DNA of 64,000 nucleotides, from positions 72,751-136,750 of the forward strand of contig JAITPR010000016.1 of NCBI GenBank assembly GCA_031289315.1, given 5' to 3'. A model generated the notes under the pieces. It saw only the letters and a program-made list of their open reading frames with translations. It made no database searches and had not been told where the DNA came from. The position numbers and the translations under genes were made by a program. This stretch comes from Clostridiaceae bacterium (GTDB taxonomy: Bacteria > Bacillota > Clostridia > Christensenellales > CAG-917). Positions 1 through 64,000 of this stretch are shown here, piece by piece (the stretch's first letter is position 1; the number at the start of each line of letters is the position of its first letter).

Positions 1-1102
1 ATTTGCCGTCGCGCTTATATATCTTGTAATGGCGGCGCAGTTCCAAGGCTTTAAAGCGCCTCTCATAATAATGAGTACCATACCGTTGGCGTTTACGGGC
101 AGCTTCTTATTGCTTGCCGCGGCGAGAATGCCGATAAGCATAATGGCTATGATGGGGCTTATCATACTCATGGGCGTTGTCGTCAACAACGGTATCGTTT
201 TCGTCGATTACGCAAATAGGTTGATTGAAAGCGGCGTCGATAAGCGCACCGCGCTGTTCCGTACCGGCGTAGACCGCATGCGTCCCATATTCATGACGGC
301 GGCGACGACTATTCTTGCCATGGTCATCATGGCGGCGGACGGCTCCGATTACGGGCAAATGTTACAGCCCTTAGCAATTACCAGCATAGGCGGTCTTGCC
401 TACGCCACGGTAGTTACGCTGTTCATAATTCCTATCATCTACGACTTACTTAACCGCAAGGGCATTAACAGTGAGAAAAAACGCGTTCTGCGCGAACAAT
501 TGCTGGCTGAAGTCGACCCCGACAACATATTCGACTCCCTCGACCCCGCAATGGCGACCTTCATAGGCGAAACCGTCACCGGCAAACAGTATAGAATAAT
601 CAATATAAAACGCGGTAAAGGTAAAGAAGACACCGACTTCGCCTTAGAAATCGCGGAAACCGGTGAAATCTTCGAATTAGCCGATACGGAAATCGCCGCC
701 GACGTAGCTGATGCCGAAACCGATATACCCGTGGATGCGGAAGTATCCGCGAACGCCGAGGTAGTTGAGGATACCGCCGCCGTTGTAAAAGCCGACGACG
801 CCTTTGCAGCAACTGAAACAAATATACCGGTAAACATCTCCGCCGCCGTGACGACTGAAACCGACAAGCCTACCGCAGCTTCCGCAACAGCGGACGCCGA
901 TAAGCCCGCCGATGTCGCTGTGCCGGCGCAACCGCTGTGTGTCGGTATGCAGTTGCCCATACCCGACGGTGTGCCTGAGGGTTGGAGGTTCTTTAACGTC
1001 AAAGCCGGGCGCGGCAAGTATATATGTGAGCGTTGCGGTACCGTGAACGCCACCTCAAAGCCCGTTTGCTCCCACTGCGGCACGCTGCGTGAGAAGAAGT
1101 AA
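1..1102 (+). CDS. RND (AcrB/HAE1-like) efflux transporter, C-terminal part; the 5' end lies outside the window. It carries a ~210-aa acidic low-complexity tail ending in a Cys4 zinc ribbon.
   Basis: The frame is open from position 2. The motif LVMAAQF..F..PLIIM..IPLA and the terminal TM helices are typical of RND pumps. The tail ends in CERCG...CSHCG. Confidence 0.8.
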   Translation, partial: FAVALIYLVMAAQFQGFKAPLIIMSTIPLAFTGSFLLLAAARMPISIMAMMGLIILMGVVVNNGIVFVDYANRLIESGVDKRTALFRTGVDRMRPIFMTAATTILAMVIMAADGSDYGQMLQPLAITSIGGLAYATVVTLFIIPIIYDLLNRKGINSEKKRVLREQLLAEVDPDNIFDSLDPAMATFIGETVTGKQYRIINIKRGKGKEDTDFALEIAETGEIFELADTEIAADVADAETDIPVDAEVSANAEVVEDTAAVVKADDAFAATETNIPVNISAAVTTETDKPTAASATADADKPADVAVPAQPLCVGMQLPIPDGVPEGWRFFNVKAGRGKYICERCGTVNATSKPVCSHCGTLREKK

Positions 1103-1104
1103 AA

Positions 1105-1420
1105 TTAGAGTTCTTTTTGCTATGCGGAAATGTCCTTGTTCTTTTTGACATACGTCAAAAAGAACCAAAAAACGTGCAAGCGTGACGCTTGACCCTGATC
1201 ACTTGAAAAACGTGGTTGATGCAAGTTCCTTGCTCATCAACCGCGTTTTTAAATTTATTAGTATTCAATCACCGCCGTTGCGTCTTTTTAGTCACTTCTG
1301 CGTTGCACGGGACGATTTAGATTGTCGTCCGGCAATCGCCGTGGTAAGATTATAGCGCTCAACCGTCGCTCTTTCGTCTTTGTCGCTTCTGCGTTGCACG
1401 GAACGAGATATAAGTTAACA
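1105..1420. repeat. Mosaic multi-hairpin intergenic repeat, copy A (modules H1 GTTCTTTTTG..CAAAAAGAAC, H3 CAAGCGtgaCGCTTG, H2 terminator hairpin, plus two ~90-bp subrepeats)
   Basis: About 93% identical to 1961-2236. The same modules recur at 22714, 24407 and 52385, with H2 alone at 28219. Confidence 0.85.
1206..1250 (+). terminator. Intrinsic (bidirectional-type) terminator hairpin, module H2 of the mosaic repeat
   Basis: AAAAACGTGGTTGATGCA..TGCTCATCAACCGCGTTTTT, with an A-run before and a T-run after. It lies downstream of the RND gene. Confidence 0.7.
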
Positions 1421-1442
1421 AAATTTCCGTGGAGGATACTTT

Positions 1443-1904
1443 ATGGACGGATATATAAAATACATAAGAAAAGCAGTGGGACACCGCCGCATAATCCTTA
1501 ACTTCGCCGGAGGCGTCATTGTCGACGAAAAAGGTGGGATTTTGCTCCAAAGACGCTCCGACAGAAATAAATGGGGTTTTCTAGGCGGCGCGATTGAGCT
1601 TGGCGAGTCCGCGGCGGAAGCGGCAATCCGCGAAATAAAGGAAGAGTCAGGTTTGGTCGTAAAGGTCGATTGCCTCATTGGTATCTATACCAAATATTTT
1701 GACAAGTACCCGAACGGCGACGAAGCCCAAACCGTTACGCATGCCTTTATGTGTTCGGTAACGGGCGGCACGCTTGCCGCTAAGGACTCCGAAACATTGG
1801 AACTTAAATTTTTTTCTCCGTCCGCTCCCCCCGACCTTGTAAATGTACAACACATGGATTTGTGGGACGACGTGTGTAACGGTCGTAAAAACGTGTTCAG
1901 ATAA
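1443..1904 (+). CDS. NUDIX hydrolase
   Basis: Nudix box GGAIELGESAAEAAIREIKEESGL. GGAGG Shine-Dalgarno (SD) at 1430-1434. Confidence 0.85.
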   Translation: MDGYIKYIRKAVGHRRIILNFAGGVIVDEKGGILLQRRSDRNKWGFLGGAIELGESAAEAAIREIKEESGLVVKVDCLIGIYTKYFDKYPNGDEAQTVTHAFMCSVTGGTLAAKDSETLELKFFSPSAPPDLVNVQHMDLWDDVCNGRKNVFR

Positions 1905-1936
1905 TGCGCGCGCTTAAGGCGTCCGACACACCCAAG

Positions 1937-2255
1937 AAACCGAAAAGCCGCAAGCTTGAGCCTTGGTTCTTTTTGACACACGTCAAAAAGAACCAAAAAA
2001 CATGCAAGCGTGACGCTTGACCCTGATCACTTGAAAAACGTGGTTGATGCAAGTTCCTTGCTCATCAACCACGTTTTTAAATTTATTAGTATTCAATCAC
2101 CGCCGTTGCGTCTTTTAGTCGCTTCTGCATTGCACGGAACGATTTAGATTGTCGTCCGTCAATCGCCGTGTAAGATTATAGCGCTCAACCGTCGCTCTTG
2201 CGTCTTTGTCGCTTCTGCGCTGCACGGAACGATTTAGATTGTTGTTTATCAAGCT
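1937..2255. repeat. Mosaic multi-hairpin intergenic repeat, copy B (direct repeat of copy A; includes terminator hairpin 2034-2078)
   Basis: Aligns with 1134-1408 module by module. Together with copy A it brackets the NUDIX gene. Confidence 0.85.
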
Positions 2256-2520
2256 CTGTGCATTGTGAATAAATCTGCGTTACACGCGTAAAAGCGCAAA
2301 AAAATATATAATTTGACATACGGAGAGAGCCGAAAAAATCGCGGCGCATTGTGAATAAAGGCGCACGCTACCCGCGTAAAAAAGAAGCGAAAATAACGTA
2401 AAAATCGACTTTTTTTGACGTTTATTTTTACTTCGCGCTTTTATTTGTTTTCCCTTAAAAAAACACGTTTTCGTTCACTTAAAAAGTATGGAAATCACTA
2501 AAAAATAGGGTCGGCATACC

Positions 2521-2549
2521 TTGACATATTGGTACGTTATATATATAAT
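2521..2549 (+). promoter_or_regulatory. Consensus sigma-A-type promoter TTGACA-17-TATAAT
   Basis: TTGACA 2521-2526, 17-nt spacer, TATAAT 2544-2549. The ATG at 2560 is only ~4 nt from the expected transcription start site (TSS). Confidence 0.6.
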
Positions 2550-2559
2550 AAGTGTTGTT

Positions 2560-2898
2560 ATGGTAAGCAACGAAAACCTCTTTTTATTTGATGAAGATTC
2601 CACGGAACTTCGGGAAAAACACCGCTCATTTTGGCAAAACGGCGGTGAGAATATTTCCGTGCTTTTCCACAACGAAATAATTCGCATCGAGAAAATCGTC
2701 TACCACGGAGCGCAAGAAGACCCCGTTGTGTACAGCGATAATTCATGGCTCACCGTGCTTGAAGGCGATATCACCCTAGAAATTGCCGGCGAACGCTTCG
2801 CCTTGAATAAGGGCGACAGCCGATATATACCGCGCTATCGCAAAATTAAAGTCCTGTCCTCCTCACAACCCTGCCTCGTCTTATCATTGTTCTTCTAA
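2560..2898 (+). CDS. Cupin-domain protein (small, single domain)
   Basis: First ATG of the ORF after the promoter. The beta-barrel-like segment LEGDITLEIAGERFALNKGDSRYIP is typical of cupins. No SD, so possibly leaderless. Confidence 0.55.
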   Translation: MVSNENLFLFDEDSTELREKHRSFWQNGGENISVLFHNEIIRIEKIVYHGAQEDPVVYSDNSWLTVLEGDITLEIAGERFALNKGDSRYIPRYRKIKVLSSSQPCLVLSLFF

Positions 2899-2988
2899 AA
2901 TGACCGCCGCACATTGTGTTATCAGGGTTCTTTTAAAACAATGAAAAAAACCTAAAAAACGGCTTAAAAACCCTTAAAAAACGGCATA

Positions 2989-3018
2989 AAAAACTCCCGC
3001 AAAATTTGCGGGAGTTTT
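2989..3018. terminator. Bidirectional intrinsic terminator between convergent genes
   Basis: AAAAAACTCCCGCAAA/TTTGCGGGAGTTTT: a 10-bp perfect stem flanked by A- and T-runs. Confidence 0.75.
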
Positions 3019-3051
3019 AATAATCTTGCCGTCCGTTTGTAGTTGACCGTC

Positions 3052-3267
3052 TTATTTTCTACTGCTTTGTGTTGCAAGCGCATATAAACCTGTTTTGACG
3101 GTTTACGGCGCGGGCGGTAGTTGTTATTTTCTACTGCTTTGTGTTGCAAGTGCATATAAACCTGTCTTGACGGTTTAGAGGCGTCCGTTCGGTTGTTATC
3201 TTTTTTCTACGGCTTTGTCGTGTTCGGCGCGGTTGTGGAGTATGTTGTGCCAGTTTCTGACCATATA
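3052..3267 (-). repeat. 72-bp tandem repeat x3: the 3' end of the DUF378 gene (including its stop) and two downstream copies
   Basis: TTAT(T/C)TTT..CTAC.GCTTTGT.GTGTT units start at 3052, 3124 and 3196. The 3196 unit is the real gene end. Confidence 0.8.
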
Positions 3268-3435
3268 CCAAATCAGCCAGAGCGCCGAAATGCCTACAAG
3301 CACGTAAAATATGCGCGGTATGATATATAGGTTCGCCCCGAAAATCCAATTGATTATATTGAAATTGAACGCCCCTATAGCGAACCAGTTTATTGCGCCG
3401 AGCGTTACGATGATGAGCGCGATGATTGTAATCAT
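3196..3435 (-). CDS. DUF378-family small membrane protein
   Basis: Two TM helices with GAINWFAIGAFNFNIINWIFG, a motif typical of DUF378. GGAG SD upstream. Confidence 0.75.
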   Translation of the reverse strand: MITIIALIIVTLGAINWFAIGAFNFNIINWIFGANLYIIPRIFYVLVGISALWLIWYMVRNWHNILHNRAEHDKAVEKR

Positions 3436-3899
3436 GGTTGTTTTTCTCCTTATCTGTTTTTACGGAGGATATGCAAAGGCGCAAAAATGCTTTAATACGT
3501 TTCGTTTGCGAACGGACAAAAACACTTTTACGCGCTTTGCATCGCCTCTTGCCATTAGTATTGACGGTTGAGTGCGAAATATACGGACAATCCTTAAATA
3601 AAAACGCCTATCCTAAACGCGGCGGCAACCTTAAACAAAATTAGTGTTTTAATCGCCCCCGATAACCTTAACCGGTGGTGATAATCTTAATCGACAGCAA
3701 CCTTAAGTAAAAAACGGGTGCATACGCGCGTGCGTGAGAAGACGCAATACGGACGTCGCATAAAATAGTAACGGGCAAAAGAGGTCGCACGAAAGGGACG
3801 GGTAAAAGAGGGGTGTGAAAACGGGGGACATAAAGAATAAGAGCCGCCCAAAAGGAAGGTAAAAAATAAAAAATTTTTTTTTGAAAGAACGTAAAACGA

Positions 3900-3928
3900 T
3901 TGACAGAATACCTTGTATTTAGTATTAT
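3900..3928 (+). promoter_or_regulatory. S10-operon promoter TTGACA-17-TATTAT with an upstream A/T-run (UP-like element)
   Basis: TTGACA 3900-3905, TATTAT 3923-3928, A6TA6T10 tract at 3861-3883. A ~170-nt leader precedes rpsJ. Confidence 0.65.
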
Positions 3929-4101
3929 ATAGAGGCTGTCGGACTGTCGACGGCATTTTATGCGCGGTTTTTACCTAAAAAACGGTTCCGAAGAGAGTTC
4001 TTCGGAAGGTAAAAGAGGTAGACACACCAGTGCGCGTGGAATTAAGCGTATGGGGCGGGACAAAAACCGCTTGAAAATATAAAGTCGGAGGGCTGCTAAA
4101 C

Positions 4102-4410
4102 ATGGCCGGACAGAAAATCAGAATTAAGCTCAAGGGTTATGACCACTTCTTAGTGGACAATTCCGCGGAGAAAATCGTTGACACGGTGAAGAGAACGGGT
4201 ACAAAGGTATCCGGACCTATCCCGTTGCCGACGGAAAAGGAAATCATCACCATTCTCCGTTCTCCGCACAAGTACAAGGACTCACGCGAGCAGTTCGAAA
4301 TGAGAACGCACAAAAGACTTATCGACATATACAACCCCACTGCGAAGACGGTCGACAGCTTAATGAAGCTGGACCTCCCGGCGGGCGTAGATATATCTAT
4401 TAAGCTTTAA
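4102..4410 (+). CDS. rpsJ: 30S ribosomal protein S10 (uS10)
   Basis: The translation [14 protein letters not shown] is classic S10. First gene of the conserved S10 operon order. Confidence 0.97.
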
Positions 4411-4445
4411 TCGGTATAAAAATCAACGGAGGTGAACTTTATCAT

Positions 4446-5081
4446 ATGAATAAAGCAATCATTGGAAGAAAATTGGGCATGAGCCAACTGTTCACGGCGG
4501 ACGGGAAAGTAATTCCCGTAACCGTAATAGAGGCGGGTCCGTGTCCCGTAGTTCAGGTTAAGACCAAGGAACGGGATGGATATGAAGCGGTGCAGGTGGC
4601 ATTCGGCGAAATCAAGCCGCAGAACGTCACGCAACCGCTTACGGGACACTTCAAGAAGGCGAACACCGCCCCTAAGAGGTATCTTAAAGAGTTGAAGTTA
4701 GATAACGCCGCTACCTACAAGGCGGGGGATTTAATTCTTGCCAAGACATTTGTGGCGGGTGACCGTATCGACGTGGTAGGCGTTACGAAGGGCAGAGGCT
4801 TTTCGGGGGTGATCCAGCGCTGGAACCAGACCACGGGTCCGATGGCGCACGGTTCCGGTTATCACCGCGGCGTAGGCTCAATGGGCGCAAACAGCGACCC
4901 TTCGCGCGTGTTCAAAAATAAGCATATGCCCGGTCAATACGGCAGTGAGCAGGTTACCATTCAGAACCTCTCCGTCGTGCGGGTGGACGAAACGAAAAAC
5001 CTTATATTTATTAAGGGAGCCGTGCCCGGTCCTAAGGGCGGCATGGTAGTCGTACGTAGCACCGTCAAGACCAAGGCGTAA
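4446..5081 (+). CDS. rplC: 50S ribosomal protein L3 (uL3)
   Basis: GRKLGMSQLF...GVTKGRGFSG motif; operon position. Confidence 0.97.
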   Translation: MNKAIIGRKLGMSQLFTADGKVIPVTVIEAGPCPVVQVKTKERDGYEAVQVAFGEIKPQNVTQPLTGHFKKANTAPKRYLKELKLDNAATYKAGDLILAKTFVAGDRIDVVGVTKGRGFSGVIQRWNQTTGPMAHGSGYHRGVGSMGANSDPSRVFKNKHMPGQYGSEQVTIQNLSVVRVDETKNLIFIKGAVPGPKGGMVVVRSTVKTKA

Positions 5082-5097
5082 TCCGGAGGACGATACG

Positions 5098-5727
5098 ATG
5101 ATAGAAGTTAATATTCTAAACACGAAAGGCGCCGAGGTGGGGAAGCTTGCGCTTAACCCGGAAATCTTCGGCAAGGATTATAACGAGGCGTTAATACACC
5201 AAGTTGTGGTTGCTCAGTTAGCCAACAAAAGACAAGGCAACAAGTCGACGCTTACCAGAACGGAGGTGCGCGGAGGCGGCATTAAGCCATACAGGCAAAA
5301 AGGAACGGGACGTGCGCGTCAAGGCTCCATACGTGCTCCTCAGTACGTCAAGGGCGGCGTGGTATTCGCACCGAAGCCCCGTGATTTTTCCAAGAAAATC
5401 AATAAAAACATGAAGACCGCGGCGCTTTATTCGGTACTTTCCGAAAAAGTGAGAGCCGGTGAGTTCATCGTGATTGACAACGACGCCGCCGCGGTCGAAA
5501 ACGGCAAAACCAAGGAAATAGCCGCGGTTTTAAAGGCGTTGTCGATAAATAAAAGAGCCTTGCTGGTGTTGGCGACCGATAACGATTTAGTACTTCGCGC
5601 GTCCGGCAACATTCAAGGCTTTAAGGTCGAAAACGTGTCGTTATTGAACGTGTACGACCTCGTTGCGGCGAAGTATTGTATTATTTCGGTGGACGCCGTT
5701 AAGAAAATAGGGGAGGTTGAAGCATAA
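5098..5727 (+). CDS. rplD: 50S ribosomal protein L4 (uL4)
   Basis: VRGGGIKPYRQKGTGRARQGS motif; operon position. Confidence 0.96.
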   Translation: MIEVNILNTKGAEVGKLALNPEIFGKDYNEALIHQVVVAQLANKRQGNKSTLTRTEVRGGGIKPYRQKGTGRARQGSIRAPQYVKGGVVFAPKPRDFSKKINKNMKTAALYSVLSEKVRAGEFIVIDNDAAAVENGKTKEIAAVLKALSINKRALLVLATDNDLVLRASGNIQGFKVENVSLLNVYDLVAAKYCIISVDAVKKIGEVEA

Positions 5728-6017
5728 TGACTCCGTATGACATTATAGTAAAGCCTATACGTTCGGAAAAGAGCTACGCGGGAATAGCCAATAAGCGTTA
5801 TTCCTTTAAGGTGCTTCCGTCGGCGACGAAGACACAAGTCAAAGCGGCGATAGAAAAGATTTTCGGCGTAAAGGTCGCTAAGGTTAACACCCTCAACGTA
5901 AGAGGCAAAATAAAGAGAATGGGTAAGACGTCCGGCAAAACCTCGGCTTACAAAAAAGCAATCGTTACGCTGACGGCGGACAGCAAGGCAATCGAGTTTT
6001 TCGAGAGTTTGGCTTAA
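5727..6017 (+). CDS. rplW: 50S ribosomal protein L23 (uL23)
   Basis: Size and sequence (ITEKS-like PIRSEKS, KVNTLNVRGK); operon position. Confidence 0.95.
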   Translation: MTPYDIIVKPIRSEKSYAGIANKRYSFKVLPSATKTQVKAAIEKIFGVKVAKVNTLNVRGKIKRMGKTSGKTSAYKKAIVTLTADSKAIEFFESLA

Positions 6018-6035
6018 TTTAAGGAGATATGCGTT

Positions 6036-6863
6036 ATGGCTATTAAGAAATATAAACCAACATCTCCCGCGCGCCGTTACATGTCGGTTTCCGCCTATGA
6101 AGAGATTACGACTACCGTTCCGGAGAAAAGCCTTCTTGAAGTCAAGAAGCGTTCGGGCGGCAGAAACGCTACGGGCAGAATAACCGTGCGTCATATCGGC
6201 GGCGGCAACAGAAATAAGTACAGGGTAATTGATTTTAAGCGCAACAAGGACGGAATACCCGCCAAAGTCGCCACAATCGAATACGACCCGAACCGTTCCG
6301 CAAACATAGCGCTGTTGCACTATGCGGACGGCGAAAAGAGATATATCATAGCGCCGTTTGGTCTTAAAGCCGGCGACACCGTGGTATCGGGCAAGGATTC
6401 CGACATAAAGGTCGGCAACGCGCTTCCCTTAGAGAACATACCCGTCGGTACCATGGTGCATAACATCGAGATGCAACCCGGCAAGGGCGGACAAATAGCT
6501 AGATCGGCGGGCAATGCCGCACAGCTCATGGCGAAGGAAGGCAAATATGCCACGTTGCGTTTACCTAGCGGCGAAATGAGATACATTTTGGCACGTTGCA
6601 AAGCGACAATCGGGCAGGTAGGCAATTTGGATCACGAAATCATTTCTTTGGGCAAGGCGGGCAAGACCCGTTACAAGGGAATACGTCCGACGGTACGCGG
6701 CGTAGTCATGAACCCTTGCGATCACCCGCACGGCGGCGGCGAGGGCAAGTCACCTATAGGTATGCCGTCCCCGGTAACTCCGTGGGGTAAGCCCGCACTC
6801 GGTTACAAGACGAGAAAGAAGAAAAACGCAAGCGACAAGTTCATTGTCAAGCGTATCAATTAG
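6036..6863 (+). CDS. rplB: 50S ribosomal protein L2 (uL2)
   Basis: [15 protein letters not shown] and [13 protein letters not shown] motifs. Confidence 0.97.
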
Positions 6864-6877
6864 TTCGGAGGCATACG

Positions 6878-7156
6878 ATGAGCAGAAGTATAAAAAAGGG
6901 ACCTTTCATTGAAGAAAGATTGCTTGCAAGGATAGAAAAAATGAATGCCGCGGGCGAGAAAAAACCCGTTAAGACATGGTCGAGGGCTTCTACGATATTC
7001 CCTCAAATGGTCGGTCATACGATTGCCGTTCACGACGGTAAGAAGCATGTTCCCGTGTATGTCACGGAAGACATGGTAGGTTGCAAGCTCGGTGAGTTCG
7101 CTCCGACGCGTACCTTTAGAGGTCACGCCGCCGACAAGACCACCAAAAAGAGATAG
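6878..7156 (+). CDS. rpsS: 30S ribosomal protein S19 (uS19)
   Basis: SRSIKKGPF...[17 protein letters not shown]. Confidence 0.97.
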
Positions 7157-7164
7157 GAGGAACT

Positions 7165-7551
7165 ATGGCTACCAGAACTAAGCAAAAGGCTTTGGAGAGA
7201 AAGAATTCCAAGGATACACGTCCTAAGGCGATTGCGCGTTATATCAGGATTTCCCCCGACAAGGTGAGGATTGTATTGAATATTATACGCGGCAGAAGCT
7301 TAAACGATGCCGTAGCGGTGTTGGAAAACACGCCGAAAGCGGCTTCCGAAGTACTCTTAAAGGTCGTTAACTCCGCGGCGGCAAACGCCGAAAACAACCT
7401 TAATATGTCCAGAAACGATTTGTACGTAGCGGAATGCTTCGCGGATCAGGGTCCTATCTTAAAGAGGATTATGCCGCGCGCAAAGGGCAGAGCCTACCGC
7501 ATCAACAAGCGCACCAGCCACATCACCGTCATTTTGGACGCGGTTAAGTAG
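7165..7551 (+). CDS. rplV: 50S ribosomal protein L22 (uL22)
   Basis: Operon position; [30 protein letters not shown]. Confidence 0.95.
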
Positions 7552-7559
7552 GAGGACGT

Positions 7560-8252
7560 ATGGGACAGAAAGTTAATCCGCACGGCTTAAGAGTCGGTAT
7601 TATAAAGGAACACGACGCGCAATGGTATGCGAACAAGAAGGATTTTTCGGGCAATCTAATTGCCGACGATAAAATCAGAAAGTTTTTAAAGGACAAGTAC
7701 TACAAGGCGGGAATTTCTAAAATAACCGTTGAGCGCGCGGCGTCTAAGGTTATCATAAACATTCACACCGGCAGACCGGCGGTTTTAATCGGTAAGGCGG
7801 GCGCGGGCGTAGAAGAAATTAAGAACGAGGTTCAAAAGTTCTGCGACGCCGAAAAGTCCGTTATAATCAACATTATGGAAGTCAAACGCCCCGACGCGGA
7901 CGCACAGCTTGTCGCGGAGGTCATTGCGGAACAGCTTGAAAACAGAGCTTCTTTCCGTCGCTCCATGAAGCAGGCAATGACGCGCGCACTCAATAAAGGC
8001 GGCGCAAGAGGTATAAAGACCATGGTTTCCGGACGTTTAGACGGCGCGGAAATAGCCAGAAGCGAAAGCTATCACGAGGGTTCTATTCCTCTTCAAACGC
8101 TCCGTGCGGACATTGATTACGGCTTTGCGGAGGCACACACCACTTTCGGCGTTATCGGCGTGAAGTGTTGGATTTATAAGGGTGAAATTTTAGGCGGCAA
8201 GCAACAACAAGCTCAACCGCAACAGCCCGCCAAGGAAGGAGGTAATAACTAA
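7560..8252 (+). CDS. rpsC: 30S ribosomal protein S3 (uS3)
   Basis: [13 protein letters not shown] start, KH domain, Gln-rich C-terminal tail. Confidence 0.97.
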
Positions 8253-8253
8253 T

Positions 8254-8703
8254 ATGTTAATGCCCAAACGTGTTAAAAGAAGAAGGGTTTTTCGCGGTAG
8301 AATGAAGGGAAACGCCAACAAAGGAAACACGATAGCATACGGCGATTACGCTATTCAAGCGTTGGAGCCGTCGTGGATAACCTCTAATCAAATAGAGGCA
8401 GCCCGTGTAGCTATCACTAGATATATCAAAAGAGGCGGCAAGGTTTGGGTGGACATCTTCCCCCACAAGCCCGTAACGAAGAAGCCCGCTGAAACCCGCA
8501 TGGGTTCCGGTAAAGGTTCTCCGGAGTACTGGGTGGCGGTCGTCAAGCCCGGCAGAGTTTTATTTGAGATAGCCGGCGTCAGCGAGGAGTTGGCGCGCGA
8601 GGCATTAAGACTTGGCTCCACAAAGCTTCCTATCAAATGCAAATTCATCAAGAGGGAAGAGGTTGCCGCCGCGGCGGAGGAGGACGTCGTAAATGAAGAC
8701 TAA
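8254..8703 (+). CDS. rplP: 50S ribosomal protein L16 (uL16), with a short acidic C-terminal extension
   Basis: [19 protein letters not shown]...; operon position. Confidence 0.96.
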
Positions 8704-8929
8704 ACAATTTTACGAAATGTCTACGGAAGAACTCCAGACGAAGTTAGGCGAACTTAAATCAGAATTATTCTTTTTGAGATTTAAGCACGCAACAGACCAA
8801 CTCACCAATCCCAACGTGCTCGTTATCTGCAAAAAGGATATTGCGCGCGTCAAGACGATAATCCGCCAACGCGAGCTTAAACTCTATCCGGAGTTAAATA
8901 AGCCCGCACCCGGCAAAAAGGCTAAGTAA
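8693..8929 (+). CDS. rpmC: 50S ribosomal protein L29 (uL29)
   Basis: [25 protein letters not shown]; overlaps the rplP end by 11 nt. Confidence 0.93.
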
Positions 8930-8943
8930 AACGGAGGCATGAC

Positions 8944-9204
8944 ATGGAAACCGAAAGGAATTTAAGAAAAGAAAGAGTCGGCGTCGTGGTCTCCGACAAG
9001 ATGGATAAGACCATCGTCGTCGCGATTAAGGAGAGAGTCAAGCACCCTCTCTACAAAAAGACGGTCAACAGAACTAGTAAATTAAAAGCGCACGACGAGA
9101 AGAACGAAGCCGGAATAGGCGATACCGTACGCATCATGGAAACGAGGCACCTTTCAAAGGATAAATGCTGGAGACTGGTGGAAATCGTCGACAAGGCGAA
9201 GTAA
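8944..9204 (+). CDS. rpsQ: 30S ribosomal protein S17 (uS17)
   Basis: [29 protein letters not shown]. Confidence 0.96.
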
Positions 9205-9216
9205 CGGGAGGCTGAT

Positions 9217-9585
9217 ATGATACAACCGCAAACGATTTTAAAGGCGGCCGACAATACCGGCGCAAAAGAAATAATGTGCATAAGAGTGTTAGGCGGCTCG
9301 TTTAGAAGAAGCGGAAGCATAGGCGATATTATCGTGGCATCCGTGAAAACGGCGACAACCGGCGGCGTGGTCAAAAAGGGCGACGTTGTAACGGCGGTAA
9401 TCGTCCGCACGCACAAGGAAATCCAAAGAGTTGACGGTTCGCACATCAAGTTCGACGACAACGCGGCGGTAATAATAGACAAGCAAAAGGAACCTAAGGG
9501 TACGCGTATTTTCGGGCCTATAGCGAGAGAGCTTCGTGAGAAAGGGTTTATGAAAATTATTTCTCTTGCGCCCGAAGTGCTGTAA
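9217..9585 (+). CDS. rplN: 50S ribosomal protein L14 (uL14)
   Basis: [18 protein letters not shown]... Confidence 0.97.
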
Positions 9586-9596
9586 GGAGGTTTAAT

Positions 9597-10025
9597 ATGT
9601 CTAAATTAAATGTAAAGAAAGGTGATAACGTAATGGTTATCGCCGGCAAGGATAAGGGCAAGGCCGGCAAGGTCTTAAAGGTTGATACCGACGGCGGAAG
9701 AGTTTTTGTCGAAGGCGTCAACATGGTGTCCAAAAGCAAAAAGCCGCGCAACGCCCAACAAAAGGGCGGCATCTTAAAGCAAGAGGGTACAATTGATATA
9801 TCGAACGTAATGCACATTTGCTCGGAATGCGACAAGATCGTCAGGGTTGCCCACAAGGAAGAAACCGTAGACGGGAAAGTCAAGAAAATCCGCGTATGCG
9901 CCAAATGCGGCGCCTCCTTAGACGAGAAGAAGGTTTCGTCAAAGAGAGCCGCCAAAGCGGTAAAAAAGACCGCCGCCAAAAAGAAAGAAAAGGCGGAAAA
10001 GGGTGACGCGAAAAACGCGGAATAA
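9597..10025 (+). CDS. rplX: 50S ribosomal protein L24 (uL24), unusually long (142 aa), with CxxC...CxxC and a Lys-rich tail
   Basis: KOW motif VKKGDNVMVIAGKDKGKAGKV. Cys75/78/101/104 and the tail KRAAKAVKKTAAKKKEKAEK. Confidence 0.93.
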   Translation: MSKLNVKKGDNVMVIAGKDKGKAGKVLKVDTDGGRVFVEGVNMVSKSKKPRNAQQKGGILKQEGTIDISNVMHICSECDKIVRVAHKEETVDGKVKKIRVCAKCGASLDEKKVSSKRAAKAVKKTAAKKKEKAEKGDAKNAE

Positions 10026-10044
10026 CGGCATGGAGGATTGAACA

Positions 10045-10644
10045 GTGGCCGAAAAGAAAAATCAGGTTGCTAAAGTAGCTGCAACCGATAGCAACCGTTA
10101 TAGGTTAAGAGTTCACTATCGCGAGAACGTTATTCCCGCTCTTGTGAAACACTTCTCTTACAAGAACGTCAACCAAGTTCCCAAGGTCGAGAAAATCGTC
10201 TTGAATATGGGTTTGGGTGACTGCAAAGACAACAGCAAGAGTTTACAGCTTGCCGTAGAAGAGCTTAAATCGATAGCCGGTCAGAAGCCCGTCGTTACAA
10301 AAGCCAAGAAGAGCGTAGCTAACTTCAAGGTGAGAACGGGTATGAGCATCGGCGCGAAGGTTACCTTACGCGGCGACAGAATGTACGACTTTTTGGATAA
10401 GTTTTTATCCGTCGCACTTCCCCGCGTCCGCGACTTCAGGGGTGTCCCTGACAAGTCGTTCGACGGCAGAGGCAATTACGCGATGGGCGTCAAGGAACAG
10501 CTTATTTTCCCGGAAATTTCCTACGATAAAATCGAAAAGGTGCGGGGCTTTGACGTTTGTATAGTAACCACCGCGAACACCGACGAGGAAGCACGCGAGC
10601 TTTTGAAGCTCATGGGCTTGCCTTTCCAAAAGGGAGGTAACTGA
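10045..10644 (+). CDS. rplE: 50S ribosomal protein L5 (uL5), GTG start, with an N-terminal extension
   Basis: [14 protein letters not shown]...; GGAGG 8 nt upstream of the GTG at 10045. Confidence 0.93.
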
Positions 10645-10646
10645 TT

Positions 10647-10832
10647 ATGGCAAAGACTTCTATGAAGGTCAAACAAGCACGTCCGCAGAAATTTTCTTCG
10701 AGGGAATATACCCGTTGCAAGATTTGCGGCAGACCTCATGCCGTTTTGAAAAAGTACGGAATTTGCAGAATATGCTTCCGTGAAATGGCTTACAAGGGAC
10801 AAATTCCCGGCGTAAGAAAAGCCAGCTGGTAA
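10647..10832 (+). CDS. rpsN: 30S ribosomal protein S14 type Z (zinc-binding, 61 aa)
   Basis: [23 protein letters not shown]. Confidence 0.96.
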
Positions 10833-10850
10833 GACAAGGAGGATAGAATT

Positions 10851-11249
10851 ATGTCAGTAACAGACCCCATCGCCGATATGCTTACCAGAGTCAGAAACGC
10901 TCTAACCGCACGCAAAGAAACCGTGTTGGTTCCCGCGTCGAAGATTAAGACGGCAATCGCAGAAATTCTCGTCAGAGAAGGGTATATAAAATCTTTTGAA
11001 ACGGTGGAAAAAGAGGTTCAAAACGACCTCGTTCTCACCTTAAAGTACGCGGGCAAGACCGGCAAAGTAATTACGGGTTTAAAACGTATATCTAAGCCCG
11101 GACTGCGCGTATATGTGGAAGCGGATAACGTCCCTAAAGTGTTGAACGGACTTGGCATAGCCATTCTGTCTACTTCCAAGGGCATCATCACCGACCGCGA
11201 AGCCAGAACCGCCAATACGGGCGGCGAAGTACTGGCGTTTATTTGGTAG
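10851..11249 (+). CDS. rpsH: 30S ribosomal protein S8 (uS8)
   Basis: [14 protein letters not shown]...; operon position. Confidence 0.97.
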
Positions 11250-11261
11250 GAGGTAACGGGC

Positions 11262-11804
11262 ATGTCGCGAATAGGAAGATTACCGGTTACGATACCGGCG
11301 GGTGCGTCGGCGGAATTTAAAGACGGTGTTGTCACCGTAAATGGTCCGCTCGGAACGCTTTCGCAAAGCATAAACAAAAAAATCAACGTCAAGATAGAGG
11401 CGGGCGTGCTTCACGTGGAACGCTCAAGCGACGCCAAAGACGACCGTGCGCTTCACGGGCTGTACAGAGCCCTTATAAACAACATGGTCACCGGCGTCAC
11501 AAAGGGCTTCACAAAGGTTTTGGCGGTAAGCGGCGTAGGCTATAAGTTGGCGATCAACGGCAACAAGCTTACGATGAATATCGGTTATTCGCACCCTGTG
11601 GAATACGAAGCCCCGGCGGGCATCAAAATCACCGTCAACGGCAATACCGAAATTACCGTTGCCGGCATTGACAAGCACGCGGTCGGACAGGTTGCCGCCA
11701 CGATAAAGGACTTCAAGAAGGTCGAGCCCTACCATGGCTACGGAATCCGCTACAAGGACGAGGTGGTTCTCATGAAGGAAGGCAAGAAGTCCGGCAAGAA
11801 GTAA
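11262..11804 (+). CDS. rplF: 50S ribosomal protein L6 (uL6)
   Basis: MSRIGRLPVTIPAGA...; operon position. Confidence 0.96.
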   Translation: MSRIGRLPVTIPAGASAEFKDGVVTVNGPLGTLSQSINKKINVKIEAGVLHVERSSDAKDDRALHGLYRALINNMVTGVTKGFTKVLAVSGVGYKLAINGNKLTMNIGYSHPVEYEAPAGIKITVNGNTEITVAGIDKHAVGQVAATIKDFKKVEPYHGYGIRYKDEVVLMKEGKKSGKK

Positions 11805-11816
11805 TAGGAGTGCGTT

Positions 11817-12185
11817 ATGATTGCGAAGCAAGATAAAAACATAGTCAGAAGAAAAAGACAACAACGCGTCCGTAACAAGATTTCCGGCACCGCTGCAAGA
11901 CCCCGTCTTAACGTGTATCGCAGCAACAGCCATATCTACGTTCAGTTGATAGACGACGTTAAGGGTGTGACCTTGGTTTCCGCTTCCACGTTGGAAAAGG
12001 ACATCATAGCCGCGATAGCGGACAAGACCAAAAGCGAAGCCGCGAAGATTGTCGGCGCGGCGGCGGCAAAGAAGGCTCTTGAAGCCGGAATTACCGCGGT
12101 TGTGTTCGACAGAGCAGGCTATATTTACACCGGAAGGGTGGCAGCGGTTGCGACCGGCGCAAGAGAAGCCGGTCTGCAATTCTAG
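11817..12185 (+). CDS. rplR: 50S ribosomal protein L18 (uL18)
   Basis: [20 protein letters not shown]...[12 protein letters not shown]. Confidence 0.96.
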
Positions 12186-12194
12186 GAGGAAGTT

Positions 12195-12713
12195 ATGGCA
12201 AAGCGTGACGAAAGACCGCAGAGAAATAACGAGGTACATGACGATCTCGTAAGAAAGACTATATCCATAAACCGCGTCACAAAGGTTGTTAAGGGCGGCA
12301 GAAACATGCGTTTTGCGGCACTTGTGGTTGTCGGCGACGAAAAAGGTAGCGTCGGAATCGGATTGGGCAAGGCTCACGAGGTTCCCGAAGCTATCGAAAA
12401 GGCAATTCAAAAGGCTAAAAAGGCAATGGTTAAAATAACCACCGTCGAAACGACCATACCGCACCAAACAATCGGTAAGTTCGGCAGAGGTCAGGTTATC
12501 CTGATGCCCGCCGTAACCGGTACCGGCGTTATAGCCGGCGGACCCGTCCGTGCGGTGCTGGAAGCAGCCGGTATTAAGGATATACGTACTAAATCCTTAG
12601 GTTCTAACAACCCCATAAATTGCTCTAAAGCGACATTTGAAGGGTTAAAACAACTCCGTTCCGCGGAGCAAGTCGCGGCTTTACGCGGTATTGACGCGGC
12701 GGCGCTTAAATAA
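12195..12713 (+). CDS. rpsE: 30S ribosomal protein S5 (uS5)
   Basis: [24 protein letters not shown]. Confidence 0.97.
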
Positions 12714-12726
12714 GGAGGGCGTGAAC

Positions 12727-12900
12727 ATGTTAAAAATCACTCTCGTTAAAAGCACCATCGGACGTCTTAAAGGACATCAAGCCACAATTGAGGCGTTGGG
12801 ACTTAAAAAAATAGGCAGTTCCGTCGTGCGCGACAATACCGACGCGGTGCGCGGTGCGATTAAAAAAGTTTCTTACCTTATCAAGGTCGAAGAAATTTAA
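12727..12900 (+). CDS. rpmD: 50S ribosomal protein L30 (uL30)
   Basis: [35 protein letters not shown] at 12713-12719; the ORF-track start at 12691 was rejected. Confidence 0.93.
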
Positions 12901-12911
12901 TCGGAGGCAAT

Positions 12912-13364
12912 ATGAAAATCCACGATTTACAACCCGCTCCCGGCGCGGTTACCGCTCCCAAAAGATTGGGTCGCGGCATAGGTTCCGGACTAGGTAAAAC
13001 GAGCGGCAAAGGTCATAAAGGTCAATGGGCTAGAAGCGGCGGCGGCGTGCGTCCCGGGTTTGAAGGCGGTCAAATGCCTATCACTAGACGTATTCCTAAG
13101 CGCGGCTTTAACAACAAATTCCGCAAGGAATATTCAATTATAAACTTGGGCGCGCTTGAAGTATTCGAAGACGGCGCCGTCATTACGACGGAAACTCTTG
13201 TTGAGACGGGCATCGTCAGGAAAGTAGAGGCTTACGGCGTCAAGGTTCTTGCCGGAGGCGCACTTACCAAAAAGCTCACCGTTAAAGCGGCTAAATTCAG
13301 CGACGCCGCAGTCGAGGCAATTGTTGCCGCCGGCGGCACCGCGGAAACTGTTGAATACAAATAA
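12912..13364 (+). CDS. rplO: 50S ribosomal protein L15 (uL15)
   Basis: [20 protein letters not shown]. Confidence 0.96.
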
Positions 13365-13463
13365 GCACTTTTGCCTTGAAGCCTCCCGTGCCGAATAAGG
13401 GCGCGTACCGGAGGCGGTAAGCCCCGTCAACATCGGGGCAAGCGTTAAGCTTGGAGTATAAAA

Positions 13464-14762
13464 ATGTTTGAAACTATCAAAAATGCGTTCGCTACAAAAG
13501 AAATACGCGTAAAGATATTTCTAACCTTGCTGTTGTTATTGGTCTACAGATTGGGTTGCTATATCCCTATTCCCGGTCTTAACAGCACTGCAATCGCCGA
13601 ATCCGTGCAAGGAAACGACTTTCTGTCCATTCTTAGCATGATCACGGGCGGTTCGCTTTCTAACGGCACCATTTTTGCGCTCGGCATTTTACCGTTTATC
13701 AACGCGTTCATCATAATGCAATTGTTGACGCTTGTCATACCCGCATTGGAACGTCTTTCCAAAGAGGGCGATGACGGCAGAAAAAAGCTTACGCAAATAA
13801 CAAGATATTTCGCATTGATTTTAGCCGCCGTTCAGGGCGTGGGCATAGTCTTAAGCTGGAAAAATAACGCCGGCGGAAGTCTTATAGAGCCTACCTTTGG
13901 CAGTGAAGAGCTTACGATGGCGTTCATAATAGCCATACTTATGGCGGGCAGCACCATGGTTATGTGGTTGGGCGAACGCATTACGGAATACGGAATAGGC
14001 AACGGCACCTCACTTATCATTTTTGTCGGTATATTGTCCTCAGCCGGCACCGTATTTCTTACGGCGTTCAAAAGCTTAGGACAAACTCCGGAAAATATTT
14101 GGCGCATAATCGGCATGTTGCTGATGATTATCCTCATATTCGTGTTTATCGTGTTTTTCGATTTGGCGGAGCGGCGAGTTCAAGTGCAGTACGCCAAACA
14201 GATAAAGGGAAACAAGGTTTACGGCGGACAAACGCAGCATATACCCATTAAGGTAAACAGCTCCGGCGTTATGCCTATCATATTTGCCACCTCCTTCCTC
14301 ATGTTCCCGCAGCTTATAATGCAGTTGTTTTGGCCCACGAGCGAGGCTTATTATTGGTACGCTCAGAACATGGGTACCGGTTCCGTCGTTTACTACGTCC
14401 TGCTACCGTTGTTTATACTGTTCTTCGCTTATTTCTATGCGCAGATACAGTTTAATCCCGACGACGTCGCAAAAAATATTCAGCAGTACGGCGGTACCAT
14501 TCCCGGCATAAGACAGGGGAAGCCCACCGCGGACTACTTGAGAAAAATAAACAACCGCATCACACTTTTCGGGGCAATATTCCTTGCGATTATAGCGCTC
14601 ATACCGACGTTCATATTCAAAGCGATAAGCGGTCCGGGAGTGGATTTCAGTAACTCGTTCTCTGCAACCGGTCTGCTCATCGTAGTGTCCGTCGCGCTTG
14701 AGTTCAACAAACAGCTTGAGTCGCAAATTATGATGCGCCATTACAAGGGCTTCTTGCAGTAA
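13464..14762 (+). CDS. secY: Preprotein translocase subunit SecY
   Basis: 10-TM profile; motifs GLNSTAI..SILSMITGGS and GILPFINA; position after rplO. Confidence 0.97.
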   Translation: MFETIKNAFATKEIRVKIFLTLLLLLVYRLGCYIPIPGLNSTAIAESVQGNDFLSILSMITGGSLSNGTIFALGILPFINAFIIMQLLTLVIPALERLSKEGDDGRKKLTQITRYFALILAAVQGVGIVLSWKNNAGGSLIEPTFGSEELTMAFIIAILMAGSTMVMWLGERITEYGIGNGTSLIIFVGILSSAGTVFLTAFKSLGQTPENIWRIIGMLLMIILIFVFIVFFDLAERRVQVQYAKQIKGNKVYGGQTQHIPIKVNSSGVMPIIFATSFLMFPQLIMQLFWPTSEAYYWYAQNMGTGSVVYYVLLPLFILFFAYFYAQIQFNPDDVAKNIQQYGGTIPGIRQGKPTADYLRKINNRITLFGAIFLAIIALIPTFIFKAISGPGVDFSNSFSATGLLIVVSVALEFNKQLESQIMMRHYKGFLQ

Positions 14763-14796
14763 GAGTCTACAGCGCACGGGTTCGGTCTTTGAAGGT

Positions 14797-15417
14797 ATGA
14801 AAAACATTATTATATTGGGGGCGCCCGGCGCCGGAAAAGGAACGCAATCCGTGCTTCTTGCGAAGGAATACGGAATACCGCAGATTTCCACGGGCGACAT
14901 ACTAAGAAAGAATATCAAGGAACAGACGGAGTTAGGCAGACAAGCTAAATCGTTTATAGACGCCGGCTTGCTTGTTCCCGACGAGGTTGTAAACAATATC
15001 GTGGCGGAAAGATTGAAACAATCCGACGCGAAAAAAGGATACATCTTAGACGGGTATCCGCGTACGCTCAATCAAGCCGAGGCGTTGGATAAAAACGCCG
15101 TCATAAACACGGTAATAAATCTCGTGGTTTCGTTTGAGGAGATAATAGTCCGCATATCGGGACGCCGCGTGTGTATATGCGGTGAAACCTATCATGTTTC
15201 AACGCTTAAGGGCGCGCAGGATTGTTCTAAGTGCGGTAGCGCCTTGTTCGTAAGAGACGACGACAAGCCGGAAACCGTTTCGGCACGTTTAAGCGTCTAC
15301 GAGGCACAAACAGCGCCGCTAATCAATTATTATGCAGCTAAGGGTATCCTGACGGATATAGTGTCGAACGGAGTTGCCAAAACGTTTGCGGCGATAAAAA
15401 AGGTGTTAGAGCGTTAA
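14797..15417 (+). CDS. adk: Adenylate kinase (zinc-lid type)
   Basis: P-loop GAPGAGKGTQ; lid CICGETYH...CSKCGS. Confidence 0.97.
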   Translation: MKNIIILGAPGAGKGTQSVLLAKEYGIPQISTGDILRKNIKEQTELGRQAKSFIDAGLLVPDEVVNNIVAERLKQSDAKKGYILDGYPRTLNQAEALDKNAVINTVINLVVSFEEIIVRISGRRVCICGETYHVSTLKGAQDCSKCGSALFVRDDDKPETVSARLSVYEAQTAPLINYYAAKGILTDIVSNGVAKTFAAIKKVLER

Positions 15418-15453
15418 CCCGCCTTAATACATAAAGGTGTTAGAGCGTTAAAC
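15398..15453 (+). repeat. Tandem duplication of the adk 3' end including the stop codon (19 bp, 35-bp offset)
   Basis: AAAGGTGTTAGAGCGTTAA occurs at 15398-15416 and again at 15433-15451. Confidence 0.85.
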
Positions 15454-15485
15454 CGCTTTGATACCGACAGAGCGGAAAACTCTCA

Positions 15486-16229
15486 ATGATATACTTAAAA
15501 ACTCCGACGGAAATAGAGAGAATGCGGGAGTCCGGCAAAATTGTCCGTGACGCGCTTCTTCTTGCCGACTCAATCGTACGGGCGGGGGTTACAACTGCGG
15601 AAATAAACGCCGCGGTGGAAAAGTTAATCAGAAACGCGGGCGCGGTGCCGTCCTTCCTAAACTACAACGGATTCCCGGCTTCGGCTTGCGTGTCCGTAAA
15701 CGGTGAGGTAGTTCACGGCATACCGGGCAGGCGGATAATAAAAGACGGCGATATAGTCAGCGTGGACGTGGGAGCGGTTAAGAACGGTTACCACGGCGAC
15801 GCCGCAAGAACCTTTACGGTAGGCGCGGTAAAGCCGGAAATCCTCAAGCTTGTAAGGGTGACGGAGGAATGCTTCTTTAAAGCGGTCGAAAGCTTTAAGG
15901 ACGGCGGACGGCTAGGCGACATCGGCGAGGCGGTTCAGCGCCATGCGGAAGGCAACGGTTTTTCCGTAGTACGCGCTTTGGTGGGTCACGGAATAGGTCG
16001 CGTCATGCACGAAGACCCGGCGGTTCCTAACTACGGTACGGCTGGACACGGCATAAGACTTTCAAAGGGGCTTGCCCTTGCGATTGAGCCTATGATTAAT
16101 TTAGGAAGCTACGACGTGCGCACATTGAGTGACGGTTGGACGGTAGTCACGGCGGACGGGAAACCCTCCTCACACTACGAAAACACGGTCGTGTTGACGT
16201 CAAACGGCACGGAAATACTTACGTTATAG
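15486..16229 (+). CDS. map: Type I methionine aminopeptidase
   Basis: Metal ligand context VDVGAVKNGYHGDAA...HGIG...EPM; position after adk. Confidence 0.96.
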   Translation: MIYLKTPTEIERMRESGKIVRDALLLADSIVRAGVTTAEINAAVEKLIRNAGAVPSFLNYNGFPASACVSVNGEVVHGIPGRRIIKDGDIVSVDVGAVKNGYHGDAARTFTVGAVKPEILKLVRVTEECFFKAVESFKDGGRLGDIGEAVQRHAEGNGFSVVRALVGHGIGRVMHEDPAVPNYGTAGHGIRLSKGLALAIEPMINLGSYDVRTLSDGWTVVTADGKPSSHYENTVVLTSNGTEILTL

Positions 16230-16248
16230 CCGAATGCGGCAAATAAAC

Positions 16249-16300
16249 GGGTGTGAACAGTTCGCGGTGACACATTCAAATAAACACGGATTTTTATTGA
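16249..16300. repeat. Decayed copy of the GTGGACA-palindrome repeat
   Basis: GTGTGAACAGTTCGCGGTGAC matches the left arm. The ..CACGGATT.. right arm is eroded. Confidence 0.5.
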
Positions 16301-16358
16301 GCGGTCGGGGGCGCGTCCTTCAAAACGTATTAATCAAATCCGTAAACGGCGGTCTTGT

Positions 16359-16628
16359 ATGCGTTTAGGTTCTATTGTTTTTTCAAAGGCGGGACGCGAC
16401 CGCGAAGGTTGTTTCGCGGTTGTCGCGGTCGTTGACGAGAATTACGTCAGGATTGCGGACGGCGAAAAGCACCGCTTAGAAAATGCCAAGCTGAAAAAGC
16501 TTAAGCATTTAAAGGATTCCGGCAGCGTGTTGGTGAAGATAGCCGAAAAGCTTGAACAAGGCGCCGTGGTATTCAATCAAGAAATTCGTTCCGCGTTGCG
16601 CGCTCATCAAGCGGGTGCTGCGGAATAA
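16359..16628 (+). CDS. KOW-domain RNA-binding protein (the small conserved gene between map and infA in Clostridia)
   Basis: GSIVFSKAGRDREGCFAVV KOW-like motif; conserved position. Confidence 0.75.
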   Translation: MRLGSIVFSKAGRDREGCFAVVAVVDENYVRIADGEKHRLENAKLKKLKHLKDSGSVLVKIAEKLEQGAVVFNQEIRSALRAHQAGAAE

Positions 16629-16732
16629 GCGGATTATCGCCCTAAGCGGCGCCTACGGCAAAGCGAAGGGTTCCCGTAAAAGGGCAATGCAATACGGACA
16701 ATGTTGAAAAACAACACTGAAACGGGGGTTTT

Positions 16733-16954
16733 ATGTCTAAGGAAGATGTAATTGAGGCTGAAGGCAAGGTAATAGAAGTGTTGCCTAACGCGATATTCAA
16801 GGTGCAGCTCGGGAACGGTCACATCGTAACCGCTTATCTGTCGGGCAAGCTGAGAATGAATTATATCAAGATATTGGAGGGAGATAAGGTTACGATTGAG
16901 CTTTCTCCCTACGACCTAACCAAAGGACGTATTATCTGGCGCAGTAAGAACTAA
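16733..16954 (+). CDS. infA: Translation initiation factor IF-1
   Basis: [40 protein letters not shown]. Confidence 0.97.
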
Positions 16955-17101
16955 AACCGCCTAAAAATGCCTTTAAACCGGCAAAAAAAGGGTTCGGTTC
17001 ACATTTAATCGCGCGGCTATCCGCGGCGGCTAAGAAACAAAAAATCCATTAAGAGCGTCGGCGGCAAGCCTAAGACGCGGCAAATAAAGGAGATAACTAC
17101 T

Positions 17102-17218
17102 ATGAAAGTAAGACCTTCCGTCAAGCCCATGTGCGATAAATGCAAGGTAATCAAGCGCAACGGCAGAGTTATGGTGATCTGCGCTAAGAACAAAAACCAC
17201 AAGCAAAGACAAGGCTAA
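17102..17218 (+). CDS. rpmJ: 50S ribosomal protein L36 (bL36, zinc form); absent from the ORF track because it is under 60 aa
   Basis: Hand translation gives [46 protein letters not shown] at 17088-17093. Confidence 0.93.
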
Positions 17219-17401
17219 TTCGCTTAAGGAGCGGCTGGTTTCCCGTTTCCTCCGTCAGGGTAGAGGGCTTTATGTTTAATTACATAACGCGCTCGCCCGT
17301 CACAAACAATCGTTTGAGCGGTACCGAAAAGAGAAACAAATTCCGTAAGCGTTGATATATATAGACAAAATTAAACTTTTTACTCATTTTGGAGGTAACA
17401 G

Positions 17402-17776
17402 ATGGCAAGAATTGCTGGTGTGGATTTACCCCGCGAAAAGCGTGTGGAAATCGGCTTAACCTACATCTACGGAATAGGTCGTCCTACCGCAAATAAAATA
17501 TTGGCGGATACGGGCATCAGTCCCGACATTCGCGTTAAGGACCTTACCGAACAACAGGTAAGCCTTATCAGAGAATACATCGAGAAAAACTTACGCGTAG
17601 AGGGCGACCTCAAACGTGAAGTGCTTCTTGATATTAAGCGACTCATGGAAATCGGTTGCTACCGCGGCGTAAGACACAGAAAGGGTCTACCCGTACGCGG
17701 TCAAAGCACCAAACAAAACGCCCGCACAAGGAAAGGCCCTAAGCGTACCGTAGGTCGCAAGAAGGCTAAGAAGTAA
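17402..17776 (+). CDS. rpsM: 30S ribosomal protein S13 (uS13)
   Basis: [26 protein letters not shown]. Confidence 0.97.
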
Positions 17777-17790
17777 GGGGAGGCACGATT

Positions 17791-18183
17791 ATGGCAGTCG
17801 CTAAGAAAGTTATAAGAAGAAGAAAAGATATTCGCCGTATTGAAAAGGGACAGGCGCACATACACGCGTCCTTTAACAATACCATAGTAACCGTAACCGA
17901 TATGGAAGGTAATACGATTTCGTGGTGTAGCGGCGGTAAGCTCAACTACAAGGGCTCAAGAAAAAGCACTCCGTTTGCGGCGCAAGTAATTGCCGAAAAC
18001 GCCGCCAAAGGGGCGACCGATAACGGAATGAGAAGCGTAGAGGTCTACGTTAAGGGTGCGGGCGCCGGGCGTGAGTCCGCAATCCGCGGTCTTTCAAACG
18101 CCGGGTTGGAGGTCACGTTGATACGCGACGTTTCTCCGATACCACACAACGGTTGCAGACCCCCGAAGCGCAGAAGGTTATAG
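17791..18183 (+). CDS. rpsK: 30S ribosomal protein S11 (uS11)
   Basis: [19 protein letters not shown]...WCSGG. Confidence 0.97.
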
Positions 18184-18196
18184 GAGGTAACGGAAT

Positions 18197-18820
18197 ATGG
18201 CTAAATATACAGGCGCTGATTGCCGCCTTTGCAGACGCGAAGGTTGCCAGCTTTATTTAAAAGGAAGCAAATGCTATTCCAACGCATGCACCTTTAAGAA
18301 GCGTCCTACCCCTCCGGGGCAGCACGGCGTGGGAAGAAAGAAGCAGTCGGGATATTCGATACAGCTTCGCGAAAAGCAAAAAACCAAACGTATTTACGGC
18401 ATTTTAGAAAAGCAATTTCATATGTATTATGAGAAAGCCGACAGAATGCGCGGTATTACCGGCGAAAATATGCTTATTTTAATCGAGCGTAGGCTTGATA
18501 ACGTCGTCTACCGTTTAGGCTATGCGCCGTCACGCTCCATGGCAAGACAGCTAGTTACACACGGACACTTCACCGTCAATGGTAAAAACGTCGACATCGC
18601 GTCCGTACTCGTCAGAGTCGGCGACGTGATAGCTATTAAGGAAAACAAAAAAAGCCTTAAAATTTGGACGGACTTGAAAGACGCAAAAGTGACTACTCCC
18701 AAGTGGCTTTCCTTCGACGGCAAAGAGCTTGTGGGAAAAGTCGTGGCGTTCCCCGAACGTGCGGACATCAGCGACGTAGACATCAAAGAACACCTTATCG
18801 TCGAGTTGTACTCGAAGTAA
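18197..18820 (+). CDS. rpsD: 30S ribosomal protein S4 (uS4, Cys-containing form)
   Basis: [26 protein letters not shown]; S4 domain. Confidence 0.96.
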
Positions 18821-18845
18821 GCGACCCTAAAATAGGAGGTTCACT

Positions 18846-19802
18846 ATGATAAAAATGAAAAGCCCCAAGATTACGTATGAGGAGAACGATGCCAAAAATT
18901 ACGCCAGATTTGTTGTCGAACCGTTAGAACGCGGTTTCGGTACCACGCTTGGCAACAGCTTGAGAAGAATTCTACTCTCCGCACTGCCGGGGGCGGCCGC
19001 CGTCGGCATCAAAATTGCTGGTGTCGAGCATGAATTCTCCACCATCAAGGGCGTGAAGGAAGACGTAACAGAGCTTATCCTCAACATAAAGGGTATTGCC
19101 GTTAAAATCCATGCGGCGGAATTAAGTACCGATAAAATAGCCTTGAAGCTGTACCGCGATACCGCGGGCGTCGTTACTGCGGGCGATATAACCACGCCGC
19201 ACGACGTTGTGATAATGAACCCGGACGCCTACCTCTGCGCTATTGACGAGGGCGGCGTGCTTGACATGACTATCTACGTTGACTCCGGCAGAGGCTACAT
19301 CTCCGCGGATAAAAACAAGGACTCCCGCGCTCCGATAGGCTTTATACCCGTGGACTCAATCTTCACGCCGGTTGAAAAGGTTAACTATTCGGTTGAGAGC
19401 ACTAGAGTTGAGCAGAGCATTGATTTTGATAAGCTCACAATCGAAGTGTCCACCGACGGAACGGTTACGGCGAAGGAAATTATAAGCCTTGCCGCCAAAA
19501 TCATGAACGAACACATCAAACTCTTTGTTGAACTTGTGGATACCATGGGTAGCACGCCTATCCTTGAAGACCCCGACGACGGCAAACACCAAAAGGTTTT
19601 GGAGATGTCAATAGAGGATTTGGACTTGTCCGTGCGTAGCTACAACTGCTTGAAGCGCGCCGGTATCAACACCGTTGAGGACTTGACCAGAAGAAGTGAA
19701 GACGATATGCTGAAAGTGAGAAACTTGGGACGTAAGTCTTTGGAAGAAGTAATAAAGAAGCTTGCCGACCTCGGTTTAGGTCTGAAGAAAGGCGACGAAT
19801 AG
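18846..19802 (+). CDS. rpoA: DNA-directed RNA polymerase subunit alpha
   Basis: FVVEPLERGFGTTLGNSLRRILLS and C-terminal domain (CTD) motif LDLSVRSYNCLKRAGI. Confidence 0.97.
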   Translation: MIKMKSPKITYEENDAKNYARFVVEPLERGFGTTLGNSLRRILLSALPGAAAVGIKIAGVEHEFSTIKGVKEDVTELILNIKGIAVKIHAAELSTDKIALKLYRDTAGVVTAGDITTPHDVVIMNPDAYLCAIDEGGVLDMTIYVDSGRGYISADKNKDSRAPIGFIPVDSIFTPVEKVNYSVESTRVEQSIDFDKLTIEVSTDGTVTAKEIISLAAKIMNEHIKLFVELVDTMGSTPILEDPDDGKHQKVLEMSIEDLDLSVRSYNCLKRAGINTVEDLTRRSEDDMLKVRNLGRKSLEEVIKKLADLGLGLKKGDE

Positions 19803-19820
19803 GAAGGAGGACAAAGGAAA

Positions 19821-20309
19821 ATGCCCGCAAAATTAGGTAGACCCACAGACCAACGCCTTGCGATTTTAAAAAATCAGGTGTCCGAGTTGTTGTGGTATGG
19901 AAAAATAGAAACAACCGTTGACAGAGCTAAATCCGTCAGAAGCATTGCCGAAAAGCTTATCACCGCAGCGGCGAAAACGTACGGCGATACTCAAACGGTT
20001 CAAAAGGAAAAAACCAATCTGAAAGGCGATAAGGTTAGCGTCGAATTTAAAAACGACGGTCCCCGTAAGCTTGCCGTCAGACGTAAGCTTATGTCCAAAC
20101 TTGTAGATTTGCATGAGGTTAAAGGCGACAAGGAGTCGAAAGCTAACTTCCGTGCACGCATTAAGGATATTAATCACCCCTTAATCGAAAAGATTTTCAA
20201 TGAGTACGGTCCTAAGTATGAGTCACGTCCGGGCGGATATACCCGCATCATAAAGTTGGGGACGCGGCGCGGCGACAATGCCGAAATCGCGATACTTGAG
20301 CTTGTATAA
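19821..20309 (+). CDS. rplQ: 50S ribosomal protein L17 (bL17), long form (162 aa)
   Basis: LGRPTDQRLAILKNQVSELL..GKIETT..RAK; C-terminal GGYTRIIKLG.RRGD. Confidence 0.95.
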   Translation: MPAKLGRPTDQRLAILKNQVSELLWYGKIETTVDRAKSVRSIAEKLITAAAKTYGDTQTVQKEKTNLKGDKVSVEFKNDGPRKLAVRRKLMSKLVDLHEVKGDKESKANFRARIKDINHPLIEKIFNEYGPKYESRPGGYTRIIKLGTRRGDNAEIAILELV

Positions 20310-20360
20310 CCTCGCCTCTCCTCACTTTCTCATGGCATGAGGATTTTGAGCCATAAATTT

Positions 20361-20406
20361 AAAAGCGCGGAATGAAAGTAAATTTTTACTGCATTCCGCG
20401 TTTTGT
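20361..20406 (+). terminator. Intrinsic terminator after rplQ
   Basis: GCGCGGAATG...CATTCCGCG stem followed by TTTTG. Confidence 0.75.
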
Positions 20407-20479
20407 CGTTCATTGACTTCAAACACAAAGGGTGAGAAATCCACCCTCACTCTCAAAGAAAAAAATGGATATGTAGAAG

Positions 20480-20558
20480 CTATTTGTCTAACAGCCAGTC
20501 AAGTACGTTTACCTTGCGTATACCGCCGAAGTCTGTTTCGGGGGTTTCGTCAAGAGTA
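20480..20558 (-). pseudogene. Relic 3' end (last ~25 codons plus stop) of a paralogue of the DUF4143 ATPase gene
   Basis: About 88% identical to 22875-22955. The rest of the CDS is missing and the fragment is joined directly to a copy of the ATPase upstream region. Confidence 0.8.
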
Positions 20559-20562
20559 AATA

Positions 20563-20591
20563 AGTATATATCAGAAGCAAGGACAAGTCAA
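20563..20591 (-). promoter_or_regulatory. Orphan promoter TTGACT-17-TATACT retained in the ATPase relic locus
   Basis: The reverse complement reads TTGACT tgtccttgcttctgata TATACT. Same hexamers and spacing as the promoter at 24180-24208. Confidence 0.55.
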
Positions 20592-20599
20592 ATAAGAAC

Positions 20600-20698
20600 G
20601 GGAACATAATCCACAAATCCTATGAAATAAAGAAGTTTATGGAACGTAATCCACAAACTTTTGAAAACGCTTGAGTTTGTGGAATGCAACCCATAAGG
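20600..20698 (-). repeat. Three iteron-like ~20-bp direct repeats at a 40-bp period (relic copy)
   Basis: GGGAACATAATCCACAAAT at 20600, TGGAACGTAATCCACAAACT at 20640, TGGAATGCAACCCATAAG at 20680. Confidence 0.75.
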
Positions 20699-20810
20699 TA
20701 TAATACATTTAGAAGTGCCGAAAAAGGGTTATAGTCGATAGCGGCGAGCGGAAAATTTTCGGGTAGAATTAGATTTTTTTATGCCGTAAAAAAAATTGTG
20801 TTTGCCTATT

Positions 20811-20840
20811 GACAAATGCGTTTTAGTAGTGTTATACTGT
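20811..20840 (+). promoter_or_regulatory. Strong sigma-A-type promoter TTGACA-18-TATACT
   Basis: TTGACA 20811-20816, TATACT 20835-20840. Confidence 0.6.
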
Positions 20841-20846
20841 TCCATG

Positions 20847-21099
20847 ATATGTTGATACGTATTCTGTAAACGAAAGTTGACGGAATTCTTGCGGCAGAGT
20901 AACAATGGAAAAAGGCTTCGGGGCGGCTTGCCGTCAATCGAAACCGACAGAAAAACTGAACCAACCAAACGGACGAGGGATAAAAGATGCGTAAATACGC
21001 GGCTTTATACACAAAATGCATGGGGGGGGGGTATTTTTGATTATCAAATAACCCTCTTAAACTCACAAAAAAACGGCGGAATGCGTGCCGGTTTTTTTT
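20847..21099 (+). ncRNA. Candidate ~250-nt non-coding transcript or leader between the promoter and a terminator-like hairpin (class unknown)
   Basis: No ORF with an SD. Internal stem TTGACGG(20879)/CCGTCAA(20933). G10 tract. Ends in a weak stem plus T9 at 21067-21099. Confidence 0.3.
21022..21031 (+). repeat. Homopolymeric G10 tract
   Basis: Ten consecutive G, counted directly, ~185 bp upstream of the LRR gene start. Confidence 0.95.
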
Positions 21100-21156
21100 C
21101 TGCATTTATCTGCGACGGTCTCAATCAAAGCCATAAAACTAAATAACTGACACCCT

Positions 21157-21185
21157 AAAACGACTTTTTATCAGTCGTTTTTTTG
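21157..21185 (+). terminator. Intrinsic terminator-like hairpin directly upstream of the LRR gene
   Basis: AAAACGACT ttttatc AGTCGTTTTTTT. Confidence 0.6.
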
Positions 21186-21214
21186 CATTTTAGAGCCATA
21201 TAGGAGGTATAAAT

Positions 21215-22594
21215 ATGGATATCGATTTTACAGTCGAAAACGGAGAAATAACAATAACGACTGATGGATTAACCGGAACCTTGGCAGAGGTTAACACTGC
21301 AATAGCGAATATTAACTCCAAACAGACGGATTTACTGTGTGTGTCCGCAGATTTCGATTTTGAAGCCATAGGCGGAGAAATAACGATAACTGCTTACAAG
21401 GGCTCCGCAAGCGTCGTGACAATTCCGGCTGAAATAGCAGGTATACCCGTGTGCTATGTAGGAGAATCCATATTTGATAATTCTAACAATATAAGACAGA
21501 TCAACTTACCCAACGAAACTTGTGCCAAAGATTTTGACATAGAGAAATTTTTTTTAAACCTTGATTTTCAGGGGATAAACATATTAAATAGAAAATATGC
21601 ATATAGAGAGAGTGACATGCTGTTATCTGACTATGGCGAAACGCTTCTCTATTATAAAAACAGTGGTACAACTCTTACAATCCCCGTGGGTATTAAGACG
21701 ATAACGACAGAAACATTTTCAGATCAGAGCATTGTTGAAACTGTGCGCATACCCGCTAGTTTGGAATATATAGATGAAGAGCAGCTATCTTACTTCTCTA
21801 TAGAGTCAGAGCCGCTACAATTTTTTTCAGAGGGCGATAAATTAATTAAAATAGAAGTGGACGCTGCCAACACCAAATATAAAGATATAGACGGAGTGTT
21901 GTTTAGTAAAGACGGCAAAGTACTTATAAAATATCCTTGCTGCAAAATAGGAACCCATTATAATATCCCCGATGAAGTGGAGATTATATGCCCCTGTGCA
22001 TTTTTTGGGTGCCGTTTTTTAAATAGCATATATTTCGCTAATGTACAATTAATAAAAAGAAATTATCGCTATTATGACAGAATTAATCAAGACGACTCCT
22101 ACTTTAATAGAGAAATATTTTTTGAACTATGTTTTTCAGATTGTGAGGCATTAACAACCATAACAGTAAATTTCACAAATGCTGAGTATAAGGATATTGA
22201 CGGAGTACTATGCACGGCTACAGGAGAACTTCTCAAATATCCTGAAGCTAGAGTATGCGTAAATTATGTTATACCGGACGGTGTGAAGTATGTAAACTCG
22301 GGGGCTTTCAGGAATGCTAGGTTATTGAACGGCGTGATGATATCTCAGAATGTTACATATCGAAGAGCTCTTTTATATTTTTTGCAAAAAGATAATAAAA
22401 AAGCATTTTATTGTGGTACGACAACGCAATGGAACACTTACAAATCGGAAAACTGGAAGCAGGGTACTGAGAATGAGTTCGGCCATGACGGCAATGTAAT
22501 CAGTGAGAGATTATTATTCTGTTTCTCCGACACTCAACCGACTGAAGAGGGCAAATATTGGCATTATGTGAACGGCGTGCCGACGGAGTGGTAA
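21215..22594 (+). CDS. Leucine-rich-repeat protein, BspA-like (LRR_5 type); no signal peptide seen
   Basis: Repeated I/V-P..V..I...AF..C..L..I units (e.g. YNIPDEVEIICPCAFFGCRFLNSIYF). AGGAGG SD. Low GC. Confidence 0.8.
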   Translation: MDIDFTVENGEITITTDGLTGTLAEVNTAIANINSKQTDLLCVSADFDFEAIGGEITITAYKGSASVVTIPAEIAGIPVCYVGESIFDNSNNIRQINLPNETCAKDFDIEKFFLNLDFQGINILNRKYAYRESDMLLSDYGETLLYYKNSGTTLTIPVGIKTITTETFSDQSIVETVRIPASLEYIDEEQLSYFSIESEPLQFFSEGDKLIKIEVDAANTKYKDIDGVLFSKDGKVLIKYPCCKIGTHYNIPDEVEIICPCAFFGCRFLNSIYFANVQLIKRNYRYYDRINQDDSYFNREIFFELCFSDCEALTTITVNFTNAEYKDIDGVLCTATGELLKYPEARVCVNYVIPDGVKYVNSGAFRNARLLNGVMISQNVTYRRALLYFLQKDNKKAFYCGTTTQWNTYKSENWKQGTENEFGHDGNVISERLLFCFSDTQPTEEGKYWHYVNGVPTEW

Positions 22595-22713
22595 ATCTCG
22601 CGGTCTGCTTATGCTGACAATGCCGTGGTAGTTCGCGGTGAAGCATGATAATCTTGAACCGCGTCCGCTTGAAAGAAACAAATAGGTTCAAAGACACGAA
22701 AGGGTTACATTGT

Positions 22714-22874
22714 CACTAATAGAATTAAAAAACGCGGTTGATGGGCAAGGAACTTGCGTCAACCGCGTTTTTAAAGTAATCAGTGTCAAGCTTCAAGCTT
22801 GCGCGTTTTTGGGATTCTTTCTTGCCGGCAAGAAAGAACGGAAACTCACACTTGTGGTTTGTGCGGCGTGACGC
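22714..22874. repeat. Mosaic multi-hairpin repeat, copy C (inverted relative to A/B; includes terminator hairpin 22727-22775)
   Basis: Modules H2, H3 (CAAGCTTcAAGCTTG) and H1 (ATTCTTTCTTGccggCAAGAAAGAAC). The first ~95 bp are nearly identical to 24407-24502. Confidence 0.85.
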
Positions 22875-24074
22875 TTATTTATCTAACAGCCAATCAAGTA
22901 CGTTTAGCTTGCGTATGCCGCCGAAGTTTGTTTCGGGGGTATCGTCGAGGGTAAGGAGCAGTTTAGGGTAGTGGTCTGTTATTGCTTTGAGGGAAGCGAG
23001 TTCACGTTCAAGCGTGGCTTGGTTGCGGACTGTCGCCGCCACTTGAAAATAGGCTGTACCTTGTGAGGTAACGGCGACGAAATCGACTTCTTTTGAATCG
23101 ACCTTACCTACGTAAACGTCATAGCCCCTACGGAGGAGTTCTAAGTAAACGATATTTTCGAGGATACGCCCCTCATCGTAGTTTTGCCGTCCTAACAGCG
23201 TAAAACGAAGCCCTATATCGGTGGCGTAATATTTTTCCAGAGTTTTTAAATATTGTTTGCCTTTTATATCGTAGCGTTTTGCTTGATAGATAATAAAGCT
23301 GTTTGTAAAGGCGGAAAGGTATTTTTCAACGGTTTTTACGTCGATTTTTCTTCCGTTTGAAGTCATGGTATCCGCGATACTTTTAGTGGAAAGTAGGTTT
23401 GCAATGTTATCATATAGAAAGCGGAGGACGCTTTCAAGTTGCATTAAATCGTTGAATTTATTGTGTTGCATTATATCTTTCAAAACAACGGTAGAATAAA
23501 TCCCACGCAAATAGTCGTCCGTATTTTTTTTGTCGCCGGCAAGTTCCGTGACGTAAGGAAAAGAACTTCTTTCGATATATTCGCGGTATTTGCTGGAAAC
23601 GGACTTATTATCTTTGGTTGCAGTCGAATATTCGGCAAATGAGAGCGGGAGCATTTCTATTGTGATGTAGCGTCCGGAAAGGAGGGTGGCAAGCTCGCCG
23701 GACAAGAAAAAGGCATTTGAACCGGTGATATAAATGTCCAGTTCTTTTCGCAAAAACAGGCTATCCACTACTTGTTCAAAGTCCGCAACATTCTGAATTT
23801 CATCGAAAAACACGTAGCTTTTTTTGCCGGGTTGAATCAGCGAAATAACATATTCGTGCAATACGTGCTTGTCGCGGAGGTGAGTGTTAGACATGTTCTC
23901 GAAGTCTACGGCGATTATTTGCGCCGAATCTACGCCGCAACTTTCCGTGAGATATTCTTTAAAAAGTTCTAAGAGGGAGGATTTGCCGCAACGGCGTATC
24001 CCCGTAATTACTTTTATGACATGCTTATCCTTCCACGCGATAAGCCGATCTAAATATTCTTTACGTTGAATCAT
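22875..24074 (-). CDS. AAA+ ATPase with a C-terminal DUF4143 (PD-(D/E)XK-like) domain, COG1373 type
   Basis: Walker A GIRRCGKSSLL. MIQRKEYL start at 24074 with GGAGG SD; the longer ORF-track start at 24131 runs into the repeat and was rejected. Confidence 0.85.
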   Translation of the reverse strand: MIQRKEYLDRLIAWKDKHVIKVITGIRRCGKSSLLELFKEYLTESCGVDSAQIIAVDFENMSNTHLRDKHVLHEYVISLIQPGKKSYVFFDEIQNVADFEQVVDSLFLRKELDIYITGSNAFFLSGELATLLSGRYITIEMLPLSFAEYSTATKDNKSVSSKYREYIERSSFPYVTELAGDKKNTDDYLRGIYSTVVLKDIMQHNKFNDLMQLESVLRFLYDNIANLLSTKSIADTMTSNGRKIDVKTVEKYLSAFTNSFIIYQAKRYDIKGKQYLKTLEKYYATDIGLRFTLLGRQNYDEGRILENIVYLELLRRGYDVYVGKVDSKEVDFVAVTSQGTAYFQVAATVRNQATLERELASLKAITDHYPKLLLTLDDTPETNFGGIRKLNVLDWLLDK

Positions 24075-24094
24075 AAAAGTACCTCCGTGATTAC

Positions 24095-24165
24095 GGATGT
24101 GGACAATCCGCTGTGACGATTTGCTAGGCAAGAAAATATTTTGTCACTGCGAACTGTTTCCACCC
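24095..24165. repeat. GTGGACA-palindrome repeat, full copy in the 5' UTR of the ATPase gene
   Basis: GTGGACAATCCGCTGTGACGA..AAGAAAATATTTTGTCACTGCGAACTGTTTCCACCC. The arms pair. Its end lies 20 nt from the ATG. Confidence 0.9.
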
Positions 24166-24179
24166 ATGATTACCGTTTG

Positions 24180-24208
24180 AGTATACATCGGAAATAAGTA
24201 TAAGTCAA
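24180..24208 (-). promoter_or_regulatory. ATPase promoter TTGACT-17-TATACT
   Basis: The reverse complement reads TTGACT tatacttatttccgatg TATACT. It lies between the iterons and the palindrome repeat. Confidence 0.6.
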
Positions 24209-24216
24209 ATAAAAAT

Positions 24217-24316
24217 GGGAACGCAATCCAAAAACTCTGTAAAATAAGATAGTTTTTGGAACGCAATCCAAAAACTTTCGAAATCAACGAAGTTTTGGGA
24301 ATGTAATCCAAAAACT
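24217..24316 (-). repeat. Three iteron-like 20-bp direct repeats at an exact 40-bp period, two with internal 10-bp inverted repeats
   Basis: GGGAACGCAATCCAAAAACT at 24217, TGGAACGCAATCCAAAAACT at 24257, GGGAATGTAATCCAAAAACT at 24297. AGTTTTTGGA-n6-TCCAAAAACT at 24251-24276. Confidence 0.85.
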
Positions 24317-24406
24317 TTTAAAATGATTTTAAGAAAGTTTTTTCGTTTCGGACAAGAAAAAGGGAAGTATAGGAGTAACTAAAAAGTCACCGGGTTGATG
24401 TTTGGT

Positions 24407-24622
24407 ACTAATCAATTAAAAAACGCGGTTGATGGGCAAGGAACTTGCGGCAACCGCGTTTTTAAAGTAATCAGTGTCAAGCTTCAAGCTTGCGTGTTTT
24501 TGGTTCTTTTGCCGCATAGCAAAAGAACAAGGGCGTTCTTTTGCCGCGTAGCGAAAGAACAGAGGCTCAAGCTTTAAGCTTGCAGTTTTTCAGTTCCTTT
24601 TGGGCGTCAGAAGGAACGAGAG
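24407..24622. repeat. Mosaic multi-hairpin repeat, copy D (H2 terminator 24417-24465, H3, three H1-type hairpins)
   Basis: Direct repeat of copy C across the ATPase locus. H1 hairpins at 24497-24524, 24529-24557 and 24589-24616. Confidence 0.85.
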
Positions 24623-24623
24623 C

Positions 24624-25826
24624 TTACTTCAAGCCGTAGAAATTTTTCAGGGCTTTGGCGGCGCTATTAAGAGATGAGGCTTTGACGCAGAGAGAGATTT
24701 TCGTTTCGCTGGTGGTGATGGCGTGGACGGTTACGGAGGCGGTGCTTAGGATATTGAGCACTTCCATAGCCACACCGCTACGGTGGGGCATTCCGGCGCC
24801 TTCAATGGTTAGTTTGGCGGCGTTCTTGACGGTGGAATAATCAATGTTAAGCGACTTAACCGCCGTTTCGGCGTGCTTGCAATCGGAGCTGTGGAGGGTG
24901 AAACTGGTGTTTATGCCGGTTGTCGCAGGAGTTTGACTTATCATGTCGAGTATGACGCCGCGTTCGGCAAGCTTGAGGAGGAGCGACGAGAAGCGTTCCG
25001 GAGTTATGGCGTAGGCGGTGAACAGGCATTGTTCGGCTTCGGCGGAGATATTTGTAACGGAGTAGAAGCGGGCGAGTATGGAATTCATATCGTAAAGCCC
25101 GCTTTTTTTATCGGCAAGAAAGGACGCCGCACGGAGCGCGCCGTATACGAACACGTCTTTTGAGTTCGCCTCATGGGAGAGTGTGACGGTTTCGCCTTGC
25201 CCGATAAACATTATATCGTGCTTGCCGATTATACTTCCGCCGCGCACCGCGTGGATGCCTAACTCGCGTTTTTCGCGTCGATGGTCGGGGTCGTGTCTGC
25301 CGTAGACGGGTTCAAGGCGGTTCAGAAGCGCTTCATTGACGGCTTTGGCGATGGAAACCGCCGTGCCGCTGGGCGCGTCCAATTTGCGGTTGTGGTGTTG
25401 CTCGATGATTTCCACGTCATAGTCTTCGCCTAAGAACTTCGCCGCGTCTTTGGCAAGACCGGTTATCAGGTTCACGCCTAAGGACATGTTGCTAGACTTG
25501 AACACCGCTATGGTTTTGGCGGCGTCGCGCAGCTCGACGTCTTGAGCGGGAGAAAGCCCGGTCGTTGCGATGACGGCGTTTATGCGATTTTTGACGGCGT
25601 AGTCGATTATGCCGTCGAACGCGGCGTGGTTGGAAAAATCAATTATCACGTCGGCGGGAGCGGTTATGTCGGAGATATTCTTAAATACGGGAACATCAAA
25701 ATCCCGTTCGGTGTTTTCGGCGTATAGATCCACGCCGGCTACGATGTTGAAGTTGTCGCTTTTGTAGGTGGCGGCATATACCGCGCGTCCTAAGCGACCG
25801 CCTATACCGGTAATTATAATGTTCAT
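24624..25826 (-). CDS. dapB: 4-hydroxy-tetrahydrodipicolinate reductase fused to a C-terminal tandem ACT (aspartokinase beta-subunit-like) domain
   Basis: DapB motifs GIGGRLGR and EQHHNRKLDAPSGTA. About 148 extra residues carry GAGM..RSGVAMEVL..L......V.AITTSETKISL. Confidence 0.85.
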   Translation of the reverse strand: MNIIITGIGGRLGRAVYAATYKSDNFNIVAGVDLYAENTERDFDVPVFKNISDITAPADVIIDFSNHAAFDGIIDYAVKNRINAVIATTGLSPAQDVELRDAAKTIAVFKSSNMSLGVNLITGLAKDAAKFLGEDYDVEIIEQHHNRKLDAPSGTAVSIAKAVNEALLNRLEPVYGRHDPDHRREKRELGIHAVRGGSIIGKHDIMFIGQGETVTLSHEANSKDVFVYGALRAASFLADKKSGLYDMNSILARFYSVTNISAEAEQCLFTAYAITPERFSSLLLKLAERGVILDMISQTPATTGINTSFTLHSSDCKHAETAVKSLNIDYSTVKNAAKLTIEGAGMPHRSGVAMEVLNILSTASVTVHAITTSETKISLCVKASSLNSAAKALKNFYGLK

Positions 25827-25872
25827 AGTACCCCGTGCGTATTTTTTCCGTCTAACGGTTTAAAAGAGTTGT

Positions 25873-25901
25873 AGTATACAAAAACGGCGTTTAGTTCTCA
25901 A
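25873..25901 (-). promoter_or_regulatory. Possible dapB promoter TTGAGA-17-TATACT overlapping the dapA terminator
   Basis: The reverse complement reads TTGAGA actaaacgccgtttttg TATACT. Confidence 0.4.
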
Positions 25902-25925
25902 GTTTTTGAGTGTAAACGCCGTTTT
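25880..25925 (-). terminator. Intrinsic terminator 6 nt after the dapA stop
   Basis: AAAACGGCGTTTA...TAAACGCCGTTTTT: 13-bp stem plus T-run (read on the minus strand). Confidence 0.7.
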
Positions 25926-25930
25926 AGATT

Positions 25931-26806
25931 TTAAAATTGTTTTAAAAGCTCGGCTAATACGGCGGTATTTTCCGAAGACAGTTCGGTTAAGGGCAGGCGT
26001 ACAAGACCATTCGTCAAGCCCATAATTTCGGAAGCTTTCTTAACGGGTATCGGGTTTACCTCGGCGAATAACGCCTTTATAAGCGGCAATACCTTTAACT
26101 GCATGTCACGCGCCTTTGCCGTATCGCCTTGGAGCCACGCCGCGGTTAGGTCGTGCATGTAGCGGGGAATGACGTTCGAAGCGACGCTTATAACGCCTTG
26201 TCCGCCCACGGACATAATCGGAACAATTATTCCGTCGTCGCCGGAGTACACGTCGGCAAGCCCTTCACAGAGGCGTGCGGTTTCAGAAATCTGTTCCATG
26301 TTACCGGACGCTTCCTTAATTGCTACAATGTTCTTGTGTTCGGCAAGCTTGCGGAAGGTGGCGGGAAGTAGGTTCACGTTCGTGCGTCCCGGCACATTGT
26401 AGGCTATGATAGGTATGTTGATTGCGTCCGCCACCGCGTTGAAGTGCGCCACTAAACCGCCCTGCGTACACTTGTTGTAGTAGGGTGTGACGATAAGCAC
26501 CGCGTCCGCGCCCCACGCCTCGGCGTTTATTGCGGCTTTCACTGTAGCGTCCGTGGAGTTGCTGCCCGCGCCGGCTATGACGGGGACGCGCTTCTTCACT
26601 TTTTTGATGACGAATTTAATTACGGCTTCCTTTTCCTCCGCCGACATGGTGGCGGGTTCGCCGGTGGTACCGCACACTATAAGCGCGTCGACACCCTCGG
26701 AGAGCTGAAAGCGTATAAGCTTTTCAAGTGCGGGAAAATCCACACCGTCCGTCGCAAACGGAGTTATTAAAGCGGTTCCGCAACCCTTGAATATGGTATT
26801 CTTCAT
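25931..26806 (-). CDS. dapA: 4-hydroxy-tetrahydrodipicolinate synthase
   Basis: GTALITPF...GVDALIVCGTTGE...AIKEASG (active-site Lys context). Confidence 0.95.
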   Translation of the reverse strand: MKNTIFKGCGTALITPFATDGVDFPALEKLIRFQLSEGVDALIVCGTTGEPATMSAEEKEAVIKFVIKKVKKRVPVIAGAGSNSTDATVKAAINAEAWGADAVLIVTPYYNKCTQGGLVAHFNAVADAINIPIIAYNVPGRTNVNLLPATFRKLAEHKNIVAIKEASGNMEQISETARLCEGLADVYSGDDGIIVPIMSVGGQGVISVASNVIPRYMHDLTAAWLQGDTAKARDMQLKVLPLIKALFAEVNPIPVKKASEIMGLTNGLVRLPLTELSSENTAVLAELLKQF

Positions 26807-26957
26807 AATAAAATCCCCCTTATATTATTGCCGCATTACGGCGGCGCCGAATTTTTTTGCTTCCTTTTTTCGCAGAGGTTAGCGCAAAAATAAAATATTT
26901 TGCGTCACTATACCGGTTGACAAGCTTTTTCTTACGTTGAACGGAAAGCCTCACAAA

Positions 26958-27035
26958 TTTTTACTTGCGCAGAGTTTACCCGTGAGCGAAGCCAATTTTA
27001 CTTGCGCTTAATCTTGCCCGTGAGCATGATTTCGG
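26958..27035 (-). repeat. Tandem duplication (37-bp period) of the asd 3' end including the stop codon
   Basis: TTACTTGCGC...CCCGTGAGC occurs at 26961-26988 and again at 26998-27026 (the latter is the real gene end). Confidence 0.8.
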
Positions 27036-28005
27036 CGATTTGGATGGCGTTTGAAGCCGCCCCCTTACGTATGTTATCCGCCACGCACCAAAGGTTGCAA
27101 CCGCTTTTCACGGTGGGATCCAAACGCACTCTGCCCACGTACACCTCGTCATGGTCCACGGCGTTTATAACCATGGGGTAGACGAGATTTTTAACGTCGT
27201 CCGCAAGTACGATACCGGGAGCGTTTTTCAAGGCTTCTTTTATGCCCTCAAGCGTCGCGGGCTTTTCGAATTCGATGTTAATCGACTCGCTGTGTCCGTG
27301 GAAAACCGGCACGCGTACGGTGGTAGCCGTAACTTTTAAATCGGGTGCGTGCAAGATTTTACGCGTTTCATCAATCATTTTATGCTCTTCTTTGGTGTAT
27401 CCGTCCTCAAGAAAGACATCGATGTGCGGAAGAATGTTGTTGAATATGGGGTATGGGAACTTCTTAGGCGCTATGCCTTCGATACCGTTCTTCAAATCCT
27501 CATAGCCGGCAACGCCCGCGCCGGAAACCGCCTGATAGGTGCTGTACACGACGCGCTTTATGATGTACTTATCGTGCAACGGCTTCAACGCGACTACCGC
27601 TTGAATGGTGGAGCAGTTGGGATTGGCGATTATGCCCTTGTTCCACGCGATGTCTTCGGGGTTGACCTCCGGCACAACGAGGGGCACTTTTTCGTCCATA
27701 CGCCACTGGCTGCTGTTGTCTATGACGACCGCGCCGATTCCGGCGAAAATCGGCGCGAATTCCTTAGAAACGCCGCCGCCTGCGGAAAACAGCGCGATGT
27801 CGATTTTCTTATCGACGATATTCTCGCGCTTAAGCTCTATAACCGTGAGGTCTTTGCCCAACAGATTTATGGTTTTGCCCGCGCTTTTCGCGGAAGCGTA
27901 GAGATAATAATTCTCCACGGGGAGGTTTTTTTCGGTAAGAACCTCTAAAAACTTGTTTCCGACCATTCCCGTTGCGCCGACCACGGCTATGTTAATCTTT
28001 TTCAT
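26998..28005 (-). CDS. asd: Aspartate-semialdehyde dehydrogenase
   Basis: MKKINIAVVGATGMVG start with GGAGG SD; active-site NPNCSTI. The longer ORF-track start at 28110 overlaps the promoter and was rejected. Confidence 0.95.
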   Translation of the reverse strand: MKKINIAVVGATGMVGNKFLEVLTEKNLPVENYYLYASAKSAGKTINLLGKDLTVIELKRENIVDKKIDIALFSAGGGVSKEFAPIFAGIGAVVIDNSSQWRMDEKVPLVVPEVNPEDIAWNKGIIANPNCSTIQAVVALKPLHDKYIIKRVVYSTYQAVSGAGVAGYEDLKNGIEGIAPKKFPYPIFNNILPHIDVFLEDGYTKEEHKMIDETRKILHAPDLKVTATTVRVPVFHGHSESINIEFEKPATLEGIKEALKNAPGIVLADDVKNLVYPMVINAVDHDEVYVGRVRLDPTVKSGCNLWCVADNIRKGAASNAIQIAEIMLTGKIKRK

Positions 28006-28081
28006 TTTCGTGCCTCCGACCGCCTTGTGCGACTGCTTTGCATAAGACGGTTTTGATACTATAATTATATTATGTTGTAAA

Positions 28082-28110
28082 ATTCTATCATGCGCACGCC
28101 TATATGTCAA
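28082..28110 (-). promoter_or_regulatory. asd-dapA promoter TTGACA-17-TAGAAT
   Basis: The reverse complement reads TTGACA tataggcgtgcgcatga TAGAAT. The ~75-nt leader is too short for an L-box. Confidence 0.65.
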
Positions 28111-28218
28111 GCGCGTTTGCGTAAGAGGAGATTTAATTTAAGGTCAGATAAAGGTTTGAGTAAGTGCGCAGTGAAAATAAAAAAAACCGCTCTTGCAATT
28201 ACTTTCGCGCCTTAAAAT

Positions 28219-28263
28219 AAAAACGCAGTTGACGCAAGCAAATTGCTTTTGTCAACCGCGTTT
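28219..28263 (-). terminator. Terminator hairpin (H2-type module of the mosaic family) after the small zinc-ribbon gene
   Basis: ACGCAGTTGAC...GTCAACCGCGT stem flanked by an A-run and T-run. Confidence 0.6.
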
Positions 28264-28358
28264 AAAGTTAAAGATCTGTTTTATCGCTGTTAGGGTGTTT
28301 GGTTTTTATTGATTTATTATGTTCTTACCTATCGGTTTGGTTATACGACGCAATGAAA

Positions 28359-28607
28359 TCATGCCGACCATATACTACCGCAGTTAATACAAACATACAA
28401 CCTGGAATGGTCGCCACTAACTCCCAATAAGATCTTACCCAAAATACCGGTGAACATAAAAAATTCGCAAGATACAACACTGTGACCGCAGTATGAGCAA
28501 GATCCTCCACTCGACATATACTTCAGAAATTTATTTATTTCTGAAGATTTTAATTTTGTGTTTACGTCTAGTATTGCCTCAATTCTTCCTCTATCTGTAT
28601 AAGCCAT
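28359..28607 (-). CDS. Hypothetical 82-aa protein with CxxC...CxxC (zinc-ribbon-like) and a hydrophobic segment
   Basis: GAGGAG SD 5 nt upstream of the ATG; CSYCG...CINCG; low-GC context. The overlapping alternative frame 28325-28510 lacks an SD. Confidence 0.55.
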   Translation of the reverse strand: MAYTDRGRIEAILDVNTKLKSSEINKFLKYMSSGGSCSYCGHSVVSCEFFMFTGILGKILLGVSGDHSRLYVCINCGSIWSA

Positions 28608-28698
28608 GGGTACTCCTCATTGGTTTTATTATTTTCGTTATATTATTACTATGGTAAGAAGTCAAGTATTTTCTTACATTTGTGAGAAACTTTTTATC

Positions 28699-28908
28699 AT
28701 GAGTAACAAGTTCGGCGAAAATCTGAAAGAATTGCGTCTGGAGAGAAATTTGGGGCAAGTCGAATTGGCAAAAGCCATATCCGTTAGCAAAGGCATAATT
28801 AGTCTTTGGGAAAACAATCAACGTGAACCCACGCTGTCGTCTTTGTTGGCTTTAGCCGAATATTTTAACGTTAGTATTGACTTTCTTGTCGGACGTAATA
28901 ATTATTAA
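28699..28908 (+). CDS. XRE-family helix-turn-helix transcriptional regulator (69 aa)
   Basis: LKELRLERNLGQVELAKAISVSKGIISLWENNQREPTLSSLLALAEYFNVSIDFL is a canonical HTH_3. Start taken at the internal ATG at 28699. Confidence 0.75.
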   Translation: MSNKFGENLKELRLERNLGQVELAKAISVSKGIISLWENNQREPTLSSLLALAEYFNVSIDFLVGRNNY

Positions 28909-29150
28909 ACGTTTTTTCCCTCCGTGGCGGGATGTGCCAAACGTTCCGACGTGTTGATGTAATAATTAGACGCTGTTTTTACTCCCCGTTAAAACTGTAT
29001 ATGAGAAACTGCACTGAAAATGCCTGCGACTCGGTTTAATTTTCGCATGGTCTATCATATTACACGTGTGTTTATCATATTATCCGCACTTATTTTGCAA
29101 GTGCATTTCGACAAAAGTTTAATCGGTTTACCGCGACGCGGCACAATTAC

Positions 29151-29179
29151 TTGCAATATATGTTATGATATAGTAAAAT
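29151..29179 (+). promoter_or_regulatory. Promoter TTGCAA-17-TAAAAT
   Basis: TTGCAA 29151-29156, TAAAAT 29174-29179. Confidence 0.6.
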
Positions 29180-29184
29180 TATTT

Positions 29185-29249
29185 GGCAAGCCGGAAACAC
29201 GTTCCGGCTGTAGGGGGTTACGGAACCTAATTTATCGTACGGCTTGCCT
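29185..29249 (+). promoter_or_regulatory. Candidate structured leader with mutually exclusive helices (unknown class)
   Basis: P1 GGCAAGCCG(29185)/CGGCTTGCC(29240) encloses GTTCCG/CGGAAC. This competes with the hairpin GCCGGAA(29190)/TTCCGGC(29202). Confidence 0.3.
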
Positions 29250-29285
29250 TGTGAAAGTCCGCCGCTACGGTTTAATTTGATATTC

Positions 29286-29356
29286 GGGTGTGTACAATCC
29301 TCTGTGACGACTTACTGGCTAAGAAAATATTTTGTCACCGCGAACTGTCCCCACCC
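29286..29356. repeat. GTGGACA-palindrome repeat, full copy
   Basis: GTGTGTACAATCCTCTGTGACGACTTACTGGCTAAGAAAATATTTTGTCACCGCGAACTGTCCCCACCC. Confidence 0.9.
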
Positions 29357-29394
29357 ATTCCCCCCGAGAAAAGCAAGTGTACAAGGATGTTGTT

Positions 29395-30477
29395 ATGTCA
29401 GACGAAAATCGCTCCCTTTTTTTAAAGATGAGTACCGCGCCGGAGGAAACGGACGCGCCTAAAAAGGAATTGCCGGCAAAGGGCAGATTGAAGTACGTAT
29501 TCGGCGTTTTCCGCGCCGAAACGAATACGCTTTTTAGGGTTAATCTCCTTGTGATATTGTCGTTGATACCGCTGGGCTTTCTGTTTTTCTATTACCTGCC
29601 CGGGCAGTTGAACGCGGTTGCCGCCGGGTTCAATTTTATGGGCGGCATAGGTATAGGTTATCCGGAGGCGGTTTCATCGGCGGCGGAAAGCCAAATAGCA
29701 GTTTATAATGTATATCAAATATTTTTACTGTTGGCGACGCCGTGCGTATGGTTATTCGGTGTCACGCTGTCCGGTTTAAATTATATATGCCGCAAGCTTC
29801 TGCAAAAAGACAAGCCCGCTAAATTAGGCAAGTCGTTTTTTACCGGCATAAAGAAATATTGGTTCAACACCCTGTTAACTATCGTGTTGTTCTCGTTGAT
29901 TGCGTTGGGGGTCGGTTCTCTTGTAATTTATTTGCTTAAGAATATAGCCGCCGGGACTGCGACGGTGGGAACGTGGTTCGCGGTTATAGTACCGTCGCTA
30001 ATCGCATTACCTATTCTAATGTTGCCGTTGTTCATGCTGCCTATGTCGGTATTTTATCGGTTGAGCTTTAAGGATATACTCAAAAATTCGGTGATATTAC
30101 TTATAAAATTTCCGTTATTTGCGGTTATTATAGCGTTGGTTTCCGTCGCTCCATTGGTGTTGGTATTCGCCATACAGAGCAGTGCGCAGATTTTCATAGC
30201 CATAATATACGCGGTATTCGGCATCACACTGACGGCGATAGGCTGGACGGGCTTCGGGCAATACGTGTTCGGCGCGATAATGGAGCCTTTGGGCGAAATG
30301 CGCGTGGCGTCGAAAAAAGAAAAGGATGACACCGCACCGGTAGACGGCAATGCCGCGAACAATAAAAATAAGAAAAAGAACGTCTACGTCAACCCGAAGC
30401 AGCATAAGCACACGGATAAAAATGCCGTTAAAAAATCAGGTAAGAACGGAAGCGGCACAAACACAAAAAAGAAATAA
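29395..30477 (+). CDS. Polytopic membrane protein (DUF624/YesL-like) with a Lys-rich C-terminal tail
   Basis: Six predicted TM segments. Start moved to MSDENRSLF at 29395, because the ORF-track start at 29332 lies inside the repeat. Confidence 0.65.
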   Translation: MSDENRSLFLKMSTAPEETDAPKKELPAKGRLKYVFGVFRAETNTLFRVNLLVILSLIPLGFLFFYYLPGQLNAVAAGFNFMGGIGIGYPEAVSSAAESQIAVYNVYQIFLLLATPCVWLFGVTLSGLNYICRKLLQKDKPAKLGKSFFTGIKKYWFNTLLTIVLFSLIALGVGSLVIYLLKNIAAGTATVGTWFAVIVPSLIALPILMLPLFMLPMSVFYRLSFKDILKNSVILLIKFPLFAVIIALVSVAPLVLVFAIQSSAQIFIAIIYAVFGITLTAIGWTGFGQYVFGAIMEPLGEMRVASKKEKDDTAPVDGNAANNKNKKKNVYVNPKQHKHTDKNAVKKSGKNGSGTNTKKK

Positions 30478-30492
30478 TCTAGAAGCTATATC

Positions 30493-31371
30493 ATGGACGT
30501 AATAAAGAAATTTTTGATAATGGACGGCAGCGCGCTTGTGACCGTAGCGGACACGCGTGCGCTCACGGAACGTGCGCGTAAGTTGCACGATTTATCTCCG
30601 CTTGCGACGGCGGCACTAGGCAGAACTTTGACGGTAGCGGCATTTATGTCGCTGAAATTTAAGGATAAAGCCGCGCATTTGTCTATTACCGTCGACGGCG
30701 GCGGTCCTATAGGCAAGATAACCGTTTGTGCGGGCTACGGGGCGCAGGTGCGCGGGTTTGTGGAAAATCCGCATGTAGACCTGCCGCTTAACGCACACGG
30801 AAAGCTGGACGTCGGCGGCGCGGTGGGACACGCGGGCAACATACGTTGTGTAACCGATTTGAGATTAAAGGAGCCGTACATGGGGCAATCTCAGCTTGTT
30901 ACGGGCGAGATAAGCGAGGACTTTGCCTACTATTTCACGGTGAGCGAACAGCAACCCTCCGCGGTTGCGGCGGGCGTTTTGGTGAACGGCAAGGGCGTTA
31001 AGGCGGCGGGCGGGGTTTTCATTCAGCCGCTACCCGGTTGCGACGATTACAAGCTTACCATGCTGGAAGACATAGCGACGAACTTCGTAAACGTGTCGTG
31101 TCTTATAGACGAACACGGCGTCGACGGCATAATAGAAAATTATTTTTCGCATTTGGGCATGTCGGACACGGAAATTCTTTTTCCGAGATACAAGTGCGTG
31201 TGCGGCAAAAGAAAAATAGACGCCCTTGTAAATTCGTTGCCGGAAAAAGAAAAAGCGGAAATACTTGACGAACGCGGTGAAATAGAGGTGGTTTGTCACT
31301 TCTGCAACAAGGTTTACCGCTACGGCAGGGAAGACGTGGAAGATCTTAAGGCAAAGCATAAAAAGAAATAG
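30493..31371 (+). CDS. hslO: Redox-regulated chaperone Hsp33
   Basis: Hsp33 fold sequence and C-terminal zinc centre CVCG...CHFCN. Confidence 0.92.
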   Translation: MDVIKKFLIMDGSALVTVADTRALTERARKLHDLSPLATAALGRTLTVAAFMSLKFKDKAAHLSITVDGGGPIGKITVCAGYGAQVRGFVENPHVDLPLNAHGKLDVGGAVGHAGNIRCVTDLRLKEPYMGQSQLVTGEISEDFAYYFTVSEQQPSAVAAGVLVNGKGVKAAGGVFIQPLPGCDDYKLTMLEDIATNFVNVSCLIDEHGVDGIIENYFSHLGMSDTEILFPRYKCVCGKRKIDALVNSLPEKEKAEILDERGEIEVVCHFCNKVYRYGREDVEDLKAKHKKK

Positions 31372-31462
31372 ATTGGAAGCGACGCTATAGCGGTCGTCGC
31401 GATACTTCTTTTGAAAGGCAAGATATAAAAAAATTAAAAGTACGGTAAAGGAGCGCTTTGAA

Positions 31463-33271
31463 ATGGCGGAAATTTACGAGTTTAATCAAAATGCGGATAC
31501 ATATGCGGAGCTTGGACGCGCCGCAATTGCCGAAGGCGACAACGAGCGCGGAGTAATGCTTTTAAACAGAGCGTTGGAGATGTCTCCGGCGCACTTCAAG
31601 GCGTCGCTTTATTTGGGAAAGGTGTACGAAGCGGCGGAGGAGTACCGCATTGCCATAAAGGTATACATGCGCGCGCTCACAAAGACGACGCCGTTACTCA
31701 TGCTGAAAATAGCCTTCTGTTTCCTAAGTGAAGGCGATTTTGAAGAGGCGAATTATTATATAGATTTATTTGACTCCTCCGAACCCGCCGACGGCTATGA
31801 TTTTGCGACGGTTTTCGAGCCGTTAGACGAAGACGAGATAGAGGAGTTGGGGGAGATGTTGGGAGCGGACTCCTGCGACGACGACGACTGGGAGGACGAC
31901 GACGATGAGGACGATGAAGACGAGACGGATAACGGAAAGTTTCACATCGTCGGCGAAGACGACACGGACGAAATGTTTAAGGATTTGCCGATAGGTCTTA
32001 TTCACGATCTCATTTCCGACGGCGAGGACCAATCCGCGCTCAAAATTTTAGAAAAGGTCGCGGAGGACAGCCCGCAACGGACGACGGCGTACCATATAAT
32101 GTTTGCTATTTACACGTCGAACGGACAATACGACCGCATAATAGAGGAAGGCACACGCCTTTTGAAAAAGAGCCGCGACGAAGGCGTGCTTGCCGCGATG
32201 GCGGGGGCGTACTTGATGACCGGCGACCGCGCCGAGGCGGAAAAGTTTGCGCGTGAATTGTTGGACAAGGACCCGCAAAATTACCGCTACATAAAATCGT
32301 TTATGTTGCCGCTGGCGGAGGCGGGTGACCACAAGCAAAACGTGGAGTTCTTCACATACCTATTTAACATGCGCTCCGACTTGCTTTTGCCCGGCATGCT
32401 ACTGGCGGAAGCGCTGTTTAACGACGGACACACCGCCGATGCGATTGAAAAAATGAAACGCGTGCAAGCCTTGTTCGGGAAGTATAGCGACGCGGCGTTC
32501 TATGTGAAATATTTTTCCGACGCGGCAAACCACAAAAGAACTATAGATTACGACTTACACATACCGGAATCGGAAACGGCGGCACAGATGAAGGTGCTAG
32601 AGAAGGCGCACGACGAATATCTTCATGAGTTCGACTCCGCAAAGCTTAGGAAAAAGTTGCTTTACGACGCCGAATTTGTCGCCGCGATTAAAGCCGGATT
32701 GCGTTCTAGCCACCCCGACAACGCGCGGTCGGCGATTTTTATCATAGAGCAGTTGGCGGATTTGGGAGAGATGCCATTGGACATAATCAAGGAGTATTTG
32801 AGTGAGCCTTTTCTTAATCCCGTAATCACGGCTTTTTTGCTGACGCTTTTGTTAAGCTACCAAACGAATGTGGACATTCCCGTGGTTTTTGTTTGCAAAT
32901 GGCAAGAAACAAACATAATGTATCCTACGAAGGTGTTTCACTCCCTGCCGTCGGTTTTTGTCGCCGCCTACAGAACCGTGTTCATAGAAAATTTATTGAA
33001 GGGTACCAATATTAGGGAAACTTCCATGAAGCTTTCCAATATATTGGAGCCGCTAAAACATTTTAGAGAGGAATTGAAGAAGCGGCAGTTGCAAGGGAAA
33101 CCGCTTACCGCGGCGTTGCAAGTGGTTTTTGTTCACGGCGGTTACGGTATCCCCGCGACGGATGAGGAAATAACCGAAGCCGCGCAGTCGTTTTCCACAA
33201 AGCGTCCCTCCGTGATAAAGTATCTCAACATACTGGAAGAGCTTGTAAAAATAGACATCGCCGACGATTAG
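31463..33271 (+). CDS. TPR-repeat protein with a poly-acidic insert
   Basis: TPR-like AxxxGDxExAxxxxxxAL repeats; D/E run at aa 138-155. Confidence 0.7.
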   Translation: MAEIYEFNQNADTYAELGRAAIAEGDNERGVMLLNRALEMSPAHFKASLYLGKVYEAAEEYRIAIKVYMRALTKTTPLLMLKIAFCFLSEGDFEEANYYIDLFDSSEPADGYDFATVFEPLDEDEIEELGEMLGADSCDDDDWEDDDDEDDEDETDNGKFHIVGEDDTDEMFKDLPIGLIHDLISDGEDQSALKILEKVAEDSPQRTTAYHIMFAIYTSNGQYDRIIEEGTRLLKKSRDEGVLAAMAGAYLMTGDRAEAEKFARELLDKDPQNYRYIKSFMLPLAEAGDHKQNVEFFTYLFNMRSDLLLPGMLLAEALFNDGHTADAIEKMKRVQALFGKYSDAAFYVKYFSDAANHKRTIDYDLHIPESETAAQMKVLEKAHDEYLHEFDSAKLRKKLLYDAEFVAAIKAGLRSSHPDNARSAIFIIEQLADLGEMPLDIIKEYLSEPFLNPVITAFLLTLLLSYQTNVDIPVVFVCKWQETNIMYPTKVFHSLPSVFVAAYRTVFIENLLKGTNIRETSMKLSNILEPLKHFREELKKRQLQGKPLTAALQVVFVHGGYGIPATDEEITEAAQSFSTKRPSVIKYLNILEELVKIDIADD

Positions 33272-33331
33272 AAAAACGTAGCGGGAAAAACGCAATTGAT
33301 GCGGTTTCCCTATAAAGCGGAGCGGAATAAG

Positions 33332-34237
33332 ATGAATTTAACTGAACTGTTCTACGAATACGTGAGAACAAAAAAAAATTTTTACGATGGTGACGACGAC
33401 GGTTACGGCGGCGGGTACGATGATGACGACGACGGTTACGCGGTACACACACACGGCGGACATGTTCACGGCGATGGTTGCGAATGCGACGAGTGCGCTT
33501 CGCACGGAGTCGTTGACGCCGACGACGTGCCAGAGCTTTACGCGGAGTGGTTAAACCTATACTGTGAGGAAATAGGGCAGACTCCCGAGGCTTATATCGA
33601 CCGCATGCGCGCAGACGGTACGTTGGAGGACTACGCAGAACAATGCTTTATGTCCGATTGGGAGCTTGACGAAACGGTCGCCGGCTATTTAGCGGACGGA
33701 ACGCATACGGCTTTTTTAACCTTGAGGCTTGCCGATGCCGACGTTTCCGTAGCGCTTACGGCGGCGAAGCTTTTGGCGATTGCACCGGGTCGTGCCGCCG
33801 AAGCCGCGTTGCTTGACGCAATTATGTCCCCGGCGACGCCGTACGCGGTAAAGCTTGTCGCATACGAGGCGCTACTTGAAGCGGGCGACCACATAGTCGA
33901 CGAGATATTGAAGCGCATTTACGCGGCGGATGCGGATACGCAAACGATGCTGATTGAAATAATGGCGCGCTACAAGGGCAACAAGGCGGTTTATATGTGG
34001 CTTGTAACGCTGTTGTACCGCGGCGACGAGGCGGCGCTTGCCGCGTCGCTGTTGGGCGCTTACGGCGACGAGGACGCTATAGACGTGCTTAATTCCTTCG
34101 CGGCGGAATACGAACTTGACGCAAACGAATTGACGGAAGTCCGCAACGCGGTCGAAAGACTTGGCGGCGAATTTAACGAGAACGGTGTTTTCGGCGCGGA
34201 TAAAAACGCCGGAGAAGGAGACGAAGACCCGGAGTGA
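33332..34237 (+). CDS. Hypothetical acidic protein with a His/Cys/Asp-rich N-terminus and HEAT-like repeats
   Basis: Start at MNLTELF (GGAG upstream). HEAT-like AALLDAI...AVKLVAYEALLEAGD. Confidence 0.6.
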   Translation: MNLTELFYEYVRTKKNFYDGDDDGYGGGYDDDDDGYAVHTHGGHVHGDGCECDECASHGVVDADDVPELYAEWLNLYCEEIGQTPEAYIDRMRADGTLEDYAEQCFMSDWELDETVAGYLADGTHTAFLTLRLADADVSVALTAAKLLAIAPGRAAEAALLDAIMSPATPYAVKLVAYEALLEAGDHIVDEILKRIYAADADTQTMLIEIMARYKGNKAVYMWLVTLLYRGDEAALAASLLGAYGDEDAIDVLNSFAAEYELDANELTEVRNAVERLGGEFNENGVFGADKNAGEGDEDPE

Positions 34238-34279
34238 AAAATAATTTAAGCTTTTTATCTGGGCTTTCGGAGAGTATTT

Positions 34280-34987
34280 ATGGTAACATACGAACAAGTC
34301 AGAAGTGACGAAGAAATAAAAGCGCTTATCGGCGCCGCGGATAATATCCTAAACGTCATGCAGTATACCGAACACGGTACCCGCCACGTAACCTATGTGG
34401 CGAATACGGCATCCAAAATACTGCAGAAGCTGGGCTATCCGGAGAATCTGCAAGAGCTTGCTAAAATCTGCGGTTATTTGCACGACATCGGCAACGCCAT
34501 AAATCGCCATAATCACGGTATTACCGGAGCGATTATGGTTTACCCTATTCTGCTTAGGTTGGGCATGCCGCTTGAAGACATAGCCATTATCGTGTCCGCG
34601 ATAGGCAACCACGAGGAGGAGCTGGGCGTGGCGGTGAACCCGGTAAGCGCGGCGGTAATAATAGCCGATAAAAGCGATGCACACCGTACGCGCGTACGCC
34701 GTGACAGCTATGACCCGACGGACATTCACGACCGCGTTAACTTTTCCATTTTAAAAAACATCGTCACGGTTAAGTCCGAAAAGCGGATAATAGCCAGTAA
34801 TTTTTATATGGATAAGTCGTCGTCGGTAATGGAGTATTTTCAAATTTACCTTTCGCGCATACAGATGAGCGAACACGCCGCCGCATATCTCAATTGCGCG
34901 TTTCAGCTTTATATAAACGACGTACTTATAAACACCCCGAAGCAAAAGGTCGTGCCGCCCTCCGACATAAACGACCAAGTTAATTAG
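34280..34987 (+). CDS. HD-domain phosphohydrolase
   Basis: H..H...LHDIGN motif (GYLHDIGNAINRHNH). Confidence 0.8.
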   Translation: MVTYEQVRSDEEIKALIGAADNILNVMQYTEHGTRHVTYVANTASKILQKLGYPENLQELAKICGYLHDIGNAINRHNHGITGAIMVYPILLRLGMPLEDIAIIVSAIGNHEEELGVAVNPVSAAVIIADKSDAHRTRVRRDSYDPTDIHDRVNFSILKNIVTVKSEKRIIASNFYMDKSSSVMEYFQIYLSRIQMSEHAAAYLNCAFQLYINDVLINTPKQKVVPPSDINDQVN

Positions 34988-35057
34988 GAGTGTACGCACG
35001 CACGCGCTAACGGCGTATTTTGCCGCTTTCGGTGCTTTATTAAATGCGGAAAAAATC

Positions 35058-35111
35058 GGGTATGTACAATTCGGTGATAAAAGATTTCGTTACCACGGGG
35101 TGTCCACACCC
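35058..35111. repeat. GTGGACA-palindrome repeat, short-loop copy
   Basis: GGGTATGTACAATTCGGTGATAAAAGATTTCGTTACCACGGGGTGTCCACACCC. Ends 17 nt before the ATG at 35129. Confidence 0.75.
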
Positions 35112-35128
35112 AAAATTAGGCGCGTTAT

Positions 35129-35881
35129 ATGGCAGATGTAACTTTAAAACCCGACGAGGTGTTGGAAGATTTGGACTTAAACGGTCTTAAAATCATACAA
35201 TCACGAGTGCTTTACCGCTTCACGTCCGACGCGGTGAAGCTTGCGGCTTTGACGCGTTTAAAAAGCCGGGAGACCGTTGCGGACTTAGGAACCGGCTCCG
35301 CTATAATTCCGCTTCTCCTTGCGGGGCGGACAAACGCGTCCTATATAGCCGGCATAGAAATTCAAAGCGAGCTTGCCGATATGGCACAACGCAGTGTTGA
35401 TTATAACAATTTACAAGATAAAATAGAAATTTTTAATATTGACATAACCGGAGATTTGCACCCGCTAAAGGAAAGGCTTGCCAAACGTCTTAAAACTCCC
35501 GGCGTGCTTTTTGATGCGGTGACGGCAAATCCGCCGTATTTTGTGCTTCCGACCGCGTGCGGCGACGGCGGTGATTTTACCAATCCGGCGTTTAACGCCG
35601 CGGCGAATCCGTCCGATTTAACGGCTAAATATGAAACCGCCGCGACAATGAAGGATTTCGTCGTCGCGGCGGCTAAGCTACTTAAATTCGGCGGTAGCTT
35701 TTACACCGTCAATAAGGCGGCACGCCTTGCCGAATGCATTAACGTTATTCACGGGTGCGGCATGGAAGCTAAGGATATTACATTGATTTTTCCGAAGCAC
35801 GGCATGCCCGCCGATACCTTTATATTGCGCGCCGTTAAAGGCGGACATTCCGGAGGGCTGACCGTATCCGTTTTCGAATAA
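35129..35881 (+). CDS. SAM-dependent N6-adenine methyltransferase (tRNA m6A37 YfiC-like)
   Basis: Motif I DLGTGSAIIP and motif IV NPPYF. Confidence 0.8.
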   Translation: MADVTLKPDEVLEDLDLNGLKIIQSRVLYRFTSDAVKLAALTRLKSRETVADLGTGSAIIPLLLAGRTNASYIAGIEIQSELADMAQRSVDYNNLQDKIEIFNIDITGDLHPLKERLAKRLKTPGVLFDAVTANPPYFVLPTACGDGGDFTNPAFNAAANPSDLTAKYETAATMKDFVVAAAKLLKFGGSFYTVNKAARLAECINVIHGCGMEAKDITLIFPKHGMPADTFILRAVKGGHSGGLTVSVFE

Positions 35882-35896
35882 GGTTTGGTTCCCGCC

Positions 35897-35917
35897 GTCA
35901 CGCGAATTGCCCCCCTT
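35897..35917. repeat. Half copy (one arm) of the GTGGACA-palindrome repeat
   Basis: GTCACGCGAATTGCCCCCC matches the GTCACCGCGAA(C/T)TGTCC arm. It lies between two convergent stop codons. Confidence 0.5.
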
Positions 35918-36360
35918 TATTTTAGGGCGACGACTTCTATCTTCAGTTTGGCGGAAATTTCCGGGTAAACCTTTACTTCTACCACATAAAATCCCAAGTC
36001 TTTAATGGGGTCTTTCATGACGATTTTTCTTTTGTCGACGCCCAATCCGTCCGCAGCTAAAGCCTCCGCGATTTCCTTTGAGGTAACGCTGCCGTAGATT
36101 TTACCTTCGCCTACGCGCACGCCCACGCGAACAATCTGTTGAGATAGCTTTTCGGCAAGCAATTTAGCTTCCTCCGCTTCCTTTTTCTTTCGCGCCGCAT
36201 CCGCCGCGTTTTTTTGTTTCAAGTCGTTTACCGTCTGCGCGGTAGCCTCGGAGGCAAGCTTTCTTTTTATGAGGAAATTTCTAGCGTAGCCGTCGTTAAC
36301 TTCCACTATCTCATTCTTTTTCCCTAAACTCTTAACGTCCTCAAGCAGTAATACTTTCAT
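35917..36360 (-). CDS. rplI: 50S ribosomal protein L9 (bL9)
   Basis: MKVLLLEDVKSLGKKNEIVEVNDGYARNFL. Confidence 0.96.
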   Translation of the reverse strand: MKVLLLEDVKSLGKKNEIVEVNDGYARNFLIKRKLASEATAQTVNDLKQKNAADAARKKKEAEEAKLLAEKLSQQIVRVGVRVGEGKIYGSVTSKEIAEALAADGLGVDKRKIVMKDPIKDLGFYVVEVKVYPEISAKLKIEVVALK

Positions 36361-36379
36361 ATTGTTCTCCTTTATTTAT

Positions 36380-36446
36380 GGTGTGTATAATCCGATGTGA
36401 CGACTTGCATGCTAAGAAAATATTTTGTCACCGGAATTGCCCATCC
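36380..36446. repeat. GTGGACA-palindrome repeat, full copy in the rplI 5' UTR
   Basis: GGTGTGTATAATCCGATGTGACGACTTGCATGCTAAGAAAATATTTTGTCACCGGAATTGCCCATCC. Ends 19 nt from the ATG. Confidence 0.9.
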
Positions 36447-36499
36447 ATTTAATTAATACCGCCCGCCAACCATGTTGCGGCGCACGGATATTCCATATA

Positions 36500-36528
36500 A
36501 ATATACCACGCATGTGCCTTTTTCGCAA
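36500..36528 (-). promoter_or_regulatory. rplI promoter TTGCGA-17-TATATT
   Basis: The reverse complement reads TTGCGA aaaaggcacatgcgtgg TATATT. It lies upstream of the palindrome repeat. Confidence 0.6.
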
Positions 36529-37450
36529 GACATTTTTTGATAGGGCAGATACATATTTATGTATGCGGATTGCACAGAGATGTATCGTAAAAGTTTTCGC
36601 ACTTATTTGGGGACCTTTCGACACGACGGTGTTACGGCTATCACCGTAACACTGTCGGCTCAAGGTGACAGTCTAGAGAACAAAGCTCGGGATTGTCGAG
36701 TTCGTCGGTCATTACCGTCTGCATCTCAAGGTGACAGTCTAGAAAACAACGATCCCATTTCGGGAAGGTGTTATACTGCCGAGCATATTGTCATATTGAG
36801 CCGAAAACCTTTTTGTCTAGAGCAATATAACCCGCATTGAATGGCGGAAATATGTCCGGGAAATGTTTAGCGAAGGAGTTAAGCGGGGGAAATTTTACAG
36901 GTATATCGCACCTTAGTCGGAGGGCGGAGGCGCATTGTGCGTTGCGAAAAATGCCGTGCGGGAGGGGATCGGCGCAATTTAAAATGCGTTTGCGGGCGTA
37001 ATGTACGGAAGTACGGGCATTACAAGTTTCAACATCAAAGTAAAAAATATATTTTGTCCCTCAATTTTGCTCTTAAGAACGCGTTTCGAATAGCAAAATA
37101 TGCTCTTAAAAAATTTTTTTTTATCAAAGATGTCAAATGAGGCACTTTGTAATTAAATTTTTAGGGTGAAAGTAAAATTTTTTTTATGCAAATGTGTATA
37201 AAAACGGTTTTTTATGCGTAAAATTCATAAAAAGCGGGTTTTAATTCATATTCAGACCGCGTATAAAACCCTAATTAAGGTTGAAAAAAGCGATTTTAAA
37301 ACCCAAATTTTTATCATAATCCGCAGTTGATAATAGCAAAATATACTGATAAACATTGAATTTAGTTGAAAATAGGACTTGTCGTATTAACGTCTAACCA
37401 TGTTTATTTTGTATACAAGATCGTTTATTTACTTAAAATCCTCTGCGGGG

Positions 37451-37479
37451 TTGCATTTGGCGCAATTATGTGGTAAAAT
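37451..37479 (+). promoter_or_regulatory. Promoter TTGCAT-17-TAAAAT
   Basis: TTGCAT 37451-37456, TAAAAT 37474-37479. Confidence 0.6.
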
Positions 37480-37486
37480 CTAACGG

Positions 37487-37815
37487 AAGCTAAAGTTTTA
37501 AAAAGACTTGGTGTGACGGGAGTCGCGGGGCTTGCCCCCGGGTTGTCGGGCAGGGAATGAATGCGGAGTTTACGAAGCAGAAACCGCATGACTTTACTTG
37601 ACGGTATCCCCTCTCGTCTTTCGCTAAGAAAAACTTTTAAACTACTTGTACGCTAAAAGGCGTATGGGGGATGGTCGAGCTAAAGCGGAGGATTTCCGTG
37701 CAAGGCAAGCACGTACCGTGCGTCGTATCGTGGGCGGTTCCAAAAGATTGAACGTAGGATGAAACTGTTTTAGGTCAGTCGTAACGGTCGTTTAGAAATA
37801 CTTGAGAGGTGAGAT
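37487..37815 (+). promoter_or_regulatory. ~330-nt GC-rich leader upstream of the glucokinase gene (possible cis-regulatory RNA, class unknown)
   Basis: No ORF. Local hairpins include CGGGGcttgCCCCG at 37526 and ATGCGG..CCGCAT at 37561-37589. No intrinsic terminator seen. Confidence 0.3.
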
Positions 37816-38769
37816 ATGTACTATATCGGTATAGACATTGGCGGGATGAGCATTAAGACCGGTCTTGTCGATGAAACCGGGAGATTGCATTTTAAAAAAG
37901 TTTTTACTACTAAACCGGACGAACCGTCACTAATCATTATTTCTTGTATAGCGGATTTTGTCAAAGAGATGTTGGCAGAGAACGCCTTAACGCTTAAAGA
38001 TATTTCCGGGATAGGAATAGGCATTCCGGGATCGGTAGACAGTAAGAAGGGAACGGTTCGTTATTGTTGCAATATAAATTTGGTAGACGTCAAGCTCGTT
38101 GCGGAGCTTAGCAAATTGCTTAATTTTAAGAACATTAAAATAAGCAATGACGCTAACTGCGCGGCATTGGGCGAAACGCGTTTCGGAGCGGGACGCGGCG
38201 CGGCGAATACCGTAATGATAACCTTAGGCACGGGAGTGGGTTCCGGCATAATATCCGACGGGAGGCTGTTTGAAGGCGGCTTTTCGGCGGGAGCGGAAGC
38301 CGGACATACAACCGTAATGATGAAAGGCGGCGACGAATGCGGCTGCGGGTTTAAAGGGCACTGGGAAGCGTATGCTTCGGCTACCGCGCTAATTCGCCAG
38401 ACGAAGAGGGCGGTGGAAAAAGCGCCTACGTCGAAGCTTGCGGAGCTTGCCGAAAAAGGCGTCACAGGACGTACCGCTTTCGACGCGGCGAAGCAGGGTT
38501 GCAAAGCTGCGCAAAAGGTTGTCAGGAAATATCTTGAATATGTAGGCATCGGGCTTGTTAATCTTTGCAACCTGTTCTATCCTGAAATCGTGATAATCGG
38601 CGGCGGGATATCGAACGAGGGCGATTATATAATAAAACCCTTGCAGCGTTATGCAAACAAGTATGTTTACGGGCGCGGATACAATCCGAAAATAAAGATT
38701 ACACGCGCGGAGCTTTTGAACGACGCGGGCATAATCGGCGCGGCGTCGCTGTGTATGGAGCAATCCTAA
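37816..38769 (+). CDS. glcK: ROK-family glucokinase
   Basis: N-terminal IGIDIGGMSIK ATPase motif and ROK zinc motif GHTTV...CGCGFKGHWE. Confidence 0.85.
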   Translation: MYYIGIDIGGMSIKTGLVDETGRLHFKKVFTTKPDEPSLIIISCIADFVKEMLAENALTLKDISGIGIGIPGSVDSKKGTVRYCCNINLVDVKLVAELSKLLNFKNIKISNDANCAALGETRFGAGRGAANTVMITLGTGVGSGIISDGRLFEGGFSAGAEAGHTTVMMKGGDECGCGFKGHWEAYASATALIRQTKRAVEKAPTSKLAELAEKGVTGRTAFDAAKQGCKAAQKVVRKYLEYVGIGLVNLCNLFYPEIVIIGGGISNEGDYIIKPLQRYANKYVYGRGYNPKIKITRAELLNDAGIIGAASLCMEQS

Positions 38770-39198
38770 GCGGAGTCGTCGGATAACCGGAGGAGGCAAT
38801 CTTCCCACCGCGCATAAACAAGGTATAAAATAAACAAACGGTTGTTCTTAAACGTTTAAGCGGTTACTTAAAAGGTAACGGCGTTTAGTTAGGGACGTGC
38901 CACCGCGTGAAATCATACGTCAAGCGGACACGGACTAAAAGCGCGGGGATAAAAAAAGCGCTCTAAATTACGCGGTAGGAACAATAGAAGAAGACAACGG
39001 TGCGGCATTTAATTTAATTGCCGGTAAAGCCGCCGTTGTCAAGACGCTTAGGCGGAAGCGGATTATCCGTTTAAAATGAAGCAAACCAATTAACCCCATG
39101 TCCCTCCGACGGAACAAAAGAGGCGCGTATGCGTCAAAATAACCTTAAGGACGGCAAACAAATGCGACGGGAAGCCGCCGCGACTAATAAAAAAGACC

Positions 39199-39426
39199 AT
39201 GAATAAACTTGAAAAATTAAAGACATTATCAAAAAAATTAAACGACCTCCGCCGTGTTTCGCAACGGACTCAAAAAGAGACCGCTGAAATACTCGGCATC
39301 ACCCCCTCCGGCTACGCCAGCTGGGAGCAAGGACGCACCGAACCCAGTTTGTTCTTCGTTTTGAAAATATGCGAAATCTACGGCATTTCTCCTAACGAAT
39401 TACTCGATTGGAACATTGCGGACTAG
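39199..39426 (+). CDS. XRE-family helix-turn-helix protein (75 aa)
   Basis: TQKETAEILGITPSGYASWEQGRTEPSLFFVLKICEIYGISPNELL. No SD; isolated between ~400-bp non-coding flanks. Confidence 0.65.
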   Translation: MNKLEKLKTLSKKLNDLRRVSQRTQKETAEILGITPSGYASWEQGRTEPSLFFVLKICEIYGISPNELLDWNIAD

Positions 39427-39834
39427 GTAGTGTAACGACTTACGGTCAGTTTAGTTAATTCAAGCTCTTTTAACGTATAGCTTTACGTTAATTCCTCTCT
39501 GTGTATTTTATAGTACACATCTTAGGAATTGCCTTAATATACGCGAAAATAGCTTAAAATTCACTAAAAGCTGTTAGGTCAACACGCCCTAAATAGGCTT
39601 TTATTTCGGAATGCGCATTTAAATTAACGGTTTTTGCGCCGCACGGGGTATTTTTCCGCTTACGGGTACGGTGTATTTTCAAGTACGCCGTATCCGGCGC
39701 GGTGAGTACCATAATTTTGGCGCGCCACGAAATGAGGCTAAATTTTCGACGTTATGACGGCGGATAGACCCTCACGGTGTTTTTGCTTTCCGACGCTTAT
39801 TTTGTCGGTTATTCGCGCATTTGCGTAATTTTTC

Positions 39835-41745
39835 ATGCCGACTTTAGAGCAACGCATCAATAGAATACTTCTTAACGTTGAAAAACCCGCCCGTTATACC
39901 GGCGGAGAATTTAATACGCCGAATATGAAGAAAGCTCAGGCGCACAACAAATTGGCGCTCTGCTTTCCCGATGTCTACGAAATCGGAATGAGTAATTTGG
40001 GGCTTTCAATTCTCTATCACGCCGTGAACGCCTTACCCGCGTGGACGGCGGAGCGCTGTTTTGCCGTTAAAGCGGATATGGCACGCGAAATGAACGCGAA
40101 CGGTATTCCGCTGTTTTCGCTTGAAACAAAAACTCCTTTGAGGGAGTTTGACGCGATTGGTTTTTCCCTGCAATACGAGTTGCTGTACACGAACGTGTTG
40201 TACATGCTGGAGCTTGCCGGTATACCCTTTCGCGCCGCCGACAGAAAAAATGGAAATTATCCTCTGATAATAGCCGGCGGACCGTGTACGGTTAACCCCG
40301 CGCCGACAGAGGCTTTTTTCGATATTGTCGTGGTGGGTGAGGGCGAGAACGCGCTTGTCGCGCTGGCTAACCTTATAGACGAGGAAAAACAAAAGGGCTT
40401 TGACAGAGAGCGCGTTTTGGAGCGTGCCGAATGCATTCAAGGCGTGTACGCACCCGCGCGCGCGCACGCGAACAATAAATGTGCCACAAGCGGCGTTCAG
40501 AACGGTGATAAAACTTCCTCAAGCGGTACGCGAAAGCGTACGGTATTAAAAGCCGTCGTCGAAGACTTAAACGGCGATAAAACTTCCTCAAGCGGTACGC
40601 GAAAGCGTACGGTATTAAAAGCTACCGTCGAAGACCTGAATAAGGTTTTTTATCCGTTAAAGCCTCTCGTGCCTAACATAGAGATAGTGCATGACCGTGC
40701 CGTAATGGAGTTGTACAGAGGTTGCGGCAGCGGTTGCCGTTTTTGTCAAGCGGGGTTCTATTACCGTCCGTTGAGAGAAAAGGACGCCCAAACAGTTATT
40801 AATTGCTCGAAAGCCATGATTGAAAACACCGGCTTCGACGAGTTAACCATGTCCAGCCTTTCAAGCGGCGACTATACGCATCTGCTTGAAGCCGTTGAAG
40901 CGTTAAAGGATTTTACCGATAAAAAGCGTGTGCGCATAGCATTGCCGTCGCTTCGTTTAAACAGCTTTGACGGGCGTCTTGCCGATTATACGCGTAAGAG
41001 TTCGCTTACGTTTGCGCCGGAAGCCGGTACGCAGCGGTTGCGCGACGTGATTAACAAAAACATCACCGATGCGGATATCGACAATATCGGCGCCATGTTT
41101 GAGGCGGGTTACAGAAGCGTAAAACTTTATTTTATGTTGGGGCTTCCCACGGAAACCGATGAGGATTTGGACGGAATTGCCGAAATATGCCGCCGTTTAC
41201 GCGCGCTTTACGTCAAAACCGTAGGTAGAAAGGATGTCACGATTTCCGTTAGCTGTTCGGTATTTATTCCTAAACCGGTGACGCCCTTCCAATGGGAAAG
41301 GCAGATAAGCGTTGAGGAAATGCGCACTAAGCAGTATTATTTACGCAATAAACTCCGCGATATAAAGGGAGTTACCTTTGGTTGGCACGACGCCGAAACC
41401 TCCGAACTGGAGTCCGTGTTGGCGCGCGGCGACGAAAGGCTAGCGGCGGTAATCGAACGCGCTTACGCGGATGGCTGCAAGTTCGACGGTTGGACGGAAA
41501 GCTTTGATTTTGCCAAATGGCAGGGTGCTTTTCAAAAGGTCGGCGTCGATATGGGCGATTATACGCGCGCGATACCTACGGATGCGACGCTTCCGTGGGA
41601 TTTTATTGACACCGGCGTGGATAAGTCATATCTGCTTGCGGAGCGCGAAAAGGGCTTGCGCGCGGAGGTGACGGCTAATTGCCGCGACGGTTGCAACGGG
41701 TGCGGAGCAAATAAATTGGGCGCGTGCTTGGCGGGTAAATTATGA
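39835..41745 (+). CDS. B12-binding-domain radical SAM protein (TIGR03960-like), carrying an in-frame 69-bp tandem duplication
   Basis: CGSGCRFCQAG cluster motif. The 23-aa unit NGDKTSSSGTRKRTVLKA.VEDL occurs twice (40501-40638). Confidence 0.85.
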   Translation: MPTLEQRINRILLNVEKPARYTGGEFNTPNMKKAQAHNKLALCFPDVYEIGMSNLGLSILYHAVNALPAWTAERCFAVKADMAREMNANGIPLFSLETKTPLREFDAIGFSLQYELLYTNVLYMLELAGIPFRAADRKNGNYPLIIAGGPCTVNPAPTEAFFDIVVVGEGENALVALANLIDEEKQKGFDRERVLERAECIQGVYAPARAHANNKCATSGVQNGDKTSSSGTRKRTVLKAVVEDLNGDKTSSSGTRKRTVLKATVEDLNKVFYPLKPLVPNIEIVHDRAVMELYRGCGSGCRFCQAGFYYRPLREKDAQTVINCSKAMIENTGFDELTMSSLSSGDYTHLLEAVEALKDFTDKKRVRIALPSLRLNSFDGRLADYTRKSSLTFAPEAGTQRLRDVINKNITDADIDNIGAMFEAGYRSVKLYFMLGLPTETDEDLDGIAEICRRLRALYVKTVGRKDVTISVSCSVFIPKPVTPFQWERQISVEEMRTKQYYLRNKLRDIKGVTFGWHDAETSELESVLARGDERLAAVIERAYADGCKFDGWTESFDFAKWQGAFQKVGVDMGDYTRAIPTDATLPWDFIDTGVDKSYLLAEREKGLRAEVTANCRDGCNGCGANKLGACLAGKL

Positions 41746-42368
41746 TAATTTTGAAGTATCGAAAGACCGGAAGCGCACGCTATATTTCGCATATAGACGT
41801 CTTGCGCGGTATGGGGCGGATTTTGCGGCGCGCGGGGCTGGAACCCACCTTTTCGCAGGGCTTCAATCCTCATATGAACCTATATTTTTCGCCGCCCATA
41901 GCGCTGGGGCTGGGAAGCGTCGCGGAATACATGGCGGTCGACATACCGGAGGTTAGCCCGGAGGATTTTCTTAAGAAATATAACGCGGCGGCTCCCGACG
42001 GTTTAAAGGGTATTTCCGCAGAATATGCGGAAAAAAATCCGAATTTTGCGGCAAACGTCAAGGCGTTCGTCTACCGTACGGAGCTGAAAGGGAGTGCGGA
42101 AGCGCTTGCCAAAATTGAGAAAATCAAGGACGTTTATAATATAACGTACACACAAAAGGGCGAAACCGTAACAAAGGATGTGGGCGCGCTTATCCGTAAA
42201 ATAGAAAGAAGAGGCGATTCGGAATTCTTTTTTACGCTTGCCGCCGGTGCGGAGGTTTTACGTCCCGACAGACTACTCAAGCAGTTGGAGGTTGATTTCG
42301 GCATAGAATACAGCCTTCCCGAGGTTACAAAAACCGAACAACTTTTTGGGGTGGACAATCCGCGTTGA
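41742..42368 (+). CDS. Radical-SAM-associated DUF2344 (TIGR03936-like) protein
   Basis: ARYISHIDVLRGMGRILRRAGL..FSQGFNPH; 4-nt overlap with the upstream radical SAM gene. Confidence 0.8.
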   Translation: MIILKYRKTGSARYISHIDVLRGMGRILRRAGLEPTFSQGFNPHMNLYFSPPIALGLGSVAEYMAVDIPEVSPEDFLKKYNAAAPDGLKGISAEYAEKNPNFAANVKAFVYRTELKGSAEALAKIEKIKDVYNITYTQKGETVTKDVGALIRKIERRGDSEFFFTLAAGAEVLRPDRLLKQLEVDFGIEYSLPEVTKTEQLFGVDNPR

Positions 42369-42520
42369 CGACTTGCTGGCTAAGAAAATCTTTTCGGCTC
42401 TTTTTAGTCTAAAACCGTCTGAAATGCTCGTCCGGTAGCGGTGCTACGACTGTGCTTTTAGGTAATTTATCCTTACAAATAGCCGAAAAAATATTTTATC
42501 ACCGCAAATTGTCCACATCC
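42348..42520. repeat. GTGGACA-palindrome repeat, long form with a ~85-bp palindrome-ended insert in the loop
   Basis: Left arm 42348-42397 (overlaps the last codons of the CDS). The insert is bounded by CTTTTCGGCT/AGCCGAAAAA. Right arm 42483-42520. Confidence 0.85.
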
Positions 42521-42708
42521 AAACTTCTTTGACGCCGTAGCGTCTTACGATACAAAAACAAACCGCGTAAAGAGCGTGTTTACACTCTAAAAACCGCGTA
42601 AAAAGTAAAAACAACCTGCGTAAAGCCGCGCCCCATACCGGACCAAAGGAGAAACCTAAGGTTTTTTCCGTCCGACATTAGGCGTGATTATACGCTAAAG
42701 AGTTCTCA

Positions 42709-44199
42709 ATGAAGAAAATTTATATCGACTCATATCCTACACGCGCAGCAGCGGTCGTCATTGAAGACGGACGGGTCGTTGAATTTCTCGCCGAAAAGGA
42801 CAGAACTCCGAAGCTCGTGGGCAACATCTACAAGGGCAGGGTCGTCAATACCTTGCAAGGCATGAAGGCGGCGTTTGTCGATATAGGACTTTTAAAAAAC
42901 GCCTATTTAGATATGGGCGAATTGCCCTTCGAGGTAAGTAAGGCGGAATTCGACGGAGAAAAGATTTGCCGTCCGTTGCGGTTGGCTCCGGGCGCCGTCA
43001 TCATGTGTCAAGTCGTCAAGGAGCAGTTCGGCACAAAGGGACCGCGCGTTTCGCCGGTGGTGTCTATTCCGGGCAGATACTCCGTTATCGTACCCGATAG
43101 CGCGATGTTTTTGGTGTCGCGCAAGATTTCCGATTTGTCGCGTCGCGCGGAGTTAGAAGCGCTTATGCGCGCGAATGCCGCGCCTAATACCGGGTTTATT
43201 GCGCGCACCTTAGCGGAAGACGCCTCCGACGAGGAAATCATAGGCGATATGCGCTTTATAACCGACCGTTGGGAAAAAATTAAAGCCGACTATGAGCGCA
43301 CTCCCGTAAAGGGTTTGGCTTACGCCGACGGCGATTTACTTATCCGCACAATAAGGGATTTGATAACGCCCGACATTGAAGAGCTCGTCGTCAATAACGC
43401 GGCGGATTACGAAAGGTTTCGCGGTTTGCTTGACCGATGCGGCATTCCTAACGAAATATTAAAAATTTACGACGGCGACGAGTATATCTTTGCGCGCTAC
43501 GGCATCATTCCGCAGATTAAGACGGTGTTGGCAAGGCGCGTAGATATGGACAACGGGGGTTATTTGATAATAGACAGAACCGAAGCTCTCACCGTCATAG
43601 ACGTGAATACCGGCAAGTTTGTCGGCGAGACGGACTTACAAGATACGATTTTTAAAATGAATATGGCGGCGGCGGAGGAGATTGCCCGTCAGATACGTCT
43701 TCGCAATATAGGCGGCATTATCATAATTGATTTTATTGATATGCGCCGCAAGGAGTGCCGCGAAGCCGTCATCTCTAAGCTGTCCGAATGCGTCAAAAGC
43801 GACCGCATTAAAACATCTGTACTGGGCATGACGCAGCTAGGCTTAGTGGAGATTACCCGCCGCAAGGAATGTTCTGTCGTCAACGACATGTTTGTCGTCG
43901 AATGTCCCAATTGTGAGGGCATGGGCGTGATTTTCGTAGACGAAGTGTTGGTTCTCCGCGTTCGCGAAGCCCTTTTCCGTTTCTTTGAGAAAAACCCGTG
44001 CGACGCCGTCGTAATAACGGTTAACCCCGCGGTCGCCAAAGAAATAAACGCGTATAACATCTTTAACCGTGAGTTCGTCAAGGGCAAGTCAAAAACCCTC
44101 TATCTAGTCGAAGAAGCCTCCTTTGAGCTTAATTCCGTCGACATCAAAAATGCCCGCGCTTTCCCGCAAGAAACCCTTGATACCTTTGTAAAACTATAA
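42709..44199 (+). CDS. rng: Ribonuclease G/E family (Rne/Rng) endoribonuclease
   Basis: S1 domain GNIYKGRVVNTLQGMKAAFVDIG; catalytic region IDRTEALTVIDVNTG; zinc-link CPNCEG. Confidence 0.9.
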   Translation: MKKIYIDSYPTRAAAVVIEDGRVVEFLAEKDRTPKLVGNIYKGRVVNTLQGMKAAFVDIGLLKNAYLDMGELPFEVSKAEFDGEKICRPLRLAPGAVIMCQVVKEQFGTKGPRVSPVVSIPGRYSVIVPDSAMFLVSRKISDLSRRAELEALMRANAAPNTGFIARTLAEDASDEEIIGDMRFITDRWEKIKADYERTPVKGLAYADGDLLIRTIRDLITPDIEELVVNNAADYERFRGLLDRCGIPNEILKIYDGDEYIFARYGIIPQIKTVLARRVDMDNGGYLIIDRTEALTVIDVNTGKFVGETDLQDTIFKMNMAAAEEIARQIRLRNIGGIIIIDFIDMRRKECREAVISKLSECVKSDRIKTSVLGMTQLGLVEITRRKECSVVNDMFVVECPNCEGMGVIFVDEVLVLRVREALFRFFEKNPCDAVVITVNPAVAKEINAYNIFNREFVKGKSKTLYLVEEASFELNSVDIKNARAFPQETLDTFVKL

Positions 44200-44292
44200 T
44201 AAATATATGGGGCGTATTCGCGTTAGACGTGCGCTTGTTGTTTCCTTTGTCCACTCTCAATCCTCAATAAAAATCTTGTCATTATTGTTTCC

Positions 44293-44460
44293 GCATGGCT
44301 TTGGAGTACGTTGTTGCTATCGCCCCGATTGCCGTTTCGGAGTTTTGAGCATGGTTGCCGCTATATCGTTTGCTATCGCCCCGATTGCCGTTTCGGAGTT
44401 TTAAGCATGGTTGCCGCTATATCGTTTGTTATCACTCCGATTGCCGTCCGGAGTTTTCAT
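44293..44460. repeat. 56-bp tandem repeat x3 in a convergent intergenic region
   Basis: Units GCATGGTTGCCGCTATATCGTTTGCTATCGCCCCGATTGCCGTTTCGGAGTTTTRA start at 44293, 44349 and 44405. Confidence 0.85.
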
Positions 44461-44530
44461 TTTGGATACGGCATTATTATACACCCCTTTTTGGCGATAA
44501 GTCAAGATTTCATGTCACAATTTATCGAGT

Positions 44531-45091
44531 TTATTTTTTCAAGATGTTTTGCTGATTGCTGAACAGGTAGTTTAGCGTGGTTATAACCGAGGCGGGTGTG
44601 TCGTCCGGAAACTGTGTGATAGCAACTCTAAGGGCGGCAAAAAGCATTGATACACGGACATTGATAAAATATTTCCAGCTTCGCGTATCAAGTTGAGCAA
44701 CCTCTTTGATGAAGGAAAACTTTGTTTCAATTGTCGATACCACTTGAGTTTGAAACCATTCATACAGATTGGACTCCATAAGTGCAAAAAATAAGGCTTT
44801 TTGGTTGAGCCAAATATCAAACAAGGCATTTAAAAGGTCGTCGATACCGGTTGTTTTTTCGCTAGAAAAATGTTCTAAAAGTGCTAAAGAAATGCCTTCC
44901 GTCTGATAGAGAATTACATCGGATTTATCGTCAAAGAGTCTATAAAACGTCGCCCTGCCGACGCCGGCGCACTCCGCAATTTCGGTAACGGTTAGCATAG
45001 AATAAGGCTTTTTTTGCATGAGCGTATTTAGTCCGTCGCAAATTAACTTCGCCGAATCACGTTTACGTTTGTCGTTTCCGATACGATACAT
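44531..45091 (-). CDS. TetR/AcrR-family transcriptional regulator
   Basis: HTH TVTEIAECAGVGRATFYRLFDDKSDV; AGGAGG SD. Confidence 0.88.
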   Translation of the reverse strand: MYRIGNDKRKRDSAKLICDGLNTLMQKKPYSMLTVTEIAECAGVGRATFYRLFDDKSDVILYQTEGISLALLEHFSSEKTTGIDDLLNALFDIWLNQKALFFALMESNLYEWFQTQVVSTIETKFSFIKEVAQLDTRSWKYFINVRVSMLFAALRVAITQFPDDTPASVITTLNYLFSNQQNILKK

Positions 45092-45194
45092 TTTTATGCC
45101 TCCTGTCCCACTTCTCTAAATGGACTTTTTTTTCCTTAAGCATCTTGAATTCCACCCTATGCTATGATACAATAGTATCATAGGATAAAACGTT

Positions 45195-46775
45195 ATGTCA
45201 ATAGGGGGCGATAATTTGGATAATATAACTTCAAGTCGAGTTACAACGAAAAGAGAACGACGGGATTACGGACTGTTTTTCATCGGTCAAAATATGTTTT
45301 ATCTTTTTGTGATGAACTTCATTCAGAATTATTTTACCGATGTCGTTGGAATGGCAGCCGGAACGGTTGCTATAATAATCCTTATTGCAAGGCTGTGGGA
45401 TGCCGTAAACGACCCTATTTTTGGCGGAATTGTGGATAGAAGCCGTCTTAAAGGCGGGCGTTTTAAGCCGTGGCTGAAGCTATCACTCTGTATTTTGCCG
45501 ATTTTCACTATCGGGCTGTTTGCCGTGCCGTCGGGGCTGGCGTTGCCTATCAAAACCGCGATATGCGCAATTGTTTATTTCGTTTGGGGAATGGCTTTTA
45601 CGGTATGCGACGTGCCTATTTATTCACTTTCTACCGCTATGACAAATAACATGCAGGAACGCACCGCATTGATTGCACGCGGCAGACTGAACAGTACCTT
45701 TGGCATAATGGCGGTAATCCTTGCTACCGTGCCGCTCACGGGGTTATTCAGCAGACTTATTGGAAACGAATCTCAAGCGTGGTTGATTGTCGCCGTAATA
45801 TTCTCGGTAATAGCCTTCTTTTTCATGCGCCCGATTGCCAAAAGCGCAACCGAAAGGTTCATTGACCAAAGCACCAAAGCGTTATCTATAAAAGGAATTT
45901 TTTCATACTTAAAATCCAACAAATACCTGCTTATTTTTTACAGCGCAATGATTATATTCAGCCTGACCAATACCGTCAGCACCTTGTCGCTTTATTTCGC
46001 AACGGTAAATCTAGGCGACAAAAATATGTTTATTGTGGTGACGCTTATAACCATGATAGGCGCGCCGTTTGTTTCCATTTTTCTACCTAAGCTAAACAAG
46101 AAATTTGACAAGTTCCAAATTTTCATGTTCGGAATGGCGGTCGCTATTGTGACAAGCGTGATAATCTATTTTGTGGGATATGAGGGAGTAAGATTTGTGC
46201 CGTTTTTGATACTCTCGTTTATCAGAGGCGTAGGATTTTCTTGCACAATGGTAATGTCATATATGTTTGCGGCGGATTGTATAGAATACGGCACATATAA
46301 GAGCGGAAAAAGAGCGGAGGGGATTACGTTTTCTATTCAAACCTTTACCACTAAAATGACCGGCGCTATTTCCGGCTTCATTGCAATGGGCTTGCTAGGT
46401 TGGTTCTTTAACTATCAATCGGCTTACTATGTGGACAATGTGCTTATCAGCCCCGTTCAGCCGCAAAGCGCCGTCACGGGAATATGGTTTATGTATTCGA
46501 TTTTCCCCGCAATCGGAGCGATAATCGCGTTTATCATACTGATATTGCTGTATAAACTGCGTGATAATGACGTCCAGATTATGGCTAACGTCAACTCCGG
46601 TGAAATCACCGTTGAGGAGGGCGAAAGGCTGTTGAATGAAAAACATGGCGGAGATGTAAAAAGCGAATCCAGCGAAGAGGGTGAAAGACCGTTGAATGAA
46701 GAGCATGACGGAGAGGAGGAAGGATCGTCGAATGAAGAGCACGACGAAGATAATAAAAATAAACCCGTTGAATAG
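45195..46775 (+). CDS. Glycoside-pentoside-hexuronide (GPH/MelB-like) MFS symporter with a repetitive acidic C-terminal tail
   Basis: 12-TM profile; motif DAVNDPIFGGIVDRS. The start is uncertain: ATG at 45195, or TTG at 45216 preceded by AGGGGG. Confidence 0.85.
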   Translation: MSIGGDNLDNITSSRVTTKRERRDYGLFFIGQNMFYLFVMNFIQNYFTDVVGMAAGTVAIIILIARLWDAVNDPIFGGIVDRSRLKGGRFKPWLKLSLCILPIFTIGLFAVPSGLALPIKTAICAIVYFVWGMAFTVCDVPIYSLSTAMTNNMQERTALIARGRLNSTFGIMAVILATVPLTGLFSRLIGNESQAWLIVAVIFSVIAFFFMRPIAKSATERFIDQSTKALSIKGIFSYLKSNKYLLIFYSAMIIFSLTNTVSTLSLYFATVNLGDKNMFIVVTLITMIGAPFVSIFLPKLNKKFDKFQIFMFGMAVAIVTSVIIYFVGYEGVRFVPFLILSFIRGVGFSCTMVMSYMFAADCIEYGTYKSGKRAEGITFSIQTFTTKMTGAISGFIAMGLLGWFFNYQSAYYVDNVLISPVQPQSAVTGIWFMYSIFPAIGAIIAFIILILLYKLRDNDVQIMANVNSGEITVEEGERLLNEKHGGDVKSESSEEGERPLNEEHDGEEEGSSNEEHDEDNKNKPVE

Positions 46776-46826
46776 GGTGAAAGATCGTTAAGTGAGAACC
46801 ATGACAAAGATAATAAAATCGGAGGA
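46614..46826 (+). repeat. ~57-60-bp tandem units forming the transporter tail and continuing past its stop codon
   Basis: GA(G/A)GAGGG(C/T)GAAAG.C.GTTGAATGA..A.CATG.CGGAG units at 46614 and 46674. A third unit at 46771 carries TAG in place of GAG. Confidence 0.8.
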
Positions 46827-46837
46827 GATTAAGAAGT

Positions 46838-48613
46838 ATGATTGATTTAAAGGGAAGTCCTTTTTGTCTTAGCGACAGCGACATCGAGTGGGTGAACGGA
46901 ACCCTAAGCGGCATGACGCTTAAAGAAAAAATCGGGCAGCTGTTTTGTCCGCTTGGGCTTTTATCTAACCGTAAAAGCTTATTGCACTTGATGAAAGAGG
47001 TTGCAATCGGCGGGATTATGTTCCGTCCGACGAAGGGCAAGCATGCTCAAGGTACGCATAGGTTTTTGCAGAACAACTCCAAAATTCCGCTTTTGATAGC
47101 GGGCAACCTTGAAAGCGGCGGCAACGGGGCGGCGGCGGACGGCACGTATTTTGGCATGCCTATGCAAATTGCCGCCACCGGAAACGCGGAGATGGGTTAC
47201 CATTTGGGAAAAATAAGCTGTGCCGAAGGCGCGGCGACGGGGATAAATTGGGCGTTCGCGCCGATTGTTGACATTGATAAAAATTTTCGCAATCCTATAA
47301 CCAATCTTAGAACCTTCGGAAGCTCCCCGGACACGATAATAAGTATGGCAAGGGGATACATGCGCGCGGCGGATGAAAGCGGCGTTGCCGTGGCAATTAA
47401 GCACTTCCCCGGCGACGGCGTGGACGAAAGGGACCAACACCTGCTTACCAGCGTCAACACCTTAAGTCAAGCGGAGTGGGATGAAACCTACGGCAAAATT
47501 TATTCGGAGTTAATTGCGGCGGGCGCCAAAACCGTTATGGTAGGGCATATCGCGTTGCCGTCATATCAAAATTTATTAGAGGGCGTTGAGCGGAAAAAAA
47601 CGGTACCGGCAACCCTGTCTAAGGAATTAATGTGCGGACTGCTTAGAGAAAGGCTTAGGTTTAACGGCTTGATTGTCACGGACGCCTCTCCCATGGCGGG
47701 ATTTTGCGTGGCGATGAAGCGGGAATATGCCGTACCCTTAGCCATAGAGAACGGAGCGGATATGTTTTTATTTGCGCGGGATTTGGCTACGGACTATAAA
47801 TATATGGTGACCGGAGTGGAAAAAGGGATACTTTCGGAGCTTCGGCTTAACGAAGCGGTGACGCGAATCCTAGCGCTCAAGGCATCCTTGAAGCTGCACG
47901 TCAAGGCCAAGGAAAACAGTCTGGTGCCTTTGCCTTCAGCTCTGAATATATTAAAAAGCAAGCAAAGCCTTGCGATTACGGAAAAATGCGCGGACGAAAG
48001 CGTTACGCTGGTGAAGGATACGCAAAAGCTTTTGCCGATTTCGCCGGCGCTTCACAGGAGAGTATATCTCAACGTATTAGAAAACAGCGACGGTATACAC
48101 TCCTTGCTCAAGAGTAAATTAAAGCAAAAGCTAGAGGCAGAGGGCTTTGCCGTTACCGTGCGCAACAGGGCGGCAATTGCCGATTTAGGGATTTTGGTGA
48201 GCCCTGAAAGAACCTCAATCTTCAAGAAGGTATCCGTACTTTTCAAAGCGCGGAAATCTTTAAGCGAGTTGGTTGGCTCACCGAATGATTTTATAGCCAA
48301 ATATGACTTGGCGATCTATGTCGCTTGTTTTGAAACGGCAAGCGAAACTACGGTTGTTCGCCTCAATTGGAAGGGCTTTAAGGGAATCGGCAACGATATT
48401 CCGTGGTTTGTAAACGACGTGCCGACGATATTTATCAGTCTTGCAAATCCGTATCACCTATTGGACGTACCCATGATTAAGACCTTTATAAATGCGTATA
48501 CGAACAGTGAACCGGTTATTGATGCGGTAATCGACAAAATTCTAGGGAGAAGCGAATTCAAGGGCATTTCTCCCGTTGACGCGTCCTGCGGTCGTGAGGA
48601 CGTCTTATATTGA
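46838..48613 (+). CDS. Glycoside hydrolase family 3 (beta-N-acetylhexosaminidase/beta-glucosidase-like)
   Basis: GH3 motifs KHFPGDG and GLIVTDA; GGAGGAG SD. Confidence 0.88.
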   Translation: MIDLKGSPFCLSDSDIEWVNGTLSGMTLKEKIGQLFCPLGLLSNRKSLLHLMKEVAIGGIMFRPTKGKHAQGTHRFLQNNSKIPLLIAGNLESGGNGAAADGTYFGMPMQIAATGNAEMGYHLGKISCAEGAATGINWAFAPIVDIDKNFRNPITNLRTFGSSPDTIISMARGYMRAADESGVAVAIKHFPGDGVDERDQHLLTSVNTLSQAEWDETYGKIYSELIAAGAKTVMVGHIALPSYQNLLEGVERKKTVPATLSKELMCGLLRERLRFNGLIVTDASPMAGFCVAMKREYAVPLAIENGADMFLFARDLATDYKYMVTGVEKGILSELRLNEAVTRILALKASLKLHVKAKENSLVPLPSALNILKSKQSLAITEKCADESVTLVKDTQKLLPISPALHRRVYLNVLENSDGIHSLLKSKLKQKLEAEGFAVTVRNRAAIADLGILVSPERTSIFKKVSVLFKARKSLSELVGSPNDFIAKYDLAIYVACFETASETTVVRLNWKGFKGIGNDIPWFVNDVPTIFISLANPYHLLDVPMIKTFINAYTNSEPVIDAVIDKILGRSEFKGISPVDASCGREDVLY

Positions 48614-48656
48614 GAGATGTTTTCTTGCGGTACGTTAGCGAACTGCAAAATTTCAT

Positions 48657-48725
48657 GGTGTGGACAGTTCGCGATGATAAAATATTTTCTTAACCGGCAA
48701 GTCATCAGCGCGGATTATTCACATC
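48657..48725. repeat. GTGGACA-palindrome repeat, full copy (opposite orientation on the + strand)
   Basis: GTGGACAGTTCGCGATGAT(48660-48678) pairs with ATCAGCGCGGATTATTCAC(48704-48722). Ends 23 nt before the ATG at 48749. Confidence 0.9.
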
Positions 48726-48748
48726 TAATTTTAGGGAGGAATGCGGCG

Positions 48749-49708
48749 ATGTCTAATCCGCTTACACTTAATGACGACGACGTAAGAGTTATCGACGCCA
48801 AAAATGCGGAGCAACGCTTGTATGATTATTACGGGCTGAAGCCGGTATACCACTATATACCTTGCGAAAGGCTAGGAATTAAAATCCGCGTATGCGAAGT
48901 CGGCACGGGCGATCCCGTTTTGATAGTACCCGGCAATACTGGCGATAGCTTTCCGTTTGTGCCGCTCATGGCGGGGCTACGCGGGAAACGAATACTTGCC
49001 TTTAACCGTCCCGGAGGCGGCTTGAGCGAGGGCATAAATCACCATACGATAGGCTTCAAGGAACTGGCGACGGAAACGCTCACCGGCGTGCTTGACCACT
49101 TCTCTATCGGGCAATTGCCGGTTATTTCACATTCCATGGGCAGCCATTGGAGTTTGTGGTTTGCCGCTACCGCGCCGGAGCGGATAGAAAAGCTTGTCCT
49201 ACTAGGCGTCCCCGGCAATGTTCTGCGGTGCAAGCCGCCGTTGTTATTGAGGTTGGCGGCTATACGCGGTTTAAACAAGGCAATGTTTGAAAAAATAACG
49301 CCCAAAAGCGTTGAATCATCCTTGAAAGGGTTGACCTTTATGGGGCATTCAAGGGATACTCTGCAAGCGTTGCCGCAGGCTATGAGGGAGTGTTATTATT
49401 ATTTCCCGCGGTTGCCGCATTATGCCGAGTCCAGTCTTAGCTTGATGGAAACGACAAACACACTCTTCGGTTCCAAAAAATCGATACTAATCAACGCGGA
49501 CGACCTAAAAGATATCAATCAAAAAATACTGCTGATTTGGGGAGAAAACGACCCCTTCGGAAACGTAAAGGAAGGGGAAAAAATCGCGGCAATTTTACCC
49601 GACGCAAGGTTGGAACTAATACGGGGCGGCGGACATCTGCCGTGGTTGGATGCTCCGGCGGCTTGCGGCGAATCGGTACAAGCGTTTCTTGACGGTGAAG
49701 ATAAATAG
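48749..49708 (+). CDS. Alpha/beta-fold hydrolase
   Basis: Nucleophile elbow SHSMGS. Start at MSNPLTL with GGGAGG SD; the ORF-track start at 48617 runs through the repeat. Confidence 0.85.
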   Translation: MSNPLTLNDDDVRVIDAKNAEQRLYDYYGLKPVYHYIPCERLGIKIRVCEVGTGDPVLIVPGNTGDSFPFVPLMAGLRGKRILAFNRPGGGLSEGINHHTIGFKELATETLTGVLDHFSIGQLPVISHSMGSHWSLWFAATAPERIEKLVLLGVPGNVLRCKPPLLLRLAAIRGLNKAMFEKITPKSVESSLKGLTFMGHSRDTLQALPQAMRECYYYFPRLPHYAESSLSLMETTNTLFGSKKSILINADDLKDINQKILLIWGENDPFGNVKEGEKIAAILPDARLELIRGGGHLPWLDAPAACGESVQAFLDGEDK

Positions 49709-49792
49709 GGCAGGCAATTCCCTACATCTGCTTAGTGTGACACACTATATTTTTTATGCATAAGCCTTGAAAGATAACCGTGCAAAAAGTAC

Positions 49793-49821
49793 TTGACATA
49801 TGTTGAGTGTTGCCGCATAAT
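49793..49821 (+). promoter_or_regulatory. Promoter TTGACA-17-CATAAT
   Basis: TTGACA 49793-49798, CATAAT 49816-49821. Confidence 0.6.
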
Positions 49822-49885
49822 AAATAAAACGGAAAACAGCTTAGCAAAAGGGCTTTTTCCGTAAAACTGACAAAAAGAGGGCGCG

Positions 49886-49972
49886 ATGTTTTTCTTCGGG
49901 ATTATAATTAGCGGAATAATTATTACCATAGCGATTATTAAGATTGCTAAATTCCGCCGTTCCCCGAGATAA
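49886..49972 (+). CDS. Candidate 28-aa hydrophobic peptide MFFFGIIISGIIITIAIIKIAKFRRSPR (small membrane protein or type I toxin-like)
   Basis: AGAGGG 5 nt upstream of the ATG. One TM helix plus a basic tail. It has its own promoter and terminator. Absent from the ORF track (under 60 aa). Confidence 0.45.
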   Translation: MFFFGIIISGIIITIAIIKIAKFRRSPR

Positions 49973-50000
49973 GACGCCGCACTACTTAAAAAGGCATTTG

Positions 50001-50032
50001 AACCCCCGGGCCGTACGGCTTCGGGGGTTTTA
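50001..50032 (+). terminator. Intrinsic terminator after the small peptide ORF
   Basis: AACCCCCG ggccgtacggct CGGGGGTT plus TTTT. Confidence 0.6.
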
Positions 50033-50040
50033 AAATTTAA

Positions 50041-50110
50041 GGGTATGGACAATTCGCGGCGACAAAAAAATTTATTGCCTGGCAAGTCGTCACATCGGAT
50101 TGCCCGCACC
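50041..50110. repeat. GTGGACA-palindrome repeat, full copy
   Basis: GGGTATGGACAATTCGCGGCGACAAAAAAATTTATTGCCTGGCAAGTCGTCACATCGGATTGCCCGCACC. Ends 23 nt before the ATG at 50134. Confidence 0.9.
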
Positions 50111-50133
50111 AAAATTTAACAAGGAGTTTTTTT

Positions 50134-50688
50134 ATGACTGAACAACTTAGAGAAATCGGCAGGCGTCTTGCGGAATTGCGCGACGCGGCGGAGATGACGG
50201 CGGAGGCGTTCTGCAAGGAAGCCGACGTGAGTTTAAGCGAACTTGCCGCATACGAGGAGGGCAAGAAGGATTTTTCTTTTTCCTTTCTTTATAACGCCGC
50301 GCATATTTTGGGCGTGGACGTAATGGATTTGATGAGCGGTGACACTCCGCGGCTTTCGTCTTGGTGCGTGGTTAAAAAGGGCAAGGGTTACACGGTAAAC
50401 CGCCGTTCCTCCTACAAATATTCGCATTTGGCATTCACCTTCCGCGATAAGAAAGCCGAACCGTTTTTGGTTACGGTGGAGCCGAAGACGGCGGCGGAGG
50501 TTGCGCTTCATTCGCACGACGGACAGGAGTTCGACTGGATTGTTTCCGGGCGCATACTCTTTAAAATTGCCGACGTGTCTTACGAACTGGAAGCCGGCGA
50601 CAGCGTATATTTCAACTCTGCGCTTCCTCACGCGATGTCCGCATTAGACGGCAAGTCCGCGCAATTTATTGCCGTAGTCATGAAATAG
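50134..50688 (+). CDS. XRE-family HTH regulator with a C-terminal cupin domain
   Basis: N-terminal HTH_3 (LRDAAEMTAEAFCKEADVSLSELAAYEEG) and cupin (HSHDGQEFDWIVSGR...GDSVYFNSALPH). Confidence 0.88.
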   Translation: MTEQLREIGRRLAELRDAAEMTAEAFCKEADVSLSELAAYEEGKKDFSFSFLYNAAHILGVDVMDLMSGDTPRLSSWCVVKKGKGYTVNRRSSYKYSHLAFTFRDKKAEPFLVTVEPKTAAEVALHSHDGQEFDWIVSGRILFKIADVSYELEAGDSVYFNSALPHAMSALDGKSAQFIAVVMK

Positions 50689-50700
50689 GAGTAAGCTTTT

Positions 50701-52383
50701 ATGCCGCTATACGAATTATATACGGGCAAAAATCGCGACGATTTTGCCACACTAGAAGATTTACAAAAAAATTACAAACTCACGGTTCCGGACGATTTCA
50801 ACTTTGCGTTCGATTGCCTTGACCGTTTAGCCGCCGAAAAGCCGGATGCGCTTGCGTTGCTTTGGATTTCCAACGACAACGAGGAAAAGCGGTTCACCTA
50901 CGGCGATATACGCAAGCTTAGCCTAAAAGCCGCCAATTTCTTCAAAAAACACGGCATCGGCAAAGGTGATATGGTTATGCTTACCATGAGCCGCGACTGG
51001 CGGTTTTGGCCGGTACTCATGGGGCTTCACCGCATGGGCGCGACGGCGGTTCCCGCTTCCTACTTGCTCACCGCGAAGGATATAGTATACCGCATGAACG
51101 CCGCGTCTATAAAAATGCTTCTCACAACTCCGCGTTTCGGCGTTACTCAAGCCATGGAGGAGGCGCTTTCACAGTGTCCTACCGTTAAAAAGCTAGCCGT
51201 GTTTGGCGGCAAGCTGCCCGCGTCAAATCTGTGGATAGATTTCGATAAGGAGTTGGAAGCCGCGCCGGAAACGCCGTTTAAACGTTGCACAATCAAGTCT
51301 GATACCATGCTTATGGCATTTTCGTCCGGCACAAGCGGATACCCCAAAATGGTTCAGCACGACTACACGTATCCGTTGGGACACATTCCGACCGGCTGTT
51401 TTTGGCAACGTTGTATCGACGGCGGTCTGCACCTCACCATATCCGACACCGGTTGGCTTAAAAGTCTTTGGGGCAAGATGTACAGCCAATGGCTTGCCGG
51501 CAGCGCGGTTTTTTGCTACGACTTCGACAAGTTCTCCGCGTCCGACATCCTTGAAAAAATCGAAAAATATAAGGTGACTACCTTCTGCGCCCCCCCGACG
51601 ATGTACCGCTATATGATTAAAGAGAACCTCAAAAAATATGATTTCTCTTCACTCAAGCACTGCTGCGCCGCCGGCGAAGCCCTTAACCCCGAAATCTATA
51701 AGGTGTGGTTTGCCGGTACCGGGCTTAAAATATTTGAGGGCTTCGGACAAACCGAAACCACCCTGTCCTGTTGGACCGGCTATCCGTGGATGCAACCGCG
51801 CTTAGGCTCTATGGGGCTTCCCGCCCCCGGCTACCGCATGATAGTCTGCGACGAAACCGGCGTCGAACTGGGCGCCGGCGTCACCGGAGAAATTTGTATC
51901 CGTACCGACGACGCGGGCGGCGGTAAGCCCTACGGGCTGTTCAAGGGCTACTACCGCGACGCGGAGATGACCTCCCAAATTTGGCACGACGGCATATATC
52001 ATACCGGCGATACCGCCTATAAGGACGAGATGGGCTTCCTCTGGTACGTGGGGCGTATGGACGACGTGATTAAATCCTCCGGCTACCGCATAGGTCCATT
52101 TGAGGTCGAGTCCGCACTCATGGAACACCCCGCCGTCACCGAATGTGCCGTTACCGGGCTGCCGGACCCCGAACGCGGTTTCGTCGTCAAAGCCACCGTG
52201 GTTCTCTCCACCGGTTATACGCCCTCCGACGCGCTCACTAAAGAGCTGCAAAACCATGTCAAAAAGGTGACCGCTCCCTATAAATACCCCCGAGTAATCG
52301 AGTATGTCGACGCGCTTCCCAAAACCGTTAACGGCAAAATCCGCCGCGTAGAAATCCGTAACCGCGACATCGAAAAGAAATAG
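50701..52383 (+). CDS. AMP-forming acyl-CoA synthetase (medium-chain/AcsM-like)
   Basis: AMP-binding motif FSSGTSGYPK, plus YHTGD and SSGYRIGPFEVE. Confidence 0.9.
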   Translation: MPLYELYTGKNRDDFATLEDLQKNYKLTVPDDFNFAFDCLDRLAAEKPDALALLWISNDNEEKRFTYGDIRKLSLKAANFFKKHGIGKGDMVMLTMSRDWRFWPVLMGLHRMGATAVPASYLLTAKDIVYRMNAASIKMLLTTPRFGVTQAMEEALSQCPTVKKLAVFGGKLPASNLWIDFDKELEAAPETPFKRCTIKSDTMLMAFSSGTSGYPKMVQHDYTYPLGHIPTGCFWQRCIDGGLHLTISDTGWLKSLWGKMYSQWLAGSAVFCYDFDKFSASDILEKIEKYKVTTFCAPPTMYRYMIKENLKKYDFSSLKHCCAAGEALNPEIYKVWFAGTGLKIFEGFGQTETTLSCWTGYPWMQPRLGSMGLPAPGYRMIVCDETGVELGAGVTGEICIRTDDAGGGKPYGLFKGYYRDAEMTSQIWHDGIYHTGDTAYKDEMGFLWYVGRMDDVIKSSGYRIGPFEVESALMEHPAVTECAVTGLPDPERGFVVKATVVLSTGYTPSDALTKELQNHVKKVTAPYKYPRVIEYVDALPKTVNGKIRRVEIRNRDIEKK

Positions 52384-52384
52384 A

Positions 52385-52560
52385 GGAATAAGGCATAGTT
52401 CTTTTTGCCCGCGCAAAAAGAACCCAAAGTTGGTGCGCCTTGCGAGGTTCGCAAGGCGCACTGCGCAAGCTTGAAGTTTGACCCTGATTACTTGAAAAAC
52501 GCGGTTGACGCAGGATTATATCCTTAGCGTCAACCGCGTTTTTAAATTCATTAGTGTTAA
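52385..52560. repeat. Mosaic multi-hairpin repeat, copy F (H1, an extra 13-bp hairpin, H3, H2 terminator 52494-52544)
   Basis: GTTCTTTTTGcccgcgCAAAAAGAAC; GTGCGCCTTGCGAggtTCGCAAGGCGCAC; CAAGCTTgAAGTTTG; AAAAACGCGGTTGACGC..GCGTCAACCGCGTTTTT. Confidence 0.85.
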
Positions 52561-52658
52561 CCCTCTCACTTACCGTTCTTTATGTTCGTTATTTCTTCTC
52601 AATAGGAGCGGACAAAACAGATTTTTTTGGTTTTTGCGGTAAATTATAAAATTAATGC

Positions 52659-52687
52659 TTGACAAGCGGCAAATCGTGAAATACAAT
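52659..52687 (+). promoter_or_regulatory. aro-operon promoter TTGACA-17-TACAAT
   Basis: TTGACA 52659-52664, TACAAT 52682-52687. Confidence 0.65.
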
Positions 52688-52739
52688 GTAAATAGACTTG
52701 AAATCCGTCTACGGGGAAAAAGTCTACGGATAACCTTAT

Positions 52740-52796
52740 ATGAACAAGAATTTCGCTTTTTACGCATACTTTTACTTTACGACCTATAAGGCGTAA
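52740..52796 (+). CDS. Candidate Phe/Tyr-rich leader peptide MNKNFAFYAYFYFTTYKA (18 aa)
   Basis: Hand translation gives 4 Phe and 4 Tyr within 12 consecutive codons. It lies between a promoter and an intrinsic terminator, upstream of Phe/Tyr biosynthesis genes. The SD is weak. Confidence 0.6.
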   Translation: MNKNFAFYAYFYFTTYKA

Positions 52797-52836
52797 TTTT
52801 TCCGTGCGGTTTTAAGCGAAGCAATTAAAGTTAAGT

Positions 52837-52866
52837 AAAGACCGCCTGAATGGGCGGTTTTTTTAT
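52837..52866 (+). terminator. Attenuator-type intrinsic terminator in the aro leader
   Basis: ACCGCC tgaatg GGCGGT plus T8. The 5' arm can alternatively pair with 52806-52813. Confidence 0.7.
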
Positions 52867-53082
52867 TCCCGTTAGCCTATGCGGAACACGCGGGGCTTGC
52901 GGAGGAAAAACAAATAACAGCGTCGTCGCTAGCTTGCGCGGAGAAAATCAAAGCGGCACACACATGCTGCAAAGCCGGAGCGGACGCGGCGAAACAAAGT
53001 GGCACACAAGTGTGGCAGAAAGAGCGGAAGCGCACCTTTGCGTGCTAAAACAAATAAAACAAGTAAAGAGGCATAGATAAGT

Positions 53083-54096
53083 ATGATAGTGGTAATTAAA
53101 AACAATCAAGAAGAGAAGCAAGTAAACAACTTGATTAAGTGGATTAAGAGTTTAGGCTTAGCGGTGAACGTGAGCAAGGGCGAAAGCTCCACGGTGCTGG
53201 GGCTAATCGGCGACACCACGAAGGTGGACATGGAACTTATAGCTTCGCTTGACATAGTGGAGACCGTGAAGCGCATTCAAGAGCCGTTCAAGAACGTGAA
53301 CCGTAAGTTTCATCCGCAAGACACGGTTGTGGACATCAACGGGTGCAAATTCGGCGGCGGGTTTTTTCAGGTAATCGCGGGTCCGTGTTCTGTGGAGTCG
53401 GAGGAGCAAATTATCGCCATAGCCAAAGCCGTTAAGGCGGCGGGAGCGACCGTACTCAGGGGCGGAGCCTTTAAACCGCGTTCTAGCCCGTATTCGTTTC
53501 AAGGTATGGGCGGCAGCGGCTTAGAGCTATTGTTCAAGGCACGCGAGGTTACCGGCATGCCGATTATAACGGAAATAGTCGACGTGCGGCATATCGACTT
53601 ATTCAAGGACGTGGATATAATTCAGATAGGCGCGCGTAACATGCAGAACTTCGAGCTTTTGAAGGAACTGGGGCGCATAAGAAAACCGGTACTGTTAAAG
53701 CGTGGTCTTGCCGCGACGATAGAGGAATGGCTGATGAGCGCGGAATATATCATGGCGGGCGGCAACGCGGAAATAATCCTTTGCGAACGCGGTATAAGAA
53801 CCTACGAGCCGTTCACTAGAAATACGCTTGACCTATCGGCAATTCCGGTAGTCAGAGAACTTACGCACTTACCCGTAATAGTCGACCCATCCCATGCTTC
53901 GGGGCTGTCGCGGTTGGTGCCGCCCTTGTCGCTTGCGTCGGTTGGCGTAGGCTGTGACGGGCTGATAATAGAGGTACACAATGACCCGATGCACGCGAAA
54001 TCGGACGGTGCACAGTCGCTGAAGCCGGAGCAGTTCGCCGATTTGATGGGAAAGATACGTCCGCTCATGGACATAGTAGGCAAGCACACCTTTTAA
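53083..54096 (+). CDS. aroF: 3-deoxy-7-phosphoheptulonate (DAHP) synthase, type I-beta, with an N-terminal ferredoxin-like regulatory domain
   Basis: KDO8PS-like core (GPCSVESEEQ, KPRSSPYSFQG, DPSH) preceded by a ~75-aa domain, as in the Thermotoga enzyme. Confidence 0.9.
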   Translation: MIVVIKNNQEEKQVNNLIKWIKSLGLAVNVSKGESSTVLGLIGDTTKVDMELIASLDIVETVKRIQEPFKNVNRKFHPQDTVVDINGCKFGGGFFQVIAGPCSVESEEQIIAIAKAVKAAGATVLRGGAFKPRSSPYSFQGMGGSGLELLFKAREVTGMPIITEIVDVRHIDLFKDVDIIQIGARNMQNFELLKELGRIRKPVLLKRGLAATIEEWLMSAEYIMAGGNAEIILCERGIRTYEPFTRNTLDLSAIPVVRELTHLPVIVDPSHASGLSRLVPPLSLASVGVGCDGLIIEVHNDPMHAKSDGAQSLKPEQFADLMGKIRPLMDIVGKHTF

Positions 54097-54167
54097 GTAA
54101 GCGGGCAATAAAAAAATATTTTCGTTCGGGCAAGCCTCGCGAAATAAAAAAATGAACGGAACGCAAA

Positions 54168-54256
54168 TTTATGCGGGGCAAAGCGTGTTTATAAGACGAG
54201 GTCTTACGGCGGCGTATGCGGGGCAAAGCGTGTTTATAAGACGAAGGTCTTAGGCG
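54168..54256 (+). repeat. 45-bp tandem repeat x2, each with the palindrome TAAGAC-n-GTCTTA, directly upstream of tyrA
   Basis: ATGCGGGGCAAAGCGTGTTTATAAGACGA(A)GGTCTTA occurs at 54171 and 54216. Confidence 0.85.
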
Positions 54257-54263
54257 TAGAGTT

Positions 54264-55136
54264 ATGAAGATAGGTATAATAGGGTTGGGCTTAATAGGCG
54301 GGTCTTTGGGGCGTGCGGTGAAAAAGAAAACGCCGCACACGGTTTTCGCTTGCGACAACGACGCCGGAGCCATGCTGAAGGGCGCGCTTCTTAACGCGTA
54401 CGACGAGGAATTGACGGAGGACAATGCGGGGGAGCTTGATATGCTAATATCCGCGGTGTATCCGGCGGCATCCGTCGCGGCAATTTGGCGGTACCTACCT
54501 AAGCTTAAAGCCGGTGCTATAGTTTTCGACAGCGGAGGCAACAAGCGCGGCGTGGTTGAGGCTATGCGGAATATGTCGGAAAAGCGCAAGGATTTATATT
54601 TTTTCGGCGTTCACCCTATGGCGGGCAGAGAATTTTCCGGCATATCGCACTCCACGCCGTCGCTTTTTGAGAACAGCACAGTGCTTATGGTACCGTTGGG
54701 CGCACCGATAGAGGTTTTGTCTTGCGTGAAGGGCTTATTTTTGGATTTAGGGTGCGAAGGCGCGGTTATAACCAACGCGGAGGAACACGACAAAATTATT
54801 TCGTATACCTCACAGTTGGCGCACGTTGTTTCTAGCGCGTATATAAAAAACGACATTGCCGCGGAGCATTACGGGTTTTCGGCGGGCAGCTTCCGCGACA
54901 TGACAAGAGTTGCCAAGCTTAATTCGGATATGTGGGCGGAGCTTATGTTGGATAACCGCGAAAATCTGTTGGAAAATTTGGATATATTCGCCGCGCGCAT
55001 AGGCGAATATAGAAACGCGCTTGCCGTGTGCGACGCGGAAGAGCTGAAACGGCTTCTTGCGGAGGGTAACGCCGCAAAGGAAAGGGTGGAGAGCAACAGA
55101 AAACAAAAGCTTTCCGCCAGAATAGACGGAGTATAA
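54264..55136 (+). CDS. tyrA: Prephenate dehydrogenase
   Basis: Rossmann motif KIGIIGLGLIGGSLG; HPMAG; context. Confidence 0.9.
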   Translation: MKIGIIGLGLIGGSLGRAVKKKTPHTVFACDNDAGAMLKGALLNAYDEELTEDNAGELDMLISAVYPAASVAAIWRYLPKLKAGAIVFDSGGNKRGVVEAMRNMSEKRKDLYFFGVHPMAGREFSGISHSTPSLFENSTVLMVPLGAPIEVLSCVKGLFLDLGCEGAVITNAEEHDKIISYTSQLAHVVSSAYIKNDIAAEHYGFSAGSFRDMTRVAKLNSDMWAELMLDNRENLLENLDIFAARIGEYRNALAVCDAEELKRLLAEGNAAKERVESNRKQKLSARIDGV

Positions 55137-55143
55137 GCTTAGA

Positions 55144-55212
55144 GGGCGTGGACAATACGAGATGACGACTTGCGAGGCAAGAAAATATTTTACATAGCGA
55201 ACTGTCCGCACC
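55144..55212. repeat. GTGGACA-palindrome repeat, full copy between tyrA and aroB
   Basis: GGGCGTGGACAATACGAGATGACGACTTGCGAGGCAAGAAAATATTTTACATAGCGAACTGTCCGCACC. Ends 22 nt before the ATG at 55235. Confidence 0.9.
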
Positions 55213-55234
55213 AATCTTAGATAGATGGAGATTT

Positions 55235-56290
55235 ATGAATAACGAAATAATTACCGTAAGGGTAAACGCTTCCACAAGCTACGACGTGACGATAGGGCGC
55301 GGCATTTTGCAATATGTCGGAAAGTACATTGCGGATTTGGGCAATATCGACAAGGTGGCGATTGTCACCGACGACCTTGTTGATGCGCTGTATTCCGACA
55401 CAGTTGAGAAGTCTTTACGCGAATGCGGTCTTAAAACCGTGAAAAGCGTGTTTAAAAACGGCGAAAAGAGTAAAACTTTGTCTACGGTCGGCAAAATTAC
55501 CGATGACCTTGCTAAGGCGGAGTTGACCCGTTCGGATTTAGTGCTTGCCTTAGGCGGCGGAGTAGTCGGCGATATGGCGGGCTTTGCCGCCGGCATATAT
55601 ATGAGGGGAATAAGATACGCGCAGGTACCCACAACCCTGCTTGCGATTATAGACTCGTCCGTGGGCGGTAAGACCGGCGTCAACCTTCGTACCGGCAAAA
55701 ATTTAGCGGGGCTTTTCAATCAGCCCGAATTGGTGTTCGCGGATACGGACACGCTTAAGACGCTTCCCGAGGAGCAGATGCTCAACGGTATCGGCGAGGG
55801 TATAAAGTACGCCGTTTTGGACGGCGGAGAGCTTTTCGACATCATGGAGGCGGGGCTTGACGACGGTAACACGGTTCGTTTTGCGGAGCTTTGCGTAAGT
55901 TATAAGCGCGATGTGGTGGAGGCGGACGAGCGCGAAAGCGGCATAAGAAGGCTGTTAAATTTAGGGCATACGGTCGGACACGCCATTGAAAAGCTTAGCC
56001 GCTATACCGTTTCTCACGGGTTTGCCGTCGCGTCCGGTTTAAAGGTAATATCGGAGGCGTGCGTAAGGCGCGGACTTCTTGATGCGGGTGAGTGCGCGCG
56101 CATAACGGCGCTACTCGACAAGTACGGATTGGGAGCGGACGCCGGATATCCCGTGAGCGCTTTGATTCGCGAAATGCCACACGACAAAAAACGCGTCGGC
56201 GCTAAAATAAGTCTAGTCATAGTAAACGCCATAGGAAAGTGTGCGTATATTTCCGTCGAAACCGCGCGTTTAAAGGAGTTTTTTTCATGA
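55235..56290 (+). CDS. aroB: 3-dehydroquinate synthase
   Basis: GGGVVGDMAGFAA, VPTTLLA.IDSSVGGKTG and HTVGHAIE motifs. Confidence 0.95.
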   Translation: MNNEIITVRVNASTSYDVTIGRGILQYVGKYIADLGNIDKVAIVTDDLVDALYSDTVEKSLRECGLKTVKSVFKNGEKSKTLSTVGKITDDLAKAELTRSDLVLALGGGVVGDMAGFAAGIYMRGIRYAQVPTTLLAIIDSSVGGKTGVNLRTGKNLAGLFNQPELVFADTDTLKTLPEEQMLNGIGEGIKYAVLDGGELFDIMEAGLDDGNTVRFAELCVSYKRDVVEADERESGIRRLLNLGHTVGHAIEKLSRYTVSHGFAVASGLKVISEACVRRGLLDAGECARITALLDKYGLGADAGYPVSALIREMPHDKKRVGAKISLVIVNAIGKCAYISVETARLKEFFS

Positions 56291-57900
56291 ACGTGACGAT
56301 TAAGCCGGGGCGTGTTTGCGGCGCGGTTGAGGTTATAACCTCAAAGTCATTCGCTCACCGCGCCTTGCTTTGTGCCGCGCTTGCTTCTCTTAACGGCGGC
56401 GAAACCGCCTTAAAGGACGTCAACGACAGCGACGACGTGAACGCCACTGTAGGCGCGCTTGCCGCGTTGGGTTTTATCTTCAGGCGTGAGGGCGGTACGG
56501 TTACCTTTCAAAAAACCGACAAGGCAAGCTTAAATCAAAATGCCGTTATAGATTGCCGTGAGAGCGGTTCGACGTTGCGTTTCATACTACCCGTGGCGGC
56601 GGCGCTCGGGGTGAATGCGGAGATTACCGGCACCAAAAAATTGTTGAGCCGTCCGCTAGACGACCTTATCGGCGCGTTGACCTCTCACGGGATTACCGTG
56701 TTCCGAAACGGAGAACGCATAAATATTTCCGGCAAGCTTACGGGCGGTGTGTTTAATATCGCGGGCAACGTCAGTTCGCAGTTTGTAACCGGGCTTATGC
56801 TTGCCGCGCCGCTACTTGTAGGCGGAGCCGAAATAAGAATTTACGAGGGACTTGTGTCGGAGGACTACGTTTGGCTTACCGCTAACATCATGGGAAAATT
56901 CGGCATTTTATTTAAGTCTAACGCCGGTAGCTTCTTTAAAACGGACGGCGGCAATGCGGCGGAAAATAAGGACGACGACGGTTTATTTAAGACGGACGGC
57001 GGCAACGCAGCGGAAAATCAAACCGGCGGAAGGAGTTTTTTTTCACTTGCAGTCGAAGCCGTGAAAGAAAATTTTAACACGTATCGCCGCTCGTTAGGCG
57101 GCAAGCTGACGGTTGAGGCGGACTGGTCGAACGCGGCGTTTCCGCTTGCGGCGGGCGCCGTCGCGGGGGATAAGGGCGGTGTTACCGTTTCGAACGCGGC
57201 GCTTTCCACTCAAGGCGACATACGCATATTGGGTATTCTAGAGAGGTCGGGCGCGGCGGTGGACTTCCACGGCATCGGCGAGTGGTATTTAAAGCTTGTC
57301 GGGTCGTTGGAGCTGTCGGAGAGTTATTTAGGCGACGATAGAGAAAATATTGGGGCGAAAGCCATTGCCAAACGATTCAATGAGTCGCGGCACCGTGCGA
57401 CGGTCAACGAGGTTTCCGAGGGCAAGGTAGCGGGTGGCGGATTGAGCAACGATAGCGGTTTATATCCCGTAACCGCCGCGCCGAAAAAGCTTAAGGCGTT
57501 CAAGGTTGATGCTGAGAACATTCCCGACATGGTACCCATACTTTCCGTGCTTGCGGCAAACGCAAGGGGCAAGAGCGTGATAACCAACGTGAACCGCTTG
57601 TGCGAAAAGGAAAGCAACAGGCTGGCGGCAATCATGGAAAATCTTACGACTATGGGCGGCAAGATAAGCTATGACGAAAGCGTTCCCGGCGGCGCCTTGT
57701 ATATAAAGGGTGGCAAGCTTAAGGGAGCGGTGTTGAAATCCCACAACGACCACCGTATGGTGATGTCGGCGGCGGTAGCCGCGCTTACGGCAAATGGCGA
57801 AACGACGATTTTAGACGCCGAAGCGGTAAATAAATCGTATCCCGGATTTTTCGACATGATGAAATCGCTGGGGGCAAGCATCACGGTAAGCGGCGATTGA
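56287..57900 (+). CDS. aroA: 3-phosphoshikimate 1-carboxyvinyltransferase (EPSP synthase) with two lineage-specific insertions
   Basis: SKSFAHRALLCAAL, RESGSTLRF, LCEKESNRL and HNDHRM motifs. ATGA start/stop overlap with aroB. 537 aa, versus the ~430 aa I expect for this enzyme. Confidence 0.92.
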   Translation: MNVTIKPGRVCGAVEVITSKSFAHRALLCAALASLNGGETALKDVNDSDDVNATVGALAALGFIFRREGGTVTFQKTDKASLNQNAVIDCRESGSTLRFILPVAAALGVNAEITGTKKLLSRPLDDLIGALTSHGITVFRNGERINISGKLTGGVFNIAGNVSSQFVTGLMLAAPLLVGGAEIRIYEGLVSEDYVWLTANIMGKFGILFKSNAGSFFKTDGGNAAENKDDDGLFKTDGGNAAENQTGGRSFFSLAVEAVKENFNTYRRSLGGKLTVEADWSNAAFPLAAGAVAGDKGGVTVSNAALSTQGDIRILGILERSGAAVDFHGIGEWYLKLVGSLELSESYLGDDRENIGAKAIAKRFNESRHRATVNEVSEGKVAGGGLSNDSGLYPVTAAPKKLKAFKVDAENIPDMVPILSVLAANARGKSVITNVNRLCEKESNRLAAIMENLTTMGGKISYDESVPGGALYIKGGKLKGAVLKSHNDHRMVMSAAVAALTANGETTILDAEAVNKSYPGFFDMMKSLGASITVSGD

Positions 57901-57959
57901 ACGACGTAAACCCGTGCGGGGCAACCGGCAATTGCCGGGCGGACTAAAACACGGATACA

Positions 57960-58056
57960 AAAAACGGCGGTTAGTAGGGTGTAAGCCTTAATCGGCGGTT
58001 AAGCAGATACAAGCTTCAAGCGGCGGTATAAGTAAACCTTAAGCGGCGGTTGAATA
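57960..58056 (+). repeat. Four phased copies of a small palindromic motif CTTAA-nCGGCGG-TTAAG-like
   Basis: CGGCGGT occurs at 57965, 57993, 58021 and 58044 (spacing 28/28/23), each flanked by TTAA/TAAG-type inverted arms. Confidence 0.7.
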
Positions 58057-58088
58057 AACAAACAGAGCGTATAAAATAAGGGTTGCTA

Positions 58089-59165
58089 ATGAAAGGCAGT
58101 TTAAAAGTAGAGATATACGGAGAGTCGCATTCCGAGGAAGTCGGCGTACGCATTTACGGAGTACCGACGGGCTTGCATATTGATACGGAGGAATTGCAAC
58201 GTTTTACCGACAGACGGAAGAGCGCTAACAACGAGTTTTCCACGCCGCGCCGTGAGAACGACACCGTAGAGATAACCGCCGGAATAGCGGACGGCACCAC
58301 CGACGGCGGCGTTATATGCGCGCGCGTTAAAAACCTAAATATAAAGAAATCCGACTATGAAAAAATAAAGACGGTGCCGCGTCCGTCACACGCCGACTAC
58401 TGTTCCTATATAAAGTACGGCAAAATCCCGTCCGGCGGCGGGCGGTTTTCCGGGCGTATGACATTGCCGCTTTGTATTGCGGGCGGCATAGCCGCACAGA
58501 TATTAAAATGCGCGGGCATTGAGGTCGCGGCGTATGTTTCGGAGATAGGGGGTGTAAAGGGGCGTACCTACTTAGACGGCGTTCCGTCCCTTTCGGAGGT
58601 GCGCGCGGCGCAAAGGACGGGGCTTTCCGTACCCGCGGAAGACGGCGCTAAGGAGGCAATCCGCGCGGTCTTGCGTTTGGCGGCGGCGGAGGGTAACTCC
58701 GTCGGAGGCGCCGTGGAGTGCATTATATACGGCATACCGGCGGGAGTAGGCGGCGCGTTGTTCGACGGCTTAGAGGGAGCGATAGCTCAAACGGTTTTTG
58801 CCGTTCCCGCCGTCAAGGGCTTGGAGTTCGGGTGGGGCTTCTTATTCGCGTCCGCGAAGGGTAGCGACGCAAACGACGGCTACGGAGCCGACGCGTACGG
58901 AAACATAGTGCAACTAAGCAACAATTGCGGCGGTATTTACGGCGGTATTTCGTCGGGAGCGCCGGTGCTGTTCCGCGTGGCGTTCAAGCCCACTCCGTCC
59001 ATATCGCTTCCGCAGAAAAGCGTCGACCTAGTTTCTCATAAGGACGAGGAACTAGTCATAAAGGGCAGGCATGATTGCTGTATCGTGCCGCGCGCGTCGG
59101 TGTGCATTGAGGCGGCGGCGGCGCTTGCCGTGTTCGGCGTACTGCTTGCAGAAAAAAAGTTATAA
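58089..59165 (+). CDS. aroC: Chorismate synthase
   Basis: GESHS, RPSHADY and GGGRFSGR motifs. ATG at 58089 preferred to the TTG at 58083. Confidence 0.94.
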   Translation: MKGSLKVEIYGESHSEEVGVRIYGVPTGLHIDTEELQRFTDRRKSANNEFSTPRRENDTVEITAGIADGTTDGGVICARVKNLNIKKSDYEKIKTVPRPSHADYCSYIKYGKIPSGGGRFSGRMTLPLCIAGGIAAQILKCAGIEVAAYVSEIGGVKGRTYLDGVPSLSEVRAAQRTGLSVPAEDGAKEAIRAVLRLAAAEGNSVGGAVECIIYGIPAGVGGALFDGLEGAIAQTVFAVPAVKGLEFGWGFLFASAKGSDANDGYGADAYGNIVQLSNNCGGIYGGISSGAPVLFRVAFKPTPSISLPQKSVDLVSHKDEELVIKGRHDCCIVPRASVCIEAAAALAVFGVLLAEKKL

Positions 59166-59190
59166 ATTCTAAATATAACTAAAGAAAAAA

Positions 59191-59232
59191 CGGATTGTCC
59201 GTACCCAAAGAAACAAGGGGATGTCCGCACCC
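59191..59232. repeat. Two arm-end fragments of the GTGGACA-palindrome repeat
   Basis: CGGATTGTCCGTACCC (59191) and GGGATGTCCGCACCC (59217). The second ends 18 nt before the ATG at 59251. Confidence 0.6.
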
Positions 59233-59250
59233 AACAAGGAGATGATAAAT

Positions 59251-60387
59251 ATGATTGAAGCTTACCGCGCAAAACTGGACGCTATCGACAACAAAATCGC
59301 AGAGCTTTACCGCACCCGCATGGAGCTTGCACGCGTTATAGGGCTGTACAAAGCCAACAACGACTTGCAAGCGTTTGACGCCGCGCGGGAAAAAGAGATA
59401 ATAAACCGCGTTACAAAGGAATTCCCAACCGAGCTTAAAGCGTACGCAAAGCAACTTTTCGATACGCTGATTGAGACTAGCAAGGCGTATCAGAGCCGCT
59501 TTTTGAAGCCCGATTTGGACGAGCTTTTGGAAAACACCTTAAAATCCGCCGACAAGCCTTTCCCGGTGAGCGCAAGCGTCGCGTGTCAAGGTGTGGAGGG
59601 TTCCTTCTCGTCGATTGCCGCCGAAAAATTGTTTACCATATCCGACATAACCTATTTCAAAAATTTTGAAAGTGTGTTCAACGCGGTGGAAAAGGGACTT
59701 TGCGAATACGGCGTACTGCCTATCGAAAACAGCACCGTGGGTTCCGTGAACGAGGTGTACGACCTCATGAAACGCCATCGCTTCTATATAGTCAGGAGCT
59801 TGCGGTTGCCGGTGGCGCACAGCTTGCTGGCAAAGCGCGGCACGGAGCTTAAGGACGTCAAGGAAATATTCTCTCACGAGCAGGCAATCAATCAATGCAG
59901 TGAGTATTTGACGAAGCTTGGTAGCAAGGTAAAGGTGACGGTGTGCGAAAATACCGCCGCCGCCGCGCGCGCCGTTGCCGACAGTAAGAGAAAAGACGTC
60001 GCCGCGATAGCTTCCGAAAATTGTTGTTCCTTGTATTCGCTTAGCGCGCTTGCGCGGGGCGTTCAGAACAAAGAGAGAAATTACACGCGGTTTATCTGCA
60101 TTTCTAAAAATCCGGAGATTTTTGAGCGCGCGGACAAGGTGAGCATCATGGTAAGCTTGCCGCACGAGTCGGGTAGCCTTAACAGACTTCTCAATAAATT
60201 TTCGGTTTTGGGGCTGAATTTAACTAAATTAGAGTCGCGCCCGCTAGAGAGCAGTGAATTCGAATTCATGTTTTATTTTGACTTCGACGCGGATTTGAGG
60301 AAGCCGGAGGTAAGAAATCTTATTGCGGAGTTGAGCGTAACCTTGCCGCAATTCATCTTCTTAGGCTGCTATTCGGAAAAGATGTAA
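59251..60387 (+). CDS. pheA: Bifunctional chorismate mutase / prephenate dehydratase (P-protein) with a C-terminal ACT domain
   Basis: Chorismate mutase N-terminus (R..LD.ID..I..L...R), PDT domain (ENS.VGSV, TRF) and ACT. Start chosen 9 nt after AAGGAG; the ORF-track ATG at 59221 lies inside the repeat. Confidence 0.9.
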   Translation: MIEAYRAKLDAIDNKIAELYRTRMELARVIGLYKANNDLQAFDAAREKEIINRVTKEFPTELKAYAKQLFDTLIETSKAYQSRFLKPDLDELLENTLKSADKPFPVSASVACQGVEGSFSSIAAEKLFTISDITYFKNFESVFNAVEKGLCEYGVLPIENSTVGSVNEVYDLMKRHRFYIVRSLRLPVAHSLLAKRGTELKDVKEIFSHEQAINQCSEYLTKLGSKVKVTVCENTAAAARAVADSKRKDVAAIASENCCSLYSLSALARGVQNKERNYTRFICISKNPEIFERADKVSIMVSLPHESGSLNRLLNKFSVLGLNLTKLESRPLESSEFEFMFYFDFDADLRKPEVRNLIAELSVTLPQFIFLGCYSEKM

Positions 60388-60419
60388 AAGAACACGGTAT
60401 AAAACGGATTTATAAAGTT

Positions 60420-61715
60420 ATGAACCTTGCCTTAATCGGCGAAAGGCTGTCGCACAGCTATTCCGCTTATATTCACAACGCGCTTGGAAGCGGGTATCAA
60501 CTCGTACAGCTTCCGCGCGCTACCGTGGCGGAATTTGTGAAGACCAACGGTTTGGACGGCTACAACGTCACCATACCCTATAAGGAGGAGGTCATTCCTC
60601 ATCTTGACTGGGTGTCGGGCGGCGCGTCCGCAATAGGCGCGGTGAACACAGTTACTAAGTGCGGCGGCAAAAGCTTCGGTCACAACACCGACCTCGTTGG
60701 TATGTGGGCGGCGTTTTTACGGCGCGGCATTTCCTTAAATGGCAAAACCGTCATGATTTTGGGCGGCGGCGGCACCTCGAAGACGGCGCAAGCCTTGAGT
60801 GCCGGTGCGGCGCATGTTTACGTTGTAGGCAGAAATGGCGCGATAAACTATGATAATTATACCAATTATGCCGCCGATACCGATATTTTGATAAATACCA
60901 CGCCGGTCGGTATGTATCCGGACATGGATGCCGCTCCGCTTTCCTTAAAGCCTTTCACGAGGTTGAAATTTGTTTTCGACGCCATTTACAACCCGAAAGA
61001 AACGGAGTTGCTGTACGAAGCGCACGTCTTAGGCATACCTGTGGAGAACGGGCTTTTTATGCTTGCGGCGCAAGCGAAGTTCGCGTACGATTTATTCGGG
61101 GCTTATTACAACGCGGACGCGCGCGGCTTACCCGCCCCTAAGGACGGTTCTAGAAGACTGCTAACCGCGCCGGACGGCTGTACGAAAAGCGGCGTTGCGG
61201 AGATAGAACGGCTTTATAATTTATTGCGTTTAAAGACCTGCAACATAGTGCTTATAGGCATGCCGGGTTGCGGCAAAAGCTCTAAGGGTCGCGTCATAGC
61301 CGATACCTTGAGCTATGAGTTCGTCGATACTGACGATTTGATTGTCCGCGCGGCGGGAAAAAGTATTCCGGAAATATTTGCGGACGGCGGCGAAGCCGTG
61401 TTCCGCGATTACGAGGAAGCCGCCGTGCGCGAAGCCGCGGCAAGGAAAAACGCCGTGATAGCCGTGGGCGGCGGGGCGGTATTGCGCGGAGAAAACCGCA
61501 AGCGTTTAAGGCGTTGCGGCACGGTGGTTTACGTCAAGCGCGATTTAAACGAGCTTGCCTTTGACGGGCGTCCTCTTTCTAAGGATGCGGCGGCGGTAGA
61601 AAAGATGTACGGCGTTCGTAAGCCGTTATACGAAGGCACTGCGGACGTCACGGCGGAAGGTCGCGGAACCGTGGAAGAATGCGCGGCGGATATATTGAGG
61701 CTTTTGGGTCGGTAA
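60420..61715 (+). CDS. aroE/aroK: Shikimate dehydrogenase fused to shikimate kinase
   Basis: AroE motifs GYNVTIPYK, AVNTV and GHNTD, then P-loop GMPGCGKSS and DTDD of AroK. Confidence 0.9.
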   Translation: MNLALIGERLSHSYSAYIHNALGSGYQLVQLPRATVAEFVKTNGLDGYNVTIPYKEEVIPHLDWVSGGASAIGAVNTVTKCGGKSFGHNTDLVGMWAAFLRRGISLNGKTVMILGGGGTSKTAQALSAGAAHVYVVGRNGAINYDNYTNYAADTDILINTTPVGMYPDMDAAPLSLKPFTRLKFVFDAIYNPKETELLYEAHVLGIPVENGLFMLAAQAKFAYDLFGAYYNADARGLPAPKDGSRRLLTAPDGCTKSGVAEIERLYNLLRLKTCNIVLIGMPGCGKSSKGRVIADTLSYEFVDTDDLIVRAAGKSIPEIFADGGEAVFRDYEEAAVREAAARKNAVIAVGGGAVLRGENRKRLRRCGTVVYVKRDLNELAFDGRPLSKDAAAVEKMYGVRKPLYEGTADVTAEGRGTVEECAADILRLLGR

Positions 61716-61790
61716 AAAACGCTAAAAAAACGCTAAAAAAACGGCAAAAAAAACGGCAAAAAACCATAAAAAACGCCTTTAAATACCGCA
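61713..61790 (+). repeat. Phased A-tract array (A6-8 every 10-12 bp) starting at the aroE/aroK stop codon
   Basis: TAAAAAACGC TAAAAAAACGC TAAAAAAACGGC AAAAAAAACGGC AAAAAACCAT AAAAAACGCC. Confidence 0.85.
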
Positions 61791-61956
61791 AGAAAAGAGA
61801 GTGCCGCCGCGATTACCGTAGGCGAAAAATCCATAAAAACCGCGTTTAAACGACGGCGGGGTGTATCGGCGAAGCCGCGGCGGATTTTGATGAAATACGT
61901 AATTAGGATTTTAGTCTTAAAGCGCGGAAAATAAAAAAACAAAACGGACTTAAAAT

Positions 61957-62736
61957 ATGTTAGAAATTCTAAGAGATAAACGGTTGCTTATATTCGACCT
62001 TGACGGCACGGTCGCCGATACGGAGTCTCTCCATTGGGAGGCTTATAATATTTTACTGGAAAAGCAAGGCACACATCTTGACGAAGCGGATATTTTGCGG
62101 TACATCGGACGTCCGGAGCGCGAAATATACGCGGACATAGAGCGCGACAAGGGCATAAAAATAAATGTCGACGAGTTTTTAACGGCGCGTACGGCGCTCT
62201 ATTTAAGGCTTACGGAGGAACGCGGACTGCAACCGTACAAATACTTCAAGGAACTGCTTGCATTGAACGGGAAGGGCGTTTTACCGCCCGCGATTCTTTT
62301 ATCCGCGCAAATGCCGTACGTGGCGGACGCCGTGATAAAAAGGTTGGGCGCGGACGGGTTTTTCCCCGACGACCTGCGTTTTTTTGCTCATAACGGCAAA
62401 ATTACCAAAAGAGGCGTGCTTGCCGACATAAACGCGTACATCGGTTTCGGCGAAGACGGTAAGGTATTTTCTAAAAATCCGTATACGCGGTTCGATGCCG
62501 TTTCCATTTCATTTAGGGAAGCTTTAAAGGGTGCGCACGCTTCCTCCGCATTGTCGGGTTCGGACGGAATTAAAAATTTCGCGAATGAGATTAAAAATTC
62601 CGAAGCCGTTCTTTTTGAGGATGCCCCTTCGGTGCTTGAATTTGCCGTCGCAAACGGGTTTTACACGGTGGGCGTAGAACATTCCTTGAATGTAGGAAAA
62701 ATTAAAGCCGACGTGAAATTGACATATATACTTTAG
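61957..62736 (+). CDS. HAD-superfamily hydrolase
   Basis: Motif I FDLDGTVADTE. Confidence 0.8.
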   Translation: MLEILRDKRLLIFDLDGTVADTESLHWEAYNILLEKQGTHLDEADILRYIGRPEREIYADIERDKGIKINVDEFLTARTALYLRLTEERGLQPYKYFKELLALNGKGVLPPAILLSAQMPYVADAVIKRLGADGFFPDDLRFFAHNGKITKRGVLADINAYIGFGEDGKVFSKNPYTRFDAVSISFREALKGAHASSALSGSDGIKNFANEIKNSEAVLFEDAPSVLEFAVANGFYTVGVEHSLNVGKIKADVKLTYIL

Positions 62737-62767
62737 GGAGAATGTCTTATCGGGGTACCATATTTTC

Positions 62768-62833
62768 GGGCGTGGACAATTTTATCCTTAGAAATAGCTT
62801 GAAAATATTTATCACCGCGAATTGTCCCTACCC
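62768..62833. repeat. GTGGACA-palindrome repeat, internally deleted derivative of the long form
   Basis: GTGGACAAT is joined directly to TTTATCCTTAGAAATAGCTTGAAAATATTTATCACCGCGAATTGTCCCTACCC, which aligns with 42467-42520. Confidence 0.8.
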
Positions 62834-62837
62834 ACGG

Positions 62838-62866
62838 TTGAAATTGTTGAAAATATGTGATATTAT
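62838..62866 (+). promoter_or_regulatory. Promoter TTGAAA-17-TATTAT
   Basis: TTGAAA 62838-62843, TATTAT 62861-62866. Confidence 0.55.
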
Positions 62867-62918
62867 ATATCAAACGGAGCAAGGTTGAAACTATTGTCCG
62901 CGAAAGGAGAACACTAAA

Positions 62919-63569
62919 ATGAATACTGTTAGAACAAGAGCGGTGGAGATAGGATCGATTCCCGCGTTAGCCTATAAACAGAAACTTTCTACGGGCGGTG
63001 CCGGAATAAAAATTCACAGATTGGATTGCGATGCCGTAGCCGTATTTACTTTGGATAAGCGTGGCGGGCAAGCGACTGCTTACGGTAAGTTCGATTCGGA
63101 ATTGTTTCCGGAAGCTTCCGTTCAAGAGGCGATTGAAAGCACTATAGGACTTCCTTACTCCACCTATACGCGTATTGTCTTAAAAATTGCCGCGCAATCC
63201 GATGCGGAAGCTCAAGACGAAGGAAATGCCGAAGAAATAATCGACATGCTTTCAAGTAAGGAGTACAACGCGATTATCGGCGAATACGTAAAGGAAAACG
63301 GCAAGCTGGATTATACCCGTTTGAACAAGGAATTCATTCAGTTTGCAAGTAAGAGCAAGACGGTAGCCGGACTTGCGGCAAAATCCGCCGGAGTTGACGA
63401 GATATTGCGGTTCGTCGTCAAAAACCGTGCCGCGTATCTGGCAAAGGAAAAGGAATTACTTAGCGACGCGCAAACGACGGCATTAATCGAAATTCTAGAC
63501 GATATAAATCCGAGAAGCGCATTAAAAGAGCTTTCGTCGCACATAAAGAAGATGCTTGCGAAAAAATAA
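62919..63569 (+). CDS. Hypothetical protein (216 aa)
   Basis: Long ORF with an AAAGGAG SD; no recognisable motif. Confidence 0.6.
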   Translation: MNTVRTRAVEIGSIPALAYKQKLSTGGAGIKIHRLDCDAVAVFTLDKRGGQATAYGKFDSELFPEASVQEAIESTIGLPYSTYTRIVLKIAAQSDAEAQDEGNAEEIIDMLSSKEYNAIIGEYVKENGKLDYTRLNKEFIQFASKSKTVAGLAAKSAGVDEILRFVVKNRAAYLAKEKELLSDAQTTALIEILDDINPRSALKELSSHIKKMLAKK

Positions 63570-63570
63570 A

Positions 63571-63586
63571 CGGATTGTCCACGCCC
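63571..63586. repeat. Half copy of the GTGGACA-palindrome repeat right after a stop codon
   Basis: CGGATTGTCCACGCCC; compare GCGGATTATCGCCC at 16629 after the stop of the KOW gene. Confidence 0.55.
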
Positions 63587-63604
63587 TAACACACAAAATA
63601 AACT

Positions 63605-63637
63605 TAAAAACGCCGTAAAATAAAATTACGGCGTTTT
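63605..63637 (+). terminator. Intrinsic terminator
   Basis: AAAACGCCGTAA aataaaa TTACGGCGTTTT: 12-bp stem. Confidence 0.8.
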
Positions 63638-63639
63638 AA

Positions 63640-63667
63640 CTTGACTTTTCCGGTCGTCCGTTTATAA
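63640..63667 (+). promoter_or_regulatory. Promoter TTGACT-16-TATAAT
   Basis: TTGACT 63640-63645, TATAAT 62-67 of the 636xx block (63662-63667). Confidence 0.6.
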
Positions 63668-63742
63668 TATTGTCAATATGCTATAGTGCGGTAGTGTTTG
63701 CGCCATGTGTAAAAGCGTTCTTCGGTTTGCTACGGAATTTAC

Positions 63743-63913
63743 GTTTTCGCTTAGGCGTATACGCGTAAAAATGAGGTACGTGCATAGGTGCGGGAGTCGG
63801 CGCCGATTACGGTTTTCGCTTAGACGTGTACGCGTAAAAATGAGTCGAATATCTCTTAATTTTGCCGCCGTGCTTGTCCGGTTTTCGCTTAGGCGCACAC
63901 GTGCAAGATAAGC
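63743..63913 (+). repeat. Three ~33-bp direct repeats at an exact 69-bp period separated by unrelated 36-bp spacers (CRISPR-like geometry; third repeat degenerate)
   Basis: GTTTTCGCTTAGGCGTATACGCGTAAAAATGAG at 63743; GTTTTCGCTTAGACGTGTACGCGTAAAAATGAG at 63812; GTTTTCGCTTAGGCGCACACGTGCAAGATAAGC at 63881. Confidence 0.8.
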
Positions 63914-63972
63914 CTATTTACCATATAAAAAAAGCGGATTTAGAAAATCCGTCTTAATAAGGAGGGGACAAA

Positions 63973-64000
63973 ATGTTTGTTCCATTTGTAGTACTGGTAG
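63973..64000 (+). CDS. Start of an unidentified CDS (MFVPFVVLV...), truncated by the window end
   Basis: AAGGAGGGG SD 5 nt upstream of the ATG. Only 9 codons are visible. Confidence 0.35.

Follow-up and report, generated by a model that had tools for sequence, protein, structure and literature searches.

A probable MITE family in a Clostridiaceae contig and its long form at the end of a DUF2344 gene

A DUF2344 gene in a 64-kb stretch of DNA from a Clostridiaceae bacterium (the window, by which the whole analysed stretch of 64,000 nucleotides is meant) ends inside a 174-bp long copy, at 42348-42521 on the + strand, of a hairpin-forming imperfect-palindrome repeat of about 70 nt. The locus raises the question of what kind of element this repeat is, and whether the long form was made by insertion of a second small element into the short form or is the older form from which the short copies were derived by deletion. 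The preliminary description had proposed two intact arms and a loop interrupted by about 85 bp with inverted termini. Both arms have been located, and the interruption measures 79-99 bp depending on the ends chosen; the termini originally named, CTTTTCGGCT (42390-42399) and AGCCGAAAAA (42479-42488), are complementary at 9 of 10 positions. In the current analysis the boundaries of the interrupting module have been set at 42393-42487 (95 bp), which gives the following organisation.

42348..42521, + strand: long-form element, 174 bp (sequence, nhmmer profile and folding)
42348..42369, + strand: left arm, terminal inverted repeat GGGGTGGACAATCCGCGTTGAC
42370..42384, + strand: small inner hairpin GACTTGCTGGCTAAG, found in every full copy
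42385..42392: left 8-bp direct repeat AAAATCTT beside the module; canonical copies have a single AAAATATTTT at the same place
42393..42487, + strand: 95-bp palindromic module (the insert), with termini TTCGGCT / AGCCGAA and a central hairpin GTAGC-GGT-GCTAC
42488..42495: right 8-bp direct repeat AAAATATT, followed by TT before the right arm
42498..42521, + strand: right arm, terminal inverted repeat ATCACCGCAAATTGTCCACATCCA

The module interrupts the canonical hairpin at its apex, between the direct repeats AAAATCTT/AAAATATT (7/8 match), and its ends are perfect 7-bp inverted repeats. When 178 nt comprising the long form were folded as DNA the energy was -26.8 kcal/mol (z -3.8), and as RNA -48.5 kcal/mol (z -3.3); in both cases none of the 200 shuffled sequences equalled it.

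Repeat finding and an nhmmer profile have revealed a family with the consensus GGGTGTGGACAATCCGCTGTGAC-GACTTGCnnGGCAAG-AAAATATTTT-GTCACCGCGAACTGTCCACACCC, comprising six full copies (E-values 1e-19 to 1e-22), two or three internally deleted copies and several solo arms, about 11 members of 52-174 bp in 64 kb. All are intergenic or at gene edges and they occur on both strands relative to the flanking genes. A pattern of the 23 invariant core bases has seven matches in the window, all of them left cores, against 0.00 expected, and the family is not a chance pattern. The members other than the long form are as follows.

24096..24165, + strand: canonical copy, duplication GTGATTAC/ATGATTAC
29287..29356, + strand: canonical copy (repeat finding, nhmmer)
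36380..36446, + strand: canonical copy, 19 nt upstream of the rplI start, duplication TTTATTTA/TTTAATTA
48656..48725, - strand: canonical copy (repeat finding, nhmmer)
50041..50110, - strand: canonical copy, perfect duplication TTAAATTTT
55145..55213, + strand: canonical copy, duplication AGCTTAGA/ATCTTAGA
35059..35111, - strand: short copy of 52 nt without the inner hairpin (nhmmer)
62768..62833, + strand: deletion derivative of a long form, GGACAAT fused to the distal module TTTATCCTTAGAAATAGCTTG and the right arm
16250..16282, - strand: right-arm-only remnant with GTTTATTTG on each side
59190..59231, - strand: two tandem solo-arm remnants
63571..63585, - strand: solo-arm remnant

The internal losses amount to 14 nt in the copy at 35059-35111 and about 106 nt in that at 62768-62833, while most of the element is missing from the copy at 16250-16282 and from the solo arms. 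Since the mean column identity among the full copies is 76%, most of the copies are old. The core TGAYGAYTTRC..AAGAAAATATTTT is better conserved across the copies than the arms are.

In seven of the 11 members (24096, 36380, 48656, 50041, 55145, 35059 and 59190) the distance from the end of the copy to a start codon downstream is 17-23 nt, which places the end in the AT-rich segment immediately preceding the Shine-Dalgarno sequence. This placement could reflect a preference for AT-rich 8-mer targets, or tolerance or exaptation of the copies as 5'-proximal hairpins of the mRNA. Two mechanically called ORF starts, 29332 and 48617, fall inside or beside repeat copies and are likely artefacts; translation probably begins at 29396 in the one case and, as called on an independently assembled contig, at 48749 in the other. 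ORF starts that lie within copies indicate that start-codon calling can be misled by the repeat.

All the full copies are bounded by the terminal inverted repeats GGGTGTGGACAAT / ATTGTCCACACCC. AT-rich 8-bp direct repeats abut these inverted ends and match at 7 or more of the 8 positions in five of nine copies, as compared with 0.6-1.1% of random site pairs scored likewise (binomial p 1e-9 to 2e-8). The duplication flanking the long form, AACTTTTT/AACTTCTT, matches at 7 of 8 positions; the duplications differ in sequence from copy to copy and are 8 bp in length. The family thus has terminal inverted repeats and an 8-bp duplication of fixed length, and its members are small, numerous and devoid of ORFs; this combination places it in the class of MITEs. 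It is a new MITE family of a well-known kind, and the finding is a genuine one.

In the closest available relative, L002 (76% identity in DUF2344), the spacer between DUF2344 and rng reads caa ata ata tga and holds no element, and the site upstream of rplI that is occupied by the copy 36380-36446 in the window is also empty. As this comparison is a distant one, the empty sites are weak evidence on the timing of the insertions. No family copies were found in about 48 kb of DNA of related MAGs, and since no second genome with the family has been found, we infer its mobility from this one distant comparison. The proposal that the family has been dynamic is supported by the 8-bp duplications, the two empty orthologous sites, the several deletion derivatives and the solo arms: the insert recurs at a second locus in the window, and the orthologous loci of the relative do not share the arrangement. 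A Pfam scan of the ten larger unassigned ORFs of the window gave no transposase, and no autonomous element bearing the family ends was found in the 64 kb. A transposase encoded outside the window would recognise the GGGTGTGGACAAT...ATTGTCCACACCC ends and make staggered 8-bp cuts in AT-rich targets, and the repeat would then be a remnant of a non-autonomous, cut-or-copy DNA transposon.

Bacterial MITEs are likewise small and devoid of ORFs, with terminal inverted repeats and target duplications of fixed length (8 bp here), dispersed intergenic copies, hairpin-forming transcripts and decay by internal deletion. They are in general non-autonomous derivatives of DDE insertion sequences; for the present family, neither a partner insertion sequence nor a sequence homologue was found in the collections searched. 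An AT-rich duplication of 8 bp suits several IS families under the ISfinder conventions, namely IS256, ISL3, IS1595, IS6 and IS66. The ERIC or IRU elements of Enterobacteriaceae are also imperfect palindromes of intergenic, transcribed regions. ERIC, with a consensus of 127 bp, reportedly occurs in a standard form, in internally deleted shorter forms and in longer forms with insertions of about 70 bp at specific internal sites, a size pattern that matches the one observed here. The two differ in that there is no sequence similarity, the host phylum is another, and ERIC-type elements are flanked by TA (PMC3184786), where this family has 8-bp duplications. Membership of the ERIC / IRU group was rejected on these flanks and on the lack of any blastn match to the long form in 5,426 ERIC-carrying E. 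coli genomes (28 Gb).

The Correia elements of Neisseria (CREE/NEMIS) resemble the family in having two size classes, in forming long hairpins in mRNA and in lying near gene starts and ends; the classes differ by an internal segment, at about 104-157 bp (PMC3184786 Table 1). Correia elements, however, duplicate TA, possess an IHF site and have documented promoter and RNase III effects. Assignment to Correia or RUP elements has been rejected, the duplications here being 8 bp long and varied and not TA.

The end of the DUF2344 gene carries a record of the insertion.

41742..42368, + strand: DUF2344 / TIGR03936 radical-SAM-associated gene (PF10105)
42340..42347: left target-site duplication AACTTTTT
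42522..42532: right target-site duplication AACTTCTT (42522-42529), then the ancestral stop TGA

The last seven codons of the gene, GGG GTG GAC AAT CCG CGT TGA, are element sequence, so that the left arm supplies the final codons and the stop (GVDNPR*), as had been noticed earlier. The protein (MDR3216202.1) ends in ...KTEQLFGVDNPR, that is ...EQLFGVDNPR. Its two closest homologues among 5.8 billion proteins (76% and 55% identity) end in ...KLEQII* and ...KTAQIL*; these orthologues terminate 6-7 residues before the window protein and are without the GVDNPR tail. A TGA follows directly upon the right copy of the duplication, from which a pre-insertion reading of EQL(L/F)* can be derived. Removal of the element and one duplication gives GAA CAA CTT CTT TGA, or EQLL*, in frame and of orthologue length, which indicates that the insertion hit the last two codons of DUF2344. 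The suspicion that the repeat had replaced the native gene end is thereby upheld by the orthologues and by the TGA beyond the right duplication. On the proposed mechanism, insertion into the last codons would have duplicated AACTTYTT and displaced the native stop, and the frame-2 reading of the left arm (G V D N P R stop) would have added the tail, six residues net.

Cases in which a repeat lengthens the 3' end of a gene are on record (PMC3184786), and at ECA4072 an overlap of 16 nt with RU-2 adds four residues (PMC2759123). Like the RU-2/YPAL element at that gene, and like BOX and RPE, the long form reaches into the 3' end of a conserved gene, to which it gives new C-terminal residues absent from orthologues. 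It differs from the RU-2/YPAL cases in that the ancestral stop can be rebuilt exactly from the right duplication, with a net tail of six residues.

The copy at 62768-62833 reads GGGCGTGGACAAT fused to TTTATCCTTAGAAATAGC..., in full GGGCGTGGACAAT followed by TTTATCCTTAGAAATAGCTTGAAAATATTTATCACCGCGAATTGTCCCTACCC. The preliminary description had taken it for a left arm joined to the distal part of the insert and the right arm at about 85% identity. Our alignment with 42463-42522 has 48 identities in about 58 aligned positions (about 83%), and from TTTATCC onward the copy aligns with 42466-42521. The module-specific 18-mer TTTATCCTTAsAAATAGC, allowing up to one mismatch, occurs in the window only in the long form and in this copy. 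As the module sequence stands in the same register beside the right arm, the copy is a long form that has lost about 106 bp (106-107 bp), from where the left arm ends to the distal part of the module, in accordance with the deletion suggested before. Of the AAT microhomology proposed for the junction, the AAT at both edges holds, but the match is exact only if a 1-nt difference in a T run is allowed. No flanking duplication is recognisable at this copy. Module sequence is present in two family copies separated by about 20 kb, which implies that the composite itself has been copied, however it arose, and we infer that it was propagated as a unit.

The direction of the module event has to be deduced from these few copies. 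The reading that we slightly favour, with a probability of roughly 0.45, is that the module entered the canonical element as a second small inverted-repeat element. The 70-nt element would have received the 95-bp palindromic module at its AT-palindrome apex, founding the long-form sub-lineage; the termini TTCGGCT/AGCCGAA would be those of the incoming element and the AAAATMTT copies its own 8-bp duplication. The composite would then have transposed as one unit through its outer ends, the copy at 62768-62833 would later have lost about 106 bp at or near AAT, and that at 35059-35111 may be a composite from which recombination of the two direct repeats beside the module has removed it. Removal of the module and one repeat gives back the canonical apex AAAATCTTTT-ATCAC, the direct repeats beside the module have the same length (8 bp) as the family duplications, and short forms outnumber long ones in the window. 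Against insertion, every trace of the module lies within family copies, which would be expected at least as much if the long form were ancestral; no solo module was found in the 64-kb window or in the extra 2.2 kb of L008. The self-complementarity of AAAATATTTT means that the direct repeats may be the two arms of one long palindrome. It is quite possible, if not our preference, that the 174-bp form, as one long imperfect palindrome, is the older and that the 70-nt form was derived from it when strand slippage or recombination between the two AAAATMTTTT copies deleted the interior, and afterwards out-multiplied it, with 62768-62833 and 35059-35111 as further deletion products. Internal deletions are demonstrably common in the family, Correia size classes formed by internal deletion are known (about 104-157 bp; PMC3184786 Table 1), and the whole long form folds as a single continuous hairpin. 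The copy at 35059-35111 has in common with the long form the C variant AAATCTTTT, ATCAC and AATTGT; it joins the C variant of the left repeat to ATCAC as a crossover within the repeats would, and the deletion model needs no extra substitution to explain this. If the long form is ancestral, on the other hand, the deleted form must have become the main amplifier (the window has six full short copies and two or three derived from long forms), and precise deletions must have occurred independently at least twice. The module moreover has a perfect inverted repeat of its own whose ends coincide with the repeat boundaries, a feature that an arbitrary interior segment could well lack. A more specific form of the insertion reading, namely that the module is a very small inverted-repeat element in its own right, not described before, with the self-complementary AAAATATTTT apex of another MITE as its target, and that the MITE-in-MITE composite became a new mobile unit, is less likely than not. 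A weak nhmmer match of the module at 2752-2790 proved to be unrelated coding sequence.

Three further explanations concern the reality or the nature of the repeat. Logan contigs from run SRR14710897 of the same strain are 100% identical to the window, and those retrieved cover 40593-42389, 42468-44343, 44373-51017 and 52528-66219. They span the family copies at 48656, 50041, 55145 and 62768 unbroken and break on both sides of the long form, at 42389 and 42468. That this independent assembly is without 42390-42467 would be expected if the interior had been wrongly threaded at a repeat by the MAG assembler; such an artefact is very improbable, for the left contig includes the left arm and the inner hairpin and stops at AAGAAAAT (42389), the right one begins inside the distal module at TATCCTTACAAATAGCCGAAAAAATATTTTATCACC (42468), from which the junction of module and right arm can be taken as real, and the copy at 62768-62833 keeps the same arrangement of module and right arm on a contig that spans it unbroken. 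At the breaks 40593, 44343 and 44373, 31-mers repeated in the window form a stretch into which the contig extends by exactly 30 nt. By this rule the two breaks at the long form imply another sequence in the sample that has 31-mers in common with it, those at the left break starting at 42360 and those at the right break ending at 42497. The stretch ending at 42497 covers the junction of the module and the right repeat, where 62768-62833 differs at several positions, and this suggests that a further copy, more closely related to the long form, exists beyond the window; the break could alternatively be due to low coverage or to sequence from another organism in the sample. The idea that the palindromes serve a function as structured RNA or as cis-regulatory hairpins, whether terminator, attenuator, sRNA or a riboswitch-like structure, with an extra domain in the long form, draws on the strong hairpin, on compensatory changes at three pairs, on the core being more conserved than the arms and on the placement of 7/11 members before start codons. 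As an account of the origin of the family it is improbable and largely refuted by the occurrence of both orientations relative to the flanking genes, the 8-bp flanking duplications, the empty orthologous sites and the overwriting of a gene end. Covariation in the six copies is moreover no stronger than in shuffles, the score being reached in 37 of 500 and the two-sided pair changes in 47 of 500, and there is neither an Rfam match nor a terminator-like U tract. Least probable of all is a REP/REPIN-type element spread on single-strand hairpins by a RAYT, an IS200/IS605-like tyrosine transposase. The palindromic, intergenic nature of the family, its solo and paired arms and the GTAGC..GCTAC hairpin of the module recall such elements, but REP/RAYT and IS200/IS605 transposition makes no target duplication, the element ends lack a GTAG/CGTC tag, the arms differ from G+C-rich stems of 20-40 nt, no RAYT-like ORF was seen among the window ORFs scanned, and the GTAGC hairpin occurs singly, at chance-level frequency.

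A search of the whole window with Rfam 15 at the gathering score gave 0 matches, and within 42250-42720 the only two matches (E 3.8 and 9.5) were to unrelated eukaryotic families. One-sided changes in the hairpin are about 10 G-U as against 5 A-C and carry no strand signal. No intrinsic-terminator-like site was found in 42200-42750, the right flank being CCAAACTTCTTTGACG. A candidate promoter TGGACA-N16-TATTTT on the opposite strand of the right arm was rejected, as it is of chance frequency and unconserved across the copies.

Beyond the window, a strict core pattern (5 window matches by eye) had no match in 185,579 species genomes and a right-arm pattern (4 window matches by eye) none in 241 million metagenome records. 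The pattern of 23 invariant positions was found neither in these metagenome records and species genomes nor in IMG/VR, and a module-specific pattern had no match in IMG/VR. The source contig itself is without a match in the collections, and these zeros therefore speak for other organisms only. Comparison of the long form with plasmids and phages by blastn gave matches at chance level or none, and the concatenated open-frame translations of the element gave nothing at E<=10 against 5.8 billion proteins. Paralogues of an AAA_14/DUF4143 ATPase led to orthologues in the related MAGs L004-L007, with no family copies. As far as the data go, the family would be confined to this sparsely sampled lineage; it seems to be undescribed, but elements of this kind, and such behaviour, are commonplace.

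The window also contains a second, unrelated palindromic family of about 100 nt, GCGCAAGCTTGAAG...TTGAAAAACGCGGTTGACGC / GCGTCAACCGCGTTTTTAA..., at 1159-1263, 1987-2091, 22723-22820, 24377-24510 and 52463-52565, and in L008 at 13660-13692. Its copies are 84-98% alike, have exact 31-mers in common and break the Logan assembly, and it looks younger than the 70-nt family. Kinship of the module with this family, considered for the common TATCCTTAG, was without nhmmer support. Direct repeats of 151 nt at 1138-1288 and 1966-2116 (98% identical, 828 nt apart) overlap copies of the second family and bracket a NUDIX gene (1443-1904).

Tandem repeats have been identified within the radical-SAM gene 39835-41745 (40501-40638, an in-frame 69-bp or 23-codon duplication, 91% identical), downstream of rng (44314-44425, intergenic, 56 bp x2, 98% identical) and near the window end (63743-63913, intergenic, 69 bp x3). 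Phased A-tract repeats with a spacing of about 10-12 nt (TAAAAAACGGC...) occur among 2931-2994, 61713-61798 and 42564-42625, and three ACCGCGTAAA motifs lie directly downstream of the long-form element, upstream of rng. The region 36450-37815, 1.3 kb without a large ORF upstream of a ROK-family gene, contains CTCAAGGTGACAGTCTAGARAACAA twice (36657-36750) and has no Rfam match at the gathering score; a promoter-like TTGCATTTGGCGCAnTTATGTGGTAAAATC upstream of the ROK-family gene is conserved in L002 (745-1407) and stands ahead of a leader of about 330 nt. In a low-GC stretch at 20-24 kb (GC about 0.40), fragments 20481-20559 and 20563-20696 are 75-90% identical to 22876-22954 and 24180-24313 respectively. 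They resemble the 3' end of the AAA_14/DUF4143 ATPase gene and its upstream region, about 2.4-3.6 kb away, and are suggestive of either a duplicate in decay or a mobile cassette.

For annotation, these results mean that MDR3216202.1 carries a tail of 6-7 residues that is derived from the element and is foreign to the native protein. The locus offers a worked example, from uncultured Clostridia, of a miniature transposon that rewrites a gene end and leaves the old stop codon as its footprint, and the family shows long, canonical, deleted and solo-arm size variants side by side in one lineage. Should the module be a separate element, this would be a case of nested MITE parasitism, of interest to mobile-element specialists and unsurprising, and the MITE-in-MITE composite would represent modular evolution of bacterial non-autonomous elements on a small scale.

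Follow-up and report, generated by a model that had tools for sequence, protein, structure and literature searches.

A candidate ribosome-mediated attenuator with interleaved Phe and Tyr codons upstream of an aroF-led operon: an added example of a predicted class in Firmicutes

Leader-peptide attenuation is associated in textbooks with Proteobacteria, and T-box or protein-mediated attenuation is common in Bacillota. Leader peptides rich in His are known in several Firmicutes. The described elements closest to the one reported here are the “aromatic amino acid attenuators” uORF-12 and uORF-13, found in Clostridium novyi by Stav et al. 2019 (BMC Microbiol 19:66, PMC6429828). The uORF-13 class comprises 336 examples from Clostridiales, Bacillales, Thermoanaerobacterales, Negativicutes and metagenomes of gut or environmental origin, about half of which lie upstream of aroF, with tyrA the next commonest neighbour (PMC6429828). 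In each, the conserved F-Y-F of a short ORF falls within a stem, P1, with a terminator stem directly 3′ of it, and the class was proposed, as a bioinformatic prediction, to act in the manner of the trp attenuator (PMC6429828).

Two further systems place an aromatic leader peptide before aroF. According to a summary of Neshat et al. 2014 (PMC11802643), the C. glutamicum aroR leader carries Phe-Tyr-Phe before the aroF DAHP synthase operon, and ribosome stalling on it raises transcription, as shown experimentally under Phe limitation. Stav et al. regard the aroR peptide and RNA structure as unrelated to theirs (PMC6429828). The second, uORFC-13-1 (Brewer et al. 2021, PMC8632094), is an aroF uORF with 24 examples from Acholeplasma and environmental sequences. 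A preliminary description of the DNA analysed here had mentioned only scattered precedents for leader-peptide attenuation in Bacillota. That statement does not hold, given uORF-12 and uORF-13 (PMC6429828) and the Acholeplasma uORF (PMC8632094); because F/Y attenuators had already been described in Firmicutes, the novelty claimed at that time was overrated.

We analysed a 64-kb stretch of DNA (the window) containing an operon for Phe and Tyr synthesis, preceded by a promoter, a short ORF and a predicted terminator (Table 1). On the basis of its sequence, its modelled folds and strong support from comparison with relatives, we think it likely that this element attenuates transcription of aroF-tyrA-aroB-aroA-aroC-pheA-aroE/K through the ribosome, in response to the charging of tRNA-Phe and tRNA-Tyr. 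The sequence elements are present at the locus, folding predicts the alternative structures, and the architecture is conserved in relatives.

Table 1. Features of the putative attenuator and the operon downstream (positions in the window)
Feature	Position	Strand	Details
Sigma-70-type promoter	52659..52687	+	TTGACA 52659-64, 17 nt, TACAAT 52682-87
5′ UTR hairpin	52694..52725	+	AGACUU...AAGUCU with inner CCGU/ACGG stem; present in MFE fold
Leader ORF	52740..52796	+	18 codons + stop, MNKNFAFYAYFYFTTYKA
Regulatory codon run, proposed stalling sites	52752..52787	+	codons 5-16; read directly from sequence
Region 1	52751..52767	+	UUCGCUUU 52751-58 and CGCAU 52763-67, within F/Y codons; pairs with region 2 in MFE fold
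Region 2	52804..52821	+	GUGCG 52804-08 (to region 1), GCGGUUUU 52806-13 (to region 3), AAGCGAAG 52814-21 (to region 1)
Region 3, terminator 5′ arm	52837..52847	+	AAAGACCGCCU; alternative partners region 2 (antiterminator) or region 4
Region 4, terminator 3′ arm and U-rich tail	52852..52867	+	GGGCGGUUUUU; stem then UU A UU
Spacer	52867..53082	+	216 nt, T-poor, purine-rich; degenerate direct repeats of ~45 nt
Regulated operon (proposed): aroF, tyrA, aroB, aroA, aroC, pheA (CM-PDT), aroE-aroK	53083..61715	+	NCBIfam

The promoter matches the consensus at 11 of 12 positions and is the top site within 52300-53200. Its hexamers and 17-nt spacing had been given in the preliminary description, as had an 18-codon ORF at 52740-52796 with four Phe and four Tyr in 12 codons; the promoter coordinates match the sequence, and base-by-base inspection confirmed the ORF. 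The Phe codons of the run are one TTC and three TTT, and the Tyr codons are three TAC and one TAT. A second intergenic mini-ORF enriched in aromatic codons was not found anywhere in the 64-kb window.

The translation signals of the leader are less typical. Its Shine-Dalgarno sequence is limited to GGA (52728-30), 9 nt before the ATG, and most relatives carry GGAG or AGGAG; the SD had been called weak at the outset, and we agree. How efficiently this weak SD would support translation is uncertain from the sequence. The ATG lies 52 nt past the -10 hexamer, and the 5′ UTR hairpin of the window is absent from closer relatives, whose 5′ UTRs measure 0-32 nt. An alternative ATCCGT/ACGGAT pairing in the window 5′ UTR could mask the GGA, although the MFE fold leaves the start codon and its surroundings unpaired.

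Past the ORF, the RNA has the capacity to form mutually exclusive helices. The segment GCGGTTTT (52806-13) begins nine nt 3′ of the leader stop and complements AAGACCGC (52838-45) over 8 bp, with one G-U. This alternative pairing, which overlaps the 5′ arm of the terminator, had been noted before and is confirmed here. The same strand, GCGGUUUU, is identical to the terminator 3′ arm at 52854-61. An intrinsic terminator with an ACCGCC/GGCGGT stem and a T8 tail had also been claimed: the core stem is present (52841-46 and 52853-58), but the U-run consists of seven T (52858-64), followed by an A and then TT. RNAfold lengthens the stem to 11 bp (52837-47/52852-62, -14.9 kcal/mol), and a simple terminator scan overlooked this + strand site because the extension of the stem by pairing between an A-tract and a U-tract consumes the tail.

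The predicted fold further contains a 1:2 protector hairpin, in which CGCAU (52763-67), from the Tyr-Ala-Tyr codons, pairs with GUGCG (52804-08) and UUCGCUUU pairs with AAGCGAAG. The hairpin encloses the Tyr-Phe-Tyr-Phe codons (52767-78, YFYF), which lie in its interior loop, and the GCG of region 2 is common to the 1:2 helix and the antiterminator strand. With the 1:2 hairpin, the predicted structure amounts to a complete four-region attenuator design.

We folded the leader with a ribosome footprint masked at different positions. The ribosome-free RNA is predicted to form the 1:2 hairpin together with the terminator (-47.1 kcal/mol; z = -2.65 against shuffled sequences). When the mask covers the F/Y codons and the RNA ends before region 4, folding instead yields an antiterminator (52800-13/52838-51, -13.1 kcal/mol); any stall position within the F/Y run gives this structure as long as region 4 is untranscribed. 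Placing the ribosome at the stop reduces the antiterminator to 6 bp (-6.2 kcal/mol). A ribosome in this position would cover just ~3-4 nt of region 2, a point against the mechanism. The modelled folds thus reproduce the classical logic of exclusive 1:2, 2:3 and 3:4 helices.

These folds suggest the following sequence of events. RNA would start at about 52694, and a ribosome would translate the 18-codon leader. With ample Phe and Tyr, the ribosome would reach the UAA and occlude the first bases of region 2 (52804-08); once it is released, region 1 would re-pair with region 2. Either way, region 3 would be free to pair with region 4 (52852-62), and RNA polymerase would terminate in the U-run. 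Under a shortage of Phe-tRNA or Tyr-tRNA, the ribosome would stall within 52752-87 and cover region 1, so that GCGGUUUU could pair with AAGACCGC before region 4 exists; the terminator would then be blocked and the aro operon transcribed. With the two kinds of codon interleaved, a shortage of either amino acid should derepress the operon. Such an OR gate fits an operon that makes both. Translation of the ORF, ribosome stalling, its coordination with the progress of RNA polymerase and regulation by the supply of Phe and Tyr are all inferred. The stalling and antitermination mechanism had been put forward in the preliminary description, and the ribosome-mask folds and the homologous leaders described below argue for it.

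The window AroF is 100% identical to a protein that NCBI assigns to a Clostridiaceae bacterium MAG, and the nearest non-identical protein shares 78% identity with it. Four of the six closer relatives that we fetched by protein identity (L081, L083, L084 and L087, with AroF 74-78% identical) have clearly homologous leaders, encoding the peptides MLNQTSYYAYFYFFAGFHRS, MSNKFFFSNVYFYFYGRFDS, MNDNKYFAFSSFFYYGYFFDKR and MNKGFSYAYAYPYYTSF, respectively; that of L087 has a strong SD, AAGGAG. In all four, a (G/A)UGCGG(U/C) segment is kept ~6-18 nt past the stop and matches the locus’s own terminator 3′ arm, GGCGG(U/C)UUUU. Four of five subfamily members keep the CGCAUAC/GUGUGCG helix, which involves the Tyr-Ala-Tyr codons and includes one compensatory change. 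The antiterminator flanks vary in a compensating manner: GCGGUUUU/AAGACCGC in the window corresponds to GCGGCG/CGCCGC in L083, and the strands elsewhere are AUACGGUUAUUUUU/AAGAUGACCGUAU (L001) and GCGGUCGUU/AGCGACCG (L002). No leader was found in the other two fairly close relatives, L085 and L086.

The loss of the leader in L085 and L086 raises the question of whether the window element is itself a decaying relic. Under such an interpretation, the leader would be poorly translated, the terminator would be a damper, either constitutive or leaky, and regulation by amino acids would lie elsewhere, for example in feedback inhibition via the regulatory domain of DAHP synthase or in elements of the spacer. 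The weak SD, unlike that of most relatives, the extra structured 52-nt 5′ UTR with its potential to hide the GGA, and the unusually long 216-nt spacer are also in keeping with decay. Yet the ORF with its eight F/Y codons, the two alternative helices, the terminator and the near-consensus promoter are all intact, and the start codon lies in an unpaired region. Moreover, an untranslated leader is expected from its fold to terminate efficiently and so to deprive the cell of an essential pathway. We therefore regard decay as very unlikely and favour a working attenuator.

The genes downstream had been assigned to Phe and Tyr synthesis, from aroF to aroE/aroK, in the preliminary description, and NCBIfam supports this assignment. 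The models for aroF (ATG at 53083), aroB, aroA and aroC pass their cut-offs; three genes are clear but fall below, namely tyrA (best 145.6 bits, cut-off 295), pheA, which encodes a chorismate mutase/prephenate dehydratase (PRK11898, 216.3 against 219), and aroE-aroK (~139 against 252). We found no convincing + strand terminator within the operon. Short tandem duplications are frequent in the intergenic DNA of the window, and a fresh 45-nt duplication sits between aroF and tyrA.

The terminator and aroF are separated by 216 nt, as had been reported, compared with 15-50 nt in relatives. The spacer contains 13% T and 64% purine, and two of its direct repeats (52946-71 and 52992-53017) are 77% identical. 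It has no Rfam match (E up to 10, 52500-53150) and no BLAST similarity to any related locus, is not copied elsewhere in the window as a dispersed repeat and contains no TRF array; its fold z-score is only -1.9. A 76-aa ORF that crosses it (52850-53080) has no Pfam match and is expected by chance, because the sequence is T-poor. We considered a second promoter within the spacer and rejected it, as a scan of the + strand found no promoter-like site in 52867-53082. The spacer is probably a lineage-specific expansion by tandem duplication that has no specific role.

This long gap, together with the complete promoter and terminator, would also fit an independent small gene or sRNA, with the aro operon transcribed from a separate promoter in the spacer; a similar self-contained mini-gene occurs at 49886-49972. 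The spacer scan described above argues against this arrangement, as does the position of the unit in relatives, where it lies 15-50 nt from aroF and leaves no room for a promoter. Its association with aroF is also conserved across families. We consider an independent gene extremely improbable, and below we continue to treat the unit as a candidate attenuator of the aro operon.

The preliminary description had proposed aligning the aro leaders of relatives, and in our survey the F/Y-rich mini-ORF proved to be conserved. A scan of an AroF alignment, with one genome per species, gave 80 loci, mostly from Oscillospiraceae, Ruminococcus, Acutalibacteraceae, Faecousia, Lachnospiraceae and Clostridia MAGs. 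We searched for mini-ORFs with an ATG start and at least six F/Y in 10 residues, no more than 300 nt upstream of aroF. Such an ORF is present at 43 of 77 loci, compared with 0 of 77 reverse complements and 5 of 1540 shuffled upstream regions; when the start codon is disregarded, the counts become 45/77 loci, 4/77 reverse strands and 12/1540 shuffles. The leaders occur in Oscillospirales-like, Lachnospiraceae and Veillonella genomes.

Other parts of the architecture accompany these mini-ORFs. A hairpin and U-run lie between the leader and aroF in 48 of 49 leaders, mostly 20-55 nt past the stop and 15-50 nt before aroF. A terminator finder that demanded at least four T directly after the stem missed 17 terminators with interrupted U-runs and was replaced. 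An SD-like motif is found in ~38 of 51 leaders, and most have a near-consensus promoter; the promoters of relatives are as strong as that of the window and lie 16-60 nt upstream of the leader ATG. In some copies (L003, L028, L083), the leader ORF itself seems leaderless, its ATG lying 6-7 nt past the -10 hexamer. Peptides of the window, Oscillospirales and WG types differ in sequence and length and keep F/Y, although their RNAs are wholly different.

To examine the wider family, we used an alignment (A4) of 14 more distant leaders, from which the window and its close relatives were left out. In A4, the F/Y codons UAUUACUUUUUU pair with AAAAAGUAAUAG; since this complement contains the stop codon, a Lys-Lys-stop ending recurs among the peptides. 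Pairing in the helix (F/Y codons with AAAAGUAAUAG) reaches 91%, and five of its pairs are doubly changed; the terminator has compensatory changes at 11 of 12 pairs. Neither set of values was reached by any of 500 shuffles. The A4 antiterminator (UUUGUGCUGC/GCCGCACAGA) is 74% paired, compared with 71% in shuffles, 32 of 500 of which reach the observed value, and 32-63% in slid registers. A test of antiterminator duplexes across loci gave a modest signal (mean rank 0.40, p = 0.02). Judged from these alignments, the antiterminator is supported mainly through conserved complementarity rather than covariation.

A covariance model built from the 14 A4 leaders (R1) matches the window at exactly 52740-52867 on the + strand, over the full length of the model (27.6 bits, E ~0.005 in 534 kb). 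This is its sole match within the window. Seed members score 80-112 bits, and the model also finds several non-seed loci, among them a Veillonella MAG (L072) and Lachnospiraceae (L026, L044). It fails to detect four leaders from Clostridiaceae and Pelosinus (L069, L071, L074, L076), which carry a longer FYF(Y/I)WG(F/Y)YFFS peptide. By the measure of this model, the window element belongs to a broad family of homologues, within which it is divergent.

That the F/Y codons form one strand of a conserved helix (UAUUACUUUUUU/AAAAAGUAAUAG) in many relatives implies constraint at the nucleotide level, and so might point to an RNA switch that does not depend on translation. A structure built from the U/A-rich UACUUU repeats and the segments complementary to them would then be recognised by a protein, tRNA or ligand, and the coding of F/Y would be incidental. 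Such a switch would suit Bacillota, given how common T-box and protein-mediated attenuation is in this phylum, and one Erysipelotrichaceae locus in our survey (L057) has a 124-bit T-box before aroF, which served as a positive control. At the window locus, on the other hand, there is no match to a T-box or to any other Rfam family. An ATG opens the frame of the aromatic run at 43/77 loci, compared with 0/77 on the other strand, and an SD and a promoter mostly lie at the correct distance. The peptides diverge yet keep F/Y, even across subfamilies whose RNA is wholly different, and Phe and Tyr are each encoded by both of their codons (UUU/UUC and UAU/UAC). These observations make a translation-independent switch highly improbable, and they favour a leader that is read by the ribosome.

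A scan with Rfam leader-peptide models, also proposed in the preliminary description, returned sub-threshold matches only. At the gathering thresholds of Rfam 15, no family covers the window leader or those of ten relatives that have one; the gathering-level scan of relatives took in 20 related loci. With E up to 10, 12 sub-threshold matches were obtained in 52500-53150. Among these, Phe_leader (RF01859) scores 28.4 bits against a gathering threshold of 55, with an alignment that rests mostly on the terminator, and Leu_leader (RF00512, 23.9 against 50 bits) and Trp_leader (RF00513, 13.7 against 41 bits) are likewise driven by the terminator. The Lactococcus leu/phe leader motif is absent among the 12 matches and has no gathering-level match in the window, and the T-box model (RF00230) has no match in the window. 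The F/Y leader family is thus missing from Rfam 15, which also lacks a uORF-13 model, and could be added.

F/Y leaders, and presumably attenuation with them, precede aroF at most of the Clostridia loci sampled (43 of 77 or more). Amino-acid-sensing leader attenuation would then be common for entry into the shikimate pathway in many Clostridia, with T-boxes serving other Bacillota. For annotation, mini-ORFs and terminators of this kind are better labelled as attenuators than as hypothetical genes. A bolder reading, which we offer tentatively and hold to be doubtful, is that the window and Oscillospirales-type leaders form a class distinct from uORF-12 and uORF-13, as far as a comparison by description goes, that this class is the dominant form of aroF control in gut Oscillospirales-like Clostridia and that the spacer is perhaps a second layer of control. 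In such a class, the F/Y codons could serve as a strand of the protector helix, and their complement could dictate the C-terminal Lys-Lys-stop.

Whichever way the classes are drawn, attenuators of this type have been predicted since 2019, and a leader with eight interleaved Phe and Tyr codons offers a convenient substrate for experiments. Ribosome-RNA polymerase coordination in anaerobes and an OR gate for two amino acids are questions that could be approached with the window example.

Among described systems, the four-region logic is most familiar from pheL/pheA and trpL/trp of Enterobacteria. The window element resembles these in having regulatory codons in region 1, exclusive 1:2, 2:3 and 3:4 helices and a stop codon near region 2. 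It shows no homology to them, however; each of the enterobacterial leaders responds to a single amino acid rather than to a mix of Phe and Tyr, and, unlike pheL and trpL, the window leader would control the whole common pathway.

The systems that precede aroF are closer in context. Like aroR, the window has a leader peptide with Phe-Tyr-Phe before aroF. The aroR leader is found in Actinobacteria and has three regulatory codons, compared with eight in the window, and Tyr supply is reported to have no effect there. With uORFC-13-1 the window shares a promoter, Phe codons and the placement of the uORF immediately 5′ of an intrinsic terminator before aroF; uORFC-13-1 also has an RBS (PMC8632094), for which the window has a weak candidate, GGA. 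Compared by description, uORFC-13-1 differs in that a U-run encodes at least one Phe, in place of a mixture of F and Y (PMC8632094).

The closest likeness is to uORF-13. In a comparison made by description only, the window element has every published feature of that class (PMC6429828). We used L069 and L071, both from Clostridiaceae, as proxies for the C. novyi exemplar, and the loci that best fit the exemplar (L069, L071, L074 and L076) differ from the window in carrying a longer leader. The window element and the published uORF-13 exemplar may therefore represent sister subfamilies. The kind of attenuator proposed here had already been predicted in Firmicutes; the window element leaves current understanding as it is and contributes a probable further example.

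Among the more distant aroF leaders, of Oscillospirales type (14 sequences, alignment A4), RNA pairing, and not the function of the peptide, sets the ends of the encoded peptides, because in the main leaders of this type (loci L012, L017, L021, L029, L030, L034, L038 and others) the C-terminal Lys-Lys-stop sequence (AAAAAGUAA) is complementary to the Tyr-Phe-Phe codons (UUACUUUUU).

Upstream of the window leader, the 5′ UTR (52694-52733) can form alternative pairings, either AGACUU/AAGUCU (52694-99 / 52720-25) or AUCCGU/ACGGAU (52703-08 / 52726-31). The latter, if formed, would conceal the leader's weak SD. The ACGGATAA motif of this 5′ UTR also occurs in the related aroF locus L087 (about 262-295), within an inverted repeat, ACGGATAA...TTATCCG, that lies either side of the -10 hexamer and could be an operator. 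In three other relatives (L003, L028 and L083), the leader ATG lies only 6-7 nt downstream of a good -10 hexamer, itself preceded by a TTGACA -35, and no SD precedes that ATG. Judged from this arrangement, the mRNAs encoding the three leader peptides would be translated as leaderless transcripts.

The spacer between the attenuator and aroF contains degenerate direct repeats of ~45 nt; it has no counterpart in any relative and no match to anything known. Short tandem duplications, with a period of 22-72 nt and about two copies each, recur in the window DNA. The aroF-tyrA gap carries one 45-nt duplication, with copies 95% identical and a UAAGAC/GUCUUA hairpin in both.

Coordinates of features in the window and in related aroF loci
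Feature	Sequence	Position	Strand	Remarks
Attenuator-aroF spacer	window	52867-53082		216 nt; T-poor (13% T), purine-rich
Direct repeats in spacer	window	52946-71 / 52992-53017, 52895-910 / 52932-47, 52978-88 / 53022-32		
Tandem duplication sites	window	54170-54256, 3052-3199, 15399-15464, 24216-24324, 44314-44457, 59181-59234, 61713-61777		
aroA ORF	window	56239-57900	+	553 aa
Mini-gene	window	49793-50035	+	promoter, SD, ORF and terminator all present
Leader ATG	L003	2299		
Leader ATG	L028	2302		
Leader ATG	L083	1320		
T-box	L057	2232-2465		124 bits
FMN riboswitch	L010	1340-1454		

A typical EPSP synthase has about 430 aa. The match of the longer window aroA ORF to Pfam and NCBIfam falls in three separate stretches, a pattern suggestive of an inserted segment of roughly 120 residues. 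The GTG listed as the aroA start overlaps aroB, and the true start may be a different one.

Upstream of the aro region is a self-contained mini-gene, with a promoter (TTGACA at 49793), a 28-codon ORF (49886-49972) and a GC-rich terminator. Its product, MFFFGIIISGIIITIAIIKIAKFRRSPR, contains 10 Ile; it might be either a leader that senses Ile or a small membrane peptide. Genes for an HTH-cupin regulator (50134-50688) and an MbcS-like acyl-CoA synthetase (50701-52383) follow directly downstream.

Other RNA elements are found near aroF in relatives. An Erysipelotrichaceae MAG (L057) has a T-box ahead of aroF in place of the leader peptide, and in L010 an FMN riboswitch is located about 1 kb upstream of the aroF leader. 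Four loci (L069, L071, L074 and L076), belonging to Clostridiaceae, Pelosinus and another member of the Clostridia, encode a distinct, longer aromatic leader that includes Trp (e.g., IYYFYFYWGFYFFSVSYFAW), about 100-300 nt upstream of aroF, with a long stem around the leader and then a terminator. Model R1, the covariance model built from the 14 A4 leaders, gives no match to these four Trp-type leaders, which probably represent the published uORF-13 type, an aromatic amino acid attenuator motif predicted in Firmicutes (Stav et al. 2019, PMC6429828).
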